Of a stretch of 64,000 nucleotides of DNA, positions 1-64,000 are shown piece by piece; the first letter of the stretch is position 1, and each line of letters begins with the position of its first letter. The notes beneath the pieces are model-generated. The model was given only the letters and a program-made list of their open reading frames with translations. It was not told where the DNA came from and ran no database searches. Both the position numbers and the translations under genes were made by a program. Source of the DNA: Deltaproteobacteria bacterium (GTDB taxonomy: Bacteria > Desulfobacterota > BSN033 > UBA1163); contig JBBIMX010000001.1 of the NCBI GenBank assembly GCA_037444165.1, positions 1,026 through 65,025 on the forward strand, in the 5' to 3' direction.

Positions 1-444
1 GACACTGAAATGGACCCCAATGTCTCTCAAAAAATCAATATAGTTGAGTTTGGTCAACCAATCGGCATTATTCAAAAGAAGTGCCTTTCCCTCTGAAAAA
101 TCTAAAAATCGAGAAAACTGTCTTTTCTGTGCTTCAGCATTCCGGTTGATCTCTTCATAAGTTAAGATTTGACGCATCTCATCTTTACCGCTGGGATCCC
201 CAACCAATCCTGTTCCTCCACCGATTAAAGCAATAGGACGATGTCCAAAACGCTGCATATGGGAGAGGGCCATGATAGGCACTAAGTTTCCCACATGGAA
301 ACTTGAGGCGGTGGGGTCAAATCCAATATAGCAGGTAACCTTACCTTTTAATAGTTCGGCGATTTTCTCTTCATCGGTGACCTGCTCAATAAATCCCCTC
401 TCTTTAAATACCTCAAAGACGGTCTTCTTTTCCTTCAGGTCCAT
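1..444 (-). CDS. tyrS: tyrosyl-tRNA synthetase, N-terminal part (gene runs off the window edge)
   Basis: Reverse-strand translation from the ATG at 444 gives MDLKEKKTVFEVFKERGFIEQVTDEEKIAELLKGKVTCYIGFDPTASSFHVGNLVPIMALSHMQRFGHRPIALIGGGTGLVGDP. It has the class-I HIGH-type motif and the TyrRS N-terminal signature. It overlaps the ymdB 3' end by about 30 nt in another frame. It is absent from the ORF track because no stop lies in the window. Confidence 0.8.
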   Translation of the reverse strand, partial: MDLKEKKTVFEVFKERGFIEQVTDEEKIAELLKGKVTCYIGFDPTASSFHVGNLVPIMALSHMQRFGHRPIALIGGGTGLVGDPSGKDEMRQILTYEEINRNAEAQKRQFSRFLDFSEGKALLLNNADWLTKLNYIDFLRDIGVHFSV

Positions 445-1240
445 AGGGAGTTCCTCTCTCGTTTAATGGGATTCGAAGTCTTTTGATCTCTCTGGATTTA
501 CCCGTTTTCTCATCAATCTCTACCATCACTCCTTGAAGTTCGATTTCTCCGGAGGCGACATCGAACTTCCATGGAATCTGGGTGAGGAAACGATCGAGGG
601 CCACCTGTTTACGGATTCCAATGACGGAATCCAAGGGACCGGTCATTCCCACATCGGTAATGTAAGCGGTCCCTTCGTCAAGGATTCTATCATCACAGGT
701 TTGGATATGGGTATGAGTCCCCAGGACAGCAGAGACTCCCCCATTCAAAAACCAACCCATCGCCATCTTCTCTGAGGTCGCTTCAGCGTGGAAGTCCACG
801 ACGATAGCTAAGGTCTCTTTCCTCAATCTTTCGACCTCTTTCTCCCCTGCTCGAAAGGGACAGTCTAAATGCTTCATAAAGACCCTACCCTCTAAATTGA
901 GGACTCCAATTTTTTGTCCCTGCTTGGAGAAGAAGATTCCTGATCCTTTCCCTGGCACTTGCTCAGGATAATTGGCAGGTCTCAAAATTCGAGGCTCATC
1001 GTTCAAGAAAGAAATAATTTCTTTTTTCGCCCAGATATGGTTTCCAGTGGTGAGGACGTCCACTCCCATCTCAAAAATCTCCAGGGCAATAGCCGGGGTG
1101 ATTCCCATCCCTCCAGCCGCATTCTCTCCATTGGCAATCGTAAAGTCAATCCCATACGATTCAATTACTTTTCCCAATAACTCACGGAGAGCCCTTCGTC
1201 CTGGTTTCCCTACAATATCCCCCACAAAAAGAATTCGCAT
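413..1240 (-). CDS. ymdB: YmdB-family metallophosphoesterase (2',3'-cyclic-nucleotide phosphodiesterase)
   Basis: 275-aa ORF with MRILFVGDIVGKPGR...GNHIWAKKE...GTHTHIQTCDD metallophosphatase motifs. It sits immediately downstream of rny, as is typical. Confidence 0.85.
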   Translation of the reverse strand: MRILFVGDIVGKPGRRALRELLGKVIESYGIDFTIANGENAAGGMGITPAIALEIFEMGVDVLTTGNHIWAKKEIISFLNDEPRILRPANYPEQVPGKGSGIFFSKQGQKIGVLNLEGRVFMKHLDCPFRAGEKEVERLRKETLAIVVDFHAEATSEKMAMGWFLNGGVSAVLGTHTHIQTCDDRILDEGTAYITDVGMTGPLDSVIGIRKQVALDRFLTQIPWKFDVASGEIELQGVMVEIDEKTGKSREIKRLRIPLNERGTPYGPEGKEDRL

Positions 1241-1266
1241 CTTGGATTCCTTTATAATTCGACCCT

Positions 1267-2835
1267 CTATTTTGCAATATCGACCGCTCTCATTTCTCGA
1301 ATGACAGTCACTTTAATCTGGCCCGGATAGGTCAATTCCTTTTCAATCTTTCGGGCAATATCACGACAAAGGATCACAGATTCTTCATCTGAAATCTTTT
1401 CGGGCTGAACAATCACCCGAACCTCTCTTCCCGCCTGAATGGCGTAAGATTTCTCAACCCCGGGGAAGGATTGGGCAATCTTCTCTAAATCCTCTAATCG
1501 TTTCACATAAGTCTCTAAGGTCTCCCGTCTTGCTCCTGGTCTGGCTCCTGAAAGAGCGTCCGCGGCTACGACTAAAACATCCAGGACACTTTCAGGCCTT
1601 TCCTCTTCATGATGAGATAAAATAGCATGAACAATCAAAGGGGACTCCCCATATTTCCTGGCCAATTCGGCGCCAATCTTGGCATGGGAACCTTCGACTT
1701 CATGATCTACTGCCTTTCCAATATCATGGAGAAGCCCTGCCCGTTTGGCCTGTTTGATATTGAGACCTAACTCAGCAGCCATGATCCCGCAAAGAAAAGC
1801 CACCTCTAAGGAATGCTGATAAACATTTTGAGCGTAACTGGTGCGATATTTTAGTCGTCCAATGAGTTTCACCAATTCCGGATGGATCCCATGAACCCCT
1901 ACATCGAAGGTGGCCTGCTCACCTGCTTCTCGAATAGAGGCCTCGACCTCCTGTTCTACTTTTTGAACAATCTCTTCGATCCGGGCTGGGTGAATTCTTC
2001 CATCACTGACTAAACGTTCCAGAGAAATTCTCGCAATCTCCCTCCGAATCGGATTAAAACCGGAAAGAATGACGGCTTCTGGGGTATCATCGATGATCAG
2101 ATCCACCCCCGTCGCTGCTTCGAGGGCCCGAATATTTCTGCCTTCCCTTCCAATAATCCTCCCTTTCATCTCTTCATTAGGAAGATTGACCACAGAGACC
2201 GTCTTTTCTGCCACATAATCACCGGCATAACGCTGAATAGCCAGGCTGATAATCTCCTTGGCCTTTTTGTCGGCTATCTCTCGGGCCTCATCCTCCATTC
2301 TTTTGATCTTTTTAGCCATCTCGTGTTTCGCCTCTTCTTCCATCGACTCCATTAAAAGTCTTTTGGCCTCCTCAGCCGTCATCTTAGAAATATTCTCCAA
2401 CTGGATTCGCTGTCTCTGGAGAAGCTCCGAAACCTTCTTTTCCATCTCTTGGACCATTTTTTCCTGCTGAATCAATGCCCTCTCTTTTTTAACCATTTCT
2501 CCTTCTCGGGTTTCGAGAAGTTCCATCTTCTTGTCTAAATTGGATTCTCTTTGTGCAATTCGCCTCTCCAAATTTTGAAGTTCCTGTCGTTTCTCGTTGA
2601 TCTCTTTCTCAAAGGCAGCCTTCTCCTGATAGAATTGATCCTTTGCACGAAGAAGGGCTTCCTTTTTGATAATCTCTGACTCCTTCTCTGCTTCTTCAAT
2701 GATTCTCTTTGCTATCTCCTGGGCGGACTCGATCTTTGATTCGACATATCTCTTTCGAATGAGAAAACCGATGACGGCGCCAAGAAAAGCTATAAAAAAA
2801 ACGATCAACATATACAAACCGATAGGTAGACTCAA
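1267..2835 (-). CDS. rny: ribonuclease Y
   Basis: 522 aa with an N-terminal TM helix, coiled-coil, KH domain ([15 protein letters not shown]) and HD domain (HDIGK...H...D). Confidence 0.9.
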
Positions 2836-2942
2836 GAGTTATTCACCTCCTTTTAGATTCGTAATGACATTTTCCACTAAAAGCTCCACTCTCTCAAATT
2901 CCCTTAGGAATTTAGACCCTTTCGGTCTCGCTCGAGAGGAGT

Positions 2943-3255
2943 GGGATCAGGATAGAGAAAAGGGTGGTTTTAGAAGAACCTGATAGGGATAAGAAAAGGA
3001 GCGGAAATGAATCAAAAACTCGTTGACCTCTTTTTTTATATTTTTAAACTGTAACCTTCTATGAAAGGGAAAAAAGAAGAGGCTCCATCCTTTAAATTCA
3101 GCCTGATCGGGAGTCCTCCTCTTTTCGATCTCCCTTTCAAAGAATTTTAGTAGAATCGCAATCATTTTTAAATTCAGGAGCGGAAAAAGACTCATTTCTC
3201 TCATCTATCAGGTTATCTCTGATCCCCTTTTCTCTATCTCCCACCCTATCTTTTT
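2943..3255. repeat. imperfect inverted-repeat structure in the rny upstream intergenic region
   Basis: Left arm 2943-2990 (gggatcagGATAGAGAAAAGGGtgg...AACCTGATAG) matches the reverse complement of 3196-3255 (GATAGAGAAAAGGGgatcagagatAACCTGATAG). Direct repeats aggagcggaaaNga occur at 2997 and 3177. Confidence 0.4.
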
Positions 3256-3272
3256 ATTTTAATGGTAAAACC

Positions 3273-3602
3273 TTATCCTGTAATACTCACTTTTTTGGGT
3301 TCTTTTCCTCCAATTTTAATATCTATTCTTTCGGCCAGATCCTTGGATTTGGACTCAATTTCTTGAAGAAGGATCATCCTTTTTTCTCTCTCTCTCAAAA
3401 GATCATCAGCGATGTTGAGAGCGGTTAGAATGGCCACATTAAGAGTCGAAACACTCCGCGTCTTTTTCAGAATTTCCTCCGCTTTTTCATTCACGTATTT
3501 TGCAACCTCCTGGATATGACTCTCATTAGCGTCGGTCTTTACGGTATAGGTCTGTCCAAATACTTTAATCTCGACGGTTCTCTCCTTTCCCATCTCTCTC
3601 AC
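3273..3602 (-). CDS. zapA: cell division protein ZapA
   Basis: 109 aa with ZapA-like core (VKIFGQTYTVKTD...LNVAILTALNIADDL). Confidence 0.7.
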   Translation of the reverse strand: MREMGKERTVEIKVFGQTYTVKTDANESHIQEVAKYVNEKAEEILKKTRSVSTLNVAILTALNIADDLLREREKRMILLQEIESKSKDLAERIDIKIGGKEPKKVSITG

Positions 3603-3629
3603 TCCGCAGAATCTATCCCCTCTCTTGGA

Positions 3630-3842
3630 TTATAGATCAATTCCTTTCAATCTTTGAAGGAGTTGGTCAATCCTCATTTTGACTCGTTCTCGATCTTGAG
3701 AGAGGAGTTCCATCTTCTTCTCGATCTCTAGTCTTTTCTCCCTCTCTTCTTTAAGGGCAGAGAGGAGTTTCTCTTTTTCCTCCATAAGATCCTGATATTT
3801 GGCTAACAATTCGGAAATTTTCTCTTCGAGGTGTTCAAGCAT
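3630..3842 (-). CDS. zapB: ZapB-like coiled-coil cell-division protein
   Basis: 70-aa all-coiled-coil protein (E/K/L-rich heptads) directly upstream of zapA. Confidence 0.55.
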   Translation of the reverse strand: MLEHLEEKISELLAKYQDLMEEKEKLLSALKEEREKRLEIEKKMELLSQDRERVKMRIDQLLQRLKGIDL

Positions 3843-3958
3843 AGGAACTCCCCTTCGAAGATCCTTTTGTCAGCCAGACTGTTTTCAATCCTATTTCTTC
3901 ATTCAAAAAAAGTCAATCCTCAAAAAAAATTTTTAAGGAATTGAAACACTCTCCTCTT

Positions 3959-5066
3959 TCAGTTTGTATTCGTATTCAGGAGATAGGTTTTCATGAACTC
4001 GTCAATTTCCCCATCCAAGACGCGATCCACCTGATAGATGACCTTATTGGTCCGGTGGTCTTTCACCATCTTATAAGGATGTAAAATGTAAGAACGAATT
4101 TGACTTCCCCAAGCGATCTCTTTCTTCGAATGATGAAGTTCTCGTAATTTTTCCTCCTTCTCCTTTCGTTCCTTCTCATAAAGTCTCGCCTTTAATATTT
4201 TTAAGGCCATCGCTTTATTTTTATGTTGGGAGCGTTCATTTTGGCATTGAACGACGATTCCGGTTGGAAGGTGAGTGATTCGGACGGCAGAATCCGTTTT
4301 ATTCACATGCTGCCCTCCTGCTCCACTCGAACGAAAGGTATCTATTCTCAAATCCTTTTCGTCAATCTCAATATCGATCTCTTCGGGAACCTCGGGAATC
4401 ACAAATACAGAGGCAAAGGAGGTATGTCGCCTCGCTCCTGCGTCAAAGGGAGAGATCCGAACCAATCGATGGATTCCCACTTCTGCCTTTAAATATCCAT
4501 AGGCATACTTACCATTTACGGTAAAGGTCACGTTCTTTATCCCCGCTTCCTCTCCAGGGAGGATATCCACAATTTGGGTTTGATATCCTTTCTTTTCGGC
4601 CCATCTCAAATACATTCTAAGAAGCATTTCAGCCCAATCCTGGGCCTCTGTCCCTCCTGCCCCTGCATTAATGCTCACGATCGCATTTCTCTCGTCATTT
4701 TCCCCCTTCAGCATTTGTCTAAATTCCATCTCATTGATGGCTTCTTCGTTCTGCTGAATTTTTTTAAGAAGTTCTTCGGCTTCCCTTTCATCATTCTGCT
4801 CCTCGATAAGTTGAAGAAGAACCTCCATCTCTTCAATTTCTTTTTTCTTCTCTTGCCAAGAGGATAGGCCTTCTAAAAGAGAATTCCTCTCTTTTAGAAT
4901 TTTTTGTGTCATCTCCCCCCCTTCCCAGAAATTAGGTTCTGACATCATCTTCCCAATCTCGTCTAATCGTTTCTCTTTTTTTTCGAGGTCAAAGATAGCC
5001 TCGCATTATCTCTAAACGATTATTTAACTCCTTCAATCGACCCTTAAGTTCAACAATCATTGCCAT
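3959..5066 (-). CDS. prfB: peptide chain release factor 2 (programmed +1 frameshift)
   Basis: The 329-aa ORF has the SPF motif and the GGQ motif ([21 protein letters not shown]). Upstream, a short frame reading [25 protein letters not shown] ends at the classic CTT TGA C shift site at 4994..4988 (minus). Confidence 0.9.
4988..4994 (-). other. RF2 programmed +1 ribosomal frameshift site CUU UGA C
   Basis: Minus-strand sequence ...GGCTATCTTTGACCTCGAA...; frame 0 stops at TGA and the +1 frame continues [23 protein letters not shown]. Confidence 0.85.
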
Positions 5067-5158
5067 CACCTACTTTATTGGAATGGATAATAAATTATTA
5101 ACATAAGTTGAGATAAAAGTTAAATAATTTTTATAACTTATTGAAATTACATAATATT

Positions 5159-6031
5159 TTATTTATTTAGAATTTTCTCCATCTCTTCCCCCACAAGGGC
5201 TGGATTTTTAACCACACGAACCCCTGCTTTTTCTAATGCCTCCATCTTCTCCTGGGCTGTTCCTTTACCTCCAGAAATGATAGCCCCTGCATGGCCCATT
5301 CTCCTTCCCGGTGGGGCTGTTAATCCAGCAATGAATGCGATGACTGGTTTTCGGATCTCCCTTTCAATAAATTGGGCCGCTTCTTCTTCCGCTGTCCCTC
5401 CAATCTCGCCAATCATAATTAATGCCTGGGTTTCGGGATCCTTTTCAAAAAGTTGAAGAAGATCTACATAATCCAGTCCTATGATTTGATCCCCACCAAT
5501 TCCAACGCAGGTAGACTGTCCAATTCCTTTTTTGGTTAATTGATCCACGACTTCATAGGTGAGAGTTCCACTCCTTGACATAATTCCAACTGGCCCTTGC
5601 TTATGGATATAACCTGCCATGACGCCAATCTTGCATTTTCCAGGTGAGATAATCCCAGGAGTATTGGGACCAATCAAATGGATGTTTTTCTTAAGAAGAT
5701 ATTCCTTCACTTTAATCATCTCTAAGGTAGGAATCCCTTCCGTAAGACAGACAATGAGGGGGATATTTGAATCGGCTGCCTCCAATATGGCATCGGCTGC
5801 AAAGGCCGGCGGAACAAAGATCGCAGAGGCATCTACCTTGATCTCTTTTACCGCCTCTGCCACGGTGTTGAAAACTGGAATTCCATCCACCTTTTGTCCT
5901 CCTTTCCCTGGAGTGACTCCTGCCACAATCTTCGTTCCATACTCTACCATTTGCCGGGTATGAAACATCCCCTCATTTCCGGTAATTCCCTGAACTAACA
6001 CCCTTGTATTTTCGTCTATTAAGATGCTCAT
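5159..6031 (-). CDS. sucD: succinyl-CoA synthetase alpha subunit
   Basis: [21 protein letters not shown]... CoA-binding motif and phosphohistidine loop ([10 protein letters not shown]). Start taken at the fifth methionine of the ORF. Confidence 0.9.
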
Positions 6032-6095
6032 GTTCCCCTCCAAATTAAAATTTGCCTAGCCATAGAATAAAGGCTCGTTTTTGACCCTGAACACC

Positions 6096-7268
6096 CTATG
6101 CTCTTTGCATCATTAACGCCTCCATCACTTTCTGTGCCCCTTCATACATCCCATGGGCGACCGTAAAGTTGAGTCCTGAATCGTTAAGAATCCTTCTTCC
6201 CTCCTCCACATTTGTTCCCTCCAGCCTCACGATGATGGGAACATTCACCTTTACCTCTCTTACTGCCTCTGTCACGCCCTTTGCCAGAGTGTCACACCGA
6301 AGAATTCCTCCAAAGATATTAATGAATACTACTTTTACATCGGGATCAGACATTAAAATTTTAAACCCGTTCCTTACCATCTCCACAGTAGCCCCTCCTC
6401 CCACATCGAGAAAATTTGCAGGTTCTGCCCCAAAGACCTTTATCATATCCATCGTTGCCATTGCCAGACCTGCACCATTGACCATACAACCCACATTCCC
6501 GTTGAGTTTAATATAATTCAGGTTATATTTGGAGGCTTCGATCTCCAGGGGATCCTCTTCATGAAGATCCCTGAGCTGGATAATTTCTTTATGTCGAAAG
6601 AGTCCATTGTCATCAAAATTCATTTTCGCATCCAGAGCAAAGAATTCTCCACTCCTTGTTAGAATGAGAGGATTGATTTCGGCAAGTAAACAGTCTTTCT
6701 CATAAAATGCATTAAAAAGCCCCACCACAATGGGTCTCAATTTTCCCACTTCCACTGGCCCAAAGCCCAAGCCATATCCAATCTTATTCACCTGGAAGGG
6801 TCTTAATCCTATCGAAGGGTCCACCCATTCTTTTACAATCTTTTCAGGGGATTCCGCTGCCACTTTCTCGATCTCTATTCCACCTTCCCGGCTTGCCATA
6901 ATCACGGGTAAGGCTTTGGATCGGTCAATGACTACCCCTAAATAGAGCTCTTCTTTGATCTCCATCCCTTCTTCTATGAGAATCTTTCTAACCACCTTTC
7001 CTTTTGCCCCTGTCTGTGGAGTCACCAGGACCATCCCGATCATTTCTTTGGCTACCCCCTCTACCTCTGATGGGCTTTTGACGACTCGGACTCCTCCTGC
7101 TTTCCCTCTCCCTCCTGCGTGGATCTGAGCCTTTAGAACGATGGTTTTGGCTCCAATCTCTTCCGCGACCTTTTTAGCCTCCTCTGGGGTTTCTACCGCT
7201 CTTCCTTTAGGAACAGGCACCCCATATTGTTTAAGAATCTCTTTCGCTTGATACTCGTGGATCTTCAT
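6096..7268 (-). CDS. sucC: succinyl-CoA synthetase beta subunit (ADP-forming)
   Basis: MKIHEYQAKEILKQYGVPVPKG... ATP-grasp SucC signature. Confidence 0.9.
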   Translation of the reverse strand: MKIHEYQAKEILKQYGVPVPKGRAVETPEEAKKVAEEIGAKTIVLKAQIHAGGRGKAGGVRVVKSPSEVEGVAKEMIGMVLVTPQTGAKGKVVRKILIEEGMEIKEELYLGVVIDRSKALPVIMASREGGIEIEKVAAESPEKIVKEWVDPSIGLRPFQVNKIGYGLGFGPVEVGKLRPIVVGLFNAFYEKDCLLAEINPLILTRSGEFFALDAKMNFDDNGLFRHKEIIQLRDLHEEDPLEIEASKYNLNYIKLNGNVGCMVNGAGLAMATMDMIKVFGAEPANFLDVGGGATVEMVRNGFKILMSDPDVKVVFINIFGGILRCDTLAKGVTEAVREVKVNVPIIVRLEGTNVEEGRRILNDSGLNFTVAHGMYEGAQKVMEALMMQRA

Positions 7269-7421
7269 TTTACCCTCCCTTTTCCGTTAAAAGCTTTCCA
7301 AATATTATAACGAATTTTTGGATTCAAACAACATTGATTCAAAGAGAGAATCCTCGCCTTCATTTCTCCATAAAAAGGAAATCGAATAGGATATGGGGGA
7401 GAAGGAAATAAGGAGCGAAAA

Positions 7422-9107
7422 TTACCGGATCGTCCCGAGATAGTGAGTCGTGAGCTGACGCTCACGAACTTTAGGATTGGTATAATCCGGGAGAAGCATA
7501 GGAGCCACTCGATCCGTCACTATCCCTGCTTCCTCAAGCTCTTTATGATATTTTCTCACATGATCCAACGTTAATTTTCCATCTCTGAATTTTTCTTTAG
7601 CGTAAAGAGCCGCATTCTCTCCTGCAATCCTTCCAAACACACAGACATCAAGAAGGGAATTCCCCATCAAGCGGTTCTCCCCATGGACTCCACCCGTCAC
7701 TTCGCCAGCAGCAAAAAATCCTAAAACAGAGGTTTCGCACCGGCTATTGTATTCTAAGCCTCCATTCTGATAATGGAGGGTGGGGTAGACAAGCATGGGT
7801 TCTTTCGAAATATCAATCCCATATCGCTTAAATAGAATATACTTCCCAGGAAATTCTCTCTTTACCGTTCCTTCACCCATCAAAATATCGATCATCGGAG
7901 AATCAAGCCATACCCCCACTTTGCCGGTGGGAGTAGGCACGCCTTTTCCAATTTCTGTACATTCACGGATGAAGGAAGCGGATTCTACATCTCTCGGTTC
8001 TCTTTCATTGACAAACTGTTCTCCGTCGATATTCAGGACATTTGCTCCTGCCCCTCTGAATTTTTCTGTAATCAGAAGTCCCTCCGCCTGTTCCGGGAAA
8101 ACAGCACCGGTAGGGTGATATTGAACGGTATGAAGGAAACAAAGCTTAACCCCGGCTCGATATCCCAGGACAAGTCCATCTCCCGTGGCGCCATAATGAT
8201 TCGTGGTCATGAATCCTTGAATGTGGAGTCTTCCTGACCCTCCTGTGGCCATAATCACCGCCTTTGCTTTAACCACAAAATATTCCTCGGTCTCAAGATT
8301 ATATAGCACCGCCCCTGCGCAATGGCCATGTTCATTCAAGACCAACTCCACCGCTGGACAAAACTCAAGGACCTTTATGTCCTCAGGCCGATTTCTTGCC
8401 TCATCCCTAAGGGTTCTCATAATTTCAGCCCCGGTAATATCTGCCGCGTAGTGCATCCGTTTACGACAGGTCCCCCCTCCATGAAGCGTCTTTAGACGGC
8501 CATCGGGAAATTTAGTAAACATACAGCCTAAACTCTCCAACCAGGCTAATACCTTAGGAGCTTCTGTCACCAAGGTGTAGACTAACTCTGGGTCATTTTT
8601 AAAATGTCCTCCCCCCATAACATCGAGATAATGAAAATAGGGAGAGTCCTTCGTCCCTTTGGTTGCCGCCTGAATCCCCCCCTCAGCCATCATCGTATTG
8701 GCGTCTCCGTGTCTGAGTTTGGTAGCAATCAACACTTTTGCTCCATTTTCCTGGGCCGTTAACGCCGCTGCGGTCCCTGCTCCTCCTCCTCCAATGATCA
8801 AGACGTCTGTTTCATAAGCTATTTTATTTAAATCTATTAAATCTGGATTAACCCGGCTTCGGGCTTCTAAAAGATCGACTATCTCAGGAGAAATGGCATA
8901 CCCTTTATTTACCCCTACCCGAATCTCCCTTCTCGCCCCCTCGACAAAATCGGGATGGTATTTTCTTAACCTCTCTTCCCTTTCTTTTAAGGAGAGAAGG
9001 GGAAATTCTTCCCCTCTTCTCTTCTTTTCTACTCTCGCAGGTCGAGTCGCTTCCACTCTTTGGATTAGCCTCTTTAATTCTTCAGTATAGGGCATAAATA
9101 CCTCCAT
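7422..9107 (-). CDS. fumarate reductase / succinate dehydrogenase flavoprotein-family subunit with a roughly 100-aa N-terminal extension
   Basis: FAD dinucleotide motif (DVLIIGGGGAGTAAAL) and an RHGDANTMMAEGGIQAA segment aligning with the RSHTVAAEGG covalent-FAD histidine region. No membrane anchor gene is nearby. Confidence 0.65.
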   Translation of the reverse strand: MEVFMPYTEELKRLIQRVEATRPARVEKKRRGEEFPLLSLKEREERLRKYHPDFVEGARREIRVGVNKGYAISPEIVDLLEARSRVNPDLIDLNKIAYETDVLIIGGGGAGTAAALTAQENGAKVLIATKLRHGDANTMMAEGGIQAATKGTKDSPYFHYLDVMGGGHFKNDPELVYTLVTEAPKVLAWLESLGCMFTKFPDGRLKTLHGGGTCRKRMHYAADITGAEIMRTLRDEARNRPEDIKVLEFCPAVELVLNEHGHCAGAVLYNLETEEYFVVKAKAVIMATGGSGRLHIQGFMTTNHYGATGDGLVLGYRAGVKLCFLHTVQYHPTGAVFPEQAEGLLITEKFRGAGANVLNIDGEQFVNEREPRDVESASFIRECTEIGKGVPTPTGKVGVWLDSPMIDILMGEGTVKREFPGKYILFKRYGIDISKEPMLVYPTLHYQNGGLEYNSRCETSVLGFFAAGEVTGGVHGENRLMGNSLLDVCVFGRIAGENAALYAKEKFRDGKLTLDHVRKYHKELEEAGIVTDRVAPMLLPDYTNPKVRERQLTTHYLGTIR

Positions 9108-9218
9108 TCATGGGATGGCGTTGAGGGCATGAGGTATAGCCTTCTTCTCTATTCCCTCCTTTCATAGACAATTTTGGAGGAAGGAGCGCTATCCCCTTTG
9201 CCCTTGGGTCAATAGGGT

Positions 9219-9971
9219 TCAAAGATAGGTTTTATCTTTAGGTTCCCAAAATTCATCTGCCTGTTCCGGTTCAATCTCTCTCTCGTTATAGAGTTTCTTG
9301 AGCGTCTCTTCATCCGTATCCATAAGCTCCCTGAGCATCTGCTCGTACTTTCCTTTTTGAACCTGTTCCACCATCTCGGCAAGATGTTCTGCTTTAGGCA
9401 AGATATATTTTCCATAAAGACGTCTTCCCAGGATGGCTACATTATATTGGCAGATCTCAGCAGGACACCGGGCCGTACAGAGTCCACACATTACACAGTC
9501 AAACGAGAGCTCCGCCAGGCGGACGATATCACCCCTCATGGCAGCAGCAATATAATCCATGACCTCGATATCCATCGGACAGGATTTGGTGCACGTATTA
9601 CACTGCAGACATCTAAGGATCTCGGGATAATATTTTACAATGGTTTCGATCGAGGGCTTCACCTTCTCAATATCATAAACACTCTTTGTCGCTGGAAAGA
9701 AAGGAATCTGAGCGAGATACATGTTTGGCTGCACCACTGTCTGGCAGGCCAATCCCACTTCGATCTTATAACTTCCAGGAAATCGGTATACGGTTCCGCA
9801 GGCCCCACAGATTCCTCCCCTACAGCCACATCCTCGAATCAACTGATATCCTGCATACTCCATTGCCTTTTGAATGGTCAGAGAGGCTGGAACCTCATAC
9901 CTCTTTCCCATAATGAAGATAGGAACCAACTCTTCCTTCTTCCTTTCTTGTGATTCCATGGTTCCCTCCAA
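9219..9971 (-). CDS. fumarate reductase / succinate dehydrogenase iron-sulfur subunit-like protein
   Basis: 2Fe-2S motif (CRGGICGACG...LAC) plus two 4Fe-4S motifs (CLQCNTCTKSCP and CVMCGLCTARCP). Confidence 0.65.
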   Translation of the reverse strand: MEGTMESQERKKEELVPIFIMGKRYEVPASLTIQKAMEYAGYQLIRGCGCRGGICGACGTVYRFPGSYKIEVGLACQTVVQPNMYLAQIPFFPATKSVYDIEKVKPSIETIVKYYPEILRCLQCNTCTKSCPMDIEVMDYIAAAMRGDIVRLAELSFDCVMCGLCTARCPAEICQYNVAILGRRLYGKYILPKAEHLAEMVEQVQKGKYEQMLRELMDTDEETLKKLYNEREIEPEQADEFWEPKDKTYL

Positions 9972-10020
9972 CTTTTTACATAGAATATAGAGGATGAAAC
10001 AGATAAGGATTTTGTATTAT

Positions 10021-11160
10021 TTAAATGGCGCCTGATTCGATTTTCAGCTCCTCTTCTTTGAAGGTGGCGACAGGGGGTGGTTCATTCACATCTCTTCCTG
10101 GGACATAGTCAAAGAGCTTCTGGATCTTTTCTCCTACGCTTCGAAAGAGGAGTGCCACTGGGAGTCGGCTCGGACAGGCACTCTCGCAGAGTCCACATCC
10201 GATGCAGGAGGTGACCATATGGGACATCCTGATCAGATGAAAGATCAGAGTATCGGTGGGCATCCGAATCGCTCCTTTACGATCCGCCCATCTCAAGAAT
10301 TGGTCTCCCTCATGCTCGAAGACTGCGGTCCGAAACACACACTCCTTGCAGTAACAGATTGGGCAAGCCACCATACAGTTATGACACCGAATACAGGTTG
10401 AAAAGAGATCCAGGAAAGCCCCAAGATCCTTCACCTTTTCCCTGAACTCCTGAAAAGTCTCATCCCTCCTGCGGCTCCTCCGCTCAATCACCTGACGAAG
10501 CACTTCCCCCCTCTGCTTTGACCCCTCCGCCTCCTCCAACTCCACCCCTTTCTCTTTCATCTCCCTCTCAAGCCTCTCGCCAATCTCTAACCCGATCTCC
10601 TTGTCTGAAGCATATCCATAGAGTTGGATCCAAAGGTCTGCCTGAGTGACTGGGTACTCGCAGATCTCACAGGCCTTTCGAAAACTAAACCCATCAGGAG
10701 GCTTCTCCTCCCCCTTCTCCATTCTTCGGATCACCTCCTCAAACCCATCCTTTCCTTCTTCAACCATCTTTGCATAATCCGAAACCTCAAAAGTTCCTGG
10801 ACAGTCCACTCCAATAAGAAAAAGAGGATCCAATTTCACCTGAAGAAACTTCGAAAGCTCCACAATGGCCCTGATCTCACAGGCCTTAAGGACCAAGGCC
10901 ACCCTTTTGCTCAAATTCTTGATCGAAAGGTAGGAAGCCACCCTCGCCGACTGAACAGGCATGGTGGGTGAAAGAAGAAATATCCCATCCATCATCGCAG
11001 GGTCCCGAATCAAGCTCTGAACCACCCCTTCTCCTGAAGGGAGCCTCTTAGGGACAAGAATTGCCTCTACCACACCCTTCTCCAAAAAACTTCTTAATAG
11101 AATCTTAAGAGCCTCCTCCCTTCGACCCTCAGAAACCCTCAGGATTGCTTGTCTGCCCAT
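10021..11160 (-). CDS. FrhB/FdhB-family (coenzyme F420 hydrogenase/dehydrogenase beta-like) iron-sulfur flavoprotein
   Basis: 379 aa; C-terminal Cys clusters (CIRCHNCMVACPICYCKEC and CIGCGLCESACP). The family assignment comes from domain order and is not verified. Confidence 0.45.
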   Translation of the reverse strand: MGRQAILRVSEGRREEALKILLRSFLEKGVVEAILVPKRLPSGEGVVQSLIRDPAMMDGIFLLSPTMPVQSARVASYLSIKNLSKRVALVLKACEIRAIVELSKFLQVKLDPLFLIGVDCPGTFEVSDYAKMVEEGKDGFEEVIRRMEKGEEKPPDGFSFRKACEICEYPVTQADLWIQLYGYASDKEIGLEIGERLEREMKEKGVELEEAEGSKQRGEVLRQVIERRSRRRDETFQEFREKVKDLGAFLDLFSTCIRCHNCMVACPICYCKECVFRTAVFEHEGDQFLRWADRKGAIRMPTDTLIFHLIRMSHMVTSCIGCGLCESACPSRLPVALLFRSVGEKIQKLFDYVPGRDVNEPPPVATFKEEELKIESGAI

Positions 11161-11230
11161 CTTGTGAACTCTCCTTTCTATGAAAAATCGGGTGTCTTCG
11201 GTACCTCCTCGTCCCTAACCACTCATCGGA

Positions 11231-11653
11231 TTAGGCATTCCATAATCGCCTCATCGGATTGGGCCCCATCTTCTTGAGCTCCTCCACCATCTTGGTCACG
11301 GTATCCGCAAACAGCTTCCCCTCACTGGCACTGATCCAACGAAGCCAAATCCGATCCTCCCCAAAACCCAATTCCTTCAATATTCCCTTCAGGATCGCCA
11401 CCCTCCTTCTTGCCTTATAGTTTCCCGTCTGATAATGACAGTCTCCAGGATGGCAACCCCCAATAAGCACTCCATCGGCCCCATCAATCAAGGCCTTCAA
11501 GATATAGATCGAATCCACTGCCCCAGAACACATCAAATGGATGATCCGAATATTCGGAGGATACTGTTGCCGCGTGGTCCCAGCAAGATCCGCCCCCGTA
11601 TAGGTACACCAGTGACATAGAAATGCAATAATCCTCGGCTCAAAGTCTCCCAT
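11231..11653 (-). CDS. mvhD: MvhD-like hydrogenase iron-sulfur (delta) subunit
   Basis: 140 aa with FLCHWCTYTG...MCSGAVD...GGCHPGDCHY, the characteristic MvhD/FlpD cysteine pattern. Confidence 0.8.
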   Translation of the reverse strand: MGDFEPRIIAFLCHWCTYTGADLAGTTRQQYPPNIRIIHLMCSGAVDSIYILKALIDGADGVLIGGCHPGDCHYQTGNYKARRRVAILKGILKELGFGEDRIWLRWISASEGKLFADTVTKMVEELKKMGPNPMRRLWNA

Positions 11654-11710
11654 AGCTTCCTCCTTCAGTTAAAAAATCGCATAACGCTATGCTTTTTACG
11701 CCATGCTTGA

Positions 11711-14700
11711 TCAGTCGATGGCTGAATCGAGGACCACCAGATTCAGTCCCTTCTCAAAGTTCTGCTGCTGGGAAGCAGCGTTTCGACAGGCTACCACACA
11801 ACTGCCACACCCCTCACAAAGAGCATCAATCACCTCGGCCTTCCCTTCCTCATTGAGAACTCTCGCCCCATATGGACAAACCGTTACACAAAGCCCACAT
11901 CCGCAGCACAGCCTCGAAATCACATAGGCCCGATAAGGCTTCTCCTCAACCCTCTCCTTCGAAAGAATCGCAGCGGCTCGAGCCGCCACAGCATTGCCCT
12001 GGGAGATCGAATCCTCCATAAAATTGGGCGAATGACACAACCCACAAAAGAACTTCCCCCGTTCCAATCCATCCAGGGGTGCCGACTTCGGATTGGCCTC
12101 CTTAAAAAAACCATCCGAATTAAGCTCCAACCCAAAGACCTGAGCAAGGGATCGATGATCATTGGGCTCAATCCCTGTACTCAACACCAGCCGATCCGCC
12201 AAAAGATGGACCCGGCCCATCAACACAGGATCCACTACTGAAACCCAGAGCCTTCCTTCCTCCCTGATGACCTTCGGCTTCTCCTCCAACTCATACCGAA
12301 TAAATATCACTCCCTTTGCCCTCGCCTCATGATAATAGGTCTCGTAAAACCCATACGTTCTCACATCCCGATAAAGCACATAGACCCTCACCTCCGGCTT
12401 CCACTCCTTCAACCGAAGGGCGTTCTTGACCGCATGAGCACAACAGATCCGACTACAATAAGGATGCTCCTCATCCCTTGAACCCACACATTGAATCATC
12501 ACCACCGAGCGAAGATCCCCCAGGCCCTCATCCCGAACATGAATCGCCCTCTCAAACTCCCTCTGTGTCATCACCCGGGGATCCTCCCCGTATAGATACT
12601 CCTTCGGTCTTATCTCCCTGCCCCCTGTCGCAACAATCACCACTCCATGATCCACAGCCTCCTCGCCTTCCGAAGTCCCGATTCTCGTCCGATAGTGCCC
12701 ATCCTTCCTCTCACACCCCAACACCTCCGCCCCCAAAAAGAGATGGATCAAGGAATGACTCTTTATTTTATAAATAAGATCCTCAAGAAAAGGTTGAGGG
12801 TTCTCACCCCTTATTGTATAGAAGGCATTCCTCGCATTCCCCCCCAACTCCTTCTCCCTCTCTACCAGAAAGACCTCATATCCCTGCTCCGCTAACCGGA
12901 GAGAAGCCGTCATCCCAGCCACACCCCCTCCAACCACTAACCCCTTCCTCTCTATCCCATGACTTCCCCTCCGAAGAGGCTGAATCCTCCTGGCCCGCTC
13001 CACGGCCATCCGAATCAATGTGAAAGCTTTCTCCGTGGCCTCCCGTGGAAATCCCGAATGAACCAATGCACACTGCTCCCGAATATTCGCAAACTCAATC
13101 AGATAGGGATTAAACCCCATCCCCCTTGCCATCTCCTCTACCCTCTTCCGAATCTCCTTGGAAGACCCCCCCGCCACCACCACACGATTCAAACCCTGCT
13201 CCCCAATCTTTACCTTTATCGAATTAAGATCCTCATGCAAGGAGACCCGCTTCAGCTCTCCAACATAAACTACCTCTCGAAGCCCCCTGACCCTCTCCAC
13301 TAACTCCTCCATCAAAAGATTCTTCCTCAACTCCTCTCCCTGATCACAGATAAAAACCCCTATCCTCGGAATCTCCTCTCCCAGAGCCCCCTCCACAGGA
13401 TACTCCCTCTCCCTCCGGGAAGGAACAGAAGAAAGAAAAGACGCCACCATCGCCGCCACACTCGAACCCTCCACTACCGTCTCCGGGATGTCCCTGGGAC
13501 CCCGAAAGGCACCCCCGACAAAGACCCCATTGACCGAAGTCTCGGCCGGATAAAACTCCCCCGTTTCACAAAACCCCTGAAGATTCAACCGAACTCCCAA
13601 CCGATGAGCCAATTCCTTAATCCCTTGAGGAGGGGTGAATCCAACCGAAAGCACTACCGCATCAAACTGCTTCTCTTCAAACGTTCCATCCTCCTTCACA
13701 TACGTAATCAAAAGATCCTTCGATTGCTGAAGTTCTTTCACCGAAGAAACCGCACTCCTGATATACTCAATCCCATACTCCCTCTTCGCCCTCTCATAAT
13801 ACCGCTCATAGTCCTTCCCCATCGGCCGAATATCCATATAAAACACACTCACCCGTAAATCAGAAGCTCGATCCTTCGCCATCATCGCCTGCTTGGTCGC
13901 ATACATACAACAGATCGTCGAACAATGAGGCTGCCCCGAAGAAGGATCCCTCGAACCCACACACTGAATAAATGCCAACCTCTCTATCCTCCTCCCATCC
14001 GAAGGACGAATCGGATAACCCCCAGTCGGAGATGAGGTCGAAAGAAGCCTCTCAAACTGAATGCTCGTCATCACATTCCGATACCGACCAAACCCATACT
14101 CCCCCTTTCTCTGAGCCCAAAAAGGCTCAAACCCAAAACCCAGTACAATCGCCCCAACCTGAAGAACCTCCTCCTTCGCCTTCATCTCCAAATCAATCGC
14201 CCCAGGACCACACACCCTCACACACTCCCCACATCGAATACAACTTTTCGAATCGATCACAAGCCCATGAGGAATCGCCTGAGGAAAAGGTAAATAAATC
14301 GCCTTCCTCTTCTCCAACCCTCCCCCAAACTCCCTCTCCACCTCCACCGGACAAACCTCCATACAGGCCCCACAAAACGTACATCGCTCGGGATCCACAA
14401 ACCGGGGCTTCTGAAAAACCCTGACCCTGAAATCCCCTCCTTCCCCCTCCACCTCCTTCACCTCACAATAAGGAAATAACTCTATGTTCTCATGAAGACG
14501 ACTCTCATAAATGGGACAAAAAGCAGGAGGCGTGGGACTCATAAAACAGACCCCACAGGAATTGGTCGGAAACGTCCTGTCCAACAACGGGAAATAGCCC
14601 CCAATCGCAGGCGCCTGATCCAAAAGAAAAACCCTTCTGCCCATCTCTCCCAACAGAAGAGCCGCCTGCATCCCAGCTATCCCAGCACCCATCACTAATA

Positions 14701-14722
14701 CCGAACCCTTATCTCCCTTCAT
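11711..14722 (-). CDS. hdrA: heterodisulfide reductase subunit A, tandem-fused (short HdrA-like module plus full-length HdrA)
   Basis: 1003 aa; two FAD motifs (VLVMGAGIAGMQAALLL and LVVGGGVAGMTASLRL), two inserted ferredoxin cassettes, an internal HdrA N-terminal-type Cys domain (GVFICDQG...NIREQCALVH) and a C-terminal 2x[4Fe-4S] domain. The region is GC-richer than its neighbours. Confidence 0.8.
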   Translation of the reverse strand: MKGDKGSVLVMGAGIAGMQAALLLGEMGRRVFLLDQAPAIGGYFPLLDRTFPTNSCGVCFMSPTPPAFCPIYESRLHENIELFPYCEVKEVEGEGGDFRVRVFQKPRFVDPERCTFCGACMEVCPVEVEREFGGGLEKRKAIYLPFPQAIPHGLVIDSKSCIRCGECVRVCGPGAIDLEMKAKEEVLQVGAIVLGFGFEPFWAQRKGEYGFGRYRNVMTSIQFERLLSTSSPTGGYPIRPSDGRRIERLAFIQCVGSRDPSSGQPHCSTICCMYATKQAMMAKDRASDLRVSVFYMDIRPMGKDYERYYERAKREYGIEYIRSAVSSVKELQQSKDLLITYVKEDGTFEEKQFDAVVLSVGFTPPQGIKELAHRLGVRLNLQGFCETGEFYPAETSVNGVFVGGAFRGPRDIPETVVEGSSVAAMVASFLSSVPSRREREYPVEGALGEEIPRIGVFICDQGEELRKNLLMEELVERVRGLREVVYVGELKRVSLHEDLNSIKVKIGEQGLNRVVVAGGSSKEIRKRVEEMARGMGFNPYLIEFANIREQCALVHSGFPREATEKAFTLIRMAVERARRIQPLRRGSHGIERKGLVVGGGVAGMTASLRLAEQGYEVFLVEREKELGGNARNAFYTIRGENPQPFLEDLIYKIKSHSLIHLFLGAEVLGCERKDGHYRTRIGTSEGEEAVDHGVVIVATGGREIRPKEYLYGEDPRVMTQREFERAIHVRDEGLGDLRSVVMIQCVGSRDEEHPYCSRICCAHAVKNALRLKEWKPEVRVYVLYRDVRTYGFYETYYHEARAKGVIFIRYELEEKPKVIREEGRLWVSVVDPVLMGRVHLLADRLVLSTGIEPNDHRSLAQVFGLELNSDGFFKEANPKSAPLDGLERGKFFCGLCHSPNFMEDSISQGNAVAARAAAILSKERVEEKPYRAYVISRLCCGCGLCVTVCPYGARVLNEEGKAEVIDALCEGCGSCVVACRNAASQQQNFEKGLNLVVLDSAID

Positions 14723-14744
14723 CTCTCCCTCTCCATCCCATAGC

Positions 14745-15590
14745 TTATCCCAATCCCAAGGACTCCAACAAAGGCCTCGGAGAAATTAAATGCTTCCCCC
14801 ACCACCTCTCCCTCTGCCCAATATCAAAAGCGACCCCCATCAGCTCCGTAAAATAGAAGACCGGGAGACCTAACTCCTGCCTCATCTCCAAGTTCATCTG
14901 ACACAACCCACAGGAAGTAACAATCGCCTGAGCTCCAGCCTCCCTCGCCATAAAAACAATTCTCCCCACCATCTGCCTCACAATCGACCCATAGGTCATC
15001 GCTAAATCCGCCCCACAACAGTCCACCTTATAAGACCACTCCACAGGCTGAGCCCCAAGAACCCTCATCAGCCGATCCATCGATTGAGGGTTCTCAGGAT
15101 CATCAAACCTCGTCACCTTAGGATGCCGAACCAAAGCACAACCATAATAACAAGCCACCTTCAGCCCCTTGAGCGTCCTCCTCACCCTCTCATACACCCT
15201 CTCCAACCCAACCCGATTGACCACCACATCCAACAACGCCAAAATCTCCAGAGAAGGATCATACCTGAAACCCACAATCTCCTCGATCACCCTTCGATCC
15301 CTCTGCTCATTCCTGAGCACATACTCCGTCCTCTTCAAATTACTAAAACATCCTGCACAAGGAACCACCAATGAACTCAACCCGGAAAGAAGAGCCTTCG
15401 ATATAATCCTCGCAGGAAGACAAAGAGAAAGAAGACGATTCAAACTGTGAGTGGCCGCAGCCCCACAACAGTTCCAATCCTCCACCTCCACTAACTCCAC
15501 CCCCAACGCCTTAAAAACCTCCTCCGTCGAAAGCCCATACTCCATCGATGAAGAACGATCCGTACAACCAGGAAAATATGAAAACCGCAT
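14745..15590 (-). CDS. hdrB: heterodisulfide reductase subunit B (two CCG domains)
   Basis: MRFSYFPGC...DWNCCGA... and VDCCGADL CCG-domain signatures. Confidence 0.85.
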   Translation of the reverse strand: MRFSYFPGCTDRSSSMEYGLSTEEVFKALGVELVEVEDWNCCGAAATHSLNRLLSLCLPARIISKALLSGLSSLVVPCAGCFSNLKRTEYVLRNEQRDRRVIEEIVGFRYDPSLEILALLDVVVNRVGLERVYERVRRTLKGLKVACYYGCALVRHPKVTRFDDPENPQSMDRLMRVLGAQPVEWSYKVDCCGADLAMTYGSIVRQMVGRIVFMAREAGAQAIVTSCGLCQMNLEMRQELGLPVFYFTELMGVAFDIGQRERWWGKHLISPRPLLESLGLG

Positions 15591-15627
15591 CTCCTACCCT
15601 CCAAAAGGTCTAATTATGAATAATCCC

Positions 15628-16203
15628 TCACTCCCCTTGTCCACACCTCTCAAAAATCCTCCGAATCTCCTCCCTCGCCTTTACCATGCTCGGAAATAAA
15701 GGAAACTTCCCCTTGAAAAAAAGCCTCAATCCTGACCCCAATGAATCCCTCATCCAATCCCGACTCCTCAACACATAATCCATCAACATCGTCACCTCAT
15801 GAGCCCTCCCACCCCTCCTCACGCTCTGAATAAAAGCCTCATGAAAAAGATGAATCCTCTTCTCTTTCACCTCCACCCCTTCCTCCACCGCCATCTCCCT
15901 CAACGCATCCATCAATACCCCGATGTGAATCTCATTCGGACACCGCGTCCCACAAGTCTGACAATATACACAAAACCAGATTGCACCACTGCCCAAAACC
16001 TCCCCCCTCCTCCCCATCTGAATCATCCGAATCAACTGATTCGGCTTAATATCCATATAAGGAGCCGTCGGACAACCCGCCGTACACTTCATACACTGAT
16101 AACATAACTCCACCCGCTCCCCACTCCGACTCCTCACCTCCTCCAAGAAAAAAGAACTCTCCTCTATCCCCTTCAATCCCTTTTCCAATTTTTCCACCTC
16201 CAT
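15628..16203 (-). CDS. hdrC: heterodisulfide reductase subunit C
   Basis: CYQCMKCTAGCP and CVYCQTCGTRCP 4Fe-4S dicluster motifs; 191 aa. Confidence 0.8.
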   Translation of the reverse strand: MEVEKLEKGLKGIEESSFFLEEVRSRSGERVELCYQCMKCTAGCPTAPYMDIKPNQLIRMIQMGRRGEVLGSGAIWFCVYCQTCGTRCPNEIHIGVLMDALREMAVEEGVEVKEKRIHLFHEAFIQSVRRGGRAHEVTMLMDYVLRSRDWMRDSLGSGLRLFFKGKFPLFPSMVKAREEIRRIFERCGQGE

Positions 16204-16227
16204 TGTCGTTGTTCCCTTTTTAAATTT

Positions 16228-18237
16228 TTATATAAACGTATCGACCATCCGAAGGGTCTGGATCGATGAGGAATTTCTCAATTCACAGGCAAAATTAGGG
16301 CATGCAGCAATACAGGCTCCGCATCCCTGACAGAGGGCGCTGTGAACGACAGAGATTCCTCGCCGGAGGTCCATCTCCCTCGCTTCATAGGGACATATCT
16401 CAACACAAATTCCACAGCCACTGCAAATCGTCTCATCCACATAGGCGATGAGTGGGTCCTGAAAAAGTTTGTCTGTCGAAAGAAGGGCCTGGATCTTGCT
16501 GGCTGTGGCTGAAGCCTGAGAGACGGTGTCCGTGATATCCTTCGGGCCTTGTCCACAGCCTGCCAGATAGATCCCTCTAGTTGAACTTTCTACGGGATAG
16601 AGTTTAATATGGGCTTCTGTCAAAAATCCATGTTTATCAACGGTCGCTCTTAACTTGCTCGCAAGTTCTTTGACTCCTTCAGAGGGAATGATCGCCGTGG
16701 CCAGGACAACCAAATCCGCACCAATCTCTACCCTCTTTCCGGTCAGGGTATCCACGCCCCACACCTTTACTTTTCCATCCTCCTGAAAAATCCTTGAGAC
16801 ACGTCCCCTGAGATAGAGAATCCCATTCTCTTCAATCGTCTTCTGAAGGAACTCCTCGTAACCCTTTCCGTCCGAACGAATGTCCATATAAAAGACATAA
16901 GGTTGACCATCCGGAACCTGTTTTTTATAAATCGTTGCCTGTTTTGCCGTATACATGCAGCAAATTCTTGAACAGTAAGGCATATAACGATCAGGATCCC
17001 TCGAGGCTACGCATTGAATAAAAACCATCTCTTTCGGAACCCTTCCATCAGAAGGTCGCTGGATTCTTCCCCGGGTAGGTCCATCGGGAGATAACATCCG
17101 TTCAAAGGTAAGCCCATCGATGACATCCGGAATCTCCCCATATCCATATTCTCCTAACTTTTCATTAGGGAAAAGGTCAAATCCAGTCGCTACCACGATA
17201 GCTCCAACCTTTCTTTCGATCTTCTCCTCCTTTTGATCGAATTGAATCGCTCTCTGGGGACAAACCTCTGCGCATCTTCCGCAGCTTCGGTCTTTGAAGT
17301 ATGGGCATTGAGTCGAAGAAAGGAAAACTCGTCGGGGAATACAATGGGGGTAAAGAAAATCAATGGCCTTTCTCACCCCCAACCCTCTTTCAAATGGAGA
17401 AGGGTACTCGATGGGGCAGACTTCGATACAGAGACCACATCCATTACACCGGGTCCAATCCACATAGGTAGTCTTTTTTCGCAGCCCTATCTCAAAATTT
17501 CCTATATACCCTTTTACCTCTTCCACTTCGGAGTAACAAAAAAGTTCGATCTTCGGATGAGCCTCTATTTCGGAGGCCTTGGCGAGGAGACCGGGGAATG
17601 CTGGAGAAAGCTCTGGAAAGGTTTTCGAGAGTTGAGCCATATGTCCTCCCAGGGCTGGAGATTTCTCAACCAGAATCACTTCATATCCCCCCTGGGCAAG
17701 GTCAAGGGAGGCTGTCATTCCTGCAATTCCTCCTCCAATCACCAACACATTTCTGTGGAGGCTCATGGCCAGGGGTTCGAGCTTCTCGTTTCTTCTCACT
17801 TTCTCTAAGGTCGCTTGAATGATCTGCAGGGCCTTCCGGGTCGCCTCCTCTTTCTCCTTTTGATGAACCCAGCTACACTGCTCCCGAATATTGGCGATCT
17901 CACAGAGATAGGGGTTCATTCCTGCTGTCTTCACCGCTTTACGAAAAGTATTTTCATGCATACTCGGCGAGCAACAGGCGACGACCACTCCATCAAGCCT
18001 TTTCTCCTGAATCGCCTCTCGGATGAGCTGTTGACCGGGCTCTGAACACATATAGATGTAGTCCACACTATGGCAAACATCCTCGGTTCGACCAATCTCT
18101 TCGGCCACCCTTTTTACATCGACTGTACCGGCAATATTCACCCCACAATGACAGATAAAAACTCCCAGCTTTTTCATAGCCCATTCCAGCGGGTTTATAT
18201 TAATCTCCGACCTCGTTACCCTCTCACCGGTCTCCAT
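16228..18237 (-). CDS. hdrA: heterodisulfide reductase subunit A (full length)
   Basis: 669 aa; N-terminal Cys domain (GVFICHCG...CSWVH), FAD motif (VLVIGGGIAGMTASLDLA), inserted ferredoxin and C-terminal 2x[4Fe-4S] domain. The start may be the internal MKKLGVF at 18177. Confidence 0.85.
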   Translation of the reverse strand: METGERVTRSEININPLEWAMKKLGVFICHCGVNIAGTVDVKRVAEEIGRTEDVCHSVDYIYMCSEPGQQLIREAIQEKRLDGVVVACCSPSMHENTFRKAVKTAGMNPYLCEIANIREQCSWVHQKEKEEATRKALQIIQATLEKVRRNEKLEPLAMSLHRNVLVIGGGIAGMTASLDLAQGGYEVILVEKSPALGGHMAQLSKTFPELSPAFPGLLAKASEIEAHPKIELFCYSEVEEVKGYIGNFEIGLRKKTTYVDWTRCNGCGLCIEVCPIEYPSPFERGLGVRKAIDFLYPHCIPRRVFLSSTQCPYFKDRSCGRCAEVCPQRAIQFDQKEEKIERKVGAIVVATGFDLFPNEKLGEYGYGEIPDVIDGLTFERMLSPDGPTRGRIQRPSDGRVPKEMVFIQCVASRDPDRYMPYCSRICCMYTAKQATIYKKQVPDGQPYVFYMDIRSDGKGYEEFLQKTIEENGILYLRGRVSRIFQEDGKVKVWGVDTLTGKRVEIGADLVVLATAIIPSEGVKELASKLRATVDKHGFLTEAHIKLYPVESSTRGIYLAGCGQGPKDITDTVSQASATASKIQALLSTDKLFQDPLIAYVDETICSGCGICVEICPYEAREMDLRRGISVVHSALCQGCGACIAACPNFACELRNSSSIQTLRMVDTFI

Positions 18238-19572
18238 TTAATGTGTTGCAAAGAGGGCTTGAACCTTGCTTGCGGCGGCATTGGCATGGGCAACCGTCTC
18301 GGCAATATCTTTTGGTCCTTGGGCACACCCTGCCAGATAAATCCCCTCCTGATTGGTCTCTACTGGTTTCAGCTTCCTCTCTGCCTCTGTCAGAAACCCA
18401 TATGAATCGCTATGAATCCCCAATATTTGAGCCAGCGTCTTTGTTTCTTGATGAGGGACGATCGCTGTTGCCAGGACAACCAGATCGGCTAAGACTTCAA
18501 CCTTTTTCCCTGTGAGGGTATCTACCCCCCAAACCACAATTTTTTCTCCTTCACGAAAGATCCTCGAAACTCGTCCTCTCAAGTAGAGAATCCCTTCTTC
18601 CATCGTTTGTTGAATAAACTCTTCATATCCTTTTCCTGTGGATCGAATATCCATATAGAAGATGTAGACCTGACCATCATGAACCTTGTGTTTATAGAGC
18701 CGGGCATGTTTTGCTGTATACATACAACAGACCCTTGAACAATAAGGCATGTATCGCTCTGGATCCCTTGAGCCGGTACACTGGATAAAGACCACCTCTT
18801 TGGGTATCCTTCCATCCGAAGGTCTTCGGATCTCCCCGTTTGTGGGTCCAGAGGCCGAGTTCAATCTCTCAAAGGAAAGCCCATCAATCACATCTGGAAT
18901 CTCCCCATATCCATATTCCCCAAATCGCTCTACAGGCATCAAATCAAATCCAGTGGCGACGACAATGGCTCCAACCTTTTCCTCAATCAACCGATCTTCC
19001 TGTTGATAATGGATTGCCCCCACGGGGCAGATTTTTTCACACACCCGACATTTCTTCTCCAAAAAATACCGACAGTGTTCAGGGTTGATAACCGGTTTAT
19101 TAGGAACAGCCTGAGGAGAGAGGGTATAGATGGCCTTCCCAAGACCCATCCTTCGATCAAATTCAGAGGGGTATCTGGAAGGACATTTCTGTTGACAAAG
19201 ACCACACCCTGTACACTTTTCCCAATCGACATAGGCTGCTTTCTTACGAATCTGGACAGAAAAATTTCCAGCTCGTCCCGCTACTCTCACCACTTCGGAA
19301 TAGGTGTGAAGTCGAATTCGTGGGTGCTGACCTGTCTCTACGGTCTTTGGGGTCAGGGTGCACTGGGCACAATCAAGAGTAGGAAAGGTTTCGGAAAGCT
19401 GAAGCATATGGCCACCGATGGAGGGTAATCTCTCTATTAGGAGGACTTCATATCCTGCATTCCCAATGTCAATGGAAGCGGTGATCCCAGCGATTCCCCC
19501 ACCTATGACCATTGCCCTTTTAATAAAACCATTCTCAGAAGTACCCATCTCTATTTTATTCTCGCCTCCCAT
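18238..19572 (-). CDS. hdrA: short HdrA-like flavoprotein (QmoA-like, lacking the N- and C-terminal ferredoxin domains)
   Basis: 444 aa; FAD motif (MVIGGGIAGITASIDIG) and inserted ferredoxin (CTGCGLCQQKCP, CRVCEKICP). Clearly paralogous to the 669-aa HdrA; PYCSR[IV]CCMYTAK and YLRGRVSRIF are conserved in both. Confidence 0.8.
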   Translation of the reverse strand: MGGENKIEMGTSENGFIKRAMVIGGGIAGITASIDIGNAGYEVLLIERLPSIGGHMLQLSETFPTLDCAQCTLTPKTVETGQHPRIRLHTYSEVVRVAGRAGNFSVQIRKKAAYVDWEKCTGCGLCQQKCPSRYPSEFDRRMGLGKAIYTLSPQAVPNKPVINPEHCRYFLEKKCRVCEKICPVGAIHYQQEDRLIEEKVGAIVVATGFDLMPVERFGEYGYGEIPDVIDGLSFERLNSASGPTNGEIRRPSDGRIPKEVVFIQCTGSRDPERYMPYCSRVCCMYTAKHARLYKHKVHDGQVYIFYMDIRSTGKGYEEFIQQTMEEGILYLRGRVSRIFREGEKIVVWGVDTLTGKKVEVLADLVVLATAIVPHQETKTLAQILGIHSDSYGFLTEAERKLKPVETNQEGIYLAGCAQGPKDIAETVAHANAAASKVQALFATH

Positions 19573-19595
19573 AAGGAAGGGAGATCGAATTGAAG

Positions 19596-20465
19596 TTAAA
19601 CCAATCCTTTCCTTTTTAAGAGGGGGATTGGGTCTACCGCATTCTGCTCGAACCCTAAGGTTTGAGGTTCAAGTCCCATCGCTACTCCAAGGAGTTGGGT
19701 AAAATAGAGTACGGGAATCGTTTTAAAATCTAAATGGGCCTTAAGGATATCAGACTGTTTTTGATCCAGATTAAAGGTACAGAGTGGACAGGTCGAAACG
19801 ATGACTTCAGCTCCCTGCCTCATTGCAGAGGTGAGAATTCGATAGGCACATTCCGTAGCCACCTCCGGAGTGCCCACGGATTGAAACGACCCACAGCATT
19901 CTATCTTATAAGGAAAATCGATGGATCTGGCGCCCAAGGCAGTCAAAAATTCTTCAAAGAGGGTTGGCCTTTCTTTATCATCAAAACCCATCTCTTCAAA
20001 TGGACGCAGAAGCATGCAACCGTAATACGGTGCGGCTTGAAGTTCATTCAGAGGTTTTTTCACTCTTTCCTGAATGGTTGAAAAACCAATCTCCTGTTTC
20101 AAAATTTCGAGGTAGTGTAAGACTTTCAGGTCGCCCTGATAATTCATCTCGATAAATTGATTGATCTTTTCCCGTTTCTCACCATCCTTCTGGATTAAAT
20201 GATTCGTCCTTTTAATGACGTTAAAACAGATCGCACAAAGGGTGGTCAGGACTTCTCCCTGCTCTTTTGCCCGGGCTAAAATTCTCGCAGGAGGGAGAAG
20301 GGCCATAAGGTTATCTGTGGCCAGCGGGAAAGTGGCTCCACAACAAGTCCAGTTTGGAAGTTCCACGAGTTCAAATCCAAGGAGAAGGGAACAGTTTCGA
20401 GCTGTTTGATCAAAGTTTTTTGCTTTCGTGTAAAGGGTGCATCCTGGGAAATAGAGATAATTCAT
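19596..20465 (-). CDS. hdrB: heterodisulfide reductase subunit B
   Basis: MNYLYFPGCT...NWTCCGA and IECCGS CCG motifs. Start set at the internal methionine. Confidence 0.8.
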   Translation of the reverse strand: MNYLYFPGCTLYTKAKNFDQTARNCSLLLGFELVELPNWTCCGATFPLATDNLMALLPPARILARAKEQGEVLTTLCAICFNVIKRTNHLIQKDGEKREKINQFIEMNYQGDLKVLHYLEILKQEIGFSTIQERVKKPLNELQAAPYYGCMLLRPFEEMGFDDKERPTLFEEFLTALGARSIDFPYKIECCGSFQSVGTPEVATECAYRILTSAMRQGAEVIVSTCPLCTFNLDQKQSDILKAHLDFKTIPVLYFTQLLGVAMGLEPQTLGFEQNAVDPIPLLKRKGLV

Positions 20466-20536
20466 AAGCACTCCGAAATGGCATAGGACAGAGGACATCG
20501 CACGGAATAAGAAAAACCCTATGCCCTTTGCTTGGG

Positions 20537-20950
20537 TTAAGAAAGAAACTTTCGAAACCCACTGATAAAGGCGATCTGAGGAACTTTTTCTAAGAATCCT
20601 TCAGGAAATTCAGAAATCTGAATGTAATCTTTTCGTTCTTTCTTCCGTAGAATGATCATCCGTAGGGCATCCATCACTCGAGCAATATCGATGCCCTTTG
20701 GGCATCTTGAACTGCACTGAAGACAAGAAGCACATAGCCAGTAGGTATTGACTGAAAGGGTTTCTTCCTCCAGACCCAATAGGGTATATCGAATGACTTC
20801 GTGAGGTCCAATATCCATGGCAAATGCGACAGGGCAACCGGCTGTACAGTTTCCACATTGATAACAGGCAAAGAGATTCTGTCCACTGATCCACTCGACC
20901 TTCTTTGCAAAATCATTATGAACTTTCTCCCTGGACAATTCGATCTTCAT
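20537..20950 (-). CDS. hdrC: heterodisulfide reductase subunit C
   Basis: CYQCGNCTAGCP and CASCLQCSSRCP motifs; 137 aa. Confidence 0.8.
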   Translation of the reverse strand: MKIELSREKVHNDFAKKVEWISGQNLFACYQCGNCTAGCPVAFAMDIGPHEVIRYTLLGLEEETLSVNTYWLCASCLQCSSRCPKGIDIARVMDALRMIILRKKERKDYIQISEFPEGFLEKVPQIAFISGFRKFLS

Positions 20951-20966
20951 AGAGGCTCCCTAAGGT

Positions 20967-21542
20967 TCAAGTTTTTTTATATCTTTTTTCTCCTTCTATA
21001 TAAAGGTCATCTCCTTTGATATCATTGATGACGATGACCGGGAAGTCTTCCACCTCTAATCTCTGGATCGCCTCTGGGCCAAGATCCTCATAGGCAACGA
21101 TCTCCGCCCGTTTGATCCTTTTGGCTAAGAGGGCCCCAGCCCCTCCGGTGGCTGCAAAATAGACGGCTTTATACTTCCTCATCGCCTCTTTCACCACATC
21201 AGACCGCATCCCCTTTCCAATCATTCCTTTCAGTCCTCTTTCAATTAGGGCTGGAGAGTAGGCATCCATCCGATAACTCGTCGTCGGCCCGGCTGATCCA
21301 AAGACTTTTCCCGGTGGAGCAGGGGTTGGTCCGACATAATAGATGATCTGGCCTCTTATGTCAAAGGGAAGTTCTTTCCCCTCTTTGATCAACTCAAAAA
21401 GTCTTCTGTGGGCGGCATCCCTTCCTGTATAAAGGATTCCGCTTATGAGGACTCGATCTCCGATCCTCAATCTTTCTACATCCTCATCTCTGAGGGGCGT
21501 CTTTAAACGAATGGGCTCGGGCATTTCTCCTCCTATCTCCAA
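20967..21542 (-). CDS. fumB: class I fumarate hydratase, beta (C-terminal domain) subunit
   Basis: 191-aa Fe-S hydro-lyase beta-type domain, immediately downstream of the alpha subunit. Confidence 0.75.
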   Translation of the reverse strand: MEIGGEMPEPIRLKTPLRDEDVERLRIGDRVLISGILYTGRDAAHRRLFELIKEGKELPFDIRGQIIYYVGPTPAPPGKVFGSAGPTTSYRMDAYSPALIERGLKGMIGKGMRSDVVKEAMRKYKAVYFAATGGAGALLAKRIKRAEIVAYEDLGPEAIQRLEVEDFPVIVINDIKGDDLYIEGEKRYKKT

Positions 21543-21551
21543 CTCTCTCTT

Positions 21552-22391
21552 TTAAATTATGATCTCTTTGTGTCGATGGGCATGGCATTGAATATTAATA
21601 GCCAGGGGAAAACTGGCAATATGACATGGCATCATCAAGATATGAACAGCCAGAGAGGTGGTCCTTCCTCCTAACCCCTGGGGCCCTATTCCAAGACGAT
21701 TGATTTCTTCCAAGAGTTCTGATTCCAACCCGTCCAGTTCAGGATCCGGGTTTCGACTCCCAAGGGGTCTGAGCAGACTCTTTTTTGCAAGAAGGGCAGC
21801 TTGCTCAAAATTTCCACCAATCCCTATCCCGATGATAGTCGGTGGACAGGGATTTGAGCCCGACTCTTTGACTCGCTGAACCACATATCTCTTAATTCCT
21901 TCAATGCCATCAGAAGGGGTCAGCATCACGACGCGACTCATATTCTCGCTTCCCCCTCCCTTGGGAGCCACCATCACCTTCACCTTATCCCCGGGAACAA
22001 TCTCTGTATGGAGGATTGCAGGGGTGTTATCTCCTGTATTGGCCCGGGTAAATGGATGGCACATGGATTTTCTCAGATATCCTTCTCGATATCCTTTTCT
22101 TACCCCTTCAAAGATGGCCTCCTTTAGATCTCCCCCAACCAAACGAACGTCCTGACCGATCTCGAGGAAGATAACGGCTACTCCTGTGTCCTGACAGATG
22201 GGAACCCTTTCCTCCCTGGCGATACGAGCATTCTCCTTCAACTCCTTCAGGATCTCGATAGCCAGGGGAGATTCCTCTTTCTCGATAGCGTGATCAAAGG
22301 CTTGAAGGACATCTTCACCCAATTCCGTGTTCGCTTGGATGCAAAGTTCCTTCACCTTCTCAATAATCAGTCTCACATCAATCTCTCTCAT
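21552..22391 (-). CDS. fumA: class I fumarate hydratase, alpha (N-terminal domain) subunit
   Basis: Contains the ...PICQDTG... Fe-S hydro-lyase alpha signature. Start moved to MREIDVRL to remove the overlap with mdh. Confidence 0.75.
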   Translation of the reverse strand: MREIDVRLIIEKVKELCIQANTELGEDVLQAFDHAIEKEESPLAIEILKELKENARIAREERVPICQDTGVAVIFLEIGQDVRLVGGDLKEAIFEGVRKGYREGYLRKSMCHPFTRANTGDNTPAILHTEIVPGDKVKVMVAPKGGGSENMSRVVMLTPSDGIEGIKRYVVQRVKESGSNPCPPTIIGIGIGGNFEQAALLAKKSLLRPLGSRNPDPELDGLESELLEEINRLGIGPQGLGGRTTSLAVHILMMPCHIASFPLAINIQCHAHRHKEIII

Positions 22392-22407
22392 TTTTTCTCC
22401 TGTGAAT

Positions 22408-23352
<945 letters not shown>

Positions 23353-23386
23353 TTATATGGATCAGTTTCGTCAGCCCCAGGGGATC

Positions 23387-24475
23387 CTACGACGGGGGAT
23401 AAACCTTAAAGGATACCCCGTTTAAACATTCGGACTCCTTTTGATACCCTTTGAGATAATAACCGCAGGTCTTTCGAATGACAAGCTCCGGTTTCAATAA
23501 TATTTCTTTTGGAGGCCCGCTCTCACCCCCTTCAATCCTCTTGACTAATAACTCTACCGCTATGGTGCCCATTTCGAACTTTTTCTGGCCGATCGTCGAT
23601 AAATCAATTCCTTTTATTCCTGAAAGTTCAATATCATTAAATCCAATGAGAGCGATTTCTTCAGGAACTTTCACCCCTTCTTCAACGAGGGCCTGGTATA
23701 ATCCGATGGCCATGTAATCATTCGTCGCAAAGATAGCGCTTGGAGGTTCAACCATTTGGAGAAACCTCTTCCCTCCTTGATATCCGGATTCCTTTAAGAA
23801 GTTTCCCCCTAAAAAATATTCTTCCCGTTGTTCAATCCCATAAGCCTCGAGGGCCTTTTTTCCTCCTTCAAGACGTTCAAACCCTACAGAGGATTCTGAG
23901 GACCCCCCTACCACACCAATCCTCTGATGTCCCAATCGGATGAGGTGTTCCACCGCCATATATCCACCTAAATGATTATCGACCCCTACATAGTCTACTC
24001 GTTCTTTCACTCTTGGATGATAGGTTCTTCGGTTGACCAGAATGATAGGAAACCCTTCCTCTGCGAGCTCCACAATATTGGGATCACCGATATGAGCAGA
24101 AGTAAAGATGATCCCGTCGACCCCTTTGCTCCTTAGCATCTCGATGTATTGTTTTTCGGTCTCGAGGTCATAATTCGTACTACAAAAAATGATGTTATAT
24201 CCTAACTGCCTGGCTGTGGTCTCAATTCCCTGAGAGAGCTCGGTATAGAAGGGATTGGCGATGGTCGTGATGACAAGGCCTATGGTCTTGGTTCGCCTCA
24301 TGACCAAACTTCGAGCAATGAAGTTGGGTCGATAGTTTAACTGCCTTGCGATCGAAAGAATCTTCTCCTTTGTCTCAGGCCTGATTCGGGATTTATTATT
24401 CAGAGCTCTTGAAACAGTGGTATGAGAGACATTGGCCAATCGGGCAATATCTTTGATATTCACTTTCTTTTTCAT
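23387..24475 (-). CDS. LacI-family transcriptional regulator
   Basis: N-terminal HTH (IKDIARLANVSHTTVSRALNN) plus a periplasmic-binding-protein-like sugar-binding domain. Confidence 0.85.
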   Translation of the reverse strand: MKKKVNIKDIARLANVSHTTVSRALNNKSRIRPETKEKILSIARQLNYRPNFIARSLVMRRTKTIGLVITTIANPFYTELSQGIETTARQLGYNIIFCSTNYDLETEKQYIEMLRSKGVDGIIFTSAHIGDPNIVELAEEGFPIILVNRRTYHPRVKERVDYVGVDNHLGGYMAVEHLIRLGHQRIGVVGGSSESSVGFERLEGGKKALEAYGIEQREEYFLGGNFLKESGYQGGKRFLQMVEPPSAIFATNDYMAIGLYQALVEEGVKVPEEIALIGFNDIELSGIKGIDLSTIGQKKFEMGTIAVELLVKRIEGGESGPPKEILLKPELVIRKTCGYYLKGYQKESECLNGVSFKVYPPS

Positions 24476-24497
24476 CTTTTAAATATCGACCAATGGT

Positions 24498-26003
24498 TTA
24501 GGTTTTGGACACTTCTGCCTTGGCCTTAGCGATGGCCTCATCTTCCCGTTTCACATCTTCAAGGGTCTTCGGTTTCAATTTCTCCGGTACTGGCTCCAGA
24601 CCGTATTTCCATTTTAAGAATTGGACCCCTGTCTGAGGGAAAAGGGCACAGATCAGAACATCATACAGGTCTTTCGCTAACCCCTTCGTTTCTTCTTTAA
24701 CCTTCTCAAGTTCAGGTTCAATTAAATCAGCTGGGCGACAGCTAATGGGTTCGGTTCCTTTCTTATATCCCTTTAAAACCAGCTTTCGGATTTCTTCAGA
24801 GATTGGAACAGGGGACCTTCCGTAAAGTCCATAGACATAATCTTGGGTTTCTTTGGATACCATCTTGTAACGGCCAAACAGGGTATTAAGCACAGCCTGA
24901 ACCCCCACAATCTGGGAGGTAGGAGTCACCAGGGGAGGATATCCCAAATCTTTTCTTGTCTTAGGAAGCTCCTCATATACCTCATTGATCCGATGGAGGG
25001 CTTTCTGCTGCTTGAGCTGGCTGACCATGTTTGAAATCATCCCACCCGGAATTTGATGCCTGAGGACATTGGTATCAATGACGGCCATCTTTGTTGTATC
25101 CAGAAAATCCCGATATTTTGGAGCAATGGTCTCCAAATATTCTCCCAATTTCAATATCTTCTCAAGATTGAGTCCAGAATCCCAAGGAGTTCCTTCTAAA
25201 GCCACAATGATCGGTTCTACTGCGGGCTGAGAAGAACGAAGGGCAAAAGGGGCCAATGCCGTATCGATGATATCTACCCCAGCCTCGATCGCTTTAAGAT
25301 AGGTCATCGAACCCATTCCACTGGTATAATGGGTATGAAGTTGAATAGGGATTTTAATGCTTTCCTTTAAAGCCTTGATCAACTCATAAGCATCGTAGGG
25401 GGCTAATAGCCCTGCCATATCTTTAATACATAGGGAGTCTGCCCCCATCTCTACCAAGATCTTTGCCTTTTCTAAGTAATAATTGAGATGATATACAGGT
25501 CCTCCCATTCGCCGCTCGGTTAGGGAATAACAGATCGTCGCCTGAATGTGTTTCCCACATCTTTTAATGACTTTAAATGGAGTTTCAAAATTCCTTTCGT
25601 CATTTACCGCATCGAAACATCGAAAGATATCGATTCCTACTTCAGCGGCTTTTTCAATAAACGCTTCAGCTACATCGTCAGGATAATTTCGATAACCTAC
25701 CAAATTTTGACCTCTCAGGAGCATCTGAAAAGGAGTTCGAGGCATGAGTTTCTTCAACGTTCTGACCCGTTCCCAAGGATCCTCGGCTAAAAAACGGTGG
25801 GCCACATCAAAAGTAGCCCCTCCCCACATCTCGACCGAATGGAATCCCACCTGGTCCAACTCCTGAGCAATTGGAATCATATCTTCGGTTCTCATCCTTG
25901 TGGCAAAGGTGGATTGATGACCATCCCTGAATGTTGTATCTGTGATTTTTATTGGTTTTTTTGGAATCTTATCCATTCCTTCCATTTTTTTCACTCCTTT
26001 CAT
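24498..26003 (-). CDS. carboxyltransferase subunit of the oxaloacetate decarboxylase alpha / pyruvate carboxylase B / transcarboxylase 5S family, with no biotinyl domain
   Basis: TIM-barrel HMGL-like motif (ITDTTFRDGHQS ... QLHTHYTSGMG). At 501 aa it ends without an (A/E)MKM biotinylation motif. Confidence 0.7.
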   Translation of the reverse strand: MKGVKKMEGMDKIPKKPIKITDTTFRDGHQSTFATRMRTEDMIPIAQELDQVGFHSVEMWGGATFDVAHRFLAEDPWERVRTLKKLMPRTPFQMLLRGQNLVGYRNYPDDVAEAFIEKAAEVGIDIFRCFDAVNDERNFETPFKVIKRCGKHIQATICYSLTERRMGGPVYHLNYYLEKAKILVEMGADSLCIKDMAGLLAPYDAYELIKALKESIKIPIQLHTHYTSGMGSMTYLKAIEAGVDIIDTALAPFALRSSQPAVEPIIVALEGTPWDSGLNLEKILKLGEYLETIAPKYRDFLDTTKMAVIDTNVLRHQIPGGMISNMVSQLKQQKALHRINEVYEELPKTRKDLGYPPLVTPTSQIVGVQAVLNTLFGRYKMVSKETQDYVYGLYGRSPVPISEEIRKLVLKGYKKGTEPISCRPADLIEPELEKVKEETKGLAKDLYDVLICALFPQTGVQFLKWKYGLEPVPEKLKPKTLEDVKREDEAIAKAKAEVSKT

Positions 26004-26039
26004 AGTTATTTAAAAATGAATGCGTTAACGTTAACACCA

Positions 26040-26068
26040 AAATAACATTAAAATAAACCCTTTGTCAA
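26040..26068 (-). promoter_or_regulatory. candidate sigma70-type promoter for the carboxyltransferase gene
   Basis: On the minus strand: TTGACA(26068..26063), 17 nt, TTATTT(26045..26040), about 35 nt upstream of the start codon. Confidence 0.3.
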
Positions 26069-26322
26069 GAAAAAAAGAGAGACCTCTGAAAAAGTATTTA
26101 AAACGAATTTTACAGACTGGGGAGGTGGGGTGGAAAAATCCTTCGAGCGGATACTTTAACCGTTTGGCACTAAAGATTAATTCCCTGAACATGTTTGTTT
26201 TTCTCTTAAACGATGGTTAGCCGATTAACTTCTCAATGCCCGTATTCGAAGGGTTTGGAACCCTACCTCCCAAGTCTTTCTATGACTTTTCAGAGCTCTC
26301 AAGAATAGACCTCGTAACCCCT

Positions 26323-26422
26323 CACTGAAGGGTGGAAATAAATTAAAGCCCAATATTATTTTTTCCAAAACCCATATAACGCCTTATCTGCACTTCCGAC
26401 CGAGTCGGACCTCCCTCTGGCG
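26323..26422. repeat. conserved roughly 100-nt non-coding element, copy A (inverted relative to copy B)
   Basis: About 80% identity to the reverse complement of 34071-34170. Shared blocks are gggtggaaataaatt..aaacccata..gcacttccgaccgaNtcgga.c..ctctggcg. It has no conserved ORF and is intergenic. Confidence 0.6.
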
Positions 26423-26537
26423 AAATGGGTTTCCCCAATACCCCTATCGGATTTATTCCCCGCTTCTGATTGAGGGATTACTTTTTCAAAAATGTCTAAT
26501 TTCTTTAAAAATTATAAATAGTTTCGAATCTCTTCGC

Positions 26538-26876
26538 TTAATGGAGAATATCATCGGGACGTGTTCGTATTTTGAATGGACCTTCCCAAGGATGCTTGAT
26601 TTCTTCCACAAATCTATCCCGACAGCTTTTGCAGAGAACTAAAGTAAACTCTTCATAAACTTCTTTTTCTAACTCTTCAGGATCTGAGTCTTTTACCTGT
26701 TCAAATAATCTTTTTAATTGGCCATCGACCCCTTCCTCCGGTTCTATCAAATAACCATTAAATCCTGCAAAAACTTCAATGTTCACTACGTAAGAAAGAC
26801 TCCCAGGGGGAAGCTCTTTCCCGCATCGAAAACATTTCGTCGCACTCTTCTCCTCTGATTCTTGATCTTTCATCAT
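26538..26876 (-). CDS. hypothetical zinc-ribbon protein (CxxC...CxxC)
   Basis: ORF with CFRCGKE...CKSCRDR. Start placed at the internal MMKDQ to avoid overlapping trmFO. No recognisable family. Confidence 0.4.
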   Translation of the reverse strand: MMKDQESEEKSATKCFRCGKELPPGSLSYVVNIEVFAGFNGYLIEPEEGVDGQLKRLFEQVKDSDPEELEKEVYEEFTLVLCKSCRDRFVEEIKHPWEGPFKIRTRPDDILH

Positions 26877-26889
26877 CTCTTTCCCTTCC

Positions 26890-28197
26890 TTAAAGATGAT
26901 ATTTTTCTTTCCATTCTTGTAATTCTTCCAGCGCCCGTTGAAAAAAGAGAATCCGTTTCCGATGGCCTCTGACCCTCTCTTTGAGTGGAGGAAATAATCC
27001 AAAATTAATATTCATGGGTTGAAAATGAAAATTTTTAAAATAAAGAATATAATGAAGTAAGGCTCCGATAGCCGTGGTTCGGGGAGGGAAAATCGGTTCC
27101 TCTCCTTGCACGTGACGGAGTGCATTGAGACCTGCCAAAAGTCCCATGGCCGTAGATTCCAAATAACCTTCGACTCCTACGATCTGACCTGCCAGATAGA
27201 GATTGGGCTGAGTCCTTAACTGAAGAGAGGGCAGTAACAATCGTGGAGAATCAATAAACGTGTTTCGATGAATGGAACCCCATCGGACAAATTCTGCCTC
27301 CTCAAGACCTGGGATCATCCGGAAAATTCTCTTCTGTTCACTCTGTTTCAATCGAGTCTGAAACCCAACCAGGTTATACATCGTCCCAAATTCATCCTCT
27401 TGCCTCAGTTGAACGACAGCAAAAGGTTGCCTTTTAGTCTTCGGGTCAATGAGACCTACCGGACGAAGGGGACCAAAAGCCAGAGTCTCTTTTCCTCGAA
27501 TAGCCAGTTCTTCAATAGGGAGGCAACCCTCGAAAAGATACCTCTTTTCAAAATCCCTCAATGGAACTTTCTCTGCGTGAATCAACTCCTCTACAAATCG
27601 ATAATATTGCTCTTCATTCATCGGACAATTGAGATAGTCCTCTCCTCCCTTTCCGTATCGCGAGGCTCGAAAGATCTTCTCGAGGTGAAGGGAATCGTAA
27701 GTCACAATGGGCGAGATGGCATCATAGAAAAACAGATTTTGATCCCCTGTCACTTTTTGGATTTCACTACTTAAGGCTTCAGAGGTCAGAGGACCCGTGG
27801 CAATGATAGCCACATCATCTTTGGGCAGTGAGGTGACTTCCTCCCGGATGATCTTGACTCCTTGAAGACTTTCTATGGTTTGAGTAATTTTCTTCGAAAA
27901 CTGTTCCCGATCTACGGCCAGAGATTCTCCAGCAGGAACCCTCGTCTCTCTGGCTATTTTTAAAATGAGAGAATCCAGAAGGCGGAGCTCTTCTTTCAAA
28001 ATGCCGGAGGCATTCTCAAGGGATTCTGATTTTAAGGAATTACTACAGACGAGTTCCGCAAAATAAGGAGATCGGTGAGCAGAAGAATAAACGGCAGGCT
28101 TCATTTCATAGAGAATGACCCGTCCCCCCCTTTTAGCAATTTGCCAGGTCGCTTCACATCCTGCCAGACCTGCTCCAACGACAATGATGGGTTCCAT
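26890..28197 (-). CDS. trmFO: methylenetetrahydrofolate--tRNA-(uracil-5)-methyltransferase TrmFO
   Basis: MEPIIVVGAGLAGCEATWQIAK... FAD motif and TrmFO/Gid family length. Confidence 0.85.
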   Translation of the reverse strand: MEPIIVVGAGLAGCEATWQIAKRGGRVILYEMKPAVYSSAHRSPYFAELVCSNSLKSESLENASGILKEELRLLDSLILKIARETRVPAGESLAVDREQFSKKITQTIESLQGVKIIREEVTSLPKDDVAIIATGPLTSEALSSEIQKVTGDQNLFFYDAISPIVTYDSLHLEKIFRASRYGKGGEDYLNCPMNEEQYYRFVEELIHAEKVPLRDFEKRYLFEGCLPIEELAIRGKETLAFGPLRPVGLIDPKTKRQPFAVVQLRQEDEFGTMYNLVGFQTRLKQSEQKRIFRMIPGLEEAEFVRWGSIHRNTFIDSPRLLLPSLQLRTQPNLYLAGQIVGVEGYLESTAMGLLAGLNALRHVQGEEPIFPPRTTAIGALLHYILYFKNFHFQPMNINFGLFPPLKERVRGHRKRILFFQRALEELQEWKEKYHL

Positions 28198-28351
28198 CGA
28201 TTCTATTTTAGGGCTTCTCCCCTTCATTTGCAAATCCGAGACAGGATTGATCACCTGGAAGGGTAATCCCGAAGGAGAATTTTGACAATTCGACCATAGA
28301 TTGATAGATTAAAAAAGAAAGATCGTTTAAAAAACCTTTATTCACCGAACC

Positions 28352-29668
28352 ATGAAAATCGAACTCATTTCACCTGCTGTTGAGGAGAACGCTCGGATTC
28401 CGAATCTTGCCCTTCCAATCCTTGCTGCCCTCTCCCCCCCGGATGTGAAGATCTCTTTTACCGACGATCTGCTTACCCCCATCGATTTAAACAAAGGATT
28501 AAAAGAGGTAGATCTGGTCGGCATCACTGTTTTAACCAAGACCGCCCATCGAGCCTATCAGATCGCCGAAGCTTATCGAAAGAAAGGGATTCCCGTCGTT
28601 CTGGGAGGAATTCATCCTACGGCCTTACCCGAAGAGGCGAAAGAACATGCGGATGCCGTGGTGATCGGTGAAGCCGAAGAGGTCTGGCCTCGTTTAATCG
28701 AGGATTTTAGATCGAACCATCTTCAACCCTTCTATCGGCAAAGCCATTTGACCGACCTTTCCAAAGTCCCAAGACCTAAGAGAGAGATTCTCCCCCAGAA
28801 GGGATACCTCCCCATTGATGTCGTTCAGGTCAGCAGGGGCTGCCCATTTCGATGTGAATTCTGTACGGTCCATCAATTTTATGGAGAGACCTATCGATTC
28901 CGACCCATCTCAGAGGTGATCGATGAGATTCGACACCTCACCCATCGGTGGATGATGTTTAACGATGATAATATTGTGGGGCATCCCTCTTATTCAAAAG
29001 AATTTCTTCAAGCCTTGATCCCTCTCAAAAAGAAGTGGTTTGCTCAAAGTTCCCTCTCGGGGTTAAAGAGAGTGGAACAGATTGAACTCCTCGCTCGAAG
29101 TGGGTGTAAGAGTCTTTTCATCGGATTTGAATCCCTCTGCAAAGAGAACTTAAAGGGGATCCAAAAATTTCAGAACGATCCGGCTGAATACCGAGACATC
29201 ATCGATATCCTTCATCGCCACGGGATCGCTATCTGTGGGTCTTTCGTGTTTGGATTTGATGAGGATGACCCTTCGGTCTTTGAAAAGACCGTCTCCTTCT
29301 CTATTGAAACAAAACTCTTTTCAGCCGTCTTTATGATCCTCACCCCTTATCCAGAAACGCTCTTCTATCATAGAATGAAAAGAGAAGGGCGTCTGATCAA
29401 GGATCGATGGTGGCTATTCGAAAAACCAGAGGAGGAGGCTCCTTTCTTCCTTCCTCTGAAGATGACCCCCAAGACCCTTCGAGAGGGATGGAAGGAGGCC
29501 TGGAAGACCTTTTATTCCCTGTCCTCCATCTGGAAACGATTTCAGTGGGATTATCCTCCAACCTTAATCAACCGCTTCGTTTATTTTCCCTTTCAATGGA
29601 TGCAATATCGGTTTACAAAGAAAAAGATTCTCGAGGGAAGGCGTCGGTATCGAGGGGGTTCAATCTGA
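28352..29668 (+). CDS. B12-binding domain radical SAM protein (class B), function unknown
   Basis: N-terminal cobalamin-binding-like domain followed by a CPFRCEFC CX3CX2C motif; 438 aa. Its 3' end overlaps the topA 3' end by 9 nt (convergent). Confidence 0.75.
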   Translation: MKIELISPAVEENARIPNLALPILAALSPPDVKISFTDDLLTPIDLNKGLKEVDLVGITVLTKTAHRAYQIAEAYRKKGIPVVLGGIHPTALPEEAKEHADAVVIGEAEEVWPRLIEDFRSNHLQPFYRQSHLTDLSKVPRPKREILPQKGYLPIDVVQVSRGCPFRCEFCTVHQFYGETYRFRPISEVIDEIRHLTHRWMMFNDDNIVGHPSYSKEFLQALIPLKKKWFAQSSLSGLKRVEQIELLARSGCKSLFIGFESLCKENLKGIQKFQNDPAEYRDIIDILHRHGIAICGSFVFGFDEDDPSVFEKTVSFSIETKLFSAVFMILTPYPETLFYHRMKREGRLIKDRWWLFEKPEEEAPFFLPLKMTPKTLREGWKEAWKTFYSLSSIWKRFQWDYPPTLINRFVYFPFQWMQYRFTKKKILEGRRRYRGGSI

Positions 29669-31879
29669 AATCCGATACCCACAATCTTTATTCGGGCACC
29701 TTTTTAAAATCCCGGAACGATTCTGTTTCTCAACCAGAAAAGGAAAGCCACATTGCGGGCATCGCTCTGGAAGGGGTTTATCCCATAGGGCAAATGTACA
29801 TTGGGGGTAATTGCTACAACTGTAGAAGACCTTACCTTTTCGGCTCCTCCGCTCAACGATCATTCCATCACAATGCTCCTGTGGGCATGCGACCCCAGTG
29901 GTCAGGGATTGGGTAAACTTACAGGTGGGATAATTGGAACAGGCTAAAAATCTCCCAAACTTCCCATTCCTGATCACCATCGGACTTTGACACTGTGGAC
30001 ATCGGGCCTCGGTCTCCTCGACGGATTCTCCATTCTCATTCAGATCTTTAGTATAACGACAATGAGGGTATTTAGAACAGGCCAAGAAATATCCCCTCTT
30101 TCCCCACCGCCTTACCATCTTTGAACCACACCGCTCACATTTCTCTTCCGTAGGGATCATCTCGGCCTTCATATTTCTCATGGAGACTTTGGCCATGTCG
30201 AGATCCTTTTTGAAATGGGAGTAAAATTCTCGAAGCGTTTCCACCCATCCTTTCTTCTCCTCCTCGATCTGATCCAAATTCTCTTCCATCTGAGCAGTAA
30301 ATTCGACATCGAAGATCTCCGGAAAATGGACGACCAAAAGGTCGTTGACCACAAATCCCAATTCGGTTGGAACAAATCTCCCCTTCTCCAATCGCACATA
30401 TCCTTTTTCTTTAATCGTGCTTAAGATGGTGGCATAGGTAGACGGCCTTCCAATGCCCTTTTCCTCTAATTCCTTGATCAAGGTGGCTTCTGAGAATCGA
30501 TAAGGAGGTTGGGTAAAATGCTGTTTTGGGGTGAGAGCCAGTAGGTCCAAAATCTCTCCTTCGGAAAGAGGAGGTAAGGATTCTTCCTTCCCCTCTTCAT
30601 GGTTATCTTCGCTCTCCACATAGAGGGCCATAAACCCTAAAAATAGAGGGATCGAACCGGTAGCACTGAAGATCGCTTCGTCTGATTTGATCTCCACCTG
30701 GGTTTGAAGAAAACGGGCCGGGGCCATCTGGGAAGCCACAAATCGATCCCAGATCAATTTATACAGTTCAAATTGATCTTTGGTGAGATGGGGTTTGATC
30801 TTTTCTGGCTCCAGCTCCATCGAAGTGGGTCGGATGGCTTCATGGGCCTCTTGAGCCCCTTTCCGACTCCGATAGAGATTGGGTTTTATGGGTAGATAGG
30901 AATCTCCAAACTGTTTTTTAATCCATTCCCTCACCTGGTGGATCGCCTCTGTAGAGACCCGAACAGAATCCGTCCTCATGTAGGTGATAAGACCCACCTG
31001 CCCCATCTTTCCAAGACCAACCCCTTCATAAAGTTCCTGAGCAATCCTCATCGTCTTCTGAGCAGAGAAGTTGAGTTTCCGATAGGCCTCCTGTTGGAGT
31101 CGACTGGTAATGAAAGGAGGAAGAGGATGCCTTTCTCTTTCCTGTTGAACGATCTTGGTAACGACAAAAGGAAGCGATTCCAATGCCTTTTTGATGGCCA
31201 TCGCTTCAGCTTCATTGGCGATCTTGACTTTTTTCCCCTTCCATTTCACCAGCTTGGCATCAAAAGGGGTTGGGGAATCCTTCCCCTTAAGGGTTGCAGT
31301 AAGACTCCAGTATTCTTCGGGAACAAAACTCTGAATCTCCCGTTCCCTTTCACAGATGATTCGGACAGCTACGGTTTGAACCCGACCTGCACTCAACCCT
31401 CGCCTCACTTTTTCCCAGAGAAGAGGGCTGACCTGATAGCCTACGAGTCGATCCAGGATCCTTCGGGCCTGCTGGGCTTCGTACTTGGAAAGCTGAAGTT
31501 TTGCAGGTTTCTGAAGAGCTTCGAGAACAGCCTTCTCTGTGATTTCATGAAAGAGGACTCGATGGATATTCTTTCCTTTCTCACGGATCTCCTCAGCAAT
31601 GTGCCAGGCAATGGCTTCCCCTTCCCGATCCGGGTCGGGACCCAAGTAAATATCCTTGACTTCTCGACTGGCCTTTTTCAATTCTCGTATGATTTTGGCC
31701 TTGCCTGGGAGGACGACATAATGGGGTTTAAAATCATCCTCAATGTCAACTCCCAATTCATTCTCCGGTAGGTCTTTGATATGACCGATCGACGCCTTGA
31801 TGAGATACTCCTTCCCTAAAAATTTCTGTAGGGTTTTGACTTTGGTAGGAGACTCAACAATCAGAAGTCCTTTTGCCAT
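29660..31879 (-). CDS. topA: DNA topoisomerase I
   Basis: 739 aa; Toprim domain, catalytic region and multiple C-terminal zinc ribbons (CxxC...CxxC repeated three times). Confidence 0.9.
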   Translation of the reverse strand: MAKGLLIVESPTKVKTLQKFLGKEYLIKASIGHIKDLPENELGVDIEDDFKPHYVVLPGKAKIIRELKKASREVKDIYLGPDPDREGEAIAWHIAEEIREKGKNIHRVLFHEITEKAVLEALQKPAKLQLSKYEAQQARRILDRLVGYQVSPLLWEKVRRGLSAGRVQTVAVRIICEREREIQSFVPEEYWSLTATLKGKDSPTPFDAKLVKWKGKKVKIANEAEAMAIKKALESLPFVVTKIVQQERERHPLPPFITSRLQQEAYRKLNFSAQKTMRIAQELYEGVGLGKMGQVGLITYMRTDSVRVSTEAIHQVREWIKKQFGDSYLPIKPNLYRSRKGAQEAHEAIRPTSMELEPEKIKPHLTKDQFELYKLIWDRFVASQMAPARFLQTQVEIKSDEAIFSATGSIPLFLGFMALYVESEDNHEEGKEESLPPLSEGEILDLLALTPKQHFTQPPYRFSEATLIKELEEKGIGRPSTYATILSTIKEKGYVRLEKGRFVPTELGFVVNDLLVVHFPEIFDVEFTAQMEENLDQIEEEKKGWVETLREFYSHFKKDLDMAKVSMRNMKAEMIPTEEKCERCGSKMVRRWGKRGYFLACSKYPHCRYTKDLNENGESVEETEARCPQCQSPMVIRNGKFGRFLACSNYPTCKFTQSLTTGVACPQEHCDGMIVERRSRKGKVFYSCSNYPQCTFALWDKPLPERCPQCGFPFLVEKQNRSGILKRCPNKDCGYRISD

Positions 31880-31901
31880 TTAAAAACTCTTCCTTTCCCA
31901 T

Positions 31902-33053
31902 TCACATCTTTTTGCTAAAACATTTTCCGGGCCATTGAATGATCAACCCTTTCAGTTCTAAATTTAATAGAAGGCTGGAAACTTTTCCAGGATCAAGACC
32001 ACTTTCTCTAATGATCGTATCGATATGCAATGGATTCTCCCCCATTTGTTCATAAATCTGTTTCTCTTCCAGCGTGAGTTCTGGTCCGGAGGGCTCGACC
32101 TCTTCCCCTCTCTCTTTTTCTCTTTTCCATTGAGGAAGAATCTCCTCGAGGATATCTTCGCTCGATTCGACTAATTTAGCACCCTGTCTAATCAAGAGAT
32201 GAGTCCCTCGACTTCCTTTGGCTCCGATATTTCCTGGAACGGCAAAAACCTCTCTTCCTTGCTCCAGGGCGTAATGAGCAGTAATCAAAGACCCACTCTC
32301 CTCACTGGCCTCGACGACGACAACCCCGATCGCGAGTCCACTGATAATCCGATTCCGTTTTGGGAAATGGCTTCCTTCAGGTGGGGAGCCCATCGGGAAC
32401 TCACTGAGTACTGCTCCGTGATCGAGGATCCTCCTGAAAAGAACCCGATTCTCGGAAGGATAGATTCGGTCCACTCCACACCCTAAGACCGCGATCGTCC
32501 TCCCCCCAACGGAAAGAGCACCCAGATGGGCCACGGAATCAATCCCTCTTGCCATTCCACTAATGATGGTTACGCCATGGGAGGCTAATTCCTGACTTAT
32601 CTTCTCCGTAACCCACCTCCCATAGGGGGAAGTTTTTCGACTTCCTACCATCGCCACAGCCAACTCGTCCTCTTTTTTCAATTCTCCTCGCATATAAAGA
32701 ATGGGAGGGGGGTCGTAGATTTCCCTGAGACGTTTGGGGTAATTTTCGTCATTTAAGGTAATGATCTTTCCTCCAACCTCTTCAATTAATGAGAGTTCTC
32801 GATGGATCCTCTCCTCAGATGGACCTTTCAGAATCTCGTTGGCCACCTTTTCATTTAGGCCTTCCACATTTAATAATTCCTTTAAAGAAGCCTGAAACAC
32901 AGCCTCCGGGGTTCTAAATTGATCCAATAACCTTTTGATCAGGACGCTTCCTAATCCGGGAGTTAGGGATAATCCCACCCAATAAAAAAGATCTTGGGGC
33001 ATCGAAGGTCTCTGAGAATTTGGATCTATAAGATATTTAGAATCAAATGACAA
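31902..33053 (-). CDS. dprA: DNA processing protein DprA
   Basis: DprA Rossmann-like core (GMARGIDSVAHLGAL...GRTIAVLGCGVDRIYPSEN); sits directly upstream of topA, as is common. Confidence 0.85.
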   Translation of the reverse strand: MSFDSKYLIDPNSQRPSMPQDLFYWVGLSLTPGLGSVLIKRLLDQFRTPEAVFQASLKELLNVEGLNEKVANEILKGPSEERIHRELSLIEEVGGKIITLNDENYPKRLREIYDPPPILYMRGELKKEDELAVAMVGSRKTSPYGRWVTEKISQELASHGVTIISGMARGIDSVAHLGALSVGGRTIAVLGCGVDRIYPSENRVLFRRILDHGAVLSEFPMGSPPEGSHFPKRNRIISGLAIGVVVVEASEESGSLITAHYALEQGREVFAVPGNIGAKGSRGTHLLIRQGAKLVESSEDILEEILPQWKREKERGEEVEPSGPELTLEEKQIYEQMGENPLHIDTIIRESGLDPGKVSSLLLNLELKGLIIQWPGKCFSKKM

Positions 33054-33116
33054 AAAAGCTTTGAAGACATTTCTGTCTCCAAAGCTTTAAAGAGTTCACC
33101 CAATGAGATTCACCTC

Positions 33117-33911
33117 TTATTGAGTGCTGATCTCCATCCGGTCTTTATCGTAGGGTTGGACCATATCCCCCTTCTCAATATAATCGAAGGCTTCGATAAT
33201 CTTGGCGGTATAAAAATTTCCAAATTGATCAATGATCTGAACATTTCCAGTAATGTTATACTTTCTTCCTACCTTTTTTCGGGTAAGTGGATCATGGACC
33301 ACATCTGATGCCCTGAAAAGGGTATATTTATTCCCAACCGACACCGTCTCTCTGGTTTTGAAGGCCAAATAAGCAATATCGCCTTCAGACATAAGATTCT
33401 TTCCTTCTTTGCTATCTAAGACGACCCCAATTCCAGAATAATGAAGATCTCCGATGAATCCTGCAGACCTCAGCTCAGGAAAACCGACCCTCTTCCTTTC
33501 AGGAGGAGTAGGCGGTTTAGCTTCGACCTTGGGTAAAACTGCAGGTTCTGGTTTTTCTTCCTTAGGAGGGGGCTCGACCTTCTTTTCAACGACCTTTTCA
33601 ATTACTTCTTTAGGTTTCTCTTCAATGACCTTAGGAGGTTCTTCTCTTTTTACCTCTTCAAAGGGGGAGAGACGAATGGGATTTCCTGGATAGATCCAAT
33701 GGGGATTAGTGATATAAGGATTTCTTTGCCACAATTTTGGCCATAAAAATGGGTCCTTTAGAAACCTGCTGGAGATATCCCAAAGTGTATCACCCTTTTT
33801 TATGGTGTAAATCCCTTCTTCCTCCTTTTTCTCCTGTGCGTTCGTTGAAAAGACGACAAAAAAGACGAATACCAAGGTAAAAATAAGAGGGATAAACATC
33901 CATCTCTTCAT
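33117..33911 (-). CDS. LysM domain-containing secreted protein
   Basis: Signal peptide plus a LysM motif ([16 protein letters not shown]), a Pro/Glu/Lys-rich linker and a C-terminal domain. Confidence 0.7.
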
Positions 33912-34042
33912 CTCTATCTCCTCCTCTTTTCAAGGTTGGTTAAAATAAAATTAGGTTTTACAATTATCTCCAGGCCTAAAATTACGAATTTAAATTGAAG
34001 GTAACAAAAAATCTGTTTATATTTACCCCCTTACCGCTTTTT

Positions 34043-34071
34043 TGTCAAGAAAAATATGTCAACATAATCCC
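34043..34071 (+). promoter_or_regulatory. candidate promoter pair flanking element copy B
   Basis: Plus strand TTGTCA-17nt-TAATCC ends exactly at the 5' edge of copy B. On the minus strand, TTGACA(34038..34033)-17nt-TAAATA(34015..34010) lies upstream of the LysM gene and downstream of copy B. Confidence 0.25.
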
Positions 34072-34170
34072 GCCAGAGGCGGATCCGATTCGGTCGGAAG
34101 TGCGGCTAAGGCCTTCTATGGGTTTCGGACATAGTCCTGTCGCACTTAAATTTATTTCCACCCTCCAGCG
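34071..34170. repeat. conserved roughly 100-nt non-coding element, copy B
   Basis: cgccagaggcggatccgattcggtcggaagtgcggctaaggcc...ttccaccc, the reverse complement of copy A. Contains a conserved hairpin (tccgaNtcggtcgga). Confidence 0.6.
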
Positions 34171-34380
34171 ATGAATGACAGCAATATTTATACCAAATTA
34201 CTTCTCATTTAAATTGTTTCATTATTTTTTAATTTTATTGATTTTTTTGATATTTTTTAAAAAATTCTACTTCTTTCCCCCTCTTAAAAGTGGACAATTT
34301 TTATACAGAATGTCAAAATTTTTGAACAATTCATTAATTTGACAAAGCCATTTCCCTTATGGTATTTCCAACATTAAAAT

Positions 34381-35076
34381 ATGGATATCCCCATTTCTCA
34401 TGATGAAACCTTAGATACCTTCTTCAATGGAAGATTAAAAATCATCCAGAAGAAGAAGGGCTATCGCTTTTCTGTGGATGCCCTTATCCTCAGTGAATTT
34501 GTCCATCTTCGGAAAGGGGAAAGGGTCATTGATCTGGGAACAGGATGTGGAATCCTACCTCTCCTGCTCTCTCAGAGTGCTAAAGCGAAAACCTTTGTGG
34601 GAGTAGAGATTCAAGAAGAATTAGTAGAATGTGCTCGGAAGAATGTCAGATTAAACCGTCTCGAATCCCTCATTACGATTCTTCAGAAGGATTTCAGAGA
34701 ATTAAAGAGCATTTTCCCTTCGGGTTCTTTTGATGTGGTTATTTCCAATCCGCCTTACTGGAAGAATCAAACGGGAAGATTGAACCCTTCCATAGAAAAG
34801 GCTATTGCGAGGCATGAATTGAAGGGAACCCTGGAGGATTTAATTTCAATCTCCTCTTATCTCTTAAAGCACAAGGGAAGGTTCTATCTCATCTTCACGG
34901 CGCAAAGAATAGTGGACCTTTTAGTGGCCTTACGAAAAGAGAATGTGGAACCTAAAAGATTGCAGTTGGTCTATCCTCACCCAAAAGAAGAAGCAAAATT
35001 TGTGCTGGTAGAGGCGATCAAATCAAGCGGGATTGAATTGAAAATGTTGCCCCCCTTGATCCTCGATCTTTCATAA
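34381..35076 (+). CDS. tRNA (adenine-N6)-methyltransferase-like SAM-dependent methyltransferase (TrmN6/YfiC family)
   Basis: SAM motif (VIDLGTGCGILPL) and NPPY motif (VISNPPYW). Confidence 0.7.
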   Translation: MDIPISHDETLDTFFNGRLKIIQKKKGYRFSVDALILSEFVHLRKGERVIDLGTGCGILPLLLSQSAKAKTFVGVEIQEELVECARKNVRLNRLESLITILQKDFRELKSIFPSGSFDVVISNPPYWKNQTGRLNPSIEKAIARHELKGTLEDLISISSYLLKHKGRFYLIFTAQRIVDLLVALRKENVEPKRLQLVYPHPKEEAKFVLVEAIKSSGIELKMLPPLILDLS

Positions 35077-35121
35077 AATTTTTTGACAACTCCTCATAAA
35101 TGGGATAATTAATTTATCAGG

Positions 35122-36141
35122 ATGAAGGGGATTGGAAAACCAATTTTAACATCTGAGGGAACAGGGGCTCTACCCGATTCTATCCTCGAATGGATGAGAG
35201 GGGAATTGGAGAAGGTAGATGAAGAGATTCGAAAGAACTTGAACTCGAATGTTCCTATTATTTCTGCCATTGTCGAACACCTTCTTCAAAGTGGCGGAAA
35301 GAGACTCCGTCCTCTCCTTCTCATTCTCTCTGCAAAGCTCTGTGGGTATCAAGGAAGCGAACATATTTCCATGGCAAGTCTCATCGAATTCATTCATACC
35401 GCAACCCTTCTCCATGATGATGTGGTCGATCACGCCGAGTTAAGAAGGGGGATAGAATCGGCCAATTCGAAATGGGGAAATGAAGCGTGCGTTTTGGTTG
35501 GAGATTTTCTTTTTACAAGAAGTTTTTCTTTGATGGTAGAAAACGGAAATCCCAAAATCCTTCAAACGATCTCTAAGGTTACGACCCTTATGGCTGAAGG
35601 GGAATTGGAAGAACTGATCAAAACCAATGACCTCACCCTTACGGAAGAGGATTACCTCTCGATCATTACCCGAAAGACGGCAGTCCTATTTTCAGCGGCC
35701 AGCCGAATTGGGGCCATTTTAGGAAAGGTGGACGAGGAAAAAGAGAAAGCCCTATCTGATTTTGGCATGGACTTTGGGGTGGCATTTCAATTGATTGACG
35801 ATGCCCTCGACTATACCTCCAGAGAAGAAGAGTTTGGAAAAAGGATAGGGATCGATCTTCAAGATGGGAAAGTAACGCTCCCCTTAATTCATACCCTTCG
35901 ATATTGTAATCCTGAAGAAAAGACCTATATCGAAAAGGTGATAGAATCAGACCCGATCGAGAAGACATCCTTCCTTCACGTGGTCAGGATCATTGAGAAG
36001 TATAAAGGTCTTGATTATACTTATCAAAGGGCAAGGCAATACATTGAAAAGGCGAAGAAGGATCTTCTCCCTTTTTCATCCTCAGCGGAAAAGGAGGCGC
36101 TTCTCCTTCTTTCTGACTATGTCCTTGAGAGAAAATTATAG
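35122..36141 (+). CDS. ispB: polyprenyl diphosphate synthase (octaprenyl/heptaprenyl, IspB-like)
   Basis: First DDxxD motif (LLHDDVVDH) and second (LIDDALDY). Confidence 0.85.
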   Translation: MKGIGKPILTSEGTGALPDSILEWMRGELEKVDEEIRKNLNSNVPIISAIVEHLLQSGGKRLRPLLLILSAKLCGYQGSEHISMASLIEFIHTATLLHDDVVDHAELRRGIESANSKWGNEACVLVGDFLFTRSFSLMVENGNPKILQTISKVTTLMAEGELEELIKTNDLTLTEEDYLSIITRKTAVLFSAASRIGAILGKVDEEKEKALSDFGMDFGVAFQLIDDALDYTSREEEFGKRIGIDLQDGKVTLPLIHTLRYCNPEEKTYIEKVIESDPIEKTSFLHVVRIIEKYKGLDYTYQRARQYIEKAKKDLLPFSSSAEKEALLLLSDYVLERKL

Positions 36142-36489
36142 ATGAAGGAGTCAAAAATGGATCCCAAATCAAGTTTAATCCATGTGAATGACCATAATTT
36201 TTCTTCGGAAGTCCTTCAATCGGATATTCCTGTATTGGTGGACTTCTGGGCTACCTGGTGTGGCCCTTGTCAGGCCATCAGTCCTATTGTGGAAGAGCTT
36301 GCCAAGGAATTCCTTGGAAGGATTAAGGTCGCCAAGTTAAATGTGGATGAAAATCCCATCACTCCAAGCCAATATGGAATTCGGGGAATTCCTACACTCA
36401 TTCTTTTTAAAGAGGGAAAGATTTTCGATCAGATCATAGGGTCGGTACCCAAATCCCGTCTGAAGGCAATGCTTGAAAAAGCCCTTTAA
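36142..36489 (+). CDS. trxA: thioredoxin
   Basis: WATWCGPCQ active site in a roughly 110-aa protein. Confidence 0.9.
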   Translation: MKESKMDPKSSLIHVNDHNFSSEVLQSDIPVLVDFWATWCGPCQAISPIVEELAKEFLGRIKVAKLNVDENPITPSQYGIRGIPTLILFKEGKIFDQIIGSVPKSRLKAMLEKAL

Positions 36490-36501
36490 TATTTCAATCC
36501 C

Positions 36502-37026
36502 ATGGCGAAAAAGCATAACGATCTTCTCCATCTCCGTATAGGTTGGGTCTTATTAGTCTTTTTTCTTCTATTTTCAAATTGCTCAAAGAAGCCTGTAGAA
36601 TCATCCCTGGCACCCGATTTTTCCTTAAAAACACTCCGCGACGAGCAGATCACCCTTTCGGCTTTGAGGGGAAAGGTGGTGCTTCTCGATTTCTGGGCTA
36701 CCTGGTGTAGCCCCTGCAAGGAGTCAATCCCCCATCTCATTCAAATTCACAAGGATTTCCAAGCAAAGGGGTTTGAGGTGATTGGTCTGAGCATGGATCG
36801 GGGGGATGAGAGAATCGTTCGCAATTTTATAAATACGATGAATATCCCCTATCCCGTCCTGATTGCCCCAGATGATCTGGCCAAGAGGTATGGAGTGAAA
36901 GGACTTCCTACCACCTTTTTGATCGATAGAGAAGGAAAAATTCGAGAAAAAATCGTTGGATTCAATATCTCTATTGCCCAAAAGATGGTGGGTAAAATCT
37001 CCCAGCTCCTCTCGGAAACACCCTGA
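36502..37026 (+). CDS. TlpA/ResA-like thiol-disulfide oxidoreductase (secreted or lipoprotein)
   Basis: N-terminal hydrophobic signal and a WATWCSPCK thioredoxin-fold motif. Confidence 0.8.
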   Translation: MAKKHNDLLHLRIGWVLLVFFLLFSNCSKKPVESSLAPDFSLKTLRDEQITLSALRGKVVLLDFWATWCSPCKESIPHLIQIHKDFQAKGFEVIGLSMDRGDERIVRNFINTMNIPYPVLIAPDDLAKRYGVKGLPTTFLIDREGKIREKIVGFNISIAQKMVGKISQLLSETP

Positions 37027-37031
37027 GAGGG

Positions 37032-37634
37032 TTATCTCTTTTTCTCTCCCCCTTCCCGATGAAATACTCGAAGATATCCCTCGATGACCTTTTGGGGATC
37101 TAAATTGAGGAGTTTTGCATAAGCCTTCAGGAACCCTTTTAAATAGACTAAAGGAGGAAGGTTAGGGAGATCTTCTTCTTCGATGGCTTGAAGAATTTTT
37201 ATATGAATCTTTGTCTCTTCGGAGATCGATTTAAGATCGATCCCCAATCGCTCTCGAACCTCTTTCAAACTCTTTCCCCTATATTCCATCTCCTCCAGAT
37301 GAAGAGCTATCTCCTTAAAAGAAAGGGTCGTCCCCTTTTCCTCCTCTCTTTCAACCCTTCGTGATTCCTCTTTTACAAAGGTTCCTCTTATTCTCTCTCG
37401 ATGGGTTTGGTCATACTCCTTCCGGGTAGCCTCGTTCATAAGAACTCGGTAGGCCTCTTCGATGGCTTCCTGAATCTCTTGGATTTCCTCGTTTGAAAAA
37501 AGGGTGTAGATCGCTATGGAATCGTGACGAAAGGCCTCCTTGGCACGGTCGTAGGCCTTCTGAATCTCCTTCGGAGTGGCCTCCGGATTTATCTCTAAGA
37601 TTTCATAATAGGTCTGCTCATTAATCCACTTCAT
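37032..37634 (-). CDS. degenerate J-domain-like plus RodZ-type HTH (HTH_25) protein
   Basis: Start placed at MKWINEQTYYEILEI..KAYDRAKEAFRHD (J-like, with HPD replaced by RHD). The C-terminus (LSFKEIALHLEEM...LKSISEETKIHIKILQAIEEEDLPNLPPLVYLKGFLKAYAKLLNLD) matches the RodZ N-terminal HTH pattern. It starts 4 nt after the upstream gene's stop. Confidence 0.5.
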   Translation of the reverse strand: MKWINEQTYYEILEINPEATPKEIQKAYDRAKEAFRHDSIAIYTLFSNEEIQEIQEAIEEAYRVLMNEATRKEYDQTHRERIRGTFVKEESRRVEREEEKGTTLSFKEIALHLEEMEYRGKSLKEVRERLGIDLKSISEETKIHIKILQAIEEEDLPNLPPLVYLKGFLKAYAKLLNLDPQKVIEGYLRVFHREGGEKKR

Positions 37635-37638
37635 TTCT

Positions 37639-38577
37639 CTATTCCATGGGAGAAGCTCGCGTTTGGGATTGAAGCAATTTGGAGGCGATTTCGGAGATAC
37701 ATTGAGATGCTCTGCACCGTTCATTCTCAAGAATGAGGGGACGCCTTTTCCGAATGGAACTCCCAACCTCTTGATCATAAACGACATAGCCCAGGTAATG
37801 GAGATGGATCCCGAAATACTTCTGACAGGCACTTCGAATGAAAAAGCCCATCTCGATATCCCTTTTGGACTGAACCTGATTGAGGATGAGATTGGGACGG
37901 AAAGCTTCTGTCTCTTCCATCATCCGATTCGCATCCTCTAAATTAAGCCTCTTTGCTTCTCGAAAAAGTTCATAGGGATTACGGATTCCTGACTCATTCT
38001 TTCCATTCATCGCTTGATCAATCAAGGATTTTACCGATTGAGAGGAGACAGACTGTCGAAGCCTCCTATAGAAGGCACTTTTTAAAAAACGATAGGTATT
38101 TTCGACCGAGGTGGGCTCCGGAGTGACGACCAAGATTCCCCCATCCGACATCAGAAAGAAGTCCAGGATACTCGCCGCATTACCCCCGCCTAAGTCCACA
38201 ATGATACAGTCTCCACCCAGGCTTCGAATCGCCCGAAGAAGCTTCCTTCTTTGAAGGCTCTTCACGTCTGCTGAATTAAGGAGATCCTGTGTCCCCGTAA
38301 GGAGTCGAAGGTTAGAAATTCCAGAAGGGATAAGGACATCGTGAAGATTTTGGACTTTCTTTTGAATAAAGTCAGAGAGGGAAGGGAAAGGAGGAGGAAT
38401 TCCCAAAAGGGTGTGGAGGTTTGCTCCCCCTAAATCCGCATCGACCAGAATGACCTGGACACCCAATTTTGAAAGACAGATTCCTATATTGGCCGCAAGG
38501 AAACTCTTTCCGCTGCCCCCTTTACCTCCCCCAATCGTCCAGAGGGTCTGTTGGTGATTCATTGGAGAGGAATTCAT
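37639..38577 (-). CDS. MinD/ParA-family P-loop ATPase
   Basis: Deviant Walker A (GGGKGGSGKS), Walker B (LVDAD) and VTPEPTS motifs. The N-terminal extent is uncertain: the longest ORF overlaps the upstream gene. Confidence 0.7.
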   Translation of the reverse strand: MNSSPMNHQQTLWTIGGGKGGSGKSFLAANIGICLSKLGVQVILVDADLGGANLHTLLGIPPPFPSLSDFIQKKVQNLHDVLIPSGISNLRLLTGTQDLLNSADVKSLQRRKLLRAIRSLGGDCIIVDLGGGNAASILDFFLMSDGGILVVTPEPTSVENTYRFLKSAFYRRLRQSVSSQSVKSLIDQAMNGKNESGIRNPYELFREAKRLNLEDANRMMEETEAFRPNLILNQVQSKRDIEMGFFIRSACQKYFGIHLHYLGYVVYDQEVGSSIRKRRPLILENERCRASQCISEIASKLLQSQTRASPME

Positions 38578-38596
38578 CTCAGAGTTTCTCCCCGGA

Positions 38597-39607
38597 TCAT
38601 CCCCAAATGCCATCAATGGGAGTATGACAATAGCGGCATACTCCTTTAATGACCTCATTCTTTAAGATTCGAAATCCAATCCTCTCGATGATCTTTTGAC
38701 CGCACTGAGGACAGTAAGTATCCTCTCCCTCCTCCCCCGGGATATTTCCGCAATAAACATAGCGAAGTCCCACCCCCATTCCGATCTTCCTTGCTCGATG
38801 AAGGGTTGAAGCAGGCGTTCTTGGAAGATGAACCATCCGATAGGTTGGATAGAAAGCAGAAATATGCCAGGGGACTTCTGCCCCTAAGGAAAGAATAAAC
38901 CTCGCGATCTGTTCAAACTCCTCGTCCGAATCATTTAAGGTAGGAATGACGAGGGTGGTCACCTCGACCCAGATCCCCAGTTCCCTCATCCATCTCAAGT
39001 TATCGAGAACGGGCTGAAGGGAAGCCCTGCAGACTTCCTTGTAAAATTTCTCTTGAAAACTCTTCAAATCCACATTGGCTGCATCCAGGTAAGGGTGAAT
39101 CGTCTGAAGGGCATCTTTAGACATATAGCCGTTGGTCACAAAGATATTTTTGATCCCTTTCTCCTTGGCCAGAATTGAGGTCTCGTAAGCATATTCAAAA
39201 TAGATGGTAGGTTCGGTATAGGTGTAGGAGATGGACTGGCATCGATACTGCTCAGCCAAGGAGACAATTCGAGCAGGTGGGACGGAAGAGCCTTCGATGC
39301 GTTTCTCATCGATGGGCATCTGAGAAATTTCATGATTCTGACATTGAAGGCACCGAAAATTACATCCTACCGTGGCTATTGAAAAAGAGCTCGATCCAGG
39401 AAGAAGATGGAAAATAGGTTTCTTCTCGATAGGATCCACATTCATAGAAATGGCCCGTCCATAAACCAGACTATAGAGTTTTCCTTCTCGATTCTCTCTG
39501 ACCCCACACACCCCTTTCTTTGAAGGGGAGATATGGCAGTGATGGTGGCACAGATAACATTCCACTCTTCCTTCTTCTAAGGGTCGGTAAAACATGGCTT
39601 CCTTCAT
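38597..39607 (-). CDS. PflA-like radical SAM enzyme, AmmeMemoRadiSam-type
   Basis: N-terminal Cys-rich segment (CYLCHHHCHISPSKKGVCGV) followed by a CX3CX2C motif (GCNFRCLQC); 336 aa. Confidence 0.55.
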   Translation of the reverse strand: MKEAMFYRPLEEGRVECYLCHHHCHISPSKKGVCGVRENREGKLYSLVYGRAISMNVDPIEKKPIFHLLPGSSSFSIATVGCNFRCLQCQNHEISQMPIDEKRIEGSSVPPARIVSLAEQYRCQSISYTYTEPTIYFEYAYETSILAKEKGIKNIFVTNGYMSKDALQTIHPYLDAANVDLKSFQEKFYKEVCRASLQPVLDNLRWMRELGIWVEVTTLVIPTLNDSDEEFEQIARFILSLGAEVPWHISAFYPTYRMVHLPRTPASTLHRARKIGMGVGLRYVYCGNIPGEEGEDTYCPQCGQKIIERIGFRILKNEVIKGVCRYCHTPIDGIWG

Positions 39608-39637
39608 GATTTCTTCCTTTGAGGAATAAACAGGTCT

Positions 39638-40816
39638 CTATAGATCAAAATAGGGTAGTTGCTTAAGGACATACTCCCTGATGGCCTGGGGGGTCGGAAG
39701 ATCCCAAAGGACCCGTTTCTTCTCAATCAATGGAATGAGGAGATCCTGCAAGCGCCCTCCACAGGAGCATCGCTCAGCCCGACGGATAGACCGACCTCGA
39801 TGTGATTTGAAAGGAATCATCCTATCCTGAAAACAGTTAGAACATCGGAGAACCCTCTTGGAACCTGACATCTTCCCCCTCTTGGCAATTGGCTTCCCAT
39901 CGATCTCAATGATGTCCATTGCAAAATCGATCACCCGAGCATTGGTGATCGAGGTCCCAACTCCATAGGCATCCACTACCGGATTAAGACTCAAAATCCT
40001 CTTTTCATCCAACCCACCACTGACAAAGATCTTCACATGGCCGTAACCACGAAGATTGAGTTCCCATCGGATCTCCTCGATGATCTTCTGAAAGTCTCCC
40101 CGCCTGGAACTGGGAGTGTCCAGCCTGACCCCGTATAGCCTCTTTCCTAACGCTTCAGCCACCCTGATCGCCTCTATCTTCTCATCGTTAAAAGTATCGA
40201 TTAAAGAAACCCTCTTAACCTTTGGATCAATCACCTCGTCAAAAGCCTTGGTGGCCTCTACCGTATCCCCAAAAAGAAGAATCAAGGCATGGGGCATCGT
40301 CCCCGAAGGTTCCTCATTAAGCATCTCGGCATCCTTAACTACCGATACCCCATCACATCCGCCGATAAAGGCATTCCTTTCCACCATCGGAGCAATGACC
40401 GGATGAATTCGTCTGGCCCCGAAACTGATCACCCTCCGATCCCCGGCCGCCTTTTTACAACGAGCAGCCTTTGTGGCCACCCCAGAGGCCTGACAGAGAA
40501 GACCTAGAATTGAGGTTTCATAGAGTCCAAATTCGGTGTATCTCCCTTCAATCTCCATCACTGGTTCGTAGGTTCGAAAGATGGTGCCCTCCCTCATTGC
40601 CCTCACGTTCACATCAAGGTCTTTAAGGAGGTAGATGGCCTCTTCGATACCGGCCAGAACCCCCCATCCATAATCTTCAGGAAATCGCTTGGCGATAAAT
40701 TCGGCTTTTACCCATCGATCAATCTTCTTTGCCCGAAGGACCTCCATTGTTCTTGAAAAATAGACATCGGTATACTTTCCATCTTTAATATCCTTGGGAT
40801 CGGCAATATGAAACAT
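39638..40816 (-). CDS. pncB: nicotinate phosphoribosyltransferase (archaeal/short type) with a C-terminal zinc ribbon
   Basis: YTDVYFSRT N-terminus and NAPRTase barrel motifs; C-terminal CSNC...CSCG extension. Confidence 0.6.
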   Translation of the reverse strand: MFHIADPKDIKDGKYTDVYFSRTMEVLRAKKIDRWVKAEFIAKRFPEDYGWGVLAGIEEAIYLLKDLDVNVRAMREGTIFRTYEPVMEIEGRYTEFGLYETSILGLLCQASGVATKAARCKKAAGDRRVISFGARRIHPVIAPMVERNAFIGGCDGVSVVKDAEMLNEEPSGTMPHALILLFGDTVEATKAFDEVIDPKVKRVSLIDTFNDEKIEAIRVAEALGKRLYGVRLDTPSSRRGDFQKIIEEIRWELNLRGYGHVKIFVSGGLDEKRILSLNPVVDAYGVGTSITNARVIDFAMDIIEIDGKPIAKRGKMSGSKRVLRCSNCFQDRMIPFKSHRGRSIRRAERCSCGGRLQDLLIPLIEKKRVLWDLPTPQAIREYVLKQLPYFDL

Positions 40817-41003
40817 TGTTTCTTCTCCACCAAAAAGATTTTAATTTATCATTATATAGCAGAAATTGACCTTCTCTGTCCACAAAAATGTTCGCTCAAA
40901 GGGACTCCTCACTCAATTGGGGGAAGGGGCCGAGAGGGTCTACAAGGGATGACTGCACTCTAAGAGTTGATTTTTATTTCTAATATATGCAAGGATTAAA
41001 TGA

Positions 41004-41957
41004 ATGAAGAACATCGAGATTCAAGGCTACTTATATATTTTAATCGGGGCAACCCTTTGGGGTATCTCCAGTGTTATTGCAAAGGCCCTTTTTAATACTG
41101 GTCTTCCCCCTGCTGAACTTGTCCTTGTCCGATTAACCCTGGCTACCCTCATCCTCCTACTGGTTCTTCTTCTAAGAAATCCTAAGAAGCTATTCATCTC
41201 CCTTACGGACCTTCCCTACTTTATGATTTTAGGAGGAATTGGAGTCACAGGAATGCAGTTCTTTTACTACTATACAATCAGTCAGATCCATGTGGGACCG
41301 GCCATCCTCCTTCAATATCTTCAACCCATCTGGGTCTCTCTCTATGCCTTTCTTTTTCAACGAGAACCGATCAATCGGTCAAAGATGATCGCACTCTTTT
41401 TGGCAGTTGGGGGATGCTATCTTGTGGTGGGAGGTTACCGGATGGACCTTCTCCTGCTAAATCGAGTGGGGATTTTTAGTGGTCTGATCGCTTCGTTCTT
41501 CTTCACCTTTTATGCTCTGTATGGGGAAAAAGGACTAAAAAAATACGACCCGTGGACCCTTCTCCTTTATGGGTTTGGGTTTAGTGCTTTGTGCTATCTT
41601 TTTTATATTTCTCCCGTGAAAATTATCCGTGATAGCCATCCCCTGAGGGTCTGGATGGCCTTTCTCTATATCGCCATCTTTTCCACCCTTCTTCCTTTTG
41701 GCTTCTATTTCAAAGGGATCGAACGAATCAGAGCCACGCGAGCAAGTATTACCGCTACTTGGGAACCTGTGGTTGCAGGGTTTACTGCCTATTTTTTCCT
41801 CGGAGAGGTCCTCTCCCCTTTACAGGTCTTGGGGGGTTTTTCAGTGATCTCGGCCCTCATCCTCCTCCAAATGGCTAAAGAGAAGAGCTCGATAAGCACT
41901 CCTATCGAGCTTCGCCAAACCCTTTCTCCTCCACCTTCCTCCAAAGAAGAGAGGTAA
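41004..41957 (+). CDS. EamA/DMT-family transporter
   Basis: 317 aa, about 10 predicted TM helices, two EamA-type repeats. Confidence 0.75.
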   Translation: MKNIEIQGYLYILIGATLWGISSVIAKALFNTGLPPAELVLVRLTLATLILLLVLLLRNPKKLFISLTDLPYFMILGGIGVTGMQFFYYYTISQIHVGPAILLQYLQPIWVSLYAFLFQREPINRSKMIALFLAVGGCYLVVGGYRMDLLLLNRVGIFSGLIASFFFTFYALYGEKGLKKYDPWTLLLYGFGFSALCYLFYISPVKIIRDSHPLRVWMAFLYIAIFSTLLPFGFYFKGIERIRATRASITATWEPVVAGFTAYFFLGEVLSPLQVLGGFSVISALILLQMAKEKSSISTPIELRQTLSPPPSSKEER

Positions 41958-41962
41958 AAGGG

Positions 41963-42352
41963 ATGCTTTATAAAATCCTGGCAGATCTTGTCGTCTTCAT
42001 CCATTTTCTCTGGATCCTCTTCCTCTTTTTAGGTACCCTCTGGGGAAGACGAAAAAAGGTTATAAAAATCTTCCATCTCAGCGGTCTTGGTTTTGCTCTC
42101 CTTCTTCAGAGTTCTGGCTGGTATTGCCCTCTCACCTATCTCGAAATCGGGCTGAGATCGAAACACCATCCTGAACTGGCCTATACCAGCTCATTTATCA
42201 TCCACTACATGGAACAATTGATCTATATTGAGATTTCTCCATCTGTGATTCTCATCGTCACCCTTCTCTTATTGGCTTTTCATCTCTGGATTTATCTTCA
42301 AAAATCAGTAAGAATTTCAAAAAAAAGAACCCCTCTGGAGGAAAAACAATGA
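41963..42352 (+). CDS. DUF2784-like small membrane protein
   Basis: 129-aa polytopic protein with a conserved WYCPLTYLE motif. Confidence 0.5.
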   Translation: MLYKILADLVVFIHFLWILFLFLGTLWGRRKKVIKIFHLSGLGFALLLQSSGWYCPLTYLEIGLRSKHHPELAYTSSFIIHYMEQLIYIEISPSVILIVTLLLLAFHLWIYLQKSVRISKKRTPLEEKQ

Positions 42353-43440
42353 AGGTGAGGAATCAAAAGATGCTTGAGCGATTCGAACATCTGGTTCAAA
42401 TCCGGGGAGCAAGCGGTTTTGAAGAGAAAGTCATTGAATTCATCTCAACGGAACTTCAAAAGACCCTTTCTGACGTCTCCATCGATCCAATGGGAAATGT
42501 GGTAGGGAAATTGGGAAAGGGAAAACGATCCATAATGATCTGCTGTCACACCGATGAGGTTGGCTTAATGGTCAAGTATATCGATCCAAGGGGTTACATC
42601 TTTTTTGATCTCAACGGAATGATTGATGAAAGGGTGTTGTTAAGTTGTAAGGTGGATATCTGCTCCGAGAATGGAATCTATACAGGGGTCGTGGGAGTAA
42701 AAAATCCTCATCTGATGGGTCCAGAAGATCTAAAACGTCCTGTTTCGATTTCGGAACTCTGGATCGATGTAGGGGCCGAAAGTGCAGAGGAAGTAAAAGC
42801 CTGGGGAATTGAAATCGGAAACCCCATTGTCTACCACCCCAATCTCCAATGGATCGGAAAGGAGAGCCTCATCAGTAAATCCATTGATAATCGGGCTGGA
42901 TGTGCCATCCTGATCGAACTGGCCCAACGGATGAATCAGGAAAAAATAGACTACCAACTATTTCTCGTAGCCGCGGTCCAGGAGGAAGTTGGATCGAGAG
43001 GGGCAAAGGTTGCGGCTCAAACGCTTCAGCCAGATATCGCCATCATCCTTGATACGGTACCGGCCCGAGATCCAATCACTTCGCCCCAACAAGCCACCGG
43101 CGAGTGCGGAAAAGGGCCAGTGATCCGAACTATGGATACGAAGGGTCTTGGCTTGGGGACAATCTATTCAAAGAAGATTTCAAAAAGACTGACCGAGATA
43201 GCCATCCAAAATCAGATTCCCTATCAAAAAGATATCTTTCAGACCTGGACAGATGCCTCCACGATCCACACTTCGGGAAGAGGAATCCCCTGTGGAGGGG
43301 TGTTTATTCCCAGGCGTTATAGTCATTCACCGAATGAATTGGTAAAATGGTCTGATATAGAAAGAACGTTAGACTTGCTCTATCTGTTTTTAAAGGAACT
43401 CACCTCAGACGAAATCGAAAATCTCTCCCGAAAAATCTGA
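42349..43440 (+). CDS. M42-family metallopeptidase (glutamyl aminopeptidase / FrvX-like)
   Basis: 363 aa with CHTDEVG and M42 motifs. Confidence 0.8.
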   Translation: MKVRNQKMLERFEHLVQIRGASGFEEKVIEFISTELQKTLSDVSIDPMGNVVGKLGKGKRSIMICCHTDEVGLMVKYIDPRGYIFFDLNGMIDERVLLSCKVDICSENGIYTGVVGVKNPHLMGPEDLKRPVSISELWIDVGAESAEEVKAWGIEIGNPIVYHPNLQWIGKESLISKSIDNRAGCAILIELAQRMNQEKIDYQLFLVAAVQEEVGSRGAKVAAQTLQPDIAIILDTVPARDPITSPQQATGECGKGPVIRTMDTKGLGLGTIYSKKISKRLTEIAIQNQIPYQKDIFQTWTDASTIHTSGRGIPCGGVFIPRRYSHSPNELVKWSDIERTLDLLYLFLKELTSDEIENLSRKI

Positions 43441-43444
43441 CTCA

Positions 43445-43485
43445 CTTCCCATGACTGTTTGGCCACCCACGAACGATAAAAAATC
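43445..43485. repeat. roughly 40-nt dispersed repeat, copy 1
   Basis: cttcccatgactgtttggccacccacgaacgataaaaaatc is about 85% identical to 60748-60787 in the same orientation. Sits in a convergent intergenic gap. Confidence 0.5.
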
Positions 43486-43489
43486 TCCC

Positions 43490-44077
43490 TTATCTTAATC
43501 CATCCTCTTTTTTAGCCTCTTCTTTCTTGAGTCCACCGATCCTCGGGTGAGGTCGCCCGGAGTCTGTGACGACAATGGCCACCAAGATCTCATCGGATCG
43601 AGGAGCATCTGGAACTTTCACCGTCATCGCATCAAAATGAGATCTGACAAAAGCGGCATCTTTATAATGGAGAGGAACATCGATTTCTGTGCCTGGGCCA
43701 CCCATCTTTTTGGCTGATGGGATAATCGCTTTTCCACCTCCGACCGCCTCCCTCAGAGGTCCTCCTAATTTCGGATGCAGGATAGCGGCGGCATGTTCCA
43801 GCTCTCCATCCACTCCAACAATGGCTGCCTTCCCGTAACTCTCAGCATTCTTGGGAGAGATGTTTAATGCCTCCACTGCTCTCTTTCCAAGAATCCCTCC
43901 CAATTCCTCACCCATATCGATCAAAGGGGTTAAGTCTTCTACATATTTTCCCGCAAAGGGATTCTTGATCACGGCAATGGCTGCTGCCTTCCGTGTGGGT
44001 GGATCAACCTTCTTTCCTCCCTCGAGATGTGTTTCTTCTACGATCGTCACATATTTTCTTACCTCCATCTTATACAC
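43490..44077 (-). CDS. 'amino acid synthesis' family protein (DUF1185-like)
   Basis: 195 aa; family assignment from recalled sequence pattern (Gly-rich ...VGVDGELEHAAAILHPKLGGPLREA...). Uncertain. Confidence 0.45.
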   Translation of the reverse strand: MYKMEVRKYVTIVEETHLEGGKKVDPPTRKAAAIAVIKNPFAGKYVEDLTPLIDMGEELGGILGKRAVEALNISPKNAESYGKAAIVGVDGELEHAAAILHPKLGGPLREAVGGGKAIIPSAKKMGGPGTEIDVPLHYKDAAFVRSHFDAMTVKVPDAPRSDEILVAIVVTDSGRPHPRIGGLKKEEAKKEDGLR

Positions 44078-44124
44078 CTCCCATCCGTTCGTTTAGAGTA
44101 TAGGACAGAATGCAAAACAAAGAC

Positions 44125-44994
44125 CTATAAAACGGTTAACCAAGAATTCATCGATTCTGTCCATCCCACCTTTCCTTGAACCGAAATGAGGGCTCCTTTA
44201 ATTAAACCCTTTTGGTACAATAGGTCTGCTTTTGATAGGCCCGCTCTTAAGGCCTCTCCAATCTTTTCTTGAGAGAGTTCGCCCACCTCTACGGTAACCC
44301 ACTCTCCCTTAAGATCGGTATCCGGATAGATTTTCTCGGCAGGAAGCCTGAGGATATTGGAATCCTCAATATTGGTAAAGTTCCCAATGGTCGTTGCAGC
44401 CGCATCGGCCAGGGATGCGGTCTCTGCAACGACAGTGGCTGCCTGGGCAATCCCTTTCGTAAAACTTCTTCCTCCCAGTCCACTGGTAGCCACCCCTCCT
44501 ATCTTCATCGTGGAATCAATAGAAAGAAGATAGGCAGGTGTCGGTGCCTCGATCTCTGTCTTTATCCCAACCTTGGCCACTTCATTTTCCCTCAATCGAA
44601 TGGCAATATCCCCACCATTGTCCACGATGATCTTACTCCCCCCTCGAGTAAAAATAAAATCGGCCACCACATCCGAAACCGCCCCGGCGACAGCAGCCAG
44701 AGGGGTTAAATCTGCCTCCCCCATCTTTTGAGTGGCCCCAACCATTCTTTGAACCACCTCAGGGAACCTCTTTCTTCCCTTCAATTCTAAGGATTTCCTT
44801 TTTATCACAGGAAGAAATCTTGCTAAGTCCTTAAGAACTGCGATGGCCAATTGAGCTCCCTCTTTAGCCAATGGGATAAGGGTTCGATCTCCTTCCAATA
44901 CCCGTATCCATATCCGCATCGGGCCGTAATCCACCCAGACACTTCCGTCCGATAAGATTTGAATTGGATCATTTACGGTTTCTTTCCTTTTCAC
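44125..44994 (-). CDS. UPF0280 / ApbE-like family protein
   Basis: 289 aa, Gly/Ala-rich core (GATSGLGGRSFTKGIAQAATVVAETASLADAAATTIG). Co-occurs with the adjacent Hnr-like gene. Confidence 0.45.
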   Translation of the reverse strand: MKRKETVNDPIQILSDGSVWVDYGPMRIWIRVLEGDRTLIPLAKEGAQLAIAVLKDLARFLPVIKRKSLELKGRKRFPEVVQRMVGATQKMGEADLTPLAAVAGAVSDVVADFIFTRGGSKIIVDNGGDIAIRLRENEVAKVGIKTEIEAPTPAYLLSIDSTMKIGGVATSGLGGRSFTKGIAQAATVVAETASLADAAATTIGNFTNIEDSNILRLPAEKIYPDTDLKGEWVTVEVGELSQEKIGEALRAGLSKADLLYQKGLIKGALISVQGKVGWTESMNSWLTVL

Positions 44995-46528
44995 CTTTCT
45001 TCTTTTCCTCTATCTCCTTTAGGACCTCTTCCAATCTTCTTATTTTCTCACGATGGCCTCCCATCTCGATATAGTCATCTAATCTCATCGTATATTCGAG
45101 GGGAACGACCGTAGCCGGGGTGGGAACATAGGTAAAGGCCCTTACCATCACCTTCTCCACATCAACCAAAAAAGTGATTCCCCCACCTGGGAGAATATAA
45201 GTCGGTGCCCCTCCTACAGTTAACCTTGCCCGATTCTGATGGATCGCCTGATTTAATTTCAAAGGAATCTTTGTTACCCCCGCCCTCGCACTTCCACCTG
45301 CCCCTCCAATAAAGACGGCTGAAACTCTTGAGCCCTCGCAGTGAGAAGCGATCATCTCTACTGCAATCTTAGCCTTCGGGGTTAATTCGATCTGTTCAAA
45401 CTTCCCATTTTCCCCAAGGCGAAACATCGCTGCTCTTTCCCCTGTCGTTTCCGTAATCAAGAGAGTCATTCCTAATTGAGCGATCTTCGAATCCACACCT
45501 TCTATAATATCGAGGGGATTCTCAATATTGGTTCCTCCCCAGCCCTTGCCATGTTCTCCAAAATAGCGACCCGGAGTGGATTGCCTTGCCTTCAATTTGA
45601 TGCCGCTATAACGGGCACCCAATTCTCTCCCTGCAGCATGCTCTGTAAAAAGCCCTATAAGATGGGAGTCAAGGACAATCACCTCATCGGCCGCCTCCAA
45701 GAAATATCCTCCAAAAAGACCCATAGAGGCACTTCCACAACCCACCCGCATCTTTGTCCCTATTCTCCCATTGATCACCGGGGGTTTCCCTACTTGAAGA
45801 ATCAACTCCGCTCCTTCTTTGACATTAAGTTTCACCTCTTTCCGATTGGCCATATCCGAGATCAGTTTGGCCACCACAATTCCATCCTGACCGGTGAGAA
45901 GATTCACTCCTCCGAGCGAGAGGATCTTTGAGCCATACTCTTCGGTACAGACGTGCCCTACTTTCCTCTTTCCGATAAGCACAGGGGCCCCTTCCTCCCC
46001 GATATGAATATCGGTATCGATCTTTACCTTAATTCCGCTGTAACTGAGAGGAGCTTCGGTGACCACTGTCACCACATCCACTCCTTCGACTTTGGATTGG
46101 ACAATGTAAGGCGCGGGTTTAGTATCGGGATAAGTCGTCCCTGCGCCGATTCCTGTGATCAGGGGTTTCCGAATAGCCTCCTCATGATCCTTGCCGACAA
46201 TCCCTGAAACATCCTCATAACGTTGAAGAGGAATGTTCCGAATGAGCTCTCCATTCCGATTGATAAATCTTTGGCAGGCCCCAGTATATCCCTCTAAAAT
46301 GAGACACTGAATCGGACAGGAAAAACATCTTACCCTTCTCTCCTTGTGGAGAGAGTCAGAGAGAATGGCCTCTTTTGGGCAGACCTTTGTACAAGCCTTA
46401 CACTCTACACAGGCCTCCGAGATCAAGGCCTTTTTCTTTTTACCTTTTTTAACCAATTGGATGGCTTGAATTGGACAGGTCTCCACACATAAACCACAAC
46501 CCACACAGGTTTCCCAGTCTACAATCAT
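44969..46528 (-). CDS. 6-hydroxynicotinate reductase-like ferredoxin-domain protein
   Basis: N-terminal 2x[4Fe-4S] motifs (CVGCGLCVETCP and CVECKACTKVCP) plus a large C-terminal domain; 519 aa. Confidence 0.5.
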   Translation of the reverse strand: MIVDWETCVGCGLCVETCPIQAIQLVKKGKKKKALISEACVECKACTKVCPKEAILSDSLHKERRVRCFSCPIQCLILEGYTGACQRFINRNGELIRNIPLQRYEDVSGIVGKDHEEAIRKPLITGIGAGTTYPDTKPAPYIVQSKVEGVDVVTVVTEAPLSYSGIKVKIDTDIHIGEEGAPVLIGKRKVGHVCTEEYGSKILSLGGVNLLTGQDGIVVAKLISDMANRKEVKLNVKEGAELILQVGKPPVINGRIGTKMRVGCGSASMGLFGGYFLEAADEVIVLDSHLIGLFTEHAAGRELGARYSGIKLKARQSTPGRYFGEHGKGWGGTNIENPLDIIEGVDSKIAQLGMTLLITETTGERAAMFRLGENGKFEQIELTPKAKIAVEMIASHCEGSRVSAVFIGGAGGSARAGVTKIPLKLNQAIHQNRARLTVGGAPTYILPGGGITFLVDVEKVMVRAFTYVPTPATVVPLEYTMRLDDYIEMGGHREKIRRLEEVLKEIEEKKKGEKERNRK

Positions 46529-46529
46529 T

Positions 46530-47699
46530 TCAAACTCTCTTGGTAAGTGTAATTTTGCGATTGGGTGGTGGAGTGTTTCGACTCACGCCAATCTTCATCT
46601 CCCCATCAATTAATACACCTGCAATCCCGGGGATATCTCCCGCTTCGATAGCCGAGAGGGCATCTTTTCCCACCGATCCCATGGGAGCATCCATGATCAC
46701 AAGATCAGCTTCTCTTCCTACCTCTATCCTTCCCCGATTGAGTCGATAAACCCTCGCTGTATTCCCCGTAGCCATTGCAACGGCCTCTTCTGCCTTTACC
46801 CCGCAAAGGGAGGAAATAAAATTGATCACTCTGAGAATTCCTAAAGGGATGACTCCCGTTCCAGAAGGTGCATCGTTTCCAATAATGACCCTTGAATAGG
46901 CTTTCACTTCTTTTATGATTTTCATGCACTCAACGATCATCTTAGGATTTCCACAATGGACGATCTCGATGGCAAAAGAGGTGCCTCGAATGAGTTTCTC
47001 TGCCTCTCCAATTGGAATGGCAGTGGGACCTCCATTGATATGGGAGACAATATCTGGGTCAGCCGCCATTACATCCGCCGCCGGAACCGTGGTGCTTCCT
47101 GGAATAGAGGTTCCCCCTGTATGCATCATCACAACCATTCCATATTTCTTTGCCCATTTGACCATAGGGGCAGCCTCTCGAGGGGTTTTCACCCCTCCCA
47201 ATCCAATCTCTCCGACCACTCGCACTCCTTCCTTTGCCAATTCCTCAAAATCTTTCTCTTGAAGTCCTGGCTCAAGGATCAGACCTCCTCCAACGACTTT
47301 GACCCCCGCAGGTCTTGCACTGGCAAACGATTTGGCCGCCAGAATGGCCAATGCCTTGGTTCCAGCTACATCCTTGGGTCTTCCCGGGAGGTGAACCTCA
47401 CCAGCAGAGATCATGGTGGTGACCCCTCCATGAAGAGAAGATTCAATATAGTCAAGCATCTTCTGCCGGGGGGTAAAATCTCCAAAAACGGGATGGCAAT
47501 GAGAATCAATAAGCCCTGGAGTCAGGGTCATACCCTGAATATCCAAGACTTGTTCCACCCCTTTCATATCCATCTCCTTTTCTTCTCCAATGGCTTGAAT
47601 CAAACCTCCTTCAATCAGAAGGGCATTGGCTTTCAAAATAGGATTTGAAATATCTCCAGAGACCAGCGTTCCGATATTCTTAATCAATAGGGCTCCCAT
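46530..47699 (-). CDS. amidohydrolase-superfamily protein, enamidase-like
   Basis: GLIDSHCHP metal-binding motif; about 390 aa. Start placed at MGALLIKNIG. Confidence 0.65.
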   Translation of the reverse strand: MGALLIKNIGTLVSGDISNPILKANALLIEGGLIQAIGEEKEMDMKGVEQVLDIQGMTLTPGLIDSHCHPVFGDFTPRQKMLDYIESSLHGGVTTMISAGEVHLPGRPKDVAGTKALAILAAKSFASARPAGVKVVGGGLILEPGLQEKDFEELAKEGVRVVGEIGLGGVKTPREAAPMVKWAKKYGMVVMMHTGGTSIPGSTTVPAADVMAADPDIVSHINGGPTAIPIGEAEKLIRGTSFAIEIVHCGNPKMIVECMKIIKEVKAYSRVIIGNDAPSGTGVIPLGILRVINFISSLCGVKAEEAVAMATGNTARVYRLNRGRIEVGREADLVIMDAPMGSVGKDALSAIEAGDIPGIAGVLIDGEMKIGVSRNTPPPNRKITLTKRV

Positions 47700-47700
47700 T

Positions 47701-49944
47701 TTAATCCTCCTTCTTAGCTTTTTGGACGGCTTCCAGGACCCTCTCCAGATTTGCTGGGAGATGGTAAATCCTCTCTCCAATGGCATCAGCGATTGCATTC
47801 AAAATGGCTGGGGCCGAAGGAATGAGGGCGGGTTCTCCCACCCCTTTGGCCCCAAAAGGACCACTCGGTTCCTGATCTTCCACCAAAATAGGAATCACTT
47901 CGGGAATATCCTTGGAGGTGGGGATAAGATAATTAACGAAAGAGATAGTCCTTCCAGGGTCATACTCCTCCATTAAAGCAAACCCAACCCCCATCGCCAC
48001 TCCTCCGATAATCTGGCCGATTACATTGTTTGGATGAATCGCTCTTCCCACATCGTGGCATGCGATCACCCGAAGGACCTTTACCTTTCCCGTCTCGATA
48101 TCGACCTCCACTTCAGCCAGGTGGGTGGCAAAGGCATAAGTCGCATAAGGGCTCCCCTGTCCTGTTTCTGGATCCAGTCTTGTCGTTTCTGGATCGAAAT
48201 GACCTTCTCCTCTGATGGTCTTCCCAGTTCTCCTCGCAACTTCTTGGATGGGTAAACCCAAGCATAGTTTCTGCCGATGCTTCACCAATCCATCCTCCAC
48301 AAAAAGGTCCTTCTCCTCTTCATTGAGAAGGGAGCTTGCCTCCTGAAGAACCTTTTTCTTAAGGTTCCCTATCGCATTGAGAATGGCATTGCCTGTAATA
48401 TAAGTCTGACGACTTGCAGAGGTTGCGCCTGTATCGGTAGTGAGGAAAGTATCGGCCCTGATGAGTTGAATCTCCTTTAATTCAATCCCTAAAGCTTCGG
48501 AGGCAATCTGAAGAAGAACGGTGTCTGAACCCTGTCCAATATCGGCCACTCCGATATAAAGGATGATTTCTCCTTTTGGAGAAAGTTCTATCTGTGCTGT
48601 GGATGGATTTGCCATCCCAGTATTTCCGATCCCGTACCACATTGAACCAATCCCGATGCCCCTTCGGATAAAGGGTCTTTTTGAATCCAAGGGGGAAGGC
48701 AAAATTTTCCTTCGCCACTCTTCGATCCTCTCTAATGTCTTTCGAATTCCCACACTTGCCCTGAGGACCTGACCCGTCGCTGTCTCACTCCCAATTTGAA
48801 GGGCATTGATTTTTCTTATTTCTAAGGGATCCATCTTTAAGGCTTGAGCCAAAAGATCCATCTGGGACTCATGGGCAAAAGCGATCTGGGGTACTCCGAA
48901 TCCTCTCATCGCCCCCGACCATGGGTTATTGGTGTAAGCCATTCGGCTTCTGACCTTCACATGGGGGACTTGATAGGGACCAGTCGCATGAACTGCTGCC
49001 CTGATGGCAACGGTTGTCCCATAGGAGGCATAAGCCCCCGTATCCCCTAAAATATCCACCTCCACGGCAGTGAGTCTTCCATCCTTTCTTGCTCCACTCC
49101 GATAATGAATCTTCAAGGGATGTCGTTTAGAGATCACCTGAAAGACTTCTTCTCGAGTATATACCATTTTGACAGGTCTTTTTAGGTGAAAAGCGGCCAA
49201 GGCTAAAAAACATTGAATTGTGATATCGAGCCTTCCTCCAAAGGCACCCCCTGTGGTGGACTGAATGATCCTTACCCTCTCGAAGGGCAAGTTAAGAAAG
49301 GAGGCCACCTCCCTCTGATCGTAATGCACATTCTGGGTGGGACAGATGATCACCAGTCTCTCCTCTTCATCCCAATACGCCACCCCTCCATCGGGTTCTA
49401 AATAGGCATGATCAACCCAGGTCGTTGTATAAGTGTTTTCTATGATGACTTCTGCCTCTTTGAATCCAACCTGGATATCCCCCTTGACGAGATTAAACTC
49501 TACAAGCAAATTTCCCTTTTCATGGATAGGAGGAGCGAATGGCTGAAGCGCTTCCTCGGGAGTCTTTATGGAAGGAAGTTCCTCATAGGTCACCTTTATT
49601 TTCTGAGAGGCCTCTTCCGTAGCTTCGACTGTTTCTCCCGCAACAAGGGCGATGGGATCCCCCACATACCTTACGCGATCTAAAGCGAGGACAGGCTGGT
49701 CCTTCTGGATGATTCCAATCCGATTCCTTCCAGGGATGTCCTTTGCGGTAAAGATTCTTTCGACCCCTTTAACCTGGAGGGCTTCTTCTAATTCGACTTT
49801 TACTATCTTAGCATGGGGTTTATCACTTCGAACAACTTTGAGATAAAGGGGATTGGGGATGCAGTAATCCCCTCCATATCGTGAAGCTCCTAATACTTTA
49901 TCCAGAGCATCTAACTTTAAGACATTTACTCCAATCTTCTTCAT
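47701..49944 (-). CDS. xanthine dehydrogenase-family molybdopterin-binding large subunit
   Basis: 747 aa with aldehyde oxidase/xanthine dehydrogenase a/b hammerhead and MoCo-binding domains. Confidence 0.85.
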   Translation of the reverse strand: MKKIGVNVLKLDALDKVLGASRYGGDYCIPNPLYLKVVRSDKPHAKIVKVELEEALQVKGVERIFTAKDIPGRNRIGIIQKDQPVLALDRVRYVGDPIALVAGETVEATEEASQKIKVTYEELPSIKTPEEALQPFAPPIHEKGNLLVEFNLVKGDIQVGFKEAEVIIENTYTTTWVDHAYLEPDGGVAYWDEEERLVIICPTQNVHYDQREVASFLNLPFERVRIIQSTTGGAFGGRLDITIQCFLALAAFHLKRPVKMVYTREEVFQVISKRHPLKIHYRSGARKDGRLTAVEVDILGDTGAYASYGTTVAIRAAVHATGPYQVPHVKVRSRMAYTNNPWSGAMRGFGVPQIAFAHESQMDLLAQALKMDPLEIRKINALQIGSETATGQVLRASVGIRKTLERIEEWRRKILPSPLDSKRPFIRRGIGIGSMWYGIGNTGMANPSTAQIELSPKGEIILYIGVADIGQGSDTVLLQIASEALGIELKEIQLIRADTFLTTDTGATSASRQTYITGNAILNAIGNLKKKVLQEASSLLNEEEKDLFVEDGLVKHRQKLCLGLPIQEVARRTGKTIRGEGHFDPETTRLDPETGQGSPYATYAFATHLAEVEVDIETGKVKVLRVIACHDVGRAIHPNNVIGQIIGGVAMGVGFALMEEYDPGRTISFVNYLIPTSKDIPEVIPILVEDQEPSGPFGAKGVGEPALIPSAPAILNAIADAIGERIYHLPANLERVLEAVQKAKKED

Positions 49945-50804
49945 TGGAGATTCTCAAAGGCCTGCTGAATTGCTCTCATTACCAGGGCCTTTACTACAGG
50001 TGATTTATAAGAAGTGGAGGGGCGAACTCCACTTCGTAAAACCATCTCTGAAGAAGTCTTTTCAGAGGCCACTCTTAACCGTTCAAGATCAAAGGGCTGA
50101 TCCTCTAAGAAAGATTCTGCTTCCTTCATTCTTTGAGGAGTAGGAGTGATTGCTCCTACCGAGATTCTAACCTGTTTCATCCTAATTCCCTCTCTTTGAA
50201 GCAAGACAGCGATACTCATTCTGGCTATAGCCATCCCATCTCGCCTGGCCAATCGGATAAAAGATCCTTTCATATGTGGATGGAGTTTCTTAAACGAGAT
50301 GGAAACTAAAATCTCATGGGGAAGCAGGGTGCTCCGATAAGGGCCTTGGATAAGGGACTCAATAGGGACCTCTTTCTCTCCTTCTTTGGATACGACTTTC
50401 CCCATCGCCTCCAATACCATCAGAGGAGGAAGTGTATCTGCCGCAGGGGAGGCATTAACAACATTCCCTCCAATCGTTCCAGTATTTCTGATCTGGGGAG
50501 ATCCTATCTGGGAGGCTGCCTCTGAGAGTATTTTCCCATAGGTGTTTATGATAGGGGAGACGGCAATTTCGGAATGGGTGACTGCCCCTCCAATAGAAAT
50601 GGCCCCATCTTTCTCCTCTATTTTTCTAAGTTCCGCAATACGGGTAATATCAATAAGAAACTCAGGCCTGAGGAGTCCATTTCGAAGAGCAATGATCAGA
50701 TCCGTTCCCCCTGCGATCACCTTTGCCTTCTCTCTGTAATCCCACAAAAGATCGCAGGCCTCTTTGAGGTTTTTCGGAATTTTATACTGAAATGGAGGGA
50801 TCAT
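49941..50804 (-). CDS. molybdenum hydroxylase FAD-binding subunit (CoxM/XdhB-like)
   Basis: 287 aa with VIAGGTDL FAD-binding motif; translationally coupled to its neighbours. Confidence 0.8.
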   Translation of the reverse strand: MIPPFQYKIPKNLKEACDLLWDYREKAKVIAGGTDLIIALRNGLLRPEFLIDITRIAELRKIEEKDGAISIGGAVTHSEIAVSPIINTYGKILSEAASQIGSPQIRNTGTIGGNVVNASPAADTLPPLMVLEAMGKVVSKEGEKEVPIESLIQGPYRSTLLPHEILVSISFKKLHPHMKGSFIRLARRDGMAIARMSIAVLLQREGIRMKQVRISVGAITPTPQRMKEAESFLEDQPFDLERLRVASEKTSSEMVLRSGVRPSTSYKSPVVKALVMRAIQQAFENLQ

Positions 50805-51254
50805 CTATTTTCCAACCGCTTCAATTGCTTCCATGATCTGCTGGTATCCTGTACAACGACAAAGATTCCCTGAAATAGCCTCTTTTATCTCTTCTCGAGT
50901 TGGCTTCGGGTTTTTCTCCAATAAGGCTTTCGCAGACATTAACATTCCCGGGGTACAGAATCCACACTGAACAGCCCCATGCTCAATAAAAGACCTCTGT
51001 AAAGGATGAAGAGATTCCCTGCTTCCGAGTCCTTCCACTGTCTCAACCCGCCTTCCTTCAACTTTGGGGACTAAAATGAGACAGGAGTTAACGGCCAATC
51101 CATCCAGCAAGACCGTGCAGGCACCGCATTCGCCAATCCCACAGCCCTCTTTGGTGCCTGTCAATCCGAGTTTTTCTCTAAGGAGGCGAAGAAGGGTCCA
51201 GTGAGGAGGAACCTCTACCTCGATCTCTTTTCCATTAAGAACGAATCGAATCAT
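50805..51254 (-). CDS. molybdenum hydroxylase [2Fe-2S] small subunit
   Basis: 149 aa with CGIGECGACTV and CGFCTPG motifs. Confidence 0.85.
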   Translation of the reverse strand: MIRFVLNGKEIEVEVPPHWTLLRLLREKLGLTGTKEGCGIGECGACTVLLDGLAVNSCLILVPKVEGRRVETVEGLGSRESLHPLQRSFIEHGAVQCGFCTPGMLMSAKALLEKNPKPTREEIKEAISGNLCRCTGYQQIMEAIEAVGK

Positions 51255-52739
51255 CTAAACCCACCTTGCCACAACGGTCTTTTCATCCATAAACATTCTC
51301 ATGGAGGCCATTCGAGATTTGGCTGTTCCCACAAAAGATTCTCTTCTTGACCCGAGGGGAAAGAAAGCATAGGGTTGGGCCACCCCCACATTTACCCCTA
51401 CGTTCCCCACATTGACCTCTCGAATGAATTTTCTTGCATTCCTTCCGTCCCTGGTCATGATACAGGCTGTATGACCCAGGTTCGTTTTCGAGTTAATCCA
51501 CTCGATGGCCTGATCAAGGCTCTCGCCTCGAATCAAAGCAGCAACAGGACCAAAGGCCTCCTCCTTGGCCATAGACATGTCAACATTGACATCTTCAAGA
51601 ATGGTTGGGCCCAGAAAATAACCTTTCGGATAATCCTTTACTATTACACCTCTTCCATCAAGAACCATCTTTGCTCCTTCCGATAGCGATGTCTCGATCC
51701 AATTGAGCACTTTCTCCTTTCCCGCCTGAGTCGTCATCGGCCCCAATTCTGTTTCCGTATCCAGTCCGTATCCCAATTTCATCCTTGAAGCCGCCTCTTT
51801 GAAACGTCTTTTCACTTCATCATAAATGGGGCCAATGATGACAACATTGTCGACCCCCAGGCATCGTTGCCCTGACATCCCAAAGCATCCCCTGAGGAGC
51901 CATTGAATCCCTTGATCAAGATCGGCATCAGGCATGATCACCACATGGTTCTTCCCATTCCCATTGATAGAAGAAGTCTTCTTGAGTTTTCCGCAAATAT
52001 CAAAAAGTTCATGTCCAGCTCGATTCGAACCAATAAAGCCGACTCCCTTGACCTCGGGTTGAGAAAGGATCTCCTTATTAATCGTCCTTCCTCCATGAAT
52101 GAGATTTAGAACTCCTGGAGGAAATCCTGCTTCCTGGGCCACTTTAGTAATCGCTTCGGAGGCAACCGGGCATTGCCTGCTCGGACTGATGACCATGGTG
52201 CAACCCGCAGCTAACCCGTAAGGAACAAAAGAGGACCAGGCATGCATGGGAATATTACCAGGTGTAATGATTAGGAACACGCCCAAGGGTTCCCAAATGA
52301 GATATTGATCGATTCCATCTGCCACCTGATCCATATGTTCATTCCTCTTGGCCAACCCATAAAGAGCAGAACAGGCGGATTCAATATTTTCAATCACCCT
52401 TCGGACAGATCCTCTGGCCTCATCAATCGTTCTTCCATGATCCTGAACAAGAATTCGGGAGAGCTCCTCAAAATGTTCTTCAAACTTTGCCCTCATATCA
52501 AATAGGAGGCGGGCTCGATCCCTAAGGGGAACCTCCCTCCATTCCTTGAAGGCCTTGTGGGCCGCTTCTACAGCCATTCTTGCCTCTTCCTTCGTCGCCT
52601 CTGGAAATTCTGAAATGACTTCATCAGTAGCAGGATTGGTATTGGTGTGGATGAGGGTTGATTTCGATTCTATCCATTCTCCGTTGATTAAAAATCTTTG
52701 CTTGCCATAATGTTTTTTTACTTCGGACAGTAGGGCCAT
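51255..52739 (-). CDS. aldehyde dehydrogenase, CoA-acylating methylmalonate-semialdehyde dehydrogenase-like
   Basis: 494-aa ALDH with an MmsA-like N-terminus (FLINGEWIESKST...NPATDEVI) and a catalytic Cys region. Confidence 0.7.
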   Translation of the reverse strand: MALLSEVKKHYGKQRFLINGEWIESKSTLIHTNTNPATDEVISEFPEATKEEARMAVEAAHKAFKEWREVPLRDRARLLFDMRAKFEEHFEELSRILVQDHGRTIDEARGSVRRVIENIESACSALYGLAKRNEHMDQVADGIDQYLIWEPLGVFLIITPGNIPMHAWSSFVPYGLAAGCTMVISPSRQCPVASEAITKVAQEAGFPPGVLNLIHGGRTINKEILSQPEVKGVGFIGSNRAGHELFDICGKLKKTSSINGNGKNHVVIMPDADLDQGIQWLLRGCFGMSGQRCLGVDNVVIIGPIYDEVKRRFKEAASRMKLGYGLDTETELGPMTTQAGKEKVLNWIETSLSEGAKMVLDGRGVIVKDYPKGYFLGPTILEDVNVDMSMAKEEAFGPVAALIRGESLDQAIEWINSKTNLGHTACIMTRDGRNARKFIREVNVGNVGVNVGVAQPYAFFPLGSRRESFVGTAKSRMASMRMFMDEKTVVARWV

Positions 52740-52759
52740 CTCTCCTCCTTCTCTTTGAT

Positions 52760-54067
52760 TTACCTTCCCATCATGCTGGGTAAAAAAAGGGCTATTTTAG
52801 GAAAAATCGTGATCAGGACTACTACCACAATCATCGAAAAAAGGAAAGGCATCGCTCCCCGGAAGATCGTCTCCATGGGAACATCCTTCACGACTCCAGC
52901 AAGGGTGTATACATTTAATCCCACAGGAGGGGTAATCAATCCTGCCTCCATCATGATCACACAGATCACTCCGAACCAAATGGGATCAAAGCCAAGCGTC
53001 TTAATCACCGGGAAAATGACAGGCATGGTCAGAACCATCATGGAAATAGCATCTAAAAAGCAACCCATAAATAGATAAATCAGCACGATGATGGAAAGGA
53101 TGAAATATCGAGAAACCTCAAGACTCGCCATCCAGTTTGAGACAGCCATCGGAATGGTTGAGAGGGCAAGAAAGTAACTAAAAACATTGGCTCCGGCTAC
53201 CAAAAAGAGGACAAGGACAGAAATTCGAGTGGCCTCCAATAAAGAGGTCGTAAGAGTTTTTAGAGTCAATTTTCCCTTTAAAAGAATGATTATAAAAAGG
53301 GCGGTTGCCCCGATTGCTCCTGCTTCCGTAGGATTGATAAAGCCAAGATATATCCCTCCCATGACAATGAGAAATACCAGAAGGGTCTCCCATATTCCGG
53401 AAAGGGCAAGAATCTTTTCCTTCAAACTGATCTCCCCAGAAGTGGCGGGGGCTAAATGAGGGTTAAGTTTGACTTGGATTACAATGATGAGAATAAAAGC
53501 CAAAGAAAGAAGGGCTCCTGGAAAGATACCCGAGATTAAGAGTTTTCCGATAGACTGTTCGGTCAGCATCCCATAGACCACAAACCCTAAAGAGGGGGGA
53601 ATGAGAAAGCTAAGGGTTCCTCCTGCAGCGACCACTCCGACTGCCAATTTGGGATCGTAGCGAAATCGTCTCATCTCCGGAATGGCGATTGTTCCCATGG
53701 CTGCAGAGGCGGCTACAGAAGAACCACTGAGGGCTGCAAAGAAGGCACAGGCAGCAATGGTTGCAATCCCTAATCCGCCAGGCCATTTTCGAAACCACTT
53801 ATCGAAGGATTCATAGAGTTCACGGGTAATCCCTGCACCCCCTGCAAATCCGCCCATCAGGATGAAGAGAGGGATGATGGTATAAGGATAATGGGAGGCG
53901 GTTTCATAAAGGGTCTTGGCCACAACGGGCAGGGCAGCATGGATGGAGGTTAAATAACTGATGCCTAAAAACCCCACAAACATCATGACAAAGGCAATGG
54001 GCATTCCAAGAAAGAGCAAGAAGACCAACACCCCACTGCCAATGATTCCAATCGTAATTGGACTCAC
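52760..54067 (-). CDS. dctM: TRAP transporter large permease
   Basis: 435-aa polytopic DctM-family protein. Confidence 0.85.
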   Translation of the reverse strand: MSPITIGIIGSGVLVFLLFLGMPIAFVMMFVGFLGISYLTSIHAALPVVAKTLYETASHYPYTIIPLFILMGGFAGGAGITRELYESFDKWFRKWPGGLGIATIAACAFFAALSGSSVAASAAMGTIAIPEMRRFRYDPKLAVGVVAAGGTLSFLIPPSLGFVVYGMLTEQSIGKLLISGIFPGALLSLAFILIIVIQVKLNPHLAPATSGEISLKEKILALSGIWETLLVFLIVMGGIYLGFINPTEAGAIGATALFIIILLKGKLTLKTLTTSLLEATRISVLVLFLVAGANVFSYFLALSTIPMAVSNWMASLEVSRYFILSIIVLIYLFMGCFLDAISMMVLTMPVIFPVIKTLGFDPIWFGVICVIMMEAGLITPPVGLNVYTLAGVVKDVPMETIFRGAMPFLFSMIVVVVLITIFPKIALFLPSMMGR

Positions 54068-54552
54068 TTTTCGTCCCTTTTCAGCTTTTTTATAAAATCG
54101 ATTAGATCCATCATCAGTTCGAGCCAGAGCAGAAAGCCCCCAATGGCTACAAGGAGTCGAAAAGGAGATTGAGGAATTCTCAACATGTCTGAGACCGTTC
54201 GTTCTCTAATTCCCTCAACCCATCCCTGCCAGACGAGAATGGTGATAATAAAGAGACTGAGGAGCGTGGTCATAATCCTGCAAAGGGTTCGAACTCGGGG
54301 AGATAACCGATTAATAATAAAATCCACTCCTACATGCCCTTTCACCTGTTGGGTATAAGCAGCCCCTAAAAGAATAAACACCGCTAACATATATTCGGAT
54401 AATTCGAAGGTCCCAGGGATGGTTTTGGAAAGAAATTTTCTCCCCAAAACATCCCCTGTAGTTAACAACATCAATGGAAGGAGAAGAAACATCCCGGCCA
54501 TACACACACATAAATTGAATCGCTGGATCAGTTTCCTCATCTTTACAGTCAA
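54064..54552 (-). CDS. dctQ: TRAP transporter small permease
   Basis: 162 aa with four TM helices; 4-nt overlap with dctM. Confidence 0.8.
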   Translation of the reverse strand: MTVKMRKLIQRFNLCVCMAGMFLLLPLMLLTTGDVLGRKFLSKTIPGTFELSEYMLAVFILLGAAYTQQVKGHVGVDFIINRLSPRVRTLCRIMTTLLSLFIITILVWQGWVEGIRERTVSDMLRIPQSPFRLLVAIGGFLLWLELMMDLIDFIKKLKRDEK

Positions 54553-54634
54553 TTCACTTTAGGGTGAGTAAAATTTCACAATTAAACCCAAATTGAAGGG
54601 GCGATTCATGTCGCCCCTCCTTTGGTGATAAATT

Positions 54635-55705
54635 CTATTTCGCCCATTCCTTTGGAAAAGCAACCACCTTCACACCCCTCTTCTCGCATTCTTGGTTGAA
54701 CATCTTGACGGTCTCTTTTGCAGGAAGCCCTTTACTTTCCAAACCGGCTACCCATTTCCTTGTCTCCTCTCTGAACCCTTCATACCATCTTTCTGCTTCC
54801 TCTGCTGGAAGGGTGTAAAGATTGACCCCTTTATCCGCAATTTCTTTCATCATTACCTTATAGACCTCTCGAGTCAGTCCTCCTGTTGTTCTAAAAGGAT
54901 TACGTCCTAACGATTCTATAATTGCCTTATGTTCCTCAGGCAACTTTTTCCAGCTCTCCATATTCATCACTACGCCCTCGGTCACACATCCAAATGTAGC
55001 AATCACCCCATGTTTCACGACCTCCTGGAGCTTAAAACTCAGAAGGATAGGAGGACATGTTACAAGGCCATCTATGGTCCCTGTCTCCATAGCCAGATAG
55101 ACATCTCCCAGAGGCATGAAAATAGGCTCTGCACCTAATGATTTGATATAATTGGTTTGATGTCCTCCTGGAGTTCTTATCTTCAGTCCTTTAGTATCTG
55201 CTAATGAACGGATGGGTTTTTTTGTCCACAAAAAGGATTGGATGCAACCGTTCAATTCGATCATTTTCACATCTTTGAATTCTCTATGGAGCATTCTTTC
55301 GTACATCGCGTTACCGATATCCACAGCGAGGTCTTTTCCGTCCACCCAGGCGGCCAATGAGAGAACATCCGAAAGAGGAAAACGTCCCGGCGTCCAGGTG
55401 GCGGTGAAGTATCCCATGTCTGAAAGTCCTTTGGCTACAATATCAAAGTGTTCAGGCCCTTTTCCTAAGGCTGCACCTGCATACATCGTGTATGAAATTT
55501 TTCCACCACTTTTCTTCTTCATCTCCTCAAGCATGGGCTCCCAAACCGTCTTTACCTCTCGACCCGCAGGTGCATGCCAGGTGCTAAAACGGATATGGGT
55601 GGTCTGGGCAAAGGAGAGTTCATAAATACCACCCCCCAATCCTAAAGCCATACCTCCAATAATCGATCCCTTTAAAAAATTCCTTCTCGTTAGTCCCTCA
55701 CACAT
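54635..55705 (-). CDS. dctP: TRAP transporter substrate-binding protein with Tat signal
   Basis: RRNFLKGSIIGGMALGL twin-arginine signal plus a DctP-family fold. Confidence 0.8.
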   Translation of the reverse strand: MCEGLTRRNFLKGSIIGGMALGLGGGIYELSFAQTTHIRFSTWHAPAGREVKTVWEPMLEEMKKKSGGKISYTMYAGAALGKGPEHFDIVAKGLSDMGYFTATWTPGRFPLSDVLSLAAWVDGKDLAVDIGNAMYERMLHREFKDVKMIELNGCIQSFLWTKKPIRSLADTKGLKIRTPGGHQTNYIKSLGAEPIFMPLGDVYLAMETGTIDGLVTCPPILLSFKLQEVVKHGVIATFGCVTEGVVMNMESWKKLPEEHKAIIESLGRNPFRTTGGLTREVYKVMMKEIADKGVNLYTLPAEEAERWYEGFREETRKWVAGLESKGLPAKETVKMFNQECEKRGVKVVAFPKEWAK

Positions 55706-55867
55706 TTTTTATTCCTCCTTTCTTTTTCTCTCGATGGGTGAGAGAATAGAATGTTGAATAAGAATAGACCATCTTTTTTAAAATATTCGATTTTCAAAAA
55801 ATTTTCAACAAAATTTTGCCCTAAATGGGTAATCCCTCACTGAAGGTTAAGATTTTGCCTTTTTATA

Positions 55868-56587
55868 TCATCTTGCCAGGGTGAGTAACTTTATTCCCTT
55901 AATCTCTTTGAATGTAGCCCCTTCACTGATAGATCGAATGACTCGGTCTGTGTCAATTACTTTTGAGCCACAGATGGCATTTATCCCATGGTCAAACAGA
56001 ACAGGAGATAGAGGGGATGTGGGGCCAATCAAAACAACGAAAGCCTTTCTACAGAGAGCAAGAAGATCCTCCAAGGTATGATTGATAAAGGCCGTCCCTG
56101 TAATTCCTACCACCTCACACTGAGGCAATATTCGGTCTGCCTCACTTGCAGGTAAGTCCCCTGCCCGCACTCTCTGTTCAAGAACCCATAAGTCTTTTAT
56201 TCTTTCCCTTAATTTCATAATCCATGGAAAGTGGCCCACAATCGCCACCTTCTTTCCCTCTCCCTTTTCGAGAATAATCTCAAAAGCATTTTTCTCCACA
56301 CACGATGATTCCTCAATATCGATTAATGAATTGATCGTGGCCATCCCTATGGAAGCCTCCAACAAATGGTCCGACTTAGCATATTCGGCTAATTCTAATG
56401 CCATCTTTTGAGTAAGGCGCCCAACATCCCTCACACCTCGATCATGGGGAATCCCTTCATCCCTGAAAGTCGAGGAAAGACCACAGTGTTTACTCACTAC
56501 GGCAGTCCAAAAGACACAGGTATGGACGGACTTAACTGGAACCTCATTTCCTTTAAGGCTCATCAGGAGGTCATCAAGTATTTTCAT
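55868..56587 (-). CDS. DUF364/DUF4213 Rossmann-like protein (putative metal/cofactor-handling)
   Basis: 239 aa; family call by pattern. This family typically neighbours molybdoenzyme genes. Confidence 0.45.
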   Translation of the reverse strand: MKILDDLLMSLKGNEVPVKSVHTCVFWTAVVSKHCGLSSTFRDEGIPHDRGVRDVGRLTQKMALELAEYAKSDHLLEASIGMATINSLIDIEESSCVEKNAFEIILEKGEGKKVAIVGHFPWIMKLRERIKDLWVLEQRVRAGDLPASEADRILPQCEVVGITGTAFINHTLEDLLALCRKAFVVLIGPTSPLSPVLFDHGINAICGSKVIDTDRVIRSISEGATFKEIKGIKLLTLAR

Positions 56588-56692
56588 TCCATCACCTCGA
56601 TAATAATCTCACGGCAATCATCTACACCCATTTTTTACCATGAGATTCACTCATGGTTTTGATGGATGCTCCCAATAGCGAGAAAATTTTTC

Positions 56693-57127
56693 TCAACCTT
56701 CGATGAGTTGAATCGGATCCCCGATTTTTACTTCCCCGCTTTCTATAACCTTACAAAAAATACCCTCTTTAGGTAAGATAGAATATCCCTGATAATAGTA
56801 GGTGTGGGCTTTGGAGGGATCCTTTCCAATCTGAATGACTTCGAGCTTTGCCTCACCCACCTTCAAACGGGTACCTACGGGAAGATGGGTTAACTCCATT
56901 CCTTCAGTGGTGATATTCTCTGCAAAACACCCAGGCCCTGCCGAAATGGCCTTCTCTTTACAAAGCCTCTGGATACTCTCAATAGCAAGAAGGCTTACCT
57001 CCTTCTCTGTCCCGGCGTGAGAATCACCCACTAATCCAACCCCTTTTTGGAGAAGACCTCGCCCAACATTCCTCTTTGGTTCAGTTCGTTTTTGACTCAG
57101 GCAGACACCGATGACCTTTCCTTCCAT
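56693..57127 (-). CDS. MOSC domain-containing protein
   Basis: 144 aa with GLVGDSHAG and a conserved Cys, a typical MOSC beta-barrel pattern. Confidence 0.65.
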   Translation of the reverse strand: MEGKVIGVCLSQKRTEPKRNVGRGLLQKGVGLVGDSHAGTEKEVSLLAIESIQRLCKEKAISAGPGCFAENITTEGMELTHLPVGTRLKVGEAKLEVIQIGKDPSKAHTYYYQGYSILPKEGIFCKVIESGEVKIGDPIQLIEG

Positions 57128-57159
57128 AAAGTCTCCTTAGATCGGTTAAAAAAGGAAGG

Positions 57160-57936
57160 TTATTTTCCTTTCCATTGAGGCTTTCGTTTTTCTATGAAGG
57201 CTTTAACTCCCTCATGGGCATCTTCAGTGGTGCATAACCTGGCCATGATTTCCCGGTGAAGCGCGAACTTCTGTTGAAATGGAAGATCGATCATTTCGTA
57301 GTAGAATTGTTTTCCCATCCGGAGGGCCAGAGGGCTTTTAGAGATGAGTTTTTTAGCAAACACAAGAGTTTCTTCTTCCAGCATTTCAGGGGGGACCACT
57401 CTATTCACTAACCCCAAACGTTCTGCTTCTTTGGCATCGATCATCTCTCCACTTAAAAGCATCTCCAAGGTTTTTTTCTTACCGATACCATAGCTCATGG
57501 GAATGAGAGGCCCCGTACAGAGCAATCCAACGTTGATCGCGGTGGTCCCAAGTTTGGCATCCTCTGCCATGATGGCAAAATCCGCAGCGGCCACCAATCC
57601 GGCACCATTAGCCACTGCATATCCGTGGACCATGGCGATCACAGGTTTTACCATCGAGGCGATAGTCAGGTGCATCTGATCCATGAGGGCAAGCCATTGA
57701 GGATATTCAGAAGGGGCTATCTCCAGAAACTCATTCACATCGATTCCCGTTGAAAAAACTTTACCTGCTCCCTTAATGATCACGACCCGGACTTCGATCT
57801 CCTCATCCAATTGTTTTAAAGCGAGATGAAGTTCTTCAGCCATTTGGCTGTTAAAGGTATTGAACTTTTGTGGACGATTGAGGGTAATGATACCGATTTG
57901 GTCTCTCTTTTCGATTAGAATTGTTTTAAAAGGCAT
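57160..57936 (-). CDS. enoyl-CoA hydratase/isomerase (crotonase) family protein
   Basis: 258 aa with a crotonase fold and oxyanion-hole region. Confidence 0.8.
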   Translation of the reverse strand: MPFKTILIEKRDQIGIITLNRPQKFNTFNSQMAEELHLALKQLDEEIEVRVVIIKGAGKVFSTGIDVNEFLEIAPSEYPQWLALMDQMHLTIASMVKPVIAMVHGYAVANGAGLVAAADFAIMAEDAKLGTTAINVGLLCTGPLIPMSYGIGKKKTLEMLLSGEMIDAKEAERLGLVNRVVPPEMLEEETLVFAKKLISKSPLALRMGKQFYYEMIDLPFQQKFALHREIMARLCTTEDAHEGVKAFIEKRKPQWKGK

Positions 57937-57952
57937 AACCCTTCTCCTTTTT

Positions 57953-58876
57953 TTATTTATTAAAAATTGGAACAGTGGCGGTCCCTCGAAGCACTTTTTC
58001 TCCCCGTTGATTCTTAACTAGGATGTCCAATATTAAAGAAACTTCTTTTTCTTTGGTTTTCCTTTCTTTGACTTGTATTCGGGTTCGCGCCGTATCTCCG
58101 GGTCTTAAGGGATGAAGAAATTGAATGTCCATTTCACCATGGTGGACCCATTCCCAAGGGAAAACGGCCATCAATGATTCAGAAATATAAGCCACACTCA
58201 TTAACCCATGGGCAATGATCCCTCCAAAAGGGGTGGATCTTGCATATTCCTCATCCACATGGATTGGATTTCCAATTCCCAGGATTTCTTCATACTGTTT
58301 AATTTTCTCTATGGTGATTCTCTTTATCAAAGAGGGAAGGGAATCACCGATTTTCCATTCTTGAGTGGGTGAAATGGAACTATGGGTGATTGGGAGGGGT
58401 TGACTTTTAAATGGTGACATCTTTGAGGTTTGACTCTTTTTAACTTCCTTTTCTAAATTTTTCCATACCGAAGTGGATTCGCTCCATACCACAAGTTCTC
58501 CGCGTTGATTCCTGCTGTGGCTAGTGAAAGTGAGGAACCAATCCCCCGCTTTCTTTACTTTTTGAGTAAGCTCCGCTTGAATCGTGATCTGGTCTCCTGG
58601 GTACATGGGTCCATAAAATCTGAATTTTTGTTGGAGATGGATTCCTCCAGGCGAAGGATTCCAATCAGTTCGATAGGCCTTCAAAATAAATAAACTTGCA
58701 ATAGTAGGAGGGGCGATGATTCCCCCAAAAGGACCGGAGGAGGCTTTTGATGAATCTCTATGAAAGAAATTGAAGTCCTCCACCACATTTACATATTTAA
58801 AAATTATCTCTTCGGAAATAGAATATAAGAGAGGCGAGAAGCGACGACCCACAGGGATCTGTTTAAAAAAGTCCAA
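57953..58876 (-). CDS. MaoC-like (R)-specific enoyl-CoA hydratase/dehydratase, double hot-dog
   Basis: 307 aa with two MaoC-like halves. Confidence 0.7.
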   Translation of the reverse strand: MDFFKQIPVGRRFSPLLYSISEEIIFKYVNVVEDFNFFHRDSSKASSGPFGGIIAPPTIASLFILKAYRTDWNPSPGGIHLQQKFRFYGPMYPGDQITIQAELTQKVKKAGDWFLTFTSHSRNQRGELVVWSESTSVWKNLEKEVKKSQTSKMSPFKSQPLPITHSSISPTQEWKIGDSLPSLIKRITIEKIKQYEEILGIGNPIHVDEEYARSTPFGGIIAHGLMSVAYISESLMAVFPWEWVHHGEMDIQFLHPLRPGDTARTRIQVKERKTKEKEVSLILDILVKNQRGEKVLRGTATVPIFNK

Positions 58877-59291
58877 TATTTTCTTTCCCCTTTCTCCCCA
58901 TTAGATAATCATCCAAATTCCGAGAGCAAGAGCTTTGAAGTACATCACGACAAAGCGAATAGGCTCCGAAAAGATCTAAACGGTCGAGAATAGGAGACCC
59001 AACCCTAGATCCTGAAAGGGCAATAAGAACCAGTGCTATTGGGCCGATATCTGAATAACAATGAGAGGCCTCTGCCCGAAGACGGAGTGAGTTGAAGGCC
59101 TTTGCCCTCTTTACTTCAAAGCGTGAGACAATAACAATCGCAATAAGGATAGCGGATAAACTAAAGAAAGAAAAGTAGAAATGATTTGGGATTAAGGGCC
59201 TTTCTACCTTGAAAACATTAAGGGTTGCTGCAGAGATACATCGGTCTTTATTAGATGCAAGAGAGAAATGGACCATCCCCATTAAATCCAC
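58863..59291 (-). CDS. hypothetical small membrane protein (questionable)
   Basis: 142-aa ORF filling an otherwise 420-nt gap; two hydrophobic segments and no recognisable family. Confidence 0.25.
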   Translation of the reverse strand: MDLMGMVHFSLASNKDRCISAATLNVFKVERPLIPNHFYFSFFSLSAILIAIVIVSRFEVKRAKAFNSLRLRAEASHCYSDIGPIALVLIALSGSRVGSPILDRLDLFGAYSLCRDVLQSSCSRNLDDYLMGRKGKENIGLF

Positions 59292-59299
59292 CCTTTTTC

Positions 59300-60690
59300 T
59301 CAGCTCTTGTCGCCATGGACTCTTTCCTGATGGAGTTTCTTTCCGGCTTGCTCGGCTGCAATTAAAATTGGGTCTAAAGGGGCAGAAAAAGGAGGTGCAT
59401 AAGCAAAATCGAGTCTCGAAATTTCATCGATCGTCATTTTTTGATGGAGAGCGACTGCCAATGCATTGATCCTCCTCGCCACCCCCTCCTTGCCCGCCAT
59501 CTGAGCTCCTAATAGTCTCCCATTTCTCTGATCAAAGATTAACTTAATGAGCATTCTTTTTGATCCAGGCATATATCCCACCTTTGATTCAGCTTCAATC
59601 ATCTGTGACTCCGCATCGAAACCGTATCGCTTGGCAACTTGAAAGCCTAAACCTGTAAAGGCGACCTCCAGTTCAAATACCTTGAAAGCAGCCGATCCCA
59701 CCACTCCATGAAATGTGGCTTTACCCCCTGCAGCATTTTCGCCCGCGACCCTTCCCTGTTTATTGGCAATATCTCCCAATGGGGTATGGACCCAATCTTG
59801 GCTTATTAGATTAAAGACTTCACAACAATCTCCTGCCGTATAGATATCTTTAAGATTTGTCTTTTGAGAAAAATCCGTCCTTATCGCTCCTGTCTTTCCA
59901 AGCTCAATCCCTGCCTCTCGGGCCATTTCAACATTAGGCACTACACCGATAGCCATCAGGACCATATCCGTAGAATACTCTCCTTTTGTGGTTTCAACAG
60001 ACGTCACTTCTCCATGGCCATTTAGATGAAAGGCTACGGGTTCTTGATTGGGGAGGAAGTGGACTCCACTTTCTTGAAGCTCCTTCAATATCCTTTCTGA
60101 GATCTCTCTTTCAAGATTTCCAGCCGGTAAGTCCCTACGACAGAATAAAAAGGTTTCTATCCCCCTCGATCTGAAAGCTTCGCACATCTCAAGGCCAATA
60201 AACCCTCCTCCAAGGACAGAAACCCGTTTAGGTCTTGTTTCATCTATATAGGTTTTGATACGGATCCCATCTTGAATATCCTTCAGGGTGAAAATGTTCA
60301 TGGCATTGCTTCCAGGAAGGTTGAGACGTCTGGATCGGCCCCCAGTAGCAATGATGAGTTTGTCGTAAGAAAAACATTGAGTTTCGGATTTGGATAGGTC
60401 AATGACTTCGATTCTTTTCTCTTGCGGATCAATTTGAGTCACCCGATGTTCTATCAGAACATCGATATCCTGCATCTCTTTAAATTGTTGTGGGGTTCGA
60501 ACTATCAATTTTTTTTGATCTTTGATTACATCACCGATGTAATAAGGAGTTTCTCAGGATCCATAGGATATAAATCTTCCCTGCTCGAACAGGGTAACTT
60601 CCAGCTCAGGATTGACTCGCTTGGCTCGGGCCGCTGCACTGGGACCTGCCGCTGAACCTCCAATAATAAGAAGTTTCTCTTTTCTTGGCA
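59300..60690 (-). CDS. FAD-dependent pyridine nucleotide-disulfide oxidoreductase (CoA-disulfide reductase / NADH oxidase family); probable selenoprotein with an apparent N-terminal 1-nt frameshift
   Basis: ATG at 60690 with an AGGAG ribosome-binding site. A canonical N-terminus MPRKEKLLIIGGSAAGPSAAARAKR is recovered only if one G is restored near 60660. An in-frame TGA at 60556..60554 aligns with the catalytic Cys of CoADR (SFANCALPYVIG versus SYGS-U-ETPYYIG). An 8-bp stem-loop (ATTACATCggtGATGTAAT) starts 11 nt downstream. The remaining 402-aa ORF is typical of this family. Confidence 0.6.
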
Positions 60691-60747
60691 TATTCCACTC
60701 CTTCCCTTTAAACTCGATGATTATTCAAACCCAACTTATTGAGTTAA

Positions 60748-60787
60748 CTTCCCATGACCGCTTTGTCACCCACAAACGATAAAAATC
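60748..60787. repeat. roughly 40-nt dispersed repeat, copy 2
   Basis: cttcccatgaccgctttgtcacccacaaacgataaaaatc; lies in the prx-CoADR intergenic region, 58 nt upstream of the CoADR-like start. Confidence 0.5.
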
Positions 60788-60863
60788 ATTTTCAGGGTAC
60801 CCTTTTCCCTTCCCCTCTTCTTCATCCTAAATATTTACGAAAAGAAGAGAGGAAGGGAAATAA

Positions 60864-61586
60864 TTAAAAAGCCATCTCTGGTTTCCAGACCTTCCATACC
60901 TTCCCTGCTAAGTCAGGACCGGGTTTCAAGGTTGGTTTTCCTGGCTGCCAACCAGAAGGCATGACCTCTCCTGTGGCACGTACATGTTGAAAGGCTTTGA
61001 TCTGTCTGATCAGTTCAGTCACATTTCGCCCTACTGGTGGGGTTAATATCTCCATGGCCTGAATGATCCCATCCGGATCAATTAAAAACCGACCTCGAAT
61101 ATCTACCCCTACCTCCTCATCATATACCCCATAAACTTTGCCAATCCGGCCACCACTGTCTGAAAGCATTGGAAATGGAACTCCACCAGGGACCATTTTC
61201 GAGAGTTCCTCTTCCTGCCAAATCTTATGAGTAAATCGGCTATCCGTACTTAGCGAAATCACCTCTACTCCAAGAGACTTAATCTCATTGTATTTGGCGG
61301 CAACTGCCGACAATTCTGTTGGTCAAACGAATGTGAAATCACCAGGATAAAAACAGAGAATCACCCACTTTCCCCTATAATCCGAAAGTTTAATATTTTT
61401 GAATCCTCCATCTATATAAGCACTTGCCTCGAAATCAGGGGCTGGCTTCCCAACTTGAGCTATCACTTTAAACTCCTCCCTTCTTATTGGACTTGGATAA
61501 GGGGTTTCAGTCTCAGGAACAATCGGTCCCTTTGCCGGCTCTACACACGAATCTTTAGCCTCTCCCATTGGCATTCCTCCTTTCAT
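60864..61586 (-). CDS. 2-Cys peroxiredoxin (AhpC/Prx1 family), selenocysteine-containing
   Basis: The two ORFs 61323..61586 and 60864..61313 are one frame-continuous gene interrupted only by TGA at 61325..61323. This gives ...[35 protein letters not shown]..., placing the TGA exactly at the peroxidatic Cys of the FTFVCPTE motif. A resolving-Cys-region homolog lies downstream. Confidence 0.75.
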
Positions 61587-61658
61587 CTAAAATTTCAGAA
61601 ATGAAAACCTTCATAAAGAGTTCTGAGGTCATGAAAGCCCCTAAAATCCATCATTTCG

Positions 61659-62738
61659 TTATGCGGTGGTAAAGGTGTAACGCGTTCCCGCCGTATTGAT
61701 GATAAATTGCTTGGGCATCTCCCTTTCAAACATGGTCACGGCTTCCCACCCCGTACAATGCATGGGAATGATATAGTCTGGATTTATAGCCTTCATCTCT
61801 GCTACGGTACTTTGAATTTTGGCTATCGGAGCTCCGATTAAATGGAATCCTCCTATGACGACATGAACCTTATCGATTCCAGTCATCTTCTGAGCGTGTT
61901 TTACGGTGTTGACGATTCCTGCATGGGCACAGGAAGACAAAACGACCAACCCTTTTCCTTTAACGTTAAATACGACGGACTGCTCTCCCATGAACAGATC
62001 CAGTTCCATTTTATCTCCTCGTTTAATAAATAGAATCGGAGATCCTTTCTCATATTCTGTAACCCTTTCTATATTTCCTGTTAAATAAGCCCCAGGAACA
62101 ATTGGAGTGGGCTCCTTAATCTCTATAATCTTGACCCAATTGAGCGCTTCTATTTCCTCCCGCTTCAATTGTCCCAGATCCTGCATACCACTCGGGTCAT
62201 AGCGCCCAGCAGGAAGATTGGCAAACCGACGATGAAAAGTTTCTTCCCCAACGTAAAGGGGTATGCCCTTCCTGATTTTCGTCCTATTATGTTTGAGAAT
62301 GGCGATGAGATTCCCCCAATGGTCGAAGTGACCATGGCTGATACCCATGGCCTCTAACTTGTTCAGATCCAAGTTAAGGAGCTCTATATTCTTACTCACT
62401 CCTTGAAAATCCAAACCATAATCAAACATGAAGGCATAAGATTTACCATCCATCCATGTCTCGATGTAGTAAGACAAACCGTGCTCGGCATGAAATGACG
62501 AGTCAGGACCGATCATATATCGTTTAACCATTTTAAAATCGGGAGGATATAAATTCCACCTTAAACAATCGTAATAATTGTCTGTTATCACGGTGATCAC
62601 TAATTTTTCAATCTCCGGAATTTTAACAGCACCATAAGCCACTGTAGCACCTCCTTTCAAAGCATCGCCTGCCATTAACATTGCCCCTGTTACAACCGAT
62701 GTTTTTAAAAATTCCCTGCGGTTCATCTCTTTTAACAT
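61659..62738 (-). CDS. MBL-fold metallo-hydrolase with Tat signal
   Basis: MLKEMNRREFLKTSVVTGAML twin-arginine leader and an HGHFDH metallo-beta-lactamase motif. Confidence 0.7.
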   Translation of the reverse strand: MLKEMNRREFLKTSVVTGAMLMAGDALKGGATVAYGAVKIPEIEKLVITVITDNYYDCLRWNLYPPDFKMVKRYMIGPDSSFHAEHGLSYYIETWMDGKSYAFMFDYGLDFQGVSKNIELLNLDLNKLEAMGISHGHFDHWGNLIAILKHNRTKIRKGIPLYVGEETFHRRFANLPAGRYDPSGMQDLGQLKREEIEALNWVKIIEIKEPTPIVPGAYLTGNIERVTEYEKGSPILFIKRGDKMELDLFMGEQSVVFNVKGKGLVVLSSCAHAGIVNTVKHAQKMTGIDKVHVVIGGFHLIGAPIAKIQSTVAEMKAINPDYIIPMHCTGWEAVTMFEREMPKQFIINTAGTRYTFTTA

Positions 62739-63052
62739 AACTCCCACCTCCTTCATGAATTGGTTTTGAGGGTTAAGGAGTAAGGGAAAAAACTTACCCC
62801 TAAAACTGCCTATCCCACCCTGTGGGCACACCAACTTCAAACCCTTTACTCGAATCCTATTTTAGATGAGCCCTCACCTCCTTTCATCACTCCTGTAAGC
62901 CCTTTTAATCTCATCCTCAGACGCATTTCGATTGAGACCCAAGATCTGATCATAATCTTTTCGGTGCACTCTTAAACCCCTCAAGAGGTCCACGGCCCCC
63001 TAATTGATCCCTCAGGGGGATCCCACTGAAAAAGCAGAATGCCTGTTTGCCA

Positions 63053-63352
63053 TTAGGGCACCTCGTCCTCTCTCTCCTCAGGAGGAAGTTTTTCAAATAA
63101 TGGCTCATCCATATCCAGAACCTTCAAAGGGCCTTTTCCGGTGAAGAGTTTTATGATTTTCCCAATGGTATAGGCATTTCCCCTGAGCATCAATTTGCAG
63201 TTTTTGAAACGGCATCCAGAAACTTCCGTCTCCCCTTTCTCAAGGATGATGATACAATTTTCAAAATCGCAGTGAATAAAGGATGTTCCATCCAGTTCAA
63301 CCTTTTTATTAAAAAATTTGGAATTTTTATATCGAATTTTGTAGTGTTCCAT
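63053..63352 (-). CDS. hypothetical protein
   Basis: 99-aa ORF with no family recognised; a competing overlapping ORF is at 63190..63468. Confidence 0.3.
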   Translation of the reverse strand: MEHYKIRYKNSKFFNKKVELDGTSFIHCDFENCIIILEKGETEVSGCRFKNCKLMLRGNAYTIGKIIKLFTGKGPLKVLDMDEPLFEKLPPEEREDEVP

Positions 63353-63492
63353 AATGGCTTAATTCCCTGCTTATCCAGATGGTTTTTTAATCTTTTCAAA
63401 ATCATTGGACATTCTCGGATTTTTTCTTTTCCCCATAGCCTTTTGAAAACTGGGTCTTTTCTATCCATCCAATCCTGGCATTTGTTTTTGAA

Positions 63493-63735
63493 TCAATCTC
63501 TTCTACAACTCCCCCCTGTGGAACAGGGTGGGGTGGAACACCGTTCTTCTCTTCCGCAACAGGTATGTCCGGGACTCCTTTTCTCACCTTTCAGGGAATG
63601 AGCAACGGAAAGCATTTTTTCTAATTGAGAGCTCCCGCATTGTTTGCAACTTAAAGTTTGTTCCTTTGAGCCTATTCCTACCAAAAATTCCGAAATAGCT
63701 CCACATATATTACAGCGATATTCATAAATGGGCAT
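63493..63735 (-). CDS. FmdB-family zinc-ribbon protein
   Basis: MPIYEYRCNICGAISEF...CKQCGS signature. Confidence 0.7.
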   Translation of the reverse strand: MPIYEYRCNICGAISEFLVGIGSKEQTLSCKQCGSSQLEKMLSVAHSLKGEKRSPGHTCCGREERCSTPPCSTGGSCRRD

Positions 63736-63788
63736 TCTTAATCCTCCTTATGCTAAAAATATTGGTTTCGATAATCTTTTGTAATTCT

Positions 63789-63999
63789 CTTATCCTTCCA
63801 CTATCATTTTATAACTCGCCTTCCCTTCTTCCGAATAGATCAAGAATTTAACCTCTTTCCCCTCAGAGAGATATCTTTCATATTGACCTCGAAGATCACT
63901 AAAATCGGTGGATTCCAGAAACCACCTTAATGCTTCAAGCCTTTCCCCAAGCTCTTCGTCCAAACCCCCTTCTTTTTTAAGAAGGAGGTTAAGGATTCG
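63789..63999 (-). CDS. hypothetical protein, C-terminal fragment (gene continues beyond the window)
   Basis: Open reverse-strand frame ...LDEELGERLEALRWFLESTDFSDLRGQYERYLSEGKEVKFLIYSEEGKASYKMIVEG* ending at 63789. Confidence 0.3.
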
Positions 64000-64000
64000 C

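Follow-up and report, generated by a model that had tools for sequence, protein, structure and literature searches.

Two inverted intergenic repeats in an uncultured "Syntrophaceae" lineage as probable copies of an undescribed MITE family

The window, as we call the whole 64,000-nucleotide stretch of DNA analysed here, contains two similar segments in inverted orientation on either side of a 7.6-kb block of housekeeping genes, and the question is what these segments are and whether their arrangement has a function. The similarity of positions 26323-26422 to the reverse complement of 34071-34170 was borne out (79 of 100 positions identical in an ungapped alignment) and is far beyond chance. The shared blocks named in the original prediction were all found (GGGTGGAAATAAATT, AAACCCATA and GCACTTCCGACCGA-N-TCGGA..CCTCTGGCG), and the only difference between the two copies in CCGACCGA(G/A)TCGG does fall in the loop, as had been claimed, if the stem is taken as 5 bp. 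Both copies are indeed intergenic, and no ORF is common to them. An extent of roughly 100 nt is right for the similarity but not for the element, as the first copy (copy A) really spans 168 nt (26314-26481); its 3′ arm was overlooked because the second copy (copy B) lacks that arm. Using an nhmmer profile built from related copies, we obtained matches in the window to copy A (model positions 1-185, E = 1.4e-50) and copy B (E = 7e-27) only.

Searches beyond the window revealed a large repeat family, dispersed in many copies over this bacterium and close relatives of it. In one related MAG, 12 contigs contain a 19-nt core, a 19-nt left-arm pattern recovered at least 120 metagenome stretches, and nhmmer analysis of 1.07 Mb of fetched loci yielded 175 non-overlapping copies or fragments. 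These fall into modular size classes of ~115, 165, 183, 235, 265 and 283 nt, with imperfect terminal inverted repeats of ~45 nt in every class (GTAAYCCCTCACTGAAGG... / ...GTGAGGGATTAC), and deletion derivatives of 60-283 nt always keep both ends. The left end reads GTAAYCCCTCACTGAAGGGTGGAAATAAATTTAAGCCCGACAGGAGTATT and the right end AATACCCCTCTCGGGCTTATYCCCCA..TGAGTGAGGGATTAC. Target-site duplications of 8 bp are perfect in 39 of 65 full-length copies and match at 7 of 8 positions in another 10; random pairing of flanks, which served as the control, gave 0% at 8/8 and 1.8% at 7/8. A 31-nt hairpin module (M3), with an 18-nt palindrome nested inside it, is optional and is missing from the commonest form (235 nt), which makes up 48 of 74 full copies, and ATGGGTTTCT is present in M2 and also in M4. 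The copies have no coding capacity and no ORF in common; their neighbouring genes are unrelated, and element orientation relative to these neighbours varies. Small size without a transposase gene, terminal inverted repeats, a duplication of fixed length and dispersed, variable copies together characterize this family as an undescribed MITE in an uncultured Thermodesulfobacteriota ("Syntrophaceae") lineage, and we consider it highly probable that both segments of the window are copies of this one non-coding family.

Copy A (26314-26481, plus strand) is a complete short-form element with modules M1, M3 and M4, located in the 535-nt spacer that separates pycB from the small zinc-ribbon-like ORF on the downstream side of trmFO. 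Its termini can be read directly from the sequence (GTAACCCCTCAC... and ...TTGAGGGATTAC). On the plus strand, the family alignment places the 5′ arm (M1), with the left terminal inverted repeat, at 26314-26383, and this arm pairs with 26424-26481 in the fold. The optional hairpin block (M3), TTCCGACCGAGTCGGACCTCCCTCTGGCGA, follows at 26394-26423 and is the block that had been judged best conserved. The 3′ arm (M4), with the right terminal inverted repeat, occupies 26424-26481 and is the part without a counterpart in copy B. No recognisable target-site duplication is left at copy A, and the site is occupied in the window and in relatives with 98% TopA identity, and empty in relatives at 92% and 88%.

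Copy B (34066-34179, minus strand) is a 114-nt, internally deleted copy that retains M1 and M3 but, of M4, only the final 6 nt (GGGATT), and its 5′ terminus is degenerate (GTCATTCATCGC). An intact target-site duplication, ATATTGCT, adjoins it at 34180-34187, and a decayed second copy, ATGTTGA, at 34059-34065, both on the minus strand. Base-level comparison with orthologues revealed three states of this site. Loci L146, L147 and L151 are empty and contain a single ATATTGCT (GGTATAAATATTGCT/CATATTTTTCTTGACA), L142 and L143 read ATATTGCT-[103-nt copy]-ATATTGCT, and the arrangement in the window is ATATTGCT-[copy B]-ATGTTGA, the ATGTTGA corresponding in the alignment to the second ATATTGCT in L142 and L143. 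In relatives with TopA 92%, 88% and 83% identical the site is empty, with one ATATTGCT, and in the 98% relatives an element occupies the identical 8 bp in the orientation opposite to that in the window. Promoter-like hexamers had also been proposed on both strands at copy B; a minus-strand TTGACA is present at 34048-34043, but a consensus scan gave nothing striking. This TTGACA is kept in all relatives, ~10 nt from the insertion point, which places copy B ~10 nt upstream of a conserved −35 box in the LysM-dprA-topA promoter region. Judging from this position in the sequence, copy B could alter LysM-dprA-topA expression in carrier genomes.

For the origin of these copies we infer a DDE-type transposase, encoded elsewhere, that would bind both element ends. 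Insertion would proceed via 8-bp staggered cuts in the target, and repair would generate the 8-bp direct duplication. Copy A, with both ends present, is a complete short form, and copy B is a fossil that has been deleted internally, its left end degenerate and its right end reduced to 6 nt. Size variants appear to originate from internal deletions between short direct repeats, such as ATGGGTTTCT. The inverted layout around the housekeeping genes is coincidental and reflects two separate insertion events in intergenic spacers.

Three points count against this scheme: no autonomous parent element turned up in the searches described below, copy A lacks a recognisable target duplication, and the opposite orientations at site B, in the window versus the 98% relatives, are unexplained by simple vertical inheritance of one insertion. 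At locus L044, two copies of opposite orientation are each flanked by the same 8-mer, so that CGATACAC occurs three times; in L013 an 8-nt spacer, GCTCAATG, separates two adjacent copies, and neighbouring same-strand copies lie ~9 nt apart in L078 and L108. Because of these arrangements and the opposite orientations at site B, we also considered that a given 8-bp target may be used more than once by this family or that the element may flip in place, a proposal we regard as rather unlikely. If this were true, the transposase would prefer to insert at the exact ends of resident copies, or would act via abutted-end junction intermediates, and the 31-nt hairpin block could be a passenger with its own function (for example RNA stabiliser, terminator or a protein site brought to promoters).

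The best-surviving alternative to a MITE is a duplicated, structured sRNA gene or a cis-regulatory RNA (leader or riboswitch) with the hairpins as its functional part, but we consider this very unlikely. Copy A folds as a long rod on both the plus strand (−45.3 kcal/mol, z = −3.3) and the minus strand (−60.3 kcal/mol, z = −4.3), and no stretch is better conserved between copies A and B than the 31-nt hairpin block. However, a rod is expected by construction from terminal inverted repeats, and the hairpin block is absent from the commonest form of the family, as described above. Both element orientations occur at one site, the genes next to different copies differ and are unrelated, and 8-bp target duplications would have no reason on an RNA gene. 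The whole window gave no Rfam match at gathering thresholds, and relaxing the cutoff to E up to 10 for both regions gave chance-level matches only (E ≥ 1.3). Covariation terms from RNAalifold were +1.85 (12 short copies) and −0.09 (45 medium copies), the pairs being simply invariant. No tRNA or tmRNA was detected in the window. Without an Rfam match or covariation, and with an optional hairpin and variable orientation, the sRNA and regulatory-RNA readings of the original prediction are unsupported. A riboswitch or leader on the reverse strands, facing the outward genes (pycB and MTase), was likewise dropped, as these genes have nothing in common and the elements turned out to be mobile.

A REP/BIME-type palindrome spread by a RAYT (IS200/IS605-like, Y1) transposase also shares features with the family. 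Both REP/BIME sequences and these elements are abundant intergenic palindromic repeats, and the multi-copy elements described here have a head that starts with GTA. REP-type elements lack target-site duplications and have palindromic units of 20-40 nt, and Y1 transposases are not known to yield target duplications or precise empty sites. In contrast, most copies of the present family have clean 8-bp target duplications, a precise empty site is observed, and the elements, at 115-283 nt and with imperfect inverted ends of 45 nt, are unlike 20-40-nt REP hairpins. We therefore regard a REP origin as extremely improbable. Of the REP/MITE-like element once suggested for these segments, the MITE half stands on the inverted ends, 8-bp duplications, many copies and empty and filled sites, and the REP half falls on the presence of target duplications.

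Equally hard to credit is the suggestion that the copies bracket the 7.6-kb trmFO-rSAM-topA-dprA-LysM block as recombination sites that flip it, although copies A and B are mutually inverted in this window. The window has the gene order MTase<-/->LysM-dprA-topA-(rSAM)-trmFO-zf-pycB-lacI-mdh, and so do the 98% relatives, where both sites are filled, and those at 92% and 88%, where both are empty. In the 98% relatives, moreover, the site-B copy is flipped, which makes the pair direct rather than inverted. Similarity between A and B extends over only ~100 nt (79% identity), and their longest exact run, 16 nt, is too short for efficient RecA homologous recombination.

Returning to the MITE assignment, known bacterial examples include Correia/NEMIS (Neisseria), ERIC/IRU (enterobacteria), RUP (Streptococcus pneumoniae) and Chunjie (Geobacter). 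Like these, the family described here consists of short (~115-285 nt), multi-copy elements that do not code for protein and lie mostly between genes, with terminal inverted repeats and a fixed-length duplication; it comes in several size classes derived by deletion, and a transcript would fold into a long hairpin. In contrast, its sequence is unrelated as far as tested (Rfam, plasmid BLAST, literature), and its optional hairpin block with the nested palindrome is a further difference. Moreover, this family duplicates 8 bp, whereas Correia duplicates TA. A literature search on MITEs in syntrophs returned nothing relevant.

An autonomous parent was not found in the window. Across ~1.3 Mb of loci, we looked for the 13-nt terminus in inverted pairs separated by 0.3-5 kb and found no matching-end pair around an ORF. 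ORF clustering grouped only syntenic housekeeping genes and gave no multi-copy ORF of at least 250 aa, and BLAST of plasmid records gave no match to the family. A scan of viral contigs produced one match, dismissed as GC-rich chance, and orphan termini, including a 130-nt stretch common to L109 and L123, led to no parent. The DDE_Tnp_1_4 transposase that adjoins LysM in L150 (an 83% relative) has ends unlike those of the MITE. For the parent family, the sequence features of GTAA ends and 8-bp duplications suggest IS66 as a candidate source. As summarized in PMC11946415, citing TnCentral, IS66 elements have terminal inverted repeats of 20-30 bp starting GTAA(GCG) and 8-bp direct repeats. The MITE ends start GTAA(Y)CCC and likewise come with 8-bp duplications, but agreement with the IS66 end consensus is limited to the first four bases, GTAA. 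No IS66-type tnpA, tnpB or tnpC lies beside or between any ends in the loci examined. Duplications of 8 bp are also made by IS256, ISL3, IS6 and IS1595, and these remain candidates.

Further sites that vary in presence or absence were located at 28.26, 40.9 and 55.8 kb of the window. At 40901-40953 (plus strand) the family has left a diverged micro-copy relic; the orthologous site contains a clear arm-only copy in L124 and two tandem copies in L013. At 55829-55846 (plus strand) is a solo 18-nt left terminus, GTAATCCCTCACTGAAGG, in an intergenic region that harbours a 265-nt copy and a micro copy in L044 and a 183-nt copy in L030. The 8 nt of the element terminus, GGGATTAC, recur at 28263-28270 (minus strand) as a possible footprint in the rSAM/trmFO spacer, where the 98% relatives have a micro copy of ~100 nt; by itself the 8-mer lacks significance, and what is suggestive is only its orthologous position.

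Insertion sites differ between genomes with TopA 92-98% identical, and provide a fine-scale marker of strain divergence. The repeats also explain assembly breaks in this lineage at copy positions, and annotators should not label them as sRNAs or regulatory motifs. As a MITE pair, copies A and B are ordinary biology and leave current understanding unchallenged. Exact-protein look-ups of window genes recovered only short Logan contigs, which stop at repeats, and several contigs end inside element copies.

Two copies of a non-coding element lie in the window, a 168-nt copy A at 26314-26481 (+) and a 114-nt copy B at 34179-34066 (-). As originally predicted, segment 26323-26422 and the reverse complement of 34071-34170 form an inverted pair of about 80% identity (79 of 100 positions, ungapped) that shares the blocks GGGTGGAAATAAATT, AAACCCATA and GCACTTCCGACCGA-N-TCGGA...CCTCTGGCG. 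Both copies are indeed intergenic. The spacer that holds A measures 535 nt, with pycB on one side and, on the other, a small ORF located downstream of trmFO; that of B measures 470 nt and separates LysM-dprA-topA from a divergently oriented methyltransferase gene. The location thus stood but the extent of roughly 100 nt did not, as copy A starts 9 nt earlier and runs ~60 nt further 3'. Alignment with related stretches revealed that the termini of copy A are mutually inverted repeats (GTAACCCCTCACTGAAGGGTGGAAATAAATT... and ...GGATTTATTCCCCGCTTCTGATTGAGGGATTAC). A profile search of the window returned only two matches, A (26314-26480, E = 1.4e-50) and B (34176-34067, E = 7e-27), and the window contains no tRNA or tmRNA.

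Comparison of the 8 nt flanking each side of 65 full-length copies, with random flank pairing as control, revealed identical 8-mers in 39 copies and one mismatch in 10 more; random pairing afforded no 8/8 matches, and 7/8 in 1.8%. We also fetched topA neighborhoods from relatives whose TopA is 98, 92, 88 or 83% identical to that of the window. The copy B insertion position (site B) is empty in the 92%, 88% and 83% relatives, where GGTATAAATATTGCT directly adjoins CATATTTTTCTTGACA with one ATATTGCT. The 98% relatives possess a 103-nt copy between two ATATTGCT, and the window reads ATATTGCT, copy B, then ATGTTGA. The same CATATTTT..TTGACA follows site B in the window and all compared relatives, and this filled/empty alignment rules out truncation of copy B by the promoter; instead, copy B carries an internal deletion joining ...CTCTGGCG to the terminal GGGATT, with the second duplication copy decayed. 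In the 98% relatives site A is likewise occupied, at an identical position, and their contigs end inside the element; the 92% and 88% relatives have an empty site there. No target duplication is left around copy A, and the pycB-side flank varies among relatives. Inverted ends, fixed 8-bp target duplications, many copies, and filled and empty sites that differ between close relatives establish that, among the earlier suggestions, a miniature inverted-repeat transposable element (MITE) was the correct one. MITEs as a kind are well known; what is new here is the family itself, an undescribed one from an uncultured Thermodesulfobacteriota lineage.

The family is abundant in this lineage. A scan with the 19-nt core CACTTCCGACCGANTCGGA against one genome per species matched 18 stretches; 12 of these came from one MAG, "uncultured Syntrophaceae bacterium SRP231805_co4_160", each on a contig of its own. 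A 19-nt left-arm pattern matched at least 120 metagenome stretches, and a profile search of 1.07 Mb of fetched loci yielded 175 non-overlapping copies or fragments. Several repeat-bearing contigs, including one from the SRP231805_co4_160 MAG, are 91-95% identical to the window over kilobases, so the window organism is a close relative of that MAG. An 88%-identical TopA homologue is labeled Thermodesulfobacteriota.

Four modules make up the family: a 5' arm of ~70 nt (M1), a central segment of ~108 nt (M2), a 31-nt hairpin block TTCCGACCGAGTCGGATCCGCCTMTGGCGGA (M3) and a 3' arm of ~60 nt (M4). The commonest full-length form is the 235-nt M1+M2+M4 (48 of 74 full copies), while a 265-nt form carries all modules. 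Copy A consists of M1+M3+M4, and ~115-nt forms, like the 103-nt copy at site B of the 98% relatives, of M1+M4; many further deletion derivatives exist, and all retain both ends. The opening motif of M4, ATGGGTTTCT, occurs a second time within M2, and several size variants correspond to an exact deletion between these direct repeats. The conserved hairpin noted previously is present in both A and B, but it is not the core of the element, since the commonest form lacks M3. Some M3 blocks contain a nested 18-nt palindrome, which is confined to that context (8/8 occurrences).

An sRNA gene or leader is disfavored by the optional M3, variable orientation and unrelated neighboring genes. The fold of copy A is a long rod (z = -3.3 for the plus and -4.3 for the minus strand), a shape that inverted ends give by construction. 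Rfam searches at gathering thresholds, and more permissively up to E = 10, matched no family. RNAalifold returned a covariation term of +1.85 when run on 12 short copies and of -0.09 when run on 45 medium ones, with pairs nearly all invariant; nothing supports selection on RNA structure, in copies too alike to exclude it. The proposed regulatory module likewise found no support. Nor does anything support an inversion switch acting on the 7.6-kb block: the order methyltransferase (divergent), LysM-dprA-topA-(rSAM)-trmFO-zf-pycB-lacI-mdh is kept in the window, in the 98% relatives (both sites filled) and in the 92% and 88% relatives (both empty), and the longest identical run between A and B is 16 bases. 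Furthermore, the site-B copy of the 98% relatives is opposite to the window's while the site-A orientation is the same, so the inverted pair is peculiar to the window genome.

Two genomes with 98% identical TopA carry the element at one 8-bp target, site B, but facing opposite ways. In locus L044 of a relative, CGATACAC occurs three times, flanking each of two oppositely oriented copies. Adjacent copies also occur in L013 (8-nt spacer) and, on the same strand and ~9 nt apart, in L078 and L108. Such arrangements might result from insertions made repeatedly at the ends of resident copies, one copy later being lost, or from junction-type intermediates.

Three more traces occur in the window, and orthologous sites of relatives hold fuller copies. 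A diverged micro copy lies at 40901-40953; the orthologous site of L124 clearly holds an arm-only copy, and that of the MAG contig L013 two copies (4424-4656 and 4662-4887) separated by an 8-nt spacer (GCTCAATG). A solo 18-nt left terminus (GTAATCCCTCACTGAAGG) lies at 55829-55846, in a spacer where L030 has a 183-nt copy and L044 two oppositely oriented ones, of 265 nt and, as a micro copy, 47 nt. At 28263-28270 (minus strand), where the rSAM/trmFO spacer of the 98% relatives contains a micro copy of ~100 nt (L142 12890-12990), nothing but GGGATTAC is left in the window; this may be the footprint of a deletion or excision. Separately, the copy at L114 365-459 is interrupted after ~100 nt by sequence starting GTGCGCC..., which resembles the 5' terminus of a group II intron.

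Mobilization most likely involves a DDE transposase encoded elsewhere, which would recognize both ends and insert the element at target cuts staggered by 8 bp. Matching ends flanking an ORF were absent from ~1.3 Mb of loci, no multi-copy ORF was found in the fetched loci, and plasmid records gave no match to the element; a single viral-contig match was attributed to chance. IS66 family hallmarks are ends beginning GTAA and 8-bp duplications (PMC11946415). The MITE shares both, but agreement of its ends is limited to four bases, so IS66 as parent may serve as a lead rather than a claim of membership. In an 83% relative, the methyltransferase/LysM spacer, which in the window holds copy B, encodes a 440-aa transposase (L150 197-1519; Pfam DDE_Tnp_1_4 / DDE_Tnp_1), and this promoter-proximal spacer seems tolerant of insertions. 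The L150 IS adjoining LysM was rejected as transposase source, its ends being unrelated to those of the MITE. Two contigs of one metagenome (L109 2823-2952 and L123 13378-13507) share a 100% identical 130-nt stretch that opens with the MITE terminus GTAATCCCTCACTGAAG and continues into unrelated sequence. The stretch may represent one end of a related element, or else an artefact of assembly.

A B12-binding radical-SAM gene (28352-29668), encoded on the opposite strand, separates topA from trmFO, with a 9-nt overlap with the topA stop. The 98% and 83% relatives also have this gene; the 92% and 88% ones (L146-L149) lack it, and there trmFO directly follows topA. A conserved TTGACA precedes the palindrome TGCGTTAACGTTAACA (26021-26036), which lies immediately 5' of pycB. 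The palindrome is maintained in the 92% and 88% relatives and looks like a candidate operator for the LacI-family regulator encoded beside pycB in the pycB-lacI-mdh-fumarase cluster.

Follow-up and report, generated by a model that had tools for sequence, protein, structure and literature searches.

The question raised by this locus is which compound is imported and degraded by the products of a run of minus-strand genes encoding a TRAP transporter, a molybdenum hydroxylase, an amidohydrolase and a ferredoxin-domain reductase, and by which route. The window, i.e., the whole 64-kb stretch of DNA analysed, comes from the metagenome-assembled genome of an uncultured member of the Thermodesulfobacteriota, of the sulfate-reducer type. 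In it, the minus-strand interval 43490-55705 most likely constitutes an 11-gene operon for anaerobic nicotinate import and breakdown, with the order dctPQM-aldh-ndhS-ndhF-ndhLM-ena-hnr-UPF0280-DUF1185 (Table 1). As judged by homology and gene order, nicotinate would be catabolised via 1,4,5,6-tetrahydro-6-oxonicotinate (THON), and the resulting 2-formylglutarate would be converted to glutaryl-CoA by an aldehyde dehydrogenase (ALDH) of the methylmalonate-semialdehyde dehydrogenase (MMSDH) type, a reading to which we assign a probability of roughly 0.7.

Table 1. Features of the predicted nicotinate operon and its surroundings in the window.
Feature	Position	Strand	Evidence
MOSC	56693-57127	-	Pfam
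DUF364/DUF4213	55868-56587	-	Pfam
Promoter-like site, TTGAAA-17-TATTTT	55780..55808	-	Consensus scan; inside the 162-nt gap 5' of dctP
dctP, TRAP substrate-binding protein	54635-55705	-	Pfam DctP 1.6e-37; NCBIfam TRAP_S1
Strong hairpin, 10 pairs, 7 G-C	54595..54620	-	Terminator-like scan; directly 3' of dctP
dctQ, TRAP small membrane subunit	54064-54552	-	Pfam DctQ 2.2e-28
dctM, TRAP large membrane subunit	52760-54067	-	Pfam DctM 2.7e-99
ALDH, CoA-acylating decarboxylating MMSDH type	51255-52739	-	Pfam Aldedh
ndhS, 2x[2Fe-2S] subunit	50805-51254	-	Pfam Fer2, Fer2_2; 52% identity to E. barkeri NdhS
ndhF, FAD subunit	49941-50804	-	Pfam FAD_binding_5, CO_deh_flav_C; 30% identity to E. barkeri NdhF
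ndhLM, molybdopterin subunit	47701-49944	-	PDB 3HRD_A 6.8e-135 (N-terminal half), 3HRD_B 3.4e-80 (C-terminal half)
ena, enamidase	46530-47699	-	PDB 2VUN 4.1e-141, 59% identity over 381 aa
hnr, 6-hydroxynicotinate reductase	44969-46528	-	48% identity over ~497 aa to Swiss-Prot HNR_EUBBA
UPF0280/ApbE-like	44125-44994	-	36% identity to E. barkeri OrfC (Q0QLF6); NCBIfam PRK04334; weak ApbE match
DUF1185/AA_synth	43490-44077	-	Pfam AA_synth 7.2e-78; PDB 2QTP 2e-79; 60% identity to E. barkeri Q0QLE8
pncB-type gene (nicotinate phosphoribosyltransferase)	39638-40816		NF006415, 528 bits vs cutoff 243

The sequence-only reading had assembled thirteen co-oriented genes into one island, and all thirteen ORFs, with their predicted domains, are present on the minus strand between 43490 and 57127 (ORF list, Pfam). 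Its nicotinate core and CoA-acylating ALDH route are retained, but the membership of MOSC, DUF364, crotonase and MaoC is not. These genes had been placed downstream; on the coding (minus) strand they lie upstream of the operon, and the gap that parts them from dctP contains the promoter-like site, which is the probable operon start, although it is a consensus match only and such sites are no commoner in this region than in shuffled sequence. Genes for nicotinate catabolism follow DUF364 in three of 34 related metagenome loci and are absent there from 31, and the three, being at least 90% identical, belong to the same species. Because the linkage is limited to this species, the four genes are excluded from the island, for which they had been taken as molybdenum-cofactor maturation or pathway genes; they form a separate conserved block, neighbours and not components of the operon. 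At the other end, the pncB-type gene is indeed close by, but it is located past the operon 3' end, beyond three convergent genes, and not upstream, as had been described. No regulator gene was found in the operon.

Six proteins of the window are orthologous to proteins of the nic cluster of Eubacterium barkeri, and the parallel drawn earlier with this fermenter is borne out by identities of 59% for Ena, 48% for Hnr, and 51% and 46% for the parts of NdhLM corresponding to NdhL and NdhM. Based on this orthology, NdhS, NdhF and NdhLM would hydroxylate nicotinate at C6, giving rise to 6-hydroxynicotinate. The large molybdenum subunit is a single fused polypeptide, whereas in E. barkeri NdhL and NdhM are split; its active-site loop, AMRGFG at residue 345, has AFRGFG as its E. 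barkeri counterpart, and Glu704, within GVGEPAL, is aligned with NdhM Glu289. Reduced ferredoxin would then supply Hnr, by way of the 2x[4Fe-4S] domain and a further Cys4 cluster of that protein, with electrons for the reduction of 6-hydroxynicotinate to THON. Finally, Ena, an orthologue of the crystallised enzyme, would open the THON ring, releasing (S)-2-formylglutarate and NH3. The PDB runner-up after enamidase 2VUN reaches just 1e-06. The ORF of this amidohydrolase was first called at 46530-47798 (minus strand; 422 aa), overlapping ndhLM; the start is most likely the ATG at 47699 (MGALLIKNIG...), 1 nt past the ndhLM stop, which leaves a protein of 389 aa.

Nicotinate uptake would be carried out by a Tat-exported TRAP binding protein, DctP, whose N-terminus bears the twin-arginine motif TRRNFLK, together with DctQM. 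DctP is presumed from its context to bind nicotinate, and dctP occupies the same position in loci L020, L026 and L030-31. The hairpin that follows it could act as an attenuator or stabiliser setting the DctP:DctQM ratio. Across related clusters, the transporter slot is filled by either a TRAP or a LivKHMGF-type ABC system, the latter being of the type that, in proteobacterial clusters, bears the name 'putative nicotinate ABC transporter' (PMC3511419).

The lower pathway is where the window departs from E. barkeri. In 13 Firmicutes loci, hgd is present and an MMSDH-type ALDH is absent. By contrast, in the window and in L020 and L026-L028, such an ALDH is encoded immediately 5' of ndhS, and hgd, mgm, mii, dmd and dml were all absent from the 64-kb window and from those clusters. 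Taking into account its family signature, the chemistry and the synteny, the ALDH would transform 2-formylglutarate and CoA into glutaryl-CoA, CO2 and NADH; 2-formylglutarate carries a carboxyethyl group where methylmalonate semialdehyde has its methyl. Glutaryl-CoA would then pass to glutaryl-CoA dehydrogenase and a β-oxidation route. This branch echoes that of Azorhizobium caulinodans, in which nicotinate is reportedly degraded through THON and 2-formylglutarate, with loss of CO2, to glutarate and then glutaryl-CoA. Two results count against the proposal: neither glutaryl-CoA dehydrogenase nor glutaconyl-CoA decarboxylase was found in the 64-kb window, and the ALDH, whose best NCBIfam model is TIGR01722 (MMSDH), scores 394.7 bits, under the cutoff of 448.5.

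It is unlikely, taking the evidence together, that the ALDH has another substrate, either as an ordinary (methyl)malonate-semialdehyde dehydrogenase located here by chance, or acting on glutarate semialdehyde after a spontaneous or enzymatic decarboxylation of 2-formylglutarate encoded elsewhere, perhaps by DUF1185. The known substrates of its best family are malonate and methylmalonate semialdehydes, its best PDB matches are all MSDHs (1T90, 1.6e-92, and 5TJR), and the Azorhizobium scheme is said to keep decarboxylation apart from oxidation. However, the corresponding slot of L020, L027 and L028 is filled by another MMSDH-type ALDH, which shares no more than 39-40% identity with that of the window and scores above the TIGR01722 cutoff (460.9 bits in L027, 472.3 bits in L020). 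Across at least five lineages, one or other of two divergent genes is found in exactly the same place 5' of ndhS; each encodes a protein that has MMSDH as its best family and retains the MSDH signature residues. As these clusters hold no alternative enzyme consuming 2-formylglutarate either, chance co-location is unlikely. The window ALDH retains the equivalents of Arg124, Asn169 and Arg301-Cys302 and lacks a Glu at the counterpart of position 268. The conserved Arg124/Arg301 pair, whose roles we take to be those of the B. subtilis MSDH, fits a substrate whose carbon adjacent to the aldehyde bears a carboxylate; 2-formylglutarate has such a group and glutarate semialdehyde does not.

The similarity of Hnr to the characterised reductase holds on proper alignment: the alignment is end to end, the match in E. 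barkeri (L001:1827-3326) is exactly HNR_EUBBA, and, on this comparison, the window protein is shown to be an orthologue of the purified enzyme. An N-terminal 2x[4Fe-4S] ferredoxin domain is followed by a further 4-Cys site and a catalytic core of ~430 aa, with invariant cysteines at 8/11/14/18, 40/43/46/50, 68/71/75/85, 264 and 397. No Pfam family covers the core, PDB sequence and profile searches match the ferredoxin domain only, and the AlphaFold2 model (pLDDT 85.2) has no Foldseek match in the PDB at E <= 1e-3. The electron input varies, being a ferredoxin domain in the anaerobes, while the proteobacterial proteins lack it and have a ferredoxin-NADP reductase encoded adjacently; in P0181 and P0186, the core is fused to a Fer4_20 + Pyr_redox_2 module, which we read as GltD/NfnB-like. 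These varied modules are consistent with one reductase core served by differing donors.

UPF0280 and DUF1185 would be accessory to this reduction. The start codon of the former (GTG) and that of the latter are uncertain. The suggestion that UPF0280 is an ApbE-like flavin transferase proved reasonable, since all 14 orthologues tested match Pfam ApbE, with E-values down to 4e-7, an alignment of the family profile to Vibrio cholerae ApbE (6NXJ) spans the GGD and ADALAT (ADxLAT) motifs, and the RefSeq name of the E. barkeri orthologue is 'FAD:protein FMN transferase'; the orthologue in L026 is annotated PF27030 AbpE_bact. Besides a [2Fe-2S] cluster and two [4Fe-4S] clusters, E. barkeri Hnr reportedly contains a flavin in covalent linkage. 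From its sequence, UPF0280 is proposed to transfer flavin to Hnr or to aid its maturation, and is probably the transferase installing this flavin. Against this stand its absence from three otherwise identical clusters (L027-L029) and the failure to find the canonical ApbE target motif, [ST]GA[ST], in Hnr. DUF1185 is an obligate companion of Hnr, adjoining hnr or ena in 22 loci, with two copies in proteobacterial clusters. The novelty claimed for the cassette had been overstated, as orthologues of both proteins (OrfC/Q0QLF6 and Q0QLE8) sit inside the E. barkeri nic cluster.

E. barkeri and about 20 other loci share the combination of Ndh, Hnr, UPF0280, Ena and DUF1185, an association far beyond chance. 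The module occurs in more than 20 loci of Firmicutes, Thermodesulfobacteriota and Proteobacteria, including at least 15 Firmicutes loci and proteobacterial plasmids, and with identical gene order in four further Thermodesulfobacteriota/Deltaproteobacteria lineages.

The same enzymes might process another pyridine or N-heterocyclic carboxylate by analogous hydroxylation, partial reduction and hydrolysis, e.g., a different carboxylated hydroxypyridine, or a pyridone released when alkaloids or cofactors are degraded. The hnr-UPF0280-DUF1185 triad alone does not fix the substrate, because its proteobacterial partners differ, being ring-opening enzymes of the hydantoinase/oxoprolinase A/B type (HyuAB) or, in Sagittula, a Rieske dioxygenase alpha subunit; in addition, the hydroxylase clears no NCBIfam equivalog cutoff. 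Such a substrate is nevertheless rather improbable when weighed against the three catalytic steps, all of them closest, among characterised proteins, to the nicotinate enzymes of E. barkeri (46-59% identity between members of different phyla), the want of any close PDB relative of Ena other than enamidase, and the small and tight Hnr-core family (118 clusters at 50% identity, E <= 1e-30; among the near-full-length matches listed, all are at least 40% identical). Moreover, a nicotinate phosphoribosyltransferase gene adjoins the cluster both in the window and in L027.

Purine/xanthine or 4-hydroxybenzoyl-CoA degradation, with xanthine dehydrogenase or 4-hydroxybenzoyl-CoA reductase as the molybdenum enzyme and a purine/pyrimidine-type ring hydrolase as the amidohydrolase, is effectively refuted: the top NCBIfam matches of the three molybdenum subunits are pucD/XdhA/XdhB/XdhC and 4-hydroxybenzoyl-CoA reductase models, no nicotinate dehydrogenase model being returned, but every one falls under its equivalog cutoff (pucD, 579 vs 784; 4hydrxCoA_A, 512 vs 995; 4hydrxCoA_B, 115 vs 405), the PDB search ranks E. 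barkeri Ndh clearly first, with NdhL and NdhM (454 + 274 bits) outscoring 4-hydroxybenzoyl-CoA reductase (359 bits) and CO dehydrogenases (at most 216 bits) as relatives of the large subunit, and the flanking genes encode Ena and Hnr orthologues instead of purine or benzoyl-CoA enzymes.

If the nicotinate reading is correct, this sulfate-reducer-type bacterium would share the first three enzymes of the E. barkeri pathway and would have switched the lower route, the operon thus encoding a variant of a known pathway.

Thirteen minus-strand ORFs follow one another head to tail in the ORF list, encoding, in order of transcription, a MOSC protein, a DUF364/DUF4213 protein, the TRAP transporter components DctP, DctQ and DctM, an aldehyde dehydrogenase (ALDH), a 2×[2Fe-2S] subunit, an FAD subunit, a 747-aa molybdopterin subunit, an amidohydrolase, a 2×[4Fe-4S] ferredoxin-domain protein, a UPF0280 protein and a DUF1185/AA_synth protein. 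A sequence-only reading had taken this run for a catabolic island of the nicotinate type, and all the domains that it named are present according to Pfam and NCBIfam. The three transporter components are adjacent and each scores well over its Pfam threshold, the N-terminus of DctP (MCEGLTRRNFLK) showing a twin-arginine motif. The DUF364 gene is separated from dctP by 162 nt containing a promoter-like site; from dctP to the DUF1185 gene the genes are closely spaced, dctQ overlapping dctM and hnr overlapping the UPF0280 gene. A strong G+C-rich hairpin of 10 pairs, located directly after dctP and before dctQ, may be a device to obtain more binding protein than membrane subunits. An Rfam scan of the whole window returned no riboswitch or other RNA family, and no convincing shared operator emerged 5' of dctP when the upstream regions of four loci were aligned.

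The locus of Eubacterium barkeri VPI 5359 (L001) was retrieved with the sequence of the enamidase (Ena) of PDB entry 2VUN, and every one of its ORFs was compared to the window by tblastn. The E. barkeri cluster, according to what Alhapel et al. reportedly described in 2006, comprises ndhFSLM, hnr, orfC, ena, the Q0QLE8 gene, hgd, hmd, mgm, mii, dmdAB and dml. Exact-sequence look-ups identified in it the 6-hydroxynicotinate reductase, Hnr (L001:1827-3326, Swiss-Prot HNR_EUBBA), the 2-(hydroxymethyl)glutarate dehydrogenase, Hgd (L001:4171-5076), and the DUF1185 homologue Q0QLE8; its UPF0280 homologue was deposited as OrfC (Q0QLF6) and is currently named FAD:protein FMN transferase in RefSeq. The matches found in the window were limited to Hnr, OrfC, NdhFSLM, Ena and DUF1185, the two clusters sharing orthologues of NdhS, NdhF, NdhL, NdhM, Hnr, Ena, OrfC and Q0QLE8 at 30-60% identity. 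For the nicotinate dehydrogenase (Ndh), identity is 52% in NdhS, 30% in NdhF, 50-51% in NdhL and 45-46% in NdhM, with 36% in OrfC/UPF0280 and 60% in DUF1185. The amidohydrolase is 59% identical to the 2VUN enamidase (E = 4e-141, the runner-up PDB match having 1e-06). The ferredoxin-domain protein, 48% identical over ~497 of 499 aa, proves to be homologous over its full length to the characterised Hnr and shares its ferredoxin-domain architecture, as the sequence-only reading had supposed.

The identity of the hydroxylase deserves particular attention, since a place among the CO dehydrogenases or 4-hydroxybenzoyl-CoA reductases would have spoken against a role in nicotinate catabolism. In the PDB search, the best matches of the two halves of the molybdenum subunit were NdhL (3HRD_A, 454 bits) and NdhM (3HRD_B, 274 bits), compared with 359 bits for 4-hydroxybenzoyl-CoA reductase and at most 216 bits for CO dehydrogenases; aldehyde oxidoreductases and xanthine dehydrogenases also rank below Ndh. 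With Ndh first in this ranking, the enzyme falls outside the CO dehydrogenase/4-hydroxybenzoyl-CoA reductase group. The active-site loop is kept as AMRGFG (AFRGFG in E. barkeri; PMC8305194), and the conserved Glu704 aligns with Glu289 of E. barkeri NdhM. Judged from these similarities, the operon would encode an upper pathway of the 1,4,5,6-tetrahydro-6-oxonicotinate (THON) type acting on nicotinate or 6-hydroxynicotinate, a reading to which we assign a probability of about 0.85. It differs from E. barkeri in that NdhL and NdhM are fused, as they are in several Firmicutes loci, in the presence of a TRAP transporter, and in its host, represented by a metagenome-assembled contig, which belongs to a Thermodesulfobacteriota lineage and is not a fermenting Firmicute. 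E. barkeri Ndh is selenium-dependent, with a labile Se ligand on Mo; the scan of window ORFs revealed no selD, yqeB or yqeC.

Not all of the thirteen genes belong to this pathway. Eighty metagenome loci with DUF364 homologues were retrieved, 34 of which have at least 2.5 kb downstream. Nicotinate genes (dctP, aldh, ndh) follow DUF364 in only 3/34, all from the same species (at least 90% identity), and the other 31 (77-82% identity) hold solely genes of a conserved block, namely an MBL-fold Tat protein, a peroxiredoxin, a pyridine-nucleotide disulfide oxidoreductase, MOSC, DUF364, a crotonase and a MaoC protein. MOSC, DUF364, crotonase and MaoC are thus neighbours of the operon and not parts of it. 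The suggestion that MOSC and DUF364 serve the sulfuration or maturation of the island's molybdenum cofactor was consequently dropped, as no conserved co-occurrence with the hydroxylase exists among the 34 loci; crotonase and MaoC, also counted among the island members, travel with DUF364 and not with the nicotinate genes, and for the same reason they were rejected as a continuation from glutaryl-CoA through crotonyl-CoA. The block, which recurs with variable content and order on many sediment metagenome contigs (L033-L109), is independent of the nicotinate operon. Its peroxiredoxin and oxidoreductase are probably of the Sec type, and it additionally holds a small ferredoxin, a second MBL-like gene and a 142-aa ORF. 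This last overlaps the start of the MaoC gene and has no Pfam or NCBIfam match; homologues 55-64% identical to it adjoin DUF364 in five of the metagenome loci (L033, L053, L054, L060 and L082).

Two genes of the block are interrupted by TGA. In the peroxiredoxin gene, one in-frame TGA falls exactly on the peroxidatic cysteine and divides the sequence into two ORFs; a hairpin is predicted just 3' of this codon, and the gene most likely encodes a selenocysteine peroxiredoxin. In the adjacent pyridine-nucleotide disulfide oxidoreductase, of which the ORF list shows a truncated 402-aa TTG version alone, the in-frame TGA lies in the N-terminal segment FISYGS*ETPYY, at what we take to be the position of the redox-active Cys of NADH-oxidase/CoA-disulfide-reductase-like enzymes, and this is probably a second selenoprotein. 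With these two genes, the organism most likely decodes selenocysteine, and selenophosphate synthesis is therefore likely.

At its 3' end, the operon meets three convergent plus-strand genes (EamA, DUF2784 and M42 peptidase) which, like a nicotinate phosphoribosyltransferase gene, are syntenic in related loci. The latter, a few kb past the operon, had been read as a pncB-type gene, an identity borne out by NCBIfam; it also lies near the nicotinate operon (20887 onward) in L027, one of the related Thermodesulfobacteriota loci. In this lineage, there may be a genomic association between the salvage and the catabolism of nicotinate. Farther away, the window contains a large cluster resembling heterodisulfide reductase/Flox systems, part of which coincides with a stretch of unusual composition.

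Coordinates of the operon and of the other features of the window
Feature	Position	Strand	Details
Heterodisulfide-reductase/Flox-like cluster	9219-20498	-	1003-aa HdrA-like polyferredoxin flavoprotein; MvhD (FlpD); two CCG-domain HdrB-like proteins; further HdrA-like ORFs and ferredoxin ORFs
Stretch of unusual composition	12-16 kb		GC 0.51-0.52, unusually high; GC skew -0.43 to -0.48, extreme negative
Nicotinate phosphoribosyltransferase gene	39638-40816	-	NF006415, 528 bits
Thirteen head-to-tail ORFs	43490-57127	-	MOSC to DUF1185
Nicotinate operon	43490-55705	-	dctPQM to DUF1185
Hairpin	54595-54620	-	between dctP and dctQ
Neighbouring block	55868-62840	-	MOSC, DUF364 and associated genes
142-aa ORF	58863-59291	-	
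Pyridine-nucleotide disulfide oxidoreductase	59300-60691	-	in-frame TGA 60556-60554
Peroxiredoxin	60864-61586	-	in-frame TGA 61325-61323

The module formed by Ndh, Hnr, UPF0280, Ena and DUF1185 is also found in E. aggregans, Acetobacterium bakii, Anaerotruncus colihominis, Pseudoflavonifractor capillosus and other Firmicutes. The gene order of the window, from dctPQM to DUF1185, is exactly repeated in L020, a locus of a Deltaproteobacteria MAG, and in the related L026; it appears again in L027-L029, but UPF0280 is absent from all three. A LivKHMGF-type ABC transporter takes the place of the TRAP system in L027 and L028, and L029 begins inside the cluster. A first search with Hnr gave over 4,400 proteins at E <= 0.001, some of them matched through the ferredoxin domain alone; with each of the 120 best, the window protein shares at least 75% identity. 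Homologues from deltaproteobacterial MAGs are already auto-annotated as 6-hydroxynicotinate reductase.

Hnr stands out as an enzyme without a detectable solved structural relative. Its 14 cluster-type Cys are invariant across Firmicutes and Thermodesulfobacteriota, and comprise eight for two [4Fe-4S] clusters, a CxxCxxxC...C set (68, 71, 75 and 85), Cys264 and Cys397, several His being invariant too. Sequence and profile searches assigned the core of ~430 aa to no Pfam family and no PDB relative. An AlphaFold2 model built with only 42 sequences of 75-96% identity was discarded (pLDDT 56.7), and the inclusion of Firmicutes homologues in the alignment gave a confident one (pLDDT 85.2, pTM 0.81), with which Foldseek found nothing in the PDB at E <= 1e-3, the ferredoxin domain alone aligning. 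The family of the core is small, with 739 clusters (50% identity) at E <= 1e-3 and 118 at E <= 1e-30, many of them fragments. In two of its representatives, P0181 and P0186 (~970-980 aa), the core is fused to Fer4_20 and Pyr_redox_2, a module which we read as GltD/NfnB-like and which would make of them self-sufficient NAD(P)H-linked reductases. To judge from these architectures, the electron input of Hnr is variable between lineages.

UPF0280 and DUF1185 accompany Hnr even where the rest of the pathway is replaced. In the plasmid clusters of the Alphaproteobacteria Sagittula (L110) and Neorhizobium (L111), the hnr-UPF0280-DUF1185 triad persists, and the hydroxylase, the ring-opening enzyme and the transporter all change, which ties UPF0280 and DUF1185 to the reduction step. 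The triad is paired there with a MarR regulator, and the plasmid of Sagittula stellata adds a Rieske dioxygenase alpha subunit.

With regard to UPF0280, the 14 orthologues all match Pfam ApbE at E <= 0.1 (best 4e-7), the window protein reaching 20.0 bits, below the gathering threshold of 25.6 for PF02424; the L026 orthologue has the newer Pfam entry PF27030 'AbpE_bact' on record. A comparison of sequence profile alone with Vibrio cholerae ApbE (6NXJ, E = 1e-3) aligned NNGGDIA with EIGGEIR and AADALAT with TADGLAT; UPF0280 appears to have in common with ApbE/Ftp proteins the GGD/GGE and ADxLAT motifs, putatively the catalytic and metal-binding ones, besides weak yet consistent profile matches. 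It differs from them in being shorter (~290 aa) and in a translation that, read by eye, shows no lipoprotein or signal sequence, and is thus presumably cytoplasmic. Alhapel and co-workers (2006) are said to have found a covalently bound flavin in E. barkeri Hnr, and taking this into account together with the similarity to ApbE, the best guess is that UPF0280 may act as the flavin transferase of Hnr, to which we give an even chance. This role is weakened by the absence from the Hnr sequence of the canonical flavinylation motif [ST]GA[ST] (Dxx[ST]GA[ST]), the nearest feature being an invariant G128-A-G-T131-x-Y-P, and by the lack of UPF0280 in L027-L029. The solved structures of DUF1185 proteins show a chorismate-mutase-like fold (PMC2954203), from which it could be speculated that DUF1185 acts on the ring-opened enamine as a RidA-like enamine/imine deaminase. 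The literature consulted on UPF0280 and DUF1185 assigns a function to neither; we predict that the partnership between Hnr and DUF1185 is obligate.

The fate of the ring-opened product, 2-formylglutarate, appears to differ from that in E. barkeri, whose complete fermentation leads to propionate and pyruvate. None of the genes of this B12-dependent lower pathway (hgd, hmd, mgm for 2-methyleneglutarate mutase, mii for methylitaconate isomerase, dmd and dml for dimethylmalate dehydratase and lyase) has a homologue in the window in the tblastn comparison of all cluster ORFs, whose lower-pathway queries included the 614-aa mutase and the 381-aa isomerase; these genes are likewise missing from L020 and L026-L028, and could lie outside the window. 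In 13 Firmicutes loci hgd adjoins the module, and the ALDH is present in none of them. The best family of this ALDH is CoA-acylating methylmalonate-semialdehyde dehydrogenase (MMSDH, TIGR01722), with a lead of more than 100 bits, and its 394.7 bits remain below the curated cutoff of 448.5; its top PDB matches are all methylmalonate-semialdehyde dehydrogenases (MSDHs), with ~34% identity to 1T90. L020, L027 and L028 carry in the same slot a different ALDH, just 39-40% identical to that of the window, which passes the MMSDH cutoff (472.3 bits in L020, 460.9 in L027). In a MAFFT alignment of the window ALDH, 1T90 and four syntenic ALDHs, the equivalents of Arg124, Asn169 and Arg301-Cys302 (ALDH2 numbering) are kept in 6/6 sequences, across both ALDH types, and the general-base Glu268 is replaced by L, N or Q in all six; the roles of these residues are assumed to be those established for the B. 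subtilis MSDH.

The presence of two divergent ALDHs of one subfamily in the same slot suggests that it is the chemistry (oxidation, β-decarboxylation and CoA transfer) that matters. With MSDHs such as B. subtilis IolA (1T90) and human ALDH6A1, the window enzyme shares its best-matching family and an Arg-preceded catalytic Cys; its genomic setting suggests that the substrate is a larger 2-substituted malonate semialdehyde, namely 2-formylglutarate. This compound can be viewed as methylmalonate semialdehyde whose methyl has been exchanged for a carboxyethyl group, and it would yield glutaryl-CoA and CO2 in the same reaction. Thus, an MMSDH-type ALDH would convert 2-formylglutarate to glutaryl-CoA and CO2, a step that, as written, we consider somewhat favoured. 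No description of a 2-formylglutarate dehydrogenase activity of the MSDH kind was found in the literature consulted, in which publications on 2-formylglutarate and on MSDH active-site residues likewise contained nothing assigning the proposed function, and no glutaryl-CoA dehydrogenase is encoded within the window.

Azorhizobium caulinodans, according to Kitts (1992), reportedly loses CO2 after ring opening, the remaining skeleton passing through glutarate to glutaryl-CoA, and the proposed ALDH step agrees with this carbon flow. Both routes would have in common the reduction to THON, a hydrolytic ring opening, the loss of the former carboxyl as CO2 and a C5 dicarboxylate skeleton that proceeds to glutaryl-CoA. 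The Azorhizobium/Bradyrhizobiaceae pathway, the subject of reports by Kitts et al. in 1989 and 1992, is summarised as running 'via glutarate' in PMC3511419, where its clusters are described as well. In contrast, the window enzymes would reach glutaryl-CoA in one step, dispensing with free glutarate and a CoA transferase. The proteobacterial plasmid clusters also differ in an Hnr that lacks the ferredoxin domain of the window protein and has a ferredoxin-NADP reductase adjoining it, in ring opening by a HyuA/HyuB-type hydantoinase/oxoprolinase instead of an enamidase, in a duplicated DUF1185, and in a hydroxylase that can be of the NicAB type (Neorhizobium); in those examined, no MMSDH-type ALDH occurs within 12 kb on either side of hnr. 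The replacement of enamidase by HyuA/HyuB suggests that the aerobic version of the pathway has a different, ATP-dependent ring opening.

E. barkeri-type upper enzymes combined with TRAP import and an enzyme of the MMSDH type make up a variant of the known THON route which, among the loci examined, seems restricted to Thermodesulfobacteriota. The operon is real but not surprising, and the current understanding is not overturned. The apparent recruitment of an MMSDH-type enzyme to direct the carbon to glutaryl-CoA would represent a concrete new enzyme activity, and the persistence of UPF0280 and DUF1185 beside Hnr across three phyla sharpens the question posed by two families long labelled as of 'unknown function'. 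It is tentatively proposed, at somewhat less than even odds, that this is a hybrid pathway undescribed at the gene level, in which a dedicated, MMSDH-derived 2-formylglutarate dehydrogenase (decarboxylating, CoA-acylating) operates and both UPF0280 and DUF1185 are required for active Hnr.

Nicotinate, a vitamin and N-heterocycle, is ubiquitous and, to our knowledge, the gene-level characterisation of its anaerobic breakdown comes mainly from one Firmicute. Together with its many relatives in metagenomes, the operon suggests that Thermodesulfobacteriota of anoxic sediments use the three opening reactions of E. barkeri. If the proposed hybrid pathway is true, the upper pathway would be linked directly to glutaryl-CoA, which would allow Thermodesulfobacteriota to oxidise nicotinate completely under anaerobic conditions.

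Follow-up and report, generated by a model that had tools for sequence, protein, structure and literature searches.

Organization of the locus

The window, that is, the whole 64,000-nt stretch of DNA analysed here, contains two adjacent minus-strand genes with an in-frame TGA, one encoding a flavoprotein and the other, upstream of it, a PrxU-type selenoperoxiredoxin (Table 1). The flavoprotein gene, 60691..59300, is a single unbroken frame of 463 codons, in which the TGA of codon 46 (60556..60554) is in register with both ATG 60691 and the terminal stop. The first-pass annotation had placed a 1-nt frameshift in the N-terminal region and had attributed a missing G near 60660 to an assembly indel or a recent inactivation. 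This was a misreading: 60691..60554 is one frame that encodes MPRKEKLLIIGGSAAGPSAAARAKRVNPELEVTLFEQGRFISYGS directly and continues in frame into the remainder of the flavoprotein, no G is missing, and the gene is intact.

Table 1. Features of the flavoprotein and PrxU region, with positions numbered along the window
Feature	Position	Strand	Remarks
Flavoprotein coding sequence, complete	59300..60691	-	463 codons; predicted Sec = codon 46; TGA stop; Pyr_redox_2, Pyr_redox, Pyr_redox_dim
Shine-Dalgarno sequence AAGGAG	60698..60703	-	6 nt 5' of ATG 60691..60689; direct sequence reading
IIGGSAAG, GxGxxG dinucleotide-binding motif (FAD)	60644..60667	-	codons 9-16; in frame; site of the formerly claimed frameshift
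TGA of predicted Sec46	60554..60556	-	opposite the flavin-proximal redox Cys of Nox/CoADR/Npx
Candidate bSECIS, core hairpin	60525..60543	-	8-bp stem AUUACAUC/GAUGUAAU, GGU loop; within codons Y50-I56
Putative 3-bp lower extension of the hairpin	60520..60546	-	CUU...AAG with 2-nt bulge; in the MFE fold of the window sequence; weakly supported
Terminal TGA stop of the flavoprotein gene	59300..59302	-	no hairpin after it
PrxU-type selenoperoxiredoxin, upstream neighbour	60864..61586	-	NF040737, 396.5 bits (cutoff 270)
Hairpin 3' of the PrxU UGA	61294..61310	-	4 G-C pairs plus outer stem, AGUU loop; probable SECIS
19-nt inverted repeat	60804..60860	.	95% complementary, 19-nt spacer; just 3' of the PrxU stop

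TGA terminates 14 of the 43 long ORFs in the window, indicating that it is a normal stop codon in the source organism, and prfB has CTTTGAC, a frameshift site that depends on UGA. A systematic screen for in-frame TGAs that link long ORFs of the window yielded only two credible cases, the flavoprotein and PrxU. A third Sec gene had been considered at the abutting HdrA-like ORFs 18238..19572 and 16228..18237, but the stop that separates them is TAA, and these are two genes.

An in-frame TGA at the position of the redox cysteine

As the first-pass annotation had reported, the TGA of codon 46 falls opposite the redox Cys of CoADR/Nox enzymes; the window protein reads SYGS-U-ETPYY, compared to SYGA-C-GLPYV in 6RUZ and SFAN-C-GLPYY in 3ICR. 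Alignment with PDB 6RUZ spanned residues 6-449 (E=1.7e-103) and set U46 against the redox Cys. The protein matches Pyr_redox_2 (5.9e-58), Pyr_redox (2.8e-17) and Pyr_redox_dim (3.5e-15), and the predicted Sec occupies its single flavin-proximal redox position.

The same annotation had allowed that close relatives might have Cys at this position and no TGA, which would have spoken against Sec. In fact, all 79 intact close metagenomic relatives retain TGA at position 46, and so do 14 members of a second clade (clade 2) that is ~45% identical; homologues further away have a Cys codon (TGT/TGC) there. Among species-representative genomes, 14 loci of clade 2 and 2 close ones had TGA, and 64 other homologues TGT or TGC. 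Purifying selection was similar on both sides of the TGA, with dN/dS of 0.053 upstream (codons 6-45) versus 0.067 downstream. The motif that follows the Sec differs between the clades, being U-E-T-P in the window clade and U-P-M/T-P in the sister Sec clade.

One related locus (L151) has an apparent TGG at the Sec position, which could be read as a change of Sec to Trp. We rejected this reading because the C-terminus of PrxU is fused to the flavoprotein there at a CCTG(G/A)GAAAC microhomology; the locus is a chimera or a deletion.

A covarying hairpin downstream of the UGA

The perfect 8-bp stem with a GGU loop that had been described after the TGA was found at 60543..60525. Ten unpaired nucleotides separate the UGA from the stem, which starts at the 11th nt, and the loop begins 18 nt after the UGA. 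In the published bSECIS model (PMC13188914), a loop of 3-9 nt that opens with two Gs caps an upper stem of 4-16 bp and begins 16-37 nt from the UGA. The window hairpin fits this geometry with its 3-nt GGU loop, 8-bp stem and 18-nt distance. The model also sets a stability cutoff, an MFE of -7.5 kcal/mol or lower, and at -6.4 kcal/mol (ViennaRNA) the window hairpin is weaker than this. The local 91-nt fold had a z-score of -0.21, no better than shuffled sequences. The fold energy of the single sequence is unremarkable, and the significance of the hairpin rests on comparative data.

Across 68 distinct Sec sequences, pairing was observed in 99.6% of cells. Stem pair 15-31 is C-G in 44 of these sequences, U-A in 23, U-G in 1 and unpaired in none; the switch between U-A and C-G, which links a synonymous Tyr change with an Ile/Val change, occurred at least 9 times according to a rough NJ tree. 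Within the stem, third codon positions hardly vary, in contrast to the freely varying one in the loop. All eight stem pairs can form in 91 of 93 Sec genes versus 5 of 64 Cys genes, the Cys homologues having a mean of 5.9 of 8 pairs. Mean hairpin MFE was -8.7 kcal/mol for Sec genes versus -2.5 kcal/mol for Cys genes, and values of -7.5 or lower were obtained for 74/93 Sec relatives versus 1/64 Cys homologues. The hairpin is in part imposed by the conserved peptide YYIGDVI.

The 3-bp lower extension (Table 1) received little support, since its middle pair, 12-36, is unpaired in 36 of the 68 sequences. Rfam gave no match in the whole window at gathering thresholds. In E-value mode, the region 60400..61400 returned chance matches only (for example, to miRNA precursor models) and no SECIS family; most of these matches fall on the intergenic palindrome.

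Neighbouring genes and Sec machinery

That the flavoprotein gene adjoins a Sec-peroxiredoxin gene, another proposal of the first reading, held up, with the NF040737 score of PrxU (61586..60864) above cutoff. Its in-frame TGA (61325..61323) lies within FTFV-U-PTEL, at the peroxidatic position, and PrxU homologues in related loci have TGA there in 29 of 29 cases. The window PrxU has no resolving Cys (EVMPSGW). The hairpin located 3' of its UGA is probably the PrxU SECIS.

A spacer of 172 nt, which holds the 19-nt inverted repeat, separates PrxU from the flavoprotein ATG. The repeat is kept in loci L081-L083, where differences between the arms preserve pairing. Of 45 close loci, 24 have PrxU upstream of the flavoprotein gene, and in 41 of 63 close loci the end of a Fur-family gene lies within 150 nt upstream of the flavoprotein gene. 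This context, PrxU together with a Fur/PerR-like regulator in most relatives, points to a role in oxidative-stress defence in what would be an anaerobic Syntrophales-type bacterium.

Searches of the 64-kb window and of the loci fetched for relatives revealed no selA, selB, selD or tRNA-Sec. Specifically, a Pfam scan of 50 window ORFs contained no SelA, SelB or SelD; ARAGORN called no tRNA at all in the window, and tRNA-Sec in none of the fetched loci. We count the presence of PrxU, a second Sec-type gene in the window, as indirect support for such machinery in the same genome. Few bacteria are as rich in selenoproteins as the Thermodesulfobacteriota, Syntrophus included (PMC1794560, PMC13188914).

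Relationship to known flavoproteins

The best NCBIfam match of the flavoprotein was TIGR03385 (E=5e-126), the model that is cited for the NADH oxidase / CoA-disulfide reductase selenoprotein family. Nevertheless, the protein scored below cutoff with each of the equivalog models for CoADR, EC 1.8.1.14 (TIGR03385, 420.9 vs 578.8 bits; NF007123, 412.3 vs 458; NF010037, 276.3 vs 394), of which TIGR03385 and NF007123 gave its best matches, as well as with NF046103 for H2O-forming NADH oxidase / NADH peroxidase (274.7 bits, cutoff 600). No NCBIfam model captures the window clade.

The bacterial selenoprotein families listed in earlier work include NADH oxidase / CoA-disulfide reductase (PMC1794560, PMC9312934, PMC13188914); the latter two papers credit it to an earlier reference. 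Its prior tally is small, namely 1 of 285 bacterial selenoproteins in a 2006 census and a single sequence in an Olavius symbiont. Geobacter metallireducens WP_011365774.1 is its representative. The earlier reference that predicted this selenoprotein is reportedly Kryukov and Gladyshev, 2004. Members of the family and the window protein belong to one superfamily (COG0446/TIGR03385-like), with Sec predicted where other enzymes have their single redox Cys beside FAD. Both they and the window clade come from anaerobic Thermodesulfobacteriota and are known from comparative genomics only (PMC1794560 Tables 1 and 3, PMC9312934, PMC13188914); we found no experimental Se incorporation for any member in the literature searched. 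The published family motif is U-G-x-P (PMC13188914); the two Sec clades share its Pro at +3, but in place of the Gly at +1 they have Glu (window clade, U-E-T-P) or Pro (clade 2, U-P-M/T-P). The window gene is not a new kind of system, but a new member, from a distinct U-E-T-P subclade, of a selenoprotein family known from comparative genomics. Through it, this rarely seen family now takes in a large Syntrophales-type clade whose active-site motif is different and whose members abound in sediment and digester metagenomes. It also provides a clean, covariation-supported candidate SECIS within a coding region.

The closest solved structure, Thermus thermophilus NADH oxidase (6RUZ), shares with the window protein the domain order, SYG-x-[C/U] and the C-terminal AYAPPFS, but its Cys is followed by Gly-Leu rather than the Glu-Thr that follows the Sec. 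At the end of the second Rossmann beta-strand, 6RUZ has Glu (LLE), as would suit NADH, whereas the window protein has Cys-Arg-Arg; this stretch, FLFCRRD, suggests a preference for NADPH. A single redox-active residue without CxxxxC is common to the window protein and to the CoADRs of B. anthracis (3CGB/3ICR), P. horikoshii (4FX9) and S. aureus (1YQZ), a CoA-persulfide reductase (8A56) and an FAD-dependent pyridine nucleotide-disulphide oxidoreductase (3NTA). The CoADR group differs in the residue before the redox site, which is Asn (F-A-N-C) compared to Ser or Ala on the window side. Enterococcus faecalis NADH peroxidase (1JOA/1NHP) and the H2O-forming NADH oxidases have the same fold and redox position, but their similarity to the window protein is more distant (E about 1e-63).

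Mammalian thioredoxin reductase is likewise an FAD/NAD(P)H flavoprotein with a catalytic Sec, as proposed here for the window protein. In the mammalian enzyme, a CxxxxC lies beside the flavin, the Sec is in a C-terminal GCUG tail and the SECIS is in the 3'-UTR. In the window protein, by contrast, the predicted Sec is itself flavin-proximal and the candidate SECIS is inside the coding region.

Interpretation and alternatives

The pairing of Sec with Cys among homologues, conservation of the TGA, equal purifying selection on both sides of it and covariation in the hairpin support the Sec reading. The sequence data strongly support a CoADR/Nox-like flavoprotein with Sec in the place of its catalytic Cys, a SECIS-like hairpin and a Sec-peroxiredoxin as neighbour. 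We put the probability at roughly 0.88 that 59300..60691 is an intact gene, translated into a selenoflavoprotein of the CoADR/Nox/Npx group whose flavin-proximal catalytic Cys is replaced by Sec. The analysis corrects the annotation: the gene is neither frameshifted nor truncated.

If the TGA were instead a real premature stop, the locus would be a pseudogene or split gene that yields a 45-aa peptide and/or a ~400-aa N-truncated protein from TTG 60508. This would agree with the Sec machinery not being seen in the 64-kb window and with public annotation, in which the best 120 database relatives, called 'FAD-dependent oxidoreductases', are all 383-404 aa long and start 3' of the TGA. However, such N-terminally truncated calls are to be expected when gene callers stop at UGA, and the product so defined would have neither a GxGxxG FAD-binding fold nor a catalytic residue. 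Moreover, the 45 upstream codons are constrained as strongly as the rest, the TGA is kept in 93 genes of two clades that are only ~45% identical, and a covarying hairpin would not persist in a dead gene, making a true stop highly improbable. That the gene, besides its TGA, has lost 1 nt near 60660, whether by an assembly error or a recent inactivation, merits virtually no credence, as the codons from ATG 60691 to TGA 60554 give a canonical N-terminus in one open frame with the rest, and relatives with this end on the contig have the N-terminus and IIGGSAAG in the same frame without an indel. Only slightly better placed than a premature stop, and still very improbable, is UGA readthrough without selenium (by near-cognate Trp/Cys or another non-Sec recoding), with the hairpin as a stimulator or a by-product of the YYIGDVI codons. 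The lack of Sec machinery in the window and the fetched loci would fit such readthrough, as would the inherently near-palindromic coding of YYIGDVI, which leaves the Cys homologues with most of the stem pairs. Yet the hairpin has bSECIS geometry and frozen synonymous positions in its stem alongside a free third position in its loop, all other homologues show the classic signature of Sec by having the redox Cys at position 46, and both the PrxU TGA at the peroxidatic Cys and the selenoprotein richness of the phylum argue for selenium.

A separate question is what the selenoflavoprotein would do. It might be an NAD(P)H peroxidase or oxidase that reduces peroxide or O2 through a Sec-selenenic acid (cf. 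Npx Cys42-SOH) rather than a CoA-dependent disulfide or persulfide reductase. The deposition of 6RUZ as an NADH oxidase and the oxidative-stress context of PrxU and a Fur/PerR-like gene favor this, and selenenic acid resists irreversible over-oxidation; an Se-OH cycle analogous to the Cys-SOH cycle of NADH peroxidase/oxidases would be chemically plausible. On the other hand, the CoADR models outscore the Nox model by far (421 and 412 vs 275 bits), GGSAAG lacks a His where Npx/Nox have what we take to be the sulfenate-stabilising His10, and a basic stretch, AARAKR, appears to resemble the CoA-phosphate-binding region of CoADRs. We consider the peroxidase/oxidase function possible, although the less probable of the two.

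Proposed decoding and function

In the Sec reading, translation would start at ATG 60691, and at the UGA Sec-tRNA(Sec) would be brought in by an elongation factor of the SelB type that has bound the 8-bp/GGU hairpin located 10 nt further on, after which elongation would proceed to the true stop at 59302..59300. The product would be a homodimer-type FAD enzyme of the single-redox-cysteine branch of the pyridine-nucleotide:disulfide oxidoreductases. NAD(P)H would reduce FAD, which in turn would reduce oxidised Sec46, present either as a selenenic acid or as a selenenyl-sulfide formed with a small thiol such as CoA; the Sec46 selenolate would then reduce the substrate, either a disulfide or persulfide or else peroxide/O2. 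It is by inference that we assign Se to the flavoprotein and a functional link to PrxU. PrxU and the Fur/PerR-like regulator offer a testable context for the use of selenium against oxidants in strict anaerobes.

A more speculative proposal, to which we attach low probability, is that the Sec-flavoprotein and the PrxU without resolving Cys make up a dedicated NAD(P)H peroxidase system of two selenoproteins, under PerR-type regulation and functionally resembling AhpF/AhpC. The CoADR-like enzyme would recycle the PrxU selenenic acid by Se-Se/Se-S exchange or by way of CoA-SH. As an equally speculative corollary, the YYIGDVI hairpin might pre-adapt the family to repeated conversion of Cys to Sec, in that this peptide would encode a latent hairpin (UAY UAY AUH GGN GAY GUN AUH). 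The Cys forms at L004 and L012, which lie inside the Sec clade, could then be reversions with a decaying SECIS.

Reading frame and protein family

We conclude that the flavoprotein gene is a real selenoprotein gene, ordinary in kind, of an already known selenoprotein family; its subclade is distinct, abundant and mis-annotated, and the frameshift claimed for it is an error. The first-pass annotation had placed a 1-nt frameshift in the N-terminus, with a G to be restored near 60660. However, the 1392-nt span from ATG to stop is exactly 464 codons in one frame, and a 45-aa ORF from the mechanical ORF list encodes MPRKEKLLIIGGSAAGPSAAARAKRVNPELEVTLFEQGRFISYGS. Because the canonical N-terminus is thus already in frame, there is no frameshift at this position. 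The other features reported in that annotation (an in-frame TGA opposite the redox Cys, a perfect 8-bp stem with a GGU loop 3' of it, and a neighboring Sec-peroxiredoxin) held up.

Features of the flavoprotein locus and of other genes mentioned in the text (window positions)
Feature	Position	Strand	Details
Flavoprotein gene	60691..59300	-	
Start codon ATG	60691..60689	-	AAGGAG 6 nt upstream
45-aa ORF	60554..60691		
In-frame TGA	60556..60554	-	same frame as ATG
Hairpin	60543..60525	-	8-bp stem AUUACAUC/GAUGUAAU, GGU loop; 10 nt between UGA and stem
Stop codon TGA	59302..59300	-	same frame, 417 codons beyond in-frame TGA
Inverted repeat	60804..60860		19 bp, 95% complementary, 19-nt spacer; directly after PrxU stop
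PrxU	61586..60864	-	in-frame TGA 61325..61323 within FTFV-U-PTEL
TAT-signal protein	61659..62840	-	393 aa
MaoC-like gene and 142-aa ORF	57953..59291	-	
prfB frameshift site	4987..4993	-	upstream of ORF 3959..4948
HdrA-like cluster	11711..20498	-	
TlpA/ResA-like gene	36502..37026	+	

Domain and structure searches were run with Cys put in for the TGA. The product matched Pyr_redox_2 (5.9e-58), Pyr_redox and Pyr_redox_dim, and residues 6-449 aligned with the Thermus thermophilus NADH oxidase (Nox) 6RUZ (E=1.7e-103). The next matches were A. fulgidus NoxA-3 and the CoA-disulfide reductases (CoADR) of B. anthracis and P. horikoshii; further matches were CoA-persulfide reductase, related FAD-dependent pyridine nucleotide-disulphide oxidoreductases, and NADH peroxidase. 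Residue 46, the position of the TGA, faces the single flavin-proximal redox Cys of these proteins (SYGA-C-GLPYV in 6RUZ, SFAN-C-GLPYY in 3ICR). The top NCBIfam models were two CoADR equivalogs, both under cutoff (420.9 bits, cutoff 578.8; 412.3 bits, cutoff 458), while the Nox model was far under (274.7 bits vs 600). From these matches we take the fold and redox position as certain, but not the substrate, for which even the best models stay below their own cutoffs.

The in-frame TGA as a predicted selenocysteine codon

Four independent lines of sequence evidence make the in-frame TGA a predicted selenocysteine codon. We compared 80 loci from species-representative genomes. TGA was present at the exact position in 2 close relatives (79-85% identity) and in 14 members of a second clade, with TGT or TGC in the other 64, mostly within AN-C-GLPYY. 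The second clade, 41-46% identical, comprises MAGs of Syntrophales, Smithella, Syntrophus and Acidobacteriota and carries the motif AA-U-P[MT]PYYIGDVI. Among 80 close-clade sequences (the window, the 2 close genome loci and 77 of 80 metagenome loci), 79 kept the TGA, and relatives whose N-terminus lies on the contig have a conserved N-terminus in the same frame. The one exception, L151, has an apparent TGG, which was ruled out as a Sec-codon substitution: at ~nt 3400..3500, the PrxU C-terminus is joined to flavoprotein codon 47 onward at a short CCTG(G/A)GAAAC microhomology. Either the assembly is chimeric here or a true deletion has removed the flavoprotein N-terminus.

The piece upstream of the TGA holds the GxGxxG FAD-binding motif, and its codons 6-45, compared with the window, gave pN 0.074 and pS 0.656 (dN/dS ~0.053), similar to the dN/dS of 0.067 over the 400 codons after the TGA. 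The best 120 matches among 5.8 billion proteins are all 383-404 aa long and start just past the TGA, the usual outcome when gene callers stop at UGA. We conclude that this is a systematic annotation gap. These 120 homologues span 78-91% identity and include GenBank MAG annotations; no NCBIfam model reaches cutoff for the clade.

TGA is not reassigned in the source organism, since it terminates 14 of the 43 long ORFs in the window, the flavoprotein gene included. In the window prfB, the sequence CTT TGA C is a +1 frameshift site that depends on UGA. This is the classical programmed site (context ...GGCTAT CTT TGA CCT...), and the main ORF of release factor 2 (PCRF and RF-1 domains) lacks the N-terminus; in contrast to the frameshift claimed for the flavoprotein gene, this one is genuine.

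A conserved hairpin downstream of the TGA

Taken alone, the window hairpin is unimpressive (-6.4 kcal/mol; local fold z-score -0.21). Support for it as a candidate SECIS element is weak from single-sequence energy but strong by comparison. An alignment of 68 distinct Sec-type sequences, drawn from the two clades, shows pairing in 99.6% of the cells of the 8-bp helix. At pair 15-31, 44 sequences have C-G, 23 have U-A and 1 has U-G, and none is unpaired. The switch ties a silent change at Tyr (UAU/UAC) to an exchange between Ile and Val (AUH/GUN), and a rough NJ tree places it 9 times or more. The remaining third-codon stem positions are invariant (C18 and U27, 68/68) or nearly so (C21 and A30, 65/68), and all four bases are seen at the third position of the loop Gly. 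A 3-bp lower stem extension in the window MFE fold found no comparative support.

The peptide YYIGDVI is inherently a near-palindrome in nucleotides, and the mean among Cys homologues is 5.9 of 8 pairs; thus, part of the hairpin comes free with the protein sequence. All 8 pairs, however, are formed in 91/93 Sec genes vs 5/64 Cys homologues, with a mean MFE of -8.7 vs -2.5 kcal/mol and an MFE of -7.5 or lower in 74/93 vs 1/64. With a 3-nt loop that opens with GG, an 8-bp stem and 18 nt between UGA and loop, the geometry agrees with the bacterial SECIS (bSECIS) model of PMC13188914; the one departure from that model is in energy, and it is confined to the U-A variant that the window carries. Within the second Sec clade are nested two loci with Cys (TGT), L004 (near nt 5067) and L012 (near nt 2629). 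Both retain PYYIGDVI, with an Asp codon, GAC, that disrupts the stem beside the loop. They look like Sec-to-Cys reversions with decaying SECIS elements, and their hairpins resemble the remnant SECIS elements described after such conversions (PMC1794560).

Gene neighborhood

The adjoining selenoperoxiredoxin gene, PrxU, scored 396.5 bits against an equivalog cutoff of 270. Of the 45 close-clade loci with at least 2 kb upstream, 24 have PrxU there in the orientation of the flavoprotein gene, and TGA occupies the peroxidatic position in all 29 PrxU homologues found; no PrxU linkage was seen in the second Sec clade. The window PrxU reads EVMPSGW at what we take to be the place where typical 2-Cys peroxiredoxins carry the resolving Cys. 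Because it has no resolving Cys, an external reductant is needed.

In 41/63 close-clade loci, a Fur-family regulator gene (150 aa; PF01475 at 5e-31; best NCBIfam match a PerR model, 82.6 bits, under cutoff) ends within 150 nt of the flavoprotein ATG, mostly at 19-41 nt (for example, L113 3523..3984). It is absent from the window locus and from its three nearest relatives, 94-95% identical to it (L081-L083), and no homologue was found anywhere in the 64-kb window. In these four loci, a conserved 19-bp inverted repeat fills the spacer in place of the regulator gene. Arm differences in L081-L083 preserve pairing, the loops differ, there is no U-tract, and Rfam gave chance miRNA-like matches only. 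The repeat could act as an operator, or as a hairpin that stabilizes mRNA or terminates transcription.

Genes for a MOSC-domain protein and for an MBL-fold protein with a TAT signal also recur nearby. In the window, the gene upstream of PrxU encodes a TAT-signal protein that weakly matches the metallo-beta-lactamase fold; many related loci have homologues or paralogues of it to one side or the other of the flavoprotein gene. A gene for a double-hotdog MaoC-like dehydratase (307 aa) and an unannotatable hydrophobic ORF stand between the flavoprotein and enoyl-CoA hydratase genes. The hydratase gene directly follows the flavoprotein gene in L081-L083, indicating a ~1.25 kb strain-specific insertion or deletion; L161, a 2-kb Logan contig, has the window's arrangement.

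No Sec machinery genes or tRNA-Sec were found in the 64-kb window or the fetched flanks of relatives. Those relatives that carry a name are MAGs of Syntrophaceae and Thermodesulfobacteriota, and Thermodesulfobacteriota are among the selenoprotein-richest bacteria, with 19 selenoproteins in Syntrophus aciditrophicus (PMC1794560, PMC13188914).

Possible function and relation to known selenoproteins

The gene is intact, its UGA is conserved at the redox position, and the hairpin downstream is both conserved and covarying. Sec would be inserted at the UGA in a SelB-dependent manner. NAD(P)H would then reduce FAD, FAD would reduce Sec46, and Sec46 would reduce the substrate, cycling via either a selenenic acid or a selenenyl-sulfide formed with CoA or a different thiol. 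The second Rossmann strand ends in FLFCRRD; relatives that use NADH carry an acidic residue there (LLE in 6RUZ), and the difference hints at a preference for NADPH. The higher CoADR than Nox model scores and a basic AARAKR stretch favor CoA-linked chemistry, and the context of PrxU and the Fur/PerR-like gene favors a role in oxidant defense; the two are mutually compatible. We consider it unlikely that PrxU and the Sec-flavoprotein form a dedicated, PerR-type-controlled peroxidase couple, with a peptide-encoded latent SECIS easing Cys-to-Sec conversion.

The earlier reference for the known Sec-flavoprotein family is reportedly the 2004 prokaryotic selenoproteome study. Two reviews, both crediting the family to an earlier reference, give as its representative Geobacter metallireducens WP_011365774.1, with the motif UGxP (PMC9312934, PMC13188914). 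Of 285 selenoproteins in a 2006 census, 1 belonged to this family, and the Olavius Delta-1 symbiont has one such sequence (PMC1794560, PMC1976440). In fold and Sec position the window gene agrees with the family, but it scores under the TIGR03385 cutoff, and its residues around Sec (GS-U-ETP) match neither the published UGxP nor the AN-C-GLP of Cys forms.

Other redox genes in the window

A large cluster encodes HdrA-like FAD/4Fe-4S proteins (1003, 669 and 444 aa) together with CCG-domain HdrB-like and ferredoxin-like proteins. Its abutting HdrA-like ORFs were rejected as a further selenoprotein because the separating stop is TAA, not TGA. Another gene encodes a TlpA/ResA-like thiol:disulfide oxidoreductase; it has the motif WCSPC and is a Cys form in a family whose members in some deltaproteobacteria are selenoproteins.

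Follow-up and report, generated by a model that had tools for sequence, protein, structure and literature searches.

The locus consists of two neighboring genes on the minus strand of a 64,000-nt window (the whole stretch of DNA analyzed), each having an in-frame TGA at the codon for a catalytic Cys and each having a hairpin downstream of that TGA (Table 1). The first gene, which encodes a peroxiredoxin (Prx), lies in a 240-codon frame (61586..60864) whose translation on the minus strand contains a single internal stop codon, TGA at 61325..61323. The initial annotation had described two ORFs that are frame-continuous and split by a TGA only, and this description is correct: ORFs 61586..61323 and 61313..60864 are parts of one frame. 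A correction to that annotation is that the gene lies on the minus strand, and the start is probably the ATG at 61568 (MGEAKDSC...) rather than the first in-frame ATG of the frame, at 61586, because GGAGG, a Shine-Dalgarno sequence, is present 6 nt upstream of the ATG at 61568 and DNA alignments of Prx homologs begin there. Counted in the 240-codon frame, the UGA is residue 88 (the numbering used below); counted from 61568, it is residue 82. The window contains 24 sites at which a single TGA joins two open frames. A TGA-joined pair was taken to be credible if both sides belong to the same protein family and the TGA falls on a catalytic Cys, and we judged only two of the 24 pairs to be credible: the Prx gene and the neighboring flavoprotein gene. 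We took the other 22 pairs for frame noise or overlapping genes, and the same-frame junction of ORFs 18238..19572 and 16228..18237 was rejected as a recoding site: the stop codon there is TAA, and an ATG follows directly.

Table 1. Features of the Prx-flavoprotein locus, in coordinates of the 64,000-nt window.
Feature	Coordinates	Strand	Remarks
Prx gene, PrxU family	60864..61568	minus	234 codons from probable start ATG 61568; stop TAA 60866..60864
In-frame UGA of Prx gene, predicted Sec, peroxidatic position (FTFV-U-PTE)	61323..61325	minus	plus strand 'tca'
SECIS-type hairpin after Prx UGA, UUG.UCGGC[AGUU]GCCG.CAA	61294..61313	minus	nt 13-32 from U of UGA
Inverted repeat, 19 nt, 95% complementary, 19-nt spacer	60804..60860	minus	begins 4 nt after Prx stop
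Predicted second selenoprotein gene, pyridine-nucleotide-disulfide oxidoreductase, 463 codons	59300..60691	minus	CoA-disulfide reductase / NADH oxidase / NADH peroxidase group
In-frame UGA of flavoprotein gene at single redox-active Cys (RFISYGS-U-ETPYYIGD)	60554..60556	minus	aligns with Cys of VSYGACGLPY, 6ruz
Hairpin after flavoprotein UGA, AUUACAUC[GGU]GAUGUAAU	60525..60543	minus	nt 14-32 from U of UGA

Two further claims of the initial annotation, that the TGA is at the peroxidatic Cys (Cp) of the Prx active-site motif and that the protein is of the PrxU type, hold up. The sequence is as it had been read; with U read as C, the Pfam family AhpC-TSA matches across the join (1e-39), with Redoxin and 1-cysPrx_C also matching, and the NCBIfam equivalog model NF040737 ('peroxi_PrxU') gives a score of 396.5 bits vs. 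a cut-off of 270. The NF040737 match extends over protein residues 12-238, corresponding to profile positions 2-233 of 233. With a score above the cut-off over nearly the full length of the model, the protein is therefore an ortholog-level member of the curated PrxU family. The peroxidatic motif, PxxxTxxU/C, is present as P81-G-D-F-T85-F-V-U88, and the closest matches among solved structures are typical 2-Cys peroxiredoxins (human Prx2, 1.5e-53, then Prx4 and AhpC). These sequence comparisons support the conclusion that, in a peroxiredoxin of the Prx1/AhpC type, the TGA takes the place of the peroxidatic Cys.

Comparison with known peroxiredoxins shows both the likeness and the differences. 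PrxU of Eubacterium (Peptoclostridium) acidaminophilum and the NF040737 family exhibit, as does the window Prx, an AhpC/Prx1-type fold and Sec (here, predicted Sec) at the peroxidatic position of PxxxTxxU; the E. acidaminophilum protein and, by prediction, the window Prx also have in common a UGA decoded through a hairpin within the coding sequence, and both have an anaerobe as host. An N-terminal arm of ~38 residues with an invariant Cys is present both in the window Prx and in the NF040737 profile. PrxU of E. acidaminophilum is reported to have 203 aa. The work of Sohling and colleagues (2001) on this protein is cited in PMC9312934 and PMC13188914. Typical 2-Cys peroxiredoxins (human Prx2, 1qmv/5ijt; Salmonella AhpC, 1yep) can be aligned with the window Prx over residues 43-226, and share with it the active-site loop DFTFV(C/U)PTE and the conserved Arg region. 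However, typical 2-Cys peroxiredoxins have Cys at the Cp position, where the window Prx has predicted Sec, and have no counterpart of the extra N-terminal Cys motif of the window Prx. Peroxiredoxin (TxxU) is among the experimentally verified prokaryotic selenoproteins, having first been demonstrated in E. acidaminophilum, and Sec-Prx has been recorded in Syntrophus aciditrophicus, Syntrophobacter fumaroxidans, Geobacter metallireducens, and others (PMC1794560, PMC9312934, PMC13188914). In this respect, the window Prx is unexceptional: it belongs to a selenoprotein family that is known and curated, and it occurs in the expected kind of anaerobe.

The TGA is conserved in Prx relatives. In a genome scan, TGA was present at the Cp codon in 79 of 80 closest species-representative genome loci; these 80 loci are the closest relatives of a Sec-type query, and the proportion describes that clade, not all Prx. 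The 80 loci carry labels from more than ten phyla, including Syntrophaceae, other Thermodesulfobacteriota, Anaerolineae/Dehalococcoidia, Ignavibacteria, Nitrospiraceae, Actinomycetota, Zixiibacteriota, Bacillota, Armatimonadota, Latescibacteria, Planctomycetia, and Aminicenantes, and the sole exception is an Acidobacteriota MAG (L030) that has TGC. Across the larger set of 88 Prx genes found in 86 fetched loci plus the window, TGA is present at the Cp codon in 87, and TGA is likewise present in six of six related metagenome contigs. Protein searches returned three classes of relatives: full-length JGI calls with 73-81% identity and 'W' at the Cp position (FVWPTE), two 149-aa C-terminal fragments with 93% identity, and true Cys forms with ~63-71% identity (Aggregatilinea lenta, Neorhodopirellula pilleata, and others). 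The 'W' in the JGI calls is TGA translated under another code; the DNA of one such call (P0001) has an in-frame stop at this position under translation table 11. Judged from these sequences, a Prx of the PrxU family appears almost always to be a selenoenzyme among the closest relatives. The initial annotation had called Sec-Prx rare, which needs revision: Sec is the rule among the closest relatives, and Sec-Prx ranked fifth by frequency among 25 bacterial selenoprotein families in 2006 (PMC1794560).

The Prx UGA is followed by a hairpin, cggcAGUUgccg, that has a core stem formed by nt 17-20/25-28, that extends to nt 13-32 with one U.C mismatch, and that has G22 and U23 in the apical loop. The initial annotation had pointed to a hairpin downstream of the TGA as a possible bacterial SECIS (bSECIS) and had proposed folding as a check. 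Folding yields the hairpin, with an MFE of -7.8 kcal/mol, but the z-score is -1.25 and 23 of 200 shuffled sequences are as stable; single-sequence folding energy (z about -1) was rejected as evidence by itself. As the consensus we used the model of Zhang and Gladyshev as summarized in the legend of Fig. 2 of PMC13188914, which specifies an apical loop of 3-9 nt, an upper stem of 4-16 bp, a G at loop position 1 or 2, usually with G or U after it, a distance of 16-37 nt from UGA to apical loop, and an MFE of -7.5 kcal/mol or lower. The Prx hairpin lies within this model: the loop, AGUU, has 4 nt, with G second and U third; the upper stem has 4 bp, with three further pairs; the distance from UGA to loop is 17 nt; and the MFE is just below the threshold. 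Both the Prx hairpin and the Escherichia coli fdhF SECIS, like the consensus model, are located directly 3' of the UGA, inside the ORF, and have a small apical loop in which U or G comes after a G. The loop positions G23/U24 of the fdhF SECIS have their counterpart in G22/U23 of the Prx hairpin. The Prx hairpin differs from the fdhF SECIS in having a shorter stem and no bulged U, and its sequence is unrelated to that of the fdhF SECIS because it is dictated by Prx codons.

Comparison of orthologs provides stronger evidence than does folding of the single sequence. In an alignment of 81 distinct TGA orthologous sequences, 87.9% of cells in the Prx hairpin are paired, and compensatory changes on both sides are observed in six of the nine pairs (75 cells). 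The covariation score was reached by none of 500 shuffles and was approached by no slid register. Pair 18-27, which involves a synonymous third position, is G-C in 67 sequences, A-U in eight, G-U in four, and another standard pair in two, and is unpaired in none; pair 21-24, which also involves a synonymous third position, is A-U in 51 sequences, G-C in 28, and G-U in two, with no other standard pair, and is unpaired in none. The loop alternates between AGUU and GGUC among orthologs, and G22 and U23, which belong to a Val codon, are invariant in all 81 sequences. Five Cys-form homologs (L030 and L089-L092) were chosen to serve as the negative control in the hairpin comparison; they retain 4-8 of the nine pairs and constitute a weak control, since the hairpin is partly kept. 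The Cys forms keep part of the hairpin because A-A-V-A-A codons are inherently self-complementary; part of the hairpin is, therefore, an amino-acid by-product or a fossil. The suggestion of a bSECIS thus stands in so far as the hairpin conforms to the consensus model and covaries; taken alone, with its unremarkable z-score and its partial retention in Cys forms, the hairpin is weak evidence, and it is the ortholog comparison that makes it convincing. The hairpin looks necessary, but is not diagnostic by itself.

The second gene was overlooked in the initial annotation. It lies directly downstream of the Prx gene, with 172 nt between the two genes and 0.77 kb between the two TGA codons. The encoded flavoprotein matches the Pfam families Pyr_redox_2 (1.2e-48) and Pyr_redox_dim. 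Its best NCBIfam match is TIGR03385 (CoA-disulfide reductase), with 420.9 bits, below the cut-off of 578.8, and it scores 412.3 bits, below the cut-off of 458, with NF007123; its best PDB match is 6ruz, 'NADH oxidase' (1.7e-103), and it also matches NADH peroxidase 1joa and CoA-disulfide reductase (CoADR) 1yqz. These matches point to membership in the CoADR/NADH oxidase/NADH peroxidase (CoADR/Nox/Npx) group, short of the cut-offs for CoADR equivalogs. Residue U46 aligns with the single redox-active Cys near the N-terminus, which is flavin-facing in the CoADR/Npx group. Of the metagenomic relatives, 74 extend over the site, and every one of them has the TGA and the hairpin; the U-E-T-P motif is likewise conserved in 74 of 74. 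The best 120 database homologs are, without exception, N-truncated calls of 383-404 aa. A published Sec flavoprotein family belongs, like the window flavoprotein, to a TIGR03385-like superfamily and has Sec, predicted for the window flavoprotein too, in place of the one redox-active Cys close to the N-terminus, but the published motif is UGxP, whereas the motif in the window is U-E-T-P. Both selenoprotein families, Prx and flavoprotein, are already in the literature.

The hairpin after the flavoprotein UGA has an 8-9 bp stem (8 bp in the centroid structure), a 3-nt loop, and an MFE of -6.4 kcal/mol (z = -0.92). Its loop and stem sizes are within the bSECIS model, and the distance from UGA to loop is 18 nt, such that the two hairpins of the window, at 17-18 nt, both fall in the consensus spacing of 16-37 nt. 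The MFE in the window does not reach the -7.5 kcal/mol of the model, but relatives reach -8 to -12.9 kcal/mol. In 44 distinct sequences, 96.5% of cells are paired, and the loop is G-G-N, with G22 and G23 invariant, as the model specifies for the first loop positions. One pair shows compensatory change: pair 15-31, which is C-G in 36 sequences, U-A in seven, and U-G in one, and is unpaired in none. Only a single pair covaries because the sequences are closely related.

Three alternative explanations of the Prx TGA require consideration. According to one, the TGA arose by nonsense mutation or is an artifact of sequencing or assembly, and the gene is a pseudogene or really contains TGC or TGT. 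A single base separates TGA from TGC or TGT, and a close relative, the Acidobacteriota MAG, does have TGC; however, dozens of metagenome contigs, as well as 79 of 80 independent species genomes, have the same TGA, both halves of the Prx are 70-93% identical at the protein level, and the flavoprotein gene of the same window has the same feature. The conservation of the TGA therefore excludes, for practical purposes, a nonsense mutation or sequencing error, which we regard as extremely improbable. According to another, the organism has a reassigned code in which TGA specifies an amino acid (Trp under code 4, Gly under code 25), as the FVWPTE of the JGI calls might suggest. Yet the window contains prfB, encoding the UGA-specific release factor RF2 (TIGR00020, 507 bits vs. 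a cut-off of 370), and the first 23 codons of prfB end in CTT TGA C, a +1 frameshift site (4994..4989). The autoregulatory +1 frameshift of RF2 works only if UGA is read by RF2. Furthermore, 20 of the 55 long ORFs of the window terminate in TGA, the only TGA-joined pairs judged to be real genes both have the TGA on a catalytic Cys, and, according to established Prx chemistry, an enzyme with Trp or Gly as its peroxidatic residue would be inactive. The presence of RF2 and of the prfB frameshift site, together with the TGA-ended ORFs, therefore excludes codes 4 and 25, and leaves reassignment with a vanishingly small likelihood; the code of the window's organism is the standard code, and UGA is normally a stop.

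The third alternative is that translation stops at the TGA, or that a near-cognate tRNA (Cys or Trp) reads through it without selenium, with the hairpin being a by-product of the A-A-V-A-A codons. The partial hairpin of the Cys-form homologs and the unremarkable folding energy of the single sequence are compatible with this explanation, as is the gene content of the window: no selA, selB, or selD was detected by Pfam among 40 ORFs scanned from the 64 kb, ARAGORN found no tRNA-Sec in the 64 kb, and an Rfam gathering scan of the window found no RNA family. With no sel gene in the 64-kb window, the Sec-decoding trait is, therefore, not demonstrated for the genome itself; in the fetched flanks of 14 related loci, too, ARAGORN gave tRNA-Lys only and no tRNA-Sec. 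Against this explanation, amino-acid constraint does not demand pairing at synonymous third positions, but the synonymous pairs 18-27 and 21-24 are intact in all 81 TGA sequences, changing jointly from A-U to G-C with no A.C. Moreover, a product that ended after 87 residues would be missing the Cp loop and the remainder of the thioredoxin fold and could not function as a peroxidase, the downstream half of the Prx is under strong purifying selection, and SelB is encoded near the cluster in relatives. Six metagenome contigs carry the split Prx and split flavoprotein pair (93% identity to the 149-aa C-terminal Prx fragment), and four of the six have, 8-10 kb on, genes for a Se_S_carrier protein, a class-V aminotransferase, a TusA-DsrE protein, and SelB; in L001, L003, L004, and L005, SelB (PF09106, PF09107, PF25461) is ~9.5 kb downstream of the Prx gene. 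We consider termination or selenium-free read-through very unlikely. We conclude that the TGA is real and almost certainly encodes Sec at the Prx active site, and that the gene very probably encodes a PrxU-family peroxiredoxin with selenocysteine as the peroxidatic residue.

Insertion of Sec through the action of SelB on an mRNA hairpin is the established mode of bacterial Sec decoding. According to the mechanism that we propose, the UGA at 61325..61323 would be read by Sec-tRNA(Sec), and SelB would bring the Sec-tRNA(Sec) by binding the mRNA hairpin 13-32 nt downstream, which would serve as a bSECIS within the coding sequence. The hairpin is built from the codons of L-(S/T/A)-A-V-A-(V/A), with the invariant Val codon supplying the GU of the loop. 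The Sec at the single redox Cys of the flavoprotein would be decoded in the same way as the Sec of Prx.

The window Prx differs from typical 2-Cys peroxiredoxins also in its resolving residue. Typical 2-Cys peroxiredoxins have a C-terminal resolving Cys (Cr), in a VCP motif, that forms an intersubunit disulfide with Cp. The window Prx lacks this Cys: the sequence GEVCPAGW of Prx2 aligns with GEVMPSGW of the window Prx, replacing the resolving Cys by Met, and all 88 family sequences have T, M, or A at the Cr position. With the Cr Cys absent, the protein therefore has a Prx1/AhpC-like fold without the typical 2-Cys mechanism, and, because the canonical C-terminal resolving Cys is absent, another thiol is needed for recycling. 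Two other Cys residues are conserved. Cys78, present in 87 of 88 family sequences, is probably structural, because it aligns with a buried core Phe of Prx2. The N-terminal Cys, Cys14, is part of a motif, C-V-x-P-A-x-G-P, and occurs in every one of the 82 sequences that extend over this position. In an AF2 model of a homolog that naturally has Cys (P0007), confidence is high in the Prx core (pLDDT 87.9) and low in residues 1-40. From the pattern of conservation we infer that Cys14 may be the resolving residue, forming a selenenylsulfide with Sec88. In the corresponding catalytic cycle, the selenolate would reduce H2O2 or organic hydroperoxides and would thereby be converted to selenenic acid, the selenenic acid would be resolved by Cys14, and reduction by thioredoxin or another reductase would follow.

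The arrangement of the two genes varies among relatives. By synteny and best matches (L007, L008, and L010), the locus is of the type found in Syntrophaceae/Syntrophales-type Thermodesulfobacteriota, and, judged from these closest relatives, the organism is probably a Syntrophales-type member of Thermodesulfobacteriota. Among 51 flavoprotein relatives with enough upstream DNA (at most 3 kb fetched), 23 have a TGA-Prx upstream and 28 have no Prx within the fetched DNA; most PrxU genes outside the clade, in other phyla, have no such flavoprotein neighbor. In L087, which contains the closest flavoprotein relative (91%), a gene for a FUR-family regulator lies between Prx and flavoprotein. The pairing of Prx with flavoprotein is absent from the selenoprotein operons listed in a 2026 review. 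In the window, the intergenic region contains the inverted repeat of Table 1, which has no T-run and is possibly an intercistronic stabilizer or attenuator, and, ahead of the flavoprotein gene, a weak promoter-like site; with the inverted repeat and the promoter-like site between the genes, co-transcription is therefore not established.

The two proteins would, in our proposal, form an oxidative-stress module of an anaerobe. A more specific proposal is that they constitute a dedicated two-component NAD(P)H peroxidase, in which the Prx would resolve on its N-terminal Cys and the Sec-flavoprotein (U-E-T-P) would re-reduce the Sec-Prx directly or via a small thiol, in a manner like that of AhpF/AhpC with selenium at both active sites. 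The adjacency of the pair in the window and in 23 of 51 relatives, the FUR-family regulator in L087, and the presence of the N-terminal Cys in 82 of 82 sequences together with a Cr Cys in 0 of 88 would permit a two-component peroxidase; the 28 of 51 relatives with no Prx, the PrxU genes of other phyla, most of which have no such neighbor, and the 19-bp hairpin and promoter-like site between the genes speak against it. We regard the two-component peroxidase as unlikely.

The findings do not overturn current knowledge. What they add to the known family is small: a neighboring predicted Sec-flavoprotein, a clade-specific pairing of Prx with flavoprotein, and a putative relocated resolving Cys. 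The main value of the findings is for annotation. Standard gene callers split the Prx into fragments of 81-87 and 149 aa and split the flavoprotein into fragments of 45 and ~400 aa, or mistranslate the TGA as Trp; many public entries for two antioxidant enzymes of anaerobes are, therefore, truncated or wrong. The locus also provides two clean natural examples of SECIS hairpins made from the codons of conserved residues. Recognition of the Prx-flavoprotein pair marks the organism as a selenium user, and, if the two genes act together, they would provide the organism with a compact selenium-dependent peroxide defense.

The gene directly downstream of the PrxU-family peroxiredoxin (Prx) gene is, as read from its sequence, a second selenoprotein gene. 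The in-frame TGA in this flavoprotein gene occupies the codon of the single redox Cys, in the context ISYGS-U-ETPYY (U, selenocysteine, Sec, inferred at the TGA), the gene contains a hairpin of 8-9 bp whose loop reads GGU, and the TGA is kept in all 74 of 74 metagenomic relatives. The Sec motif differs from the published one: UETP in this flavoprotein vs. UGxP. The prfB gene, which encodes release factor 2, has a classical programmed +1 frameshift, with CTT TGA C after 23 codons, and UGA is therefore a normal stop in the source organism. Public protein collections mis-annotate both genes systematically (P0001-P0006, P0009, P0064, P0103, P0105, and P0121-P0240): Prx is entered either full-length, with Trp in the active site, or split into fragments of 81 and 149 aa, and the flavoprotein appears in N-truncated form (383-404 aa).

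Throughout the PrxU family, in Sec and Cys forms alike, the C-terminal resolving Cys is absent, and an N-terminal C-V-x-P-A-x-G-P motif with an invariant Cys is present. Signal-peptide-like N-termini occur in some Planctomycete-type Cys forms (P0013, P0024, and P0025).

Coordinates of features in the window and in related loci
Feature	Position	Strand	Details
prfB (release factor 2)	3959-5060	(-)	frameshift site 4989-4994
HdrA-like flavo-iron-sulfur protein cluster	9219-20498	(-)	proteins of 1003, 669, and 444 aa; smaller ORFs
Molybdenum hydroxylase trio, then aldehyde dehydrogenase and TRAP transporter	47701-51254 and 52760-55705	(-)	MoCoBD large subunit, FAD_binding_5, Fer2_2; DctP, DctQ, DctM
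CoADR/NADH-oxidase-like flavoprotein gene	59300-60691	(-)	TGA at 60554-60556
19-nt inverted repeat	60804-60822 / 60842-60860		95% complementary; 19-nt spacer
N-terminal Cys of Prx; position of the absent C-terminal resolving Cys	~61545-61547; ~60960-60962	(-)	residues 14 and 209, respectively, 240-codon frame
393-aa protein gene	61659-62840	(-)	just upstream of Prx
FUR-family (PerR-like) regulator gene	L087 2333-2791		between split Prx and split flavoprotein
Selenium-handling cluster (L001/L003/L004/L005)			Se_S_carrier (PF11823) protein, class-V aminotransferase, TusA-DsrE fusion, SelB

The inverted repeat, which begins 4 nt past the Prx stop codon and is followed by no T-run, may form an intercistronic stem-loop. 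On the other side of Prx, the 393-aa protein matches no Pfam family at 1e-5, and its only NCBIfam match, to an MBL-fold model, is weak; its gene is syntenic with Prx in L008, the locus of a Prx relative. A twin-arginine-signal-like internal stretch, MNRREFLKTSVVTGAMLMAG, may mark its true start position.

In related anaerobes, HdrA frequently contains Sec; the HdrA-like cluster of the window contains no credible in-frame TGA. A same-frame junction in that cluster (18237/18238) was ruled out as a recoding site, being a TAA followed immediately by ATG. The molybdenum hydroxylase, aldehyde dehydrogenase, and TRAP transporter region is ordinary catabolic context.

In four metagenome contigs carrying the Prx-flavoprotein pair (L001, L003, L004, and L005), the selenium-handling cluster lies near the pair, ~8-10 kb downstream of Prx and on the opposite strand, and is adjoined by a molybdopterin oxidoreductase. 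In L087, which encodes the closest relative of the window flavoprotein (91% identity), the position of the FUR-family regulator gene is consistent with an oxidative-stress regulon.
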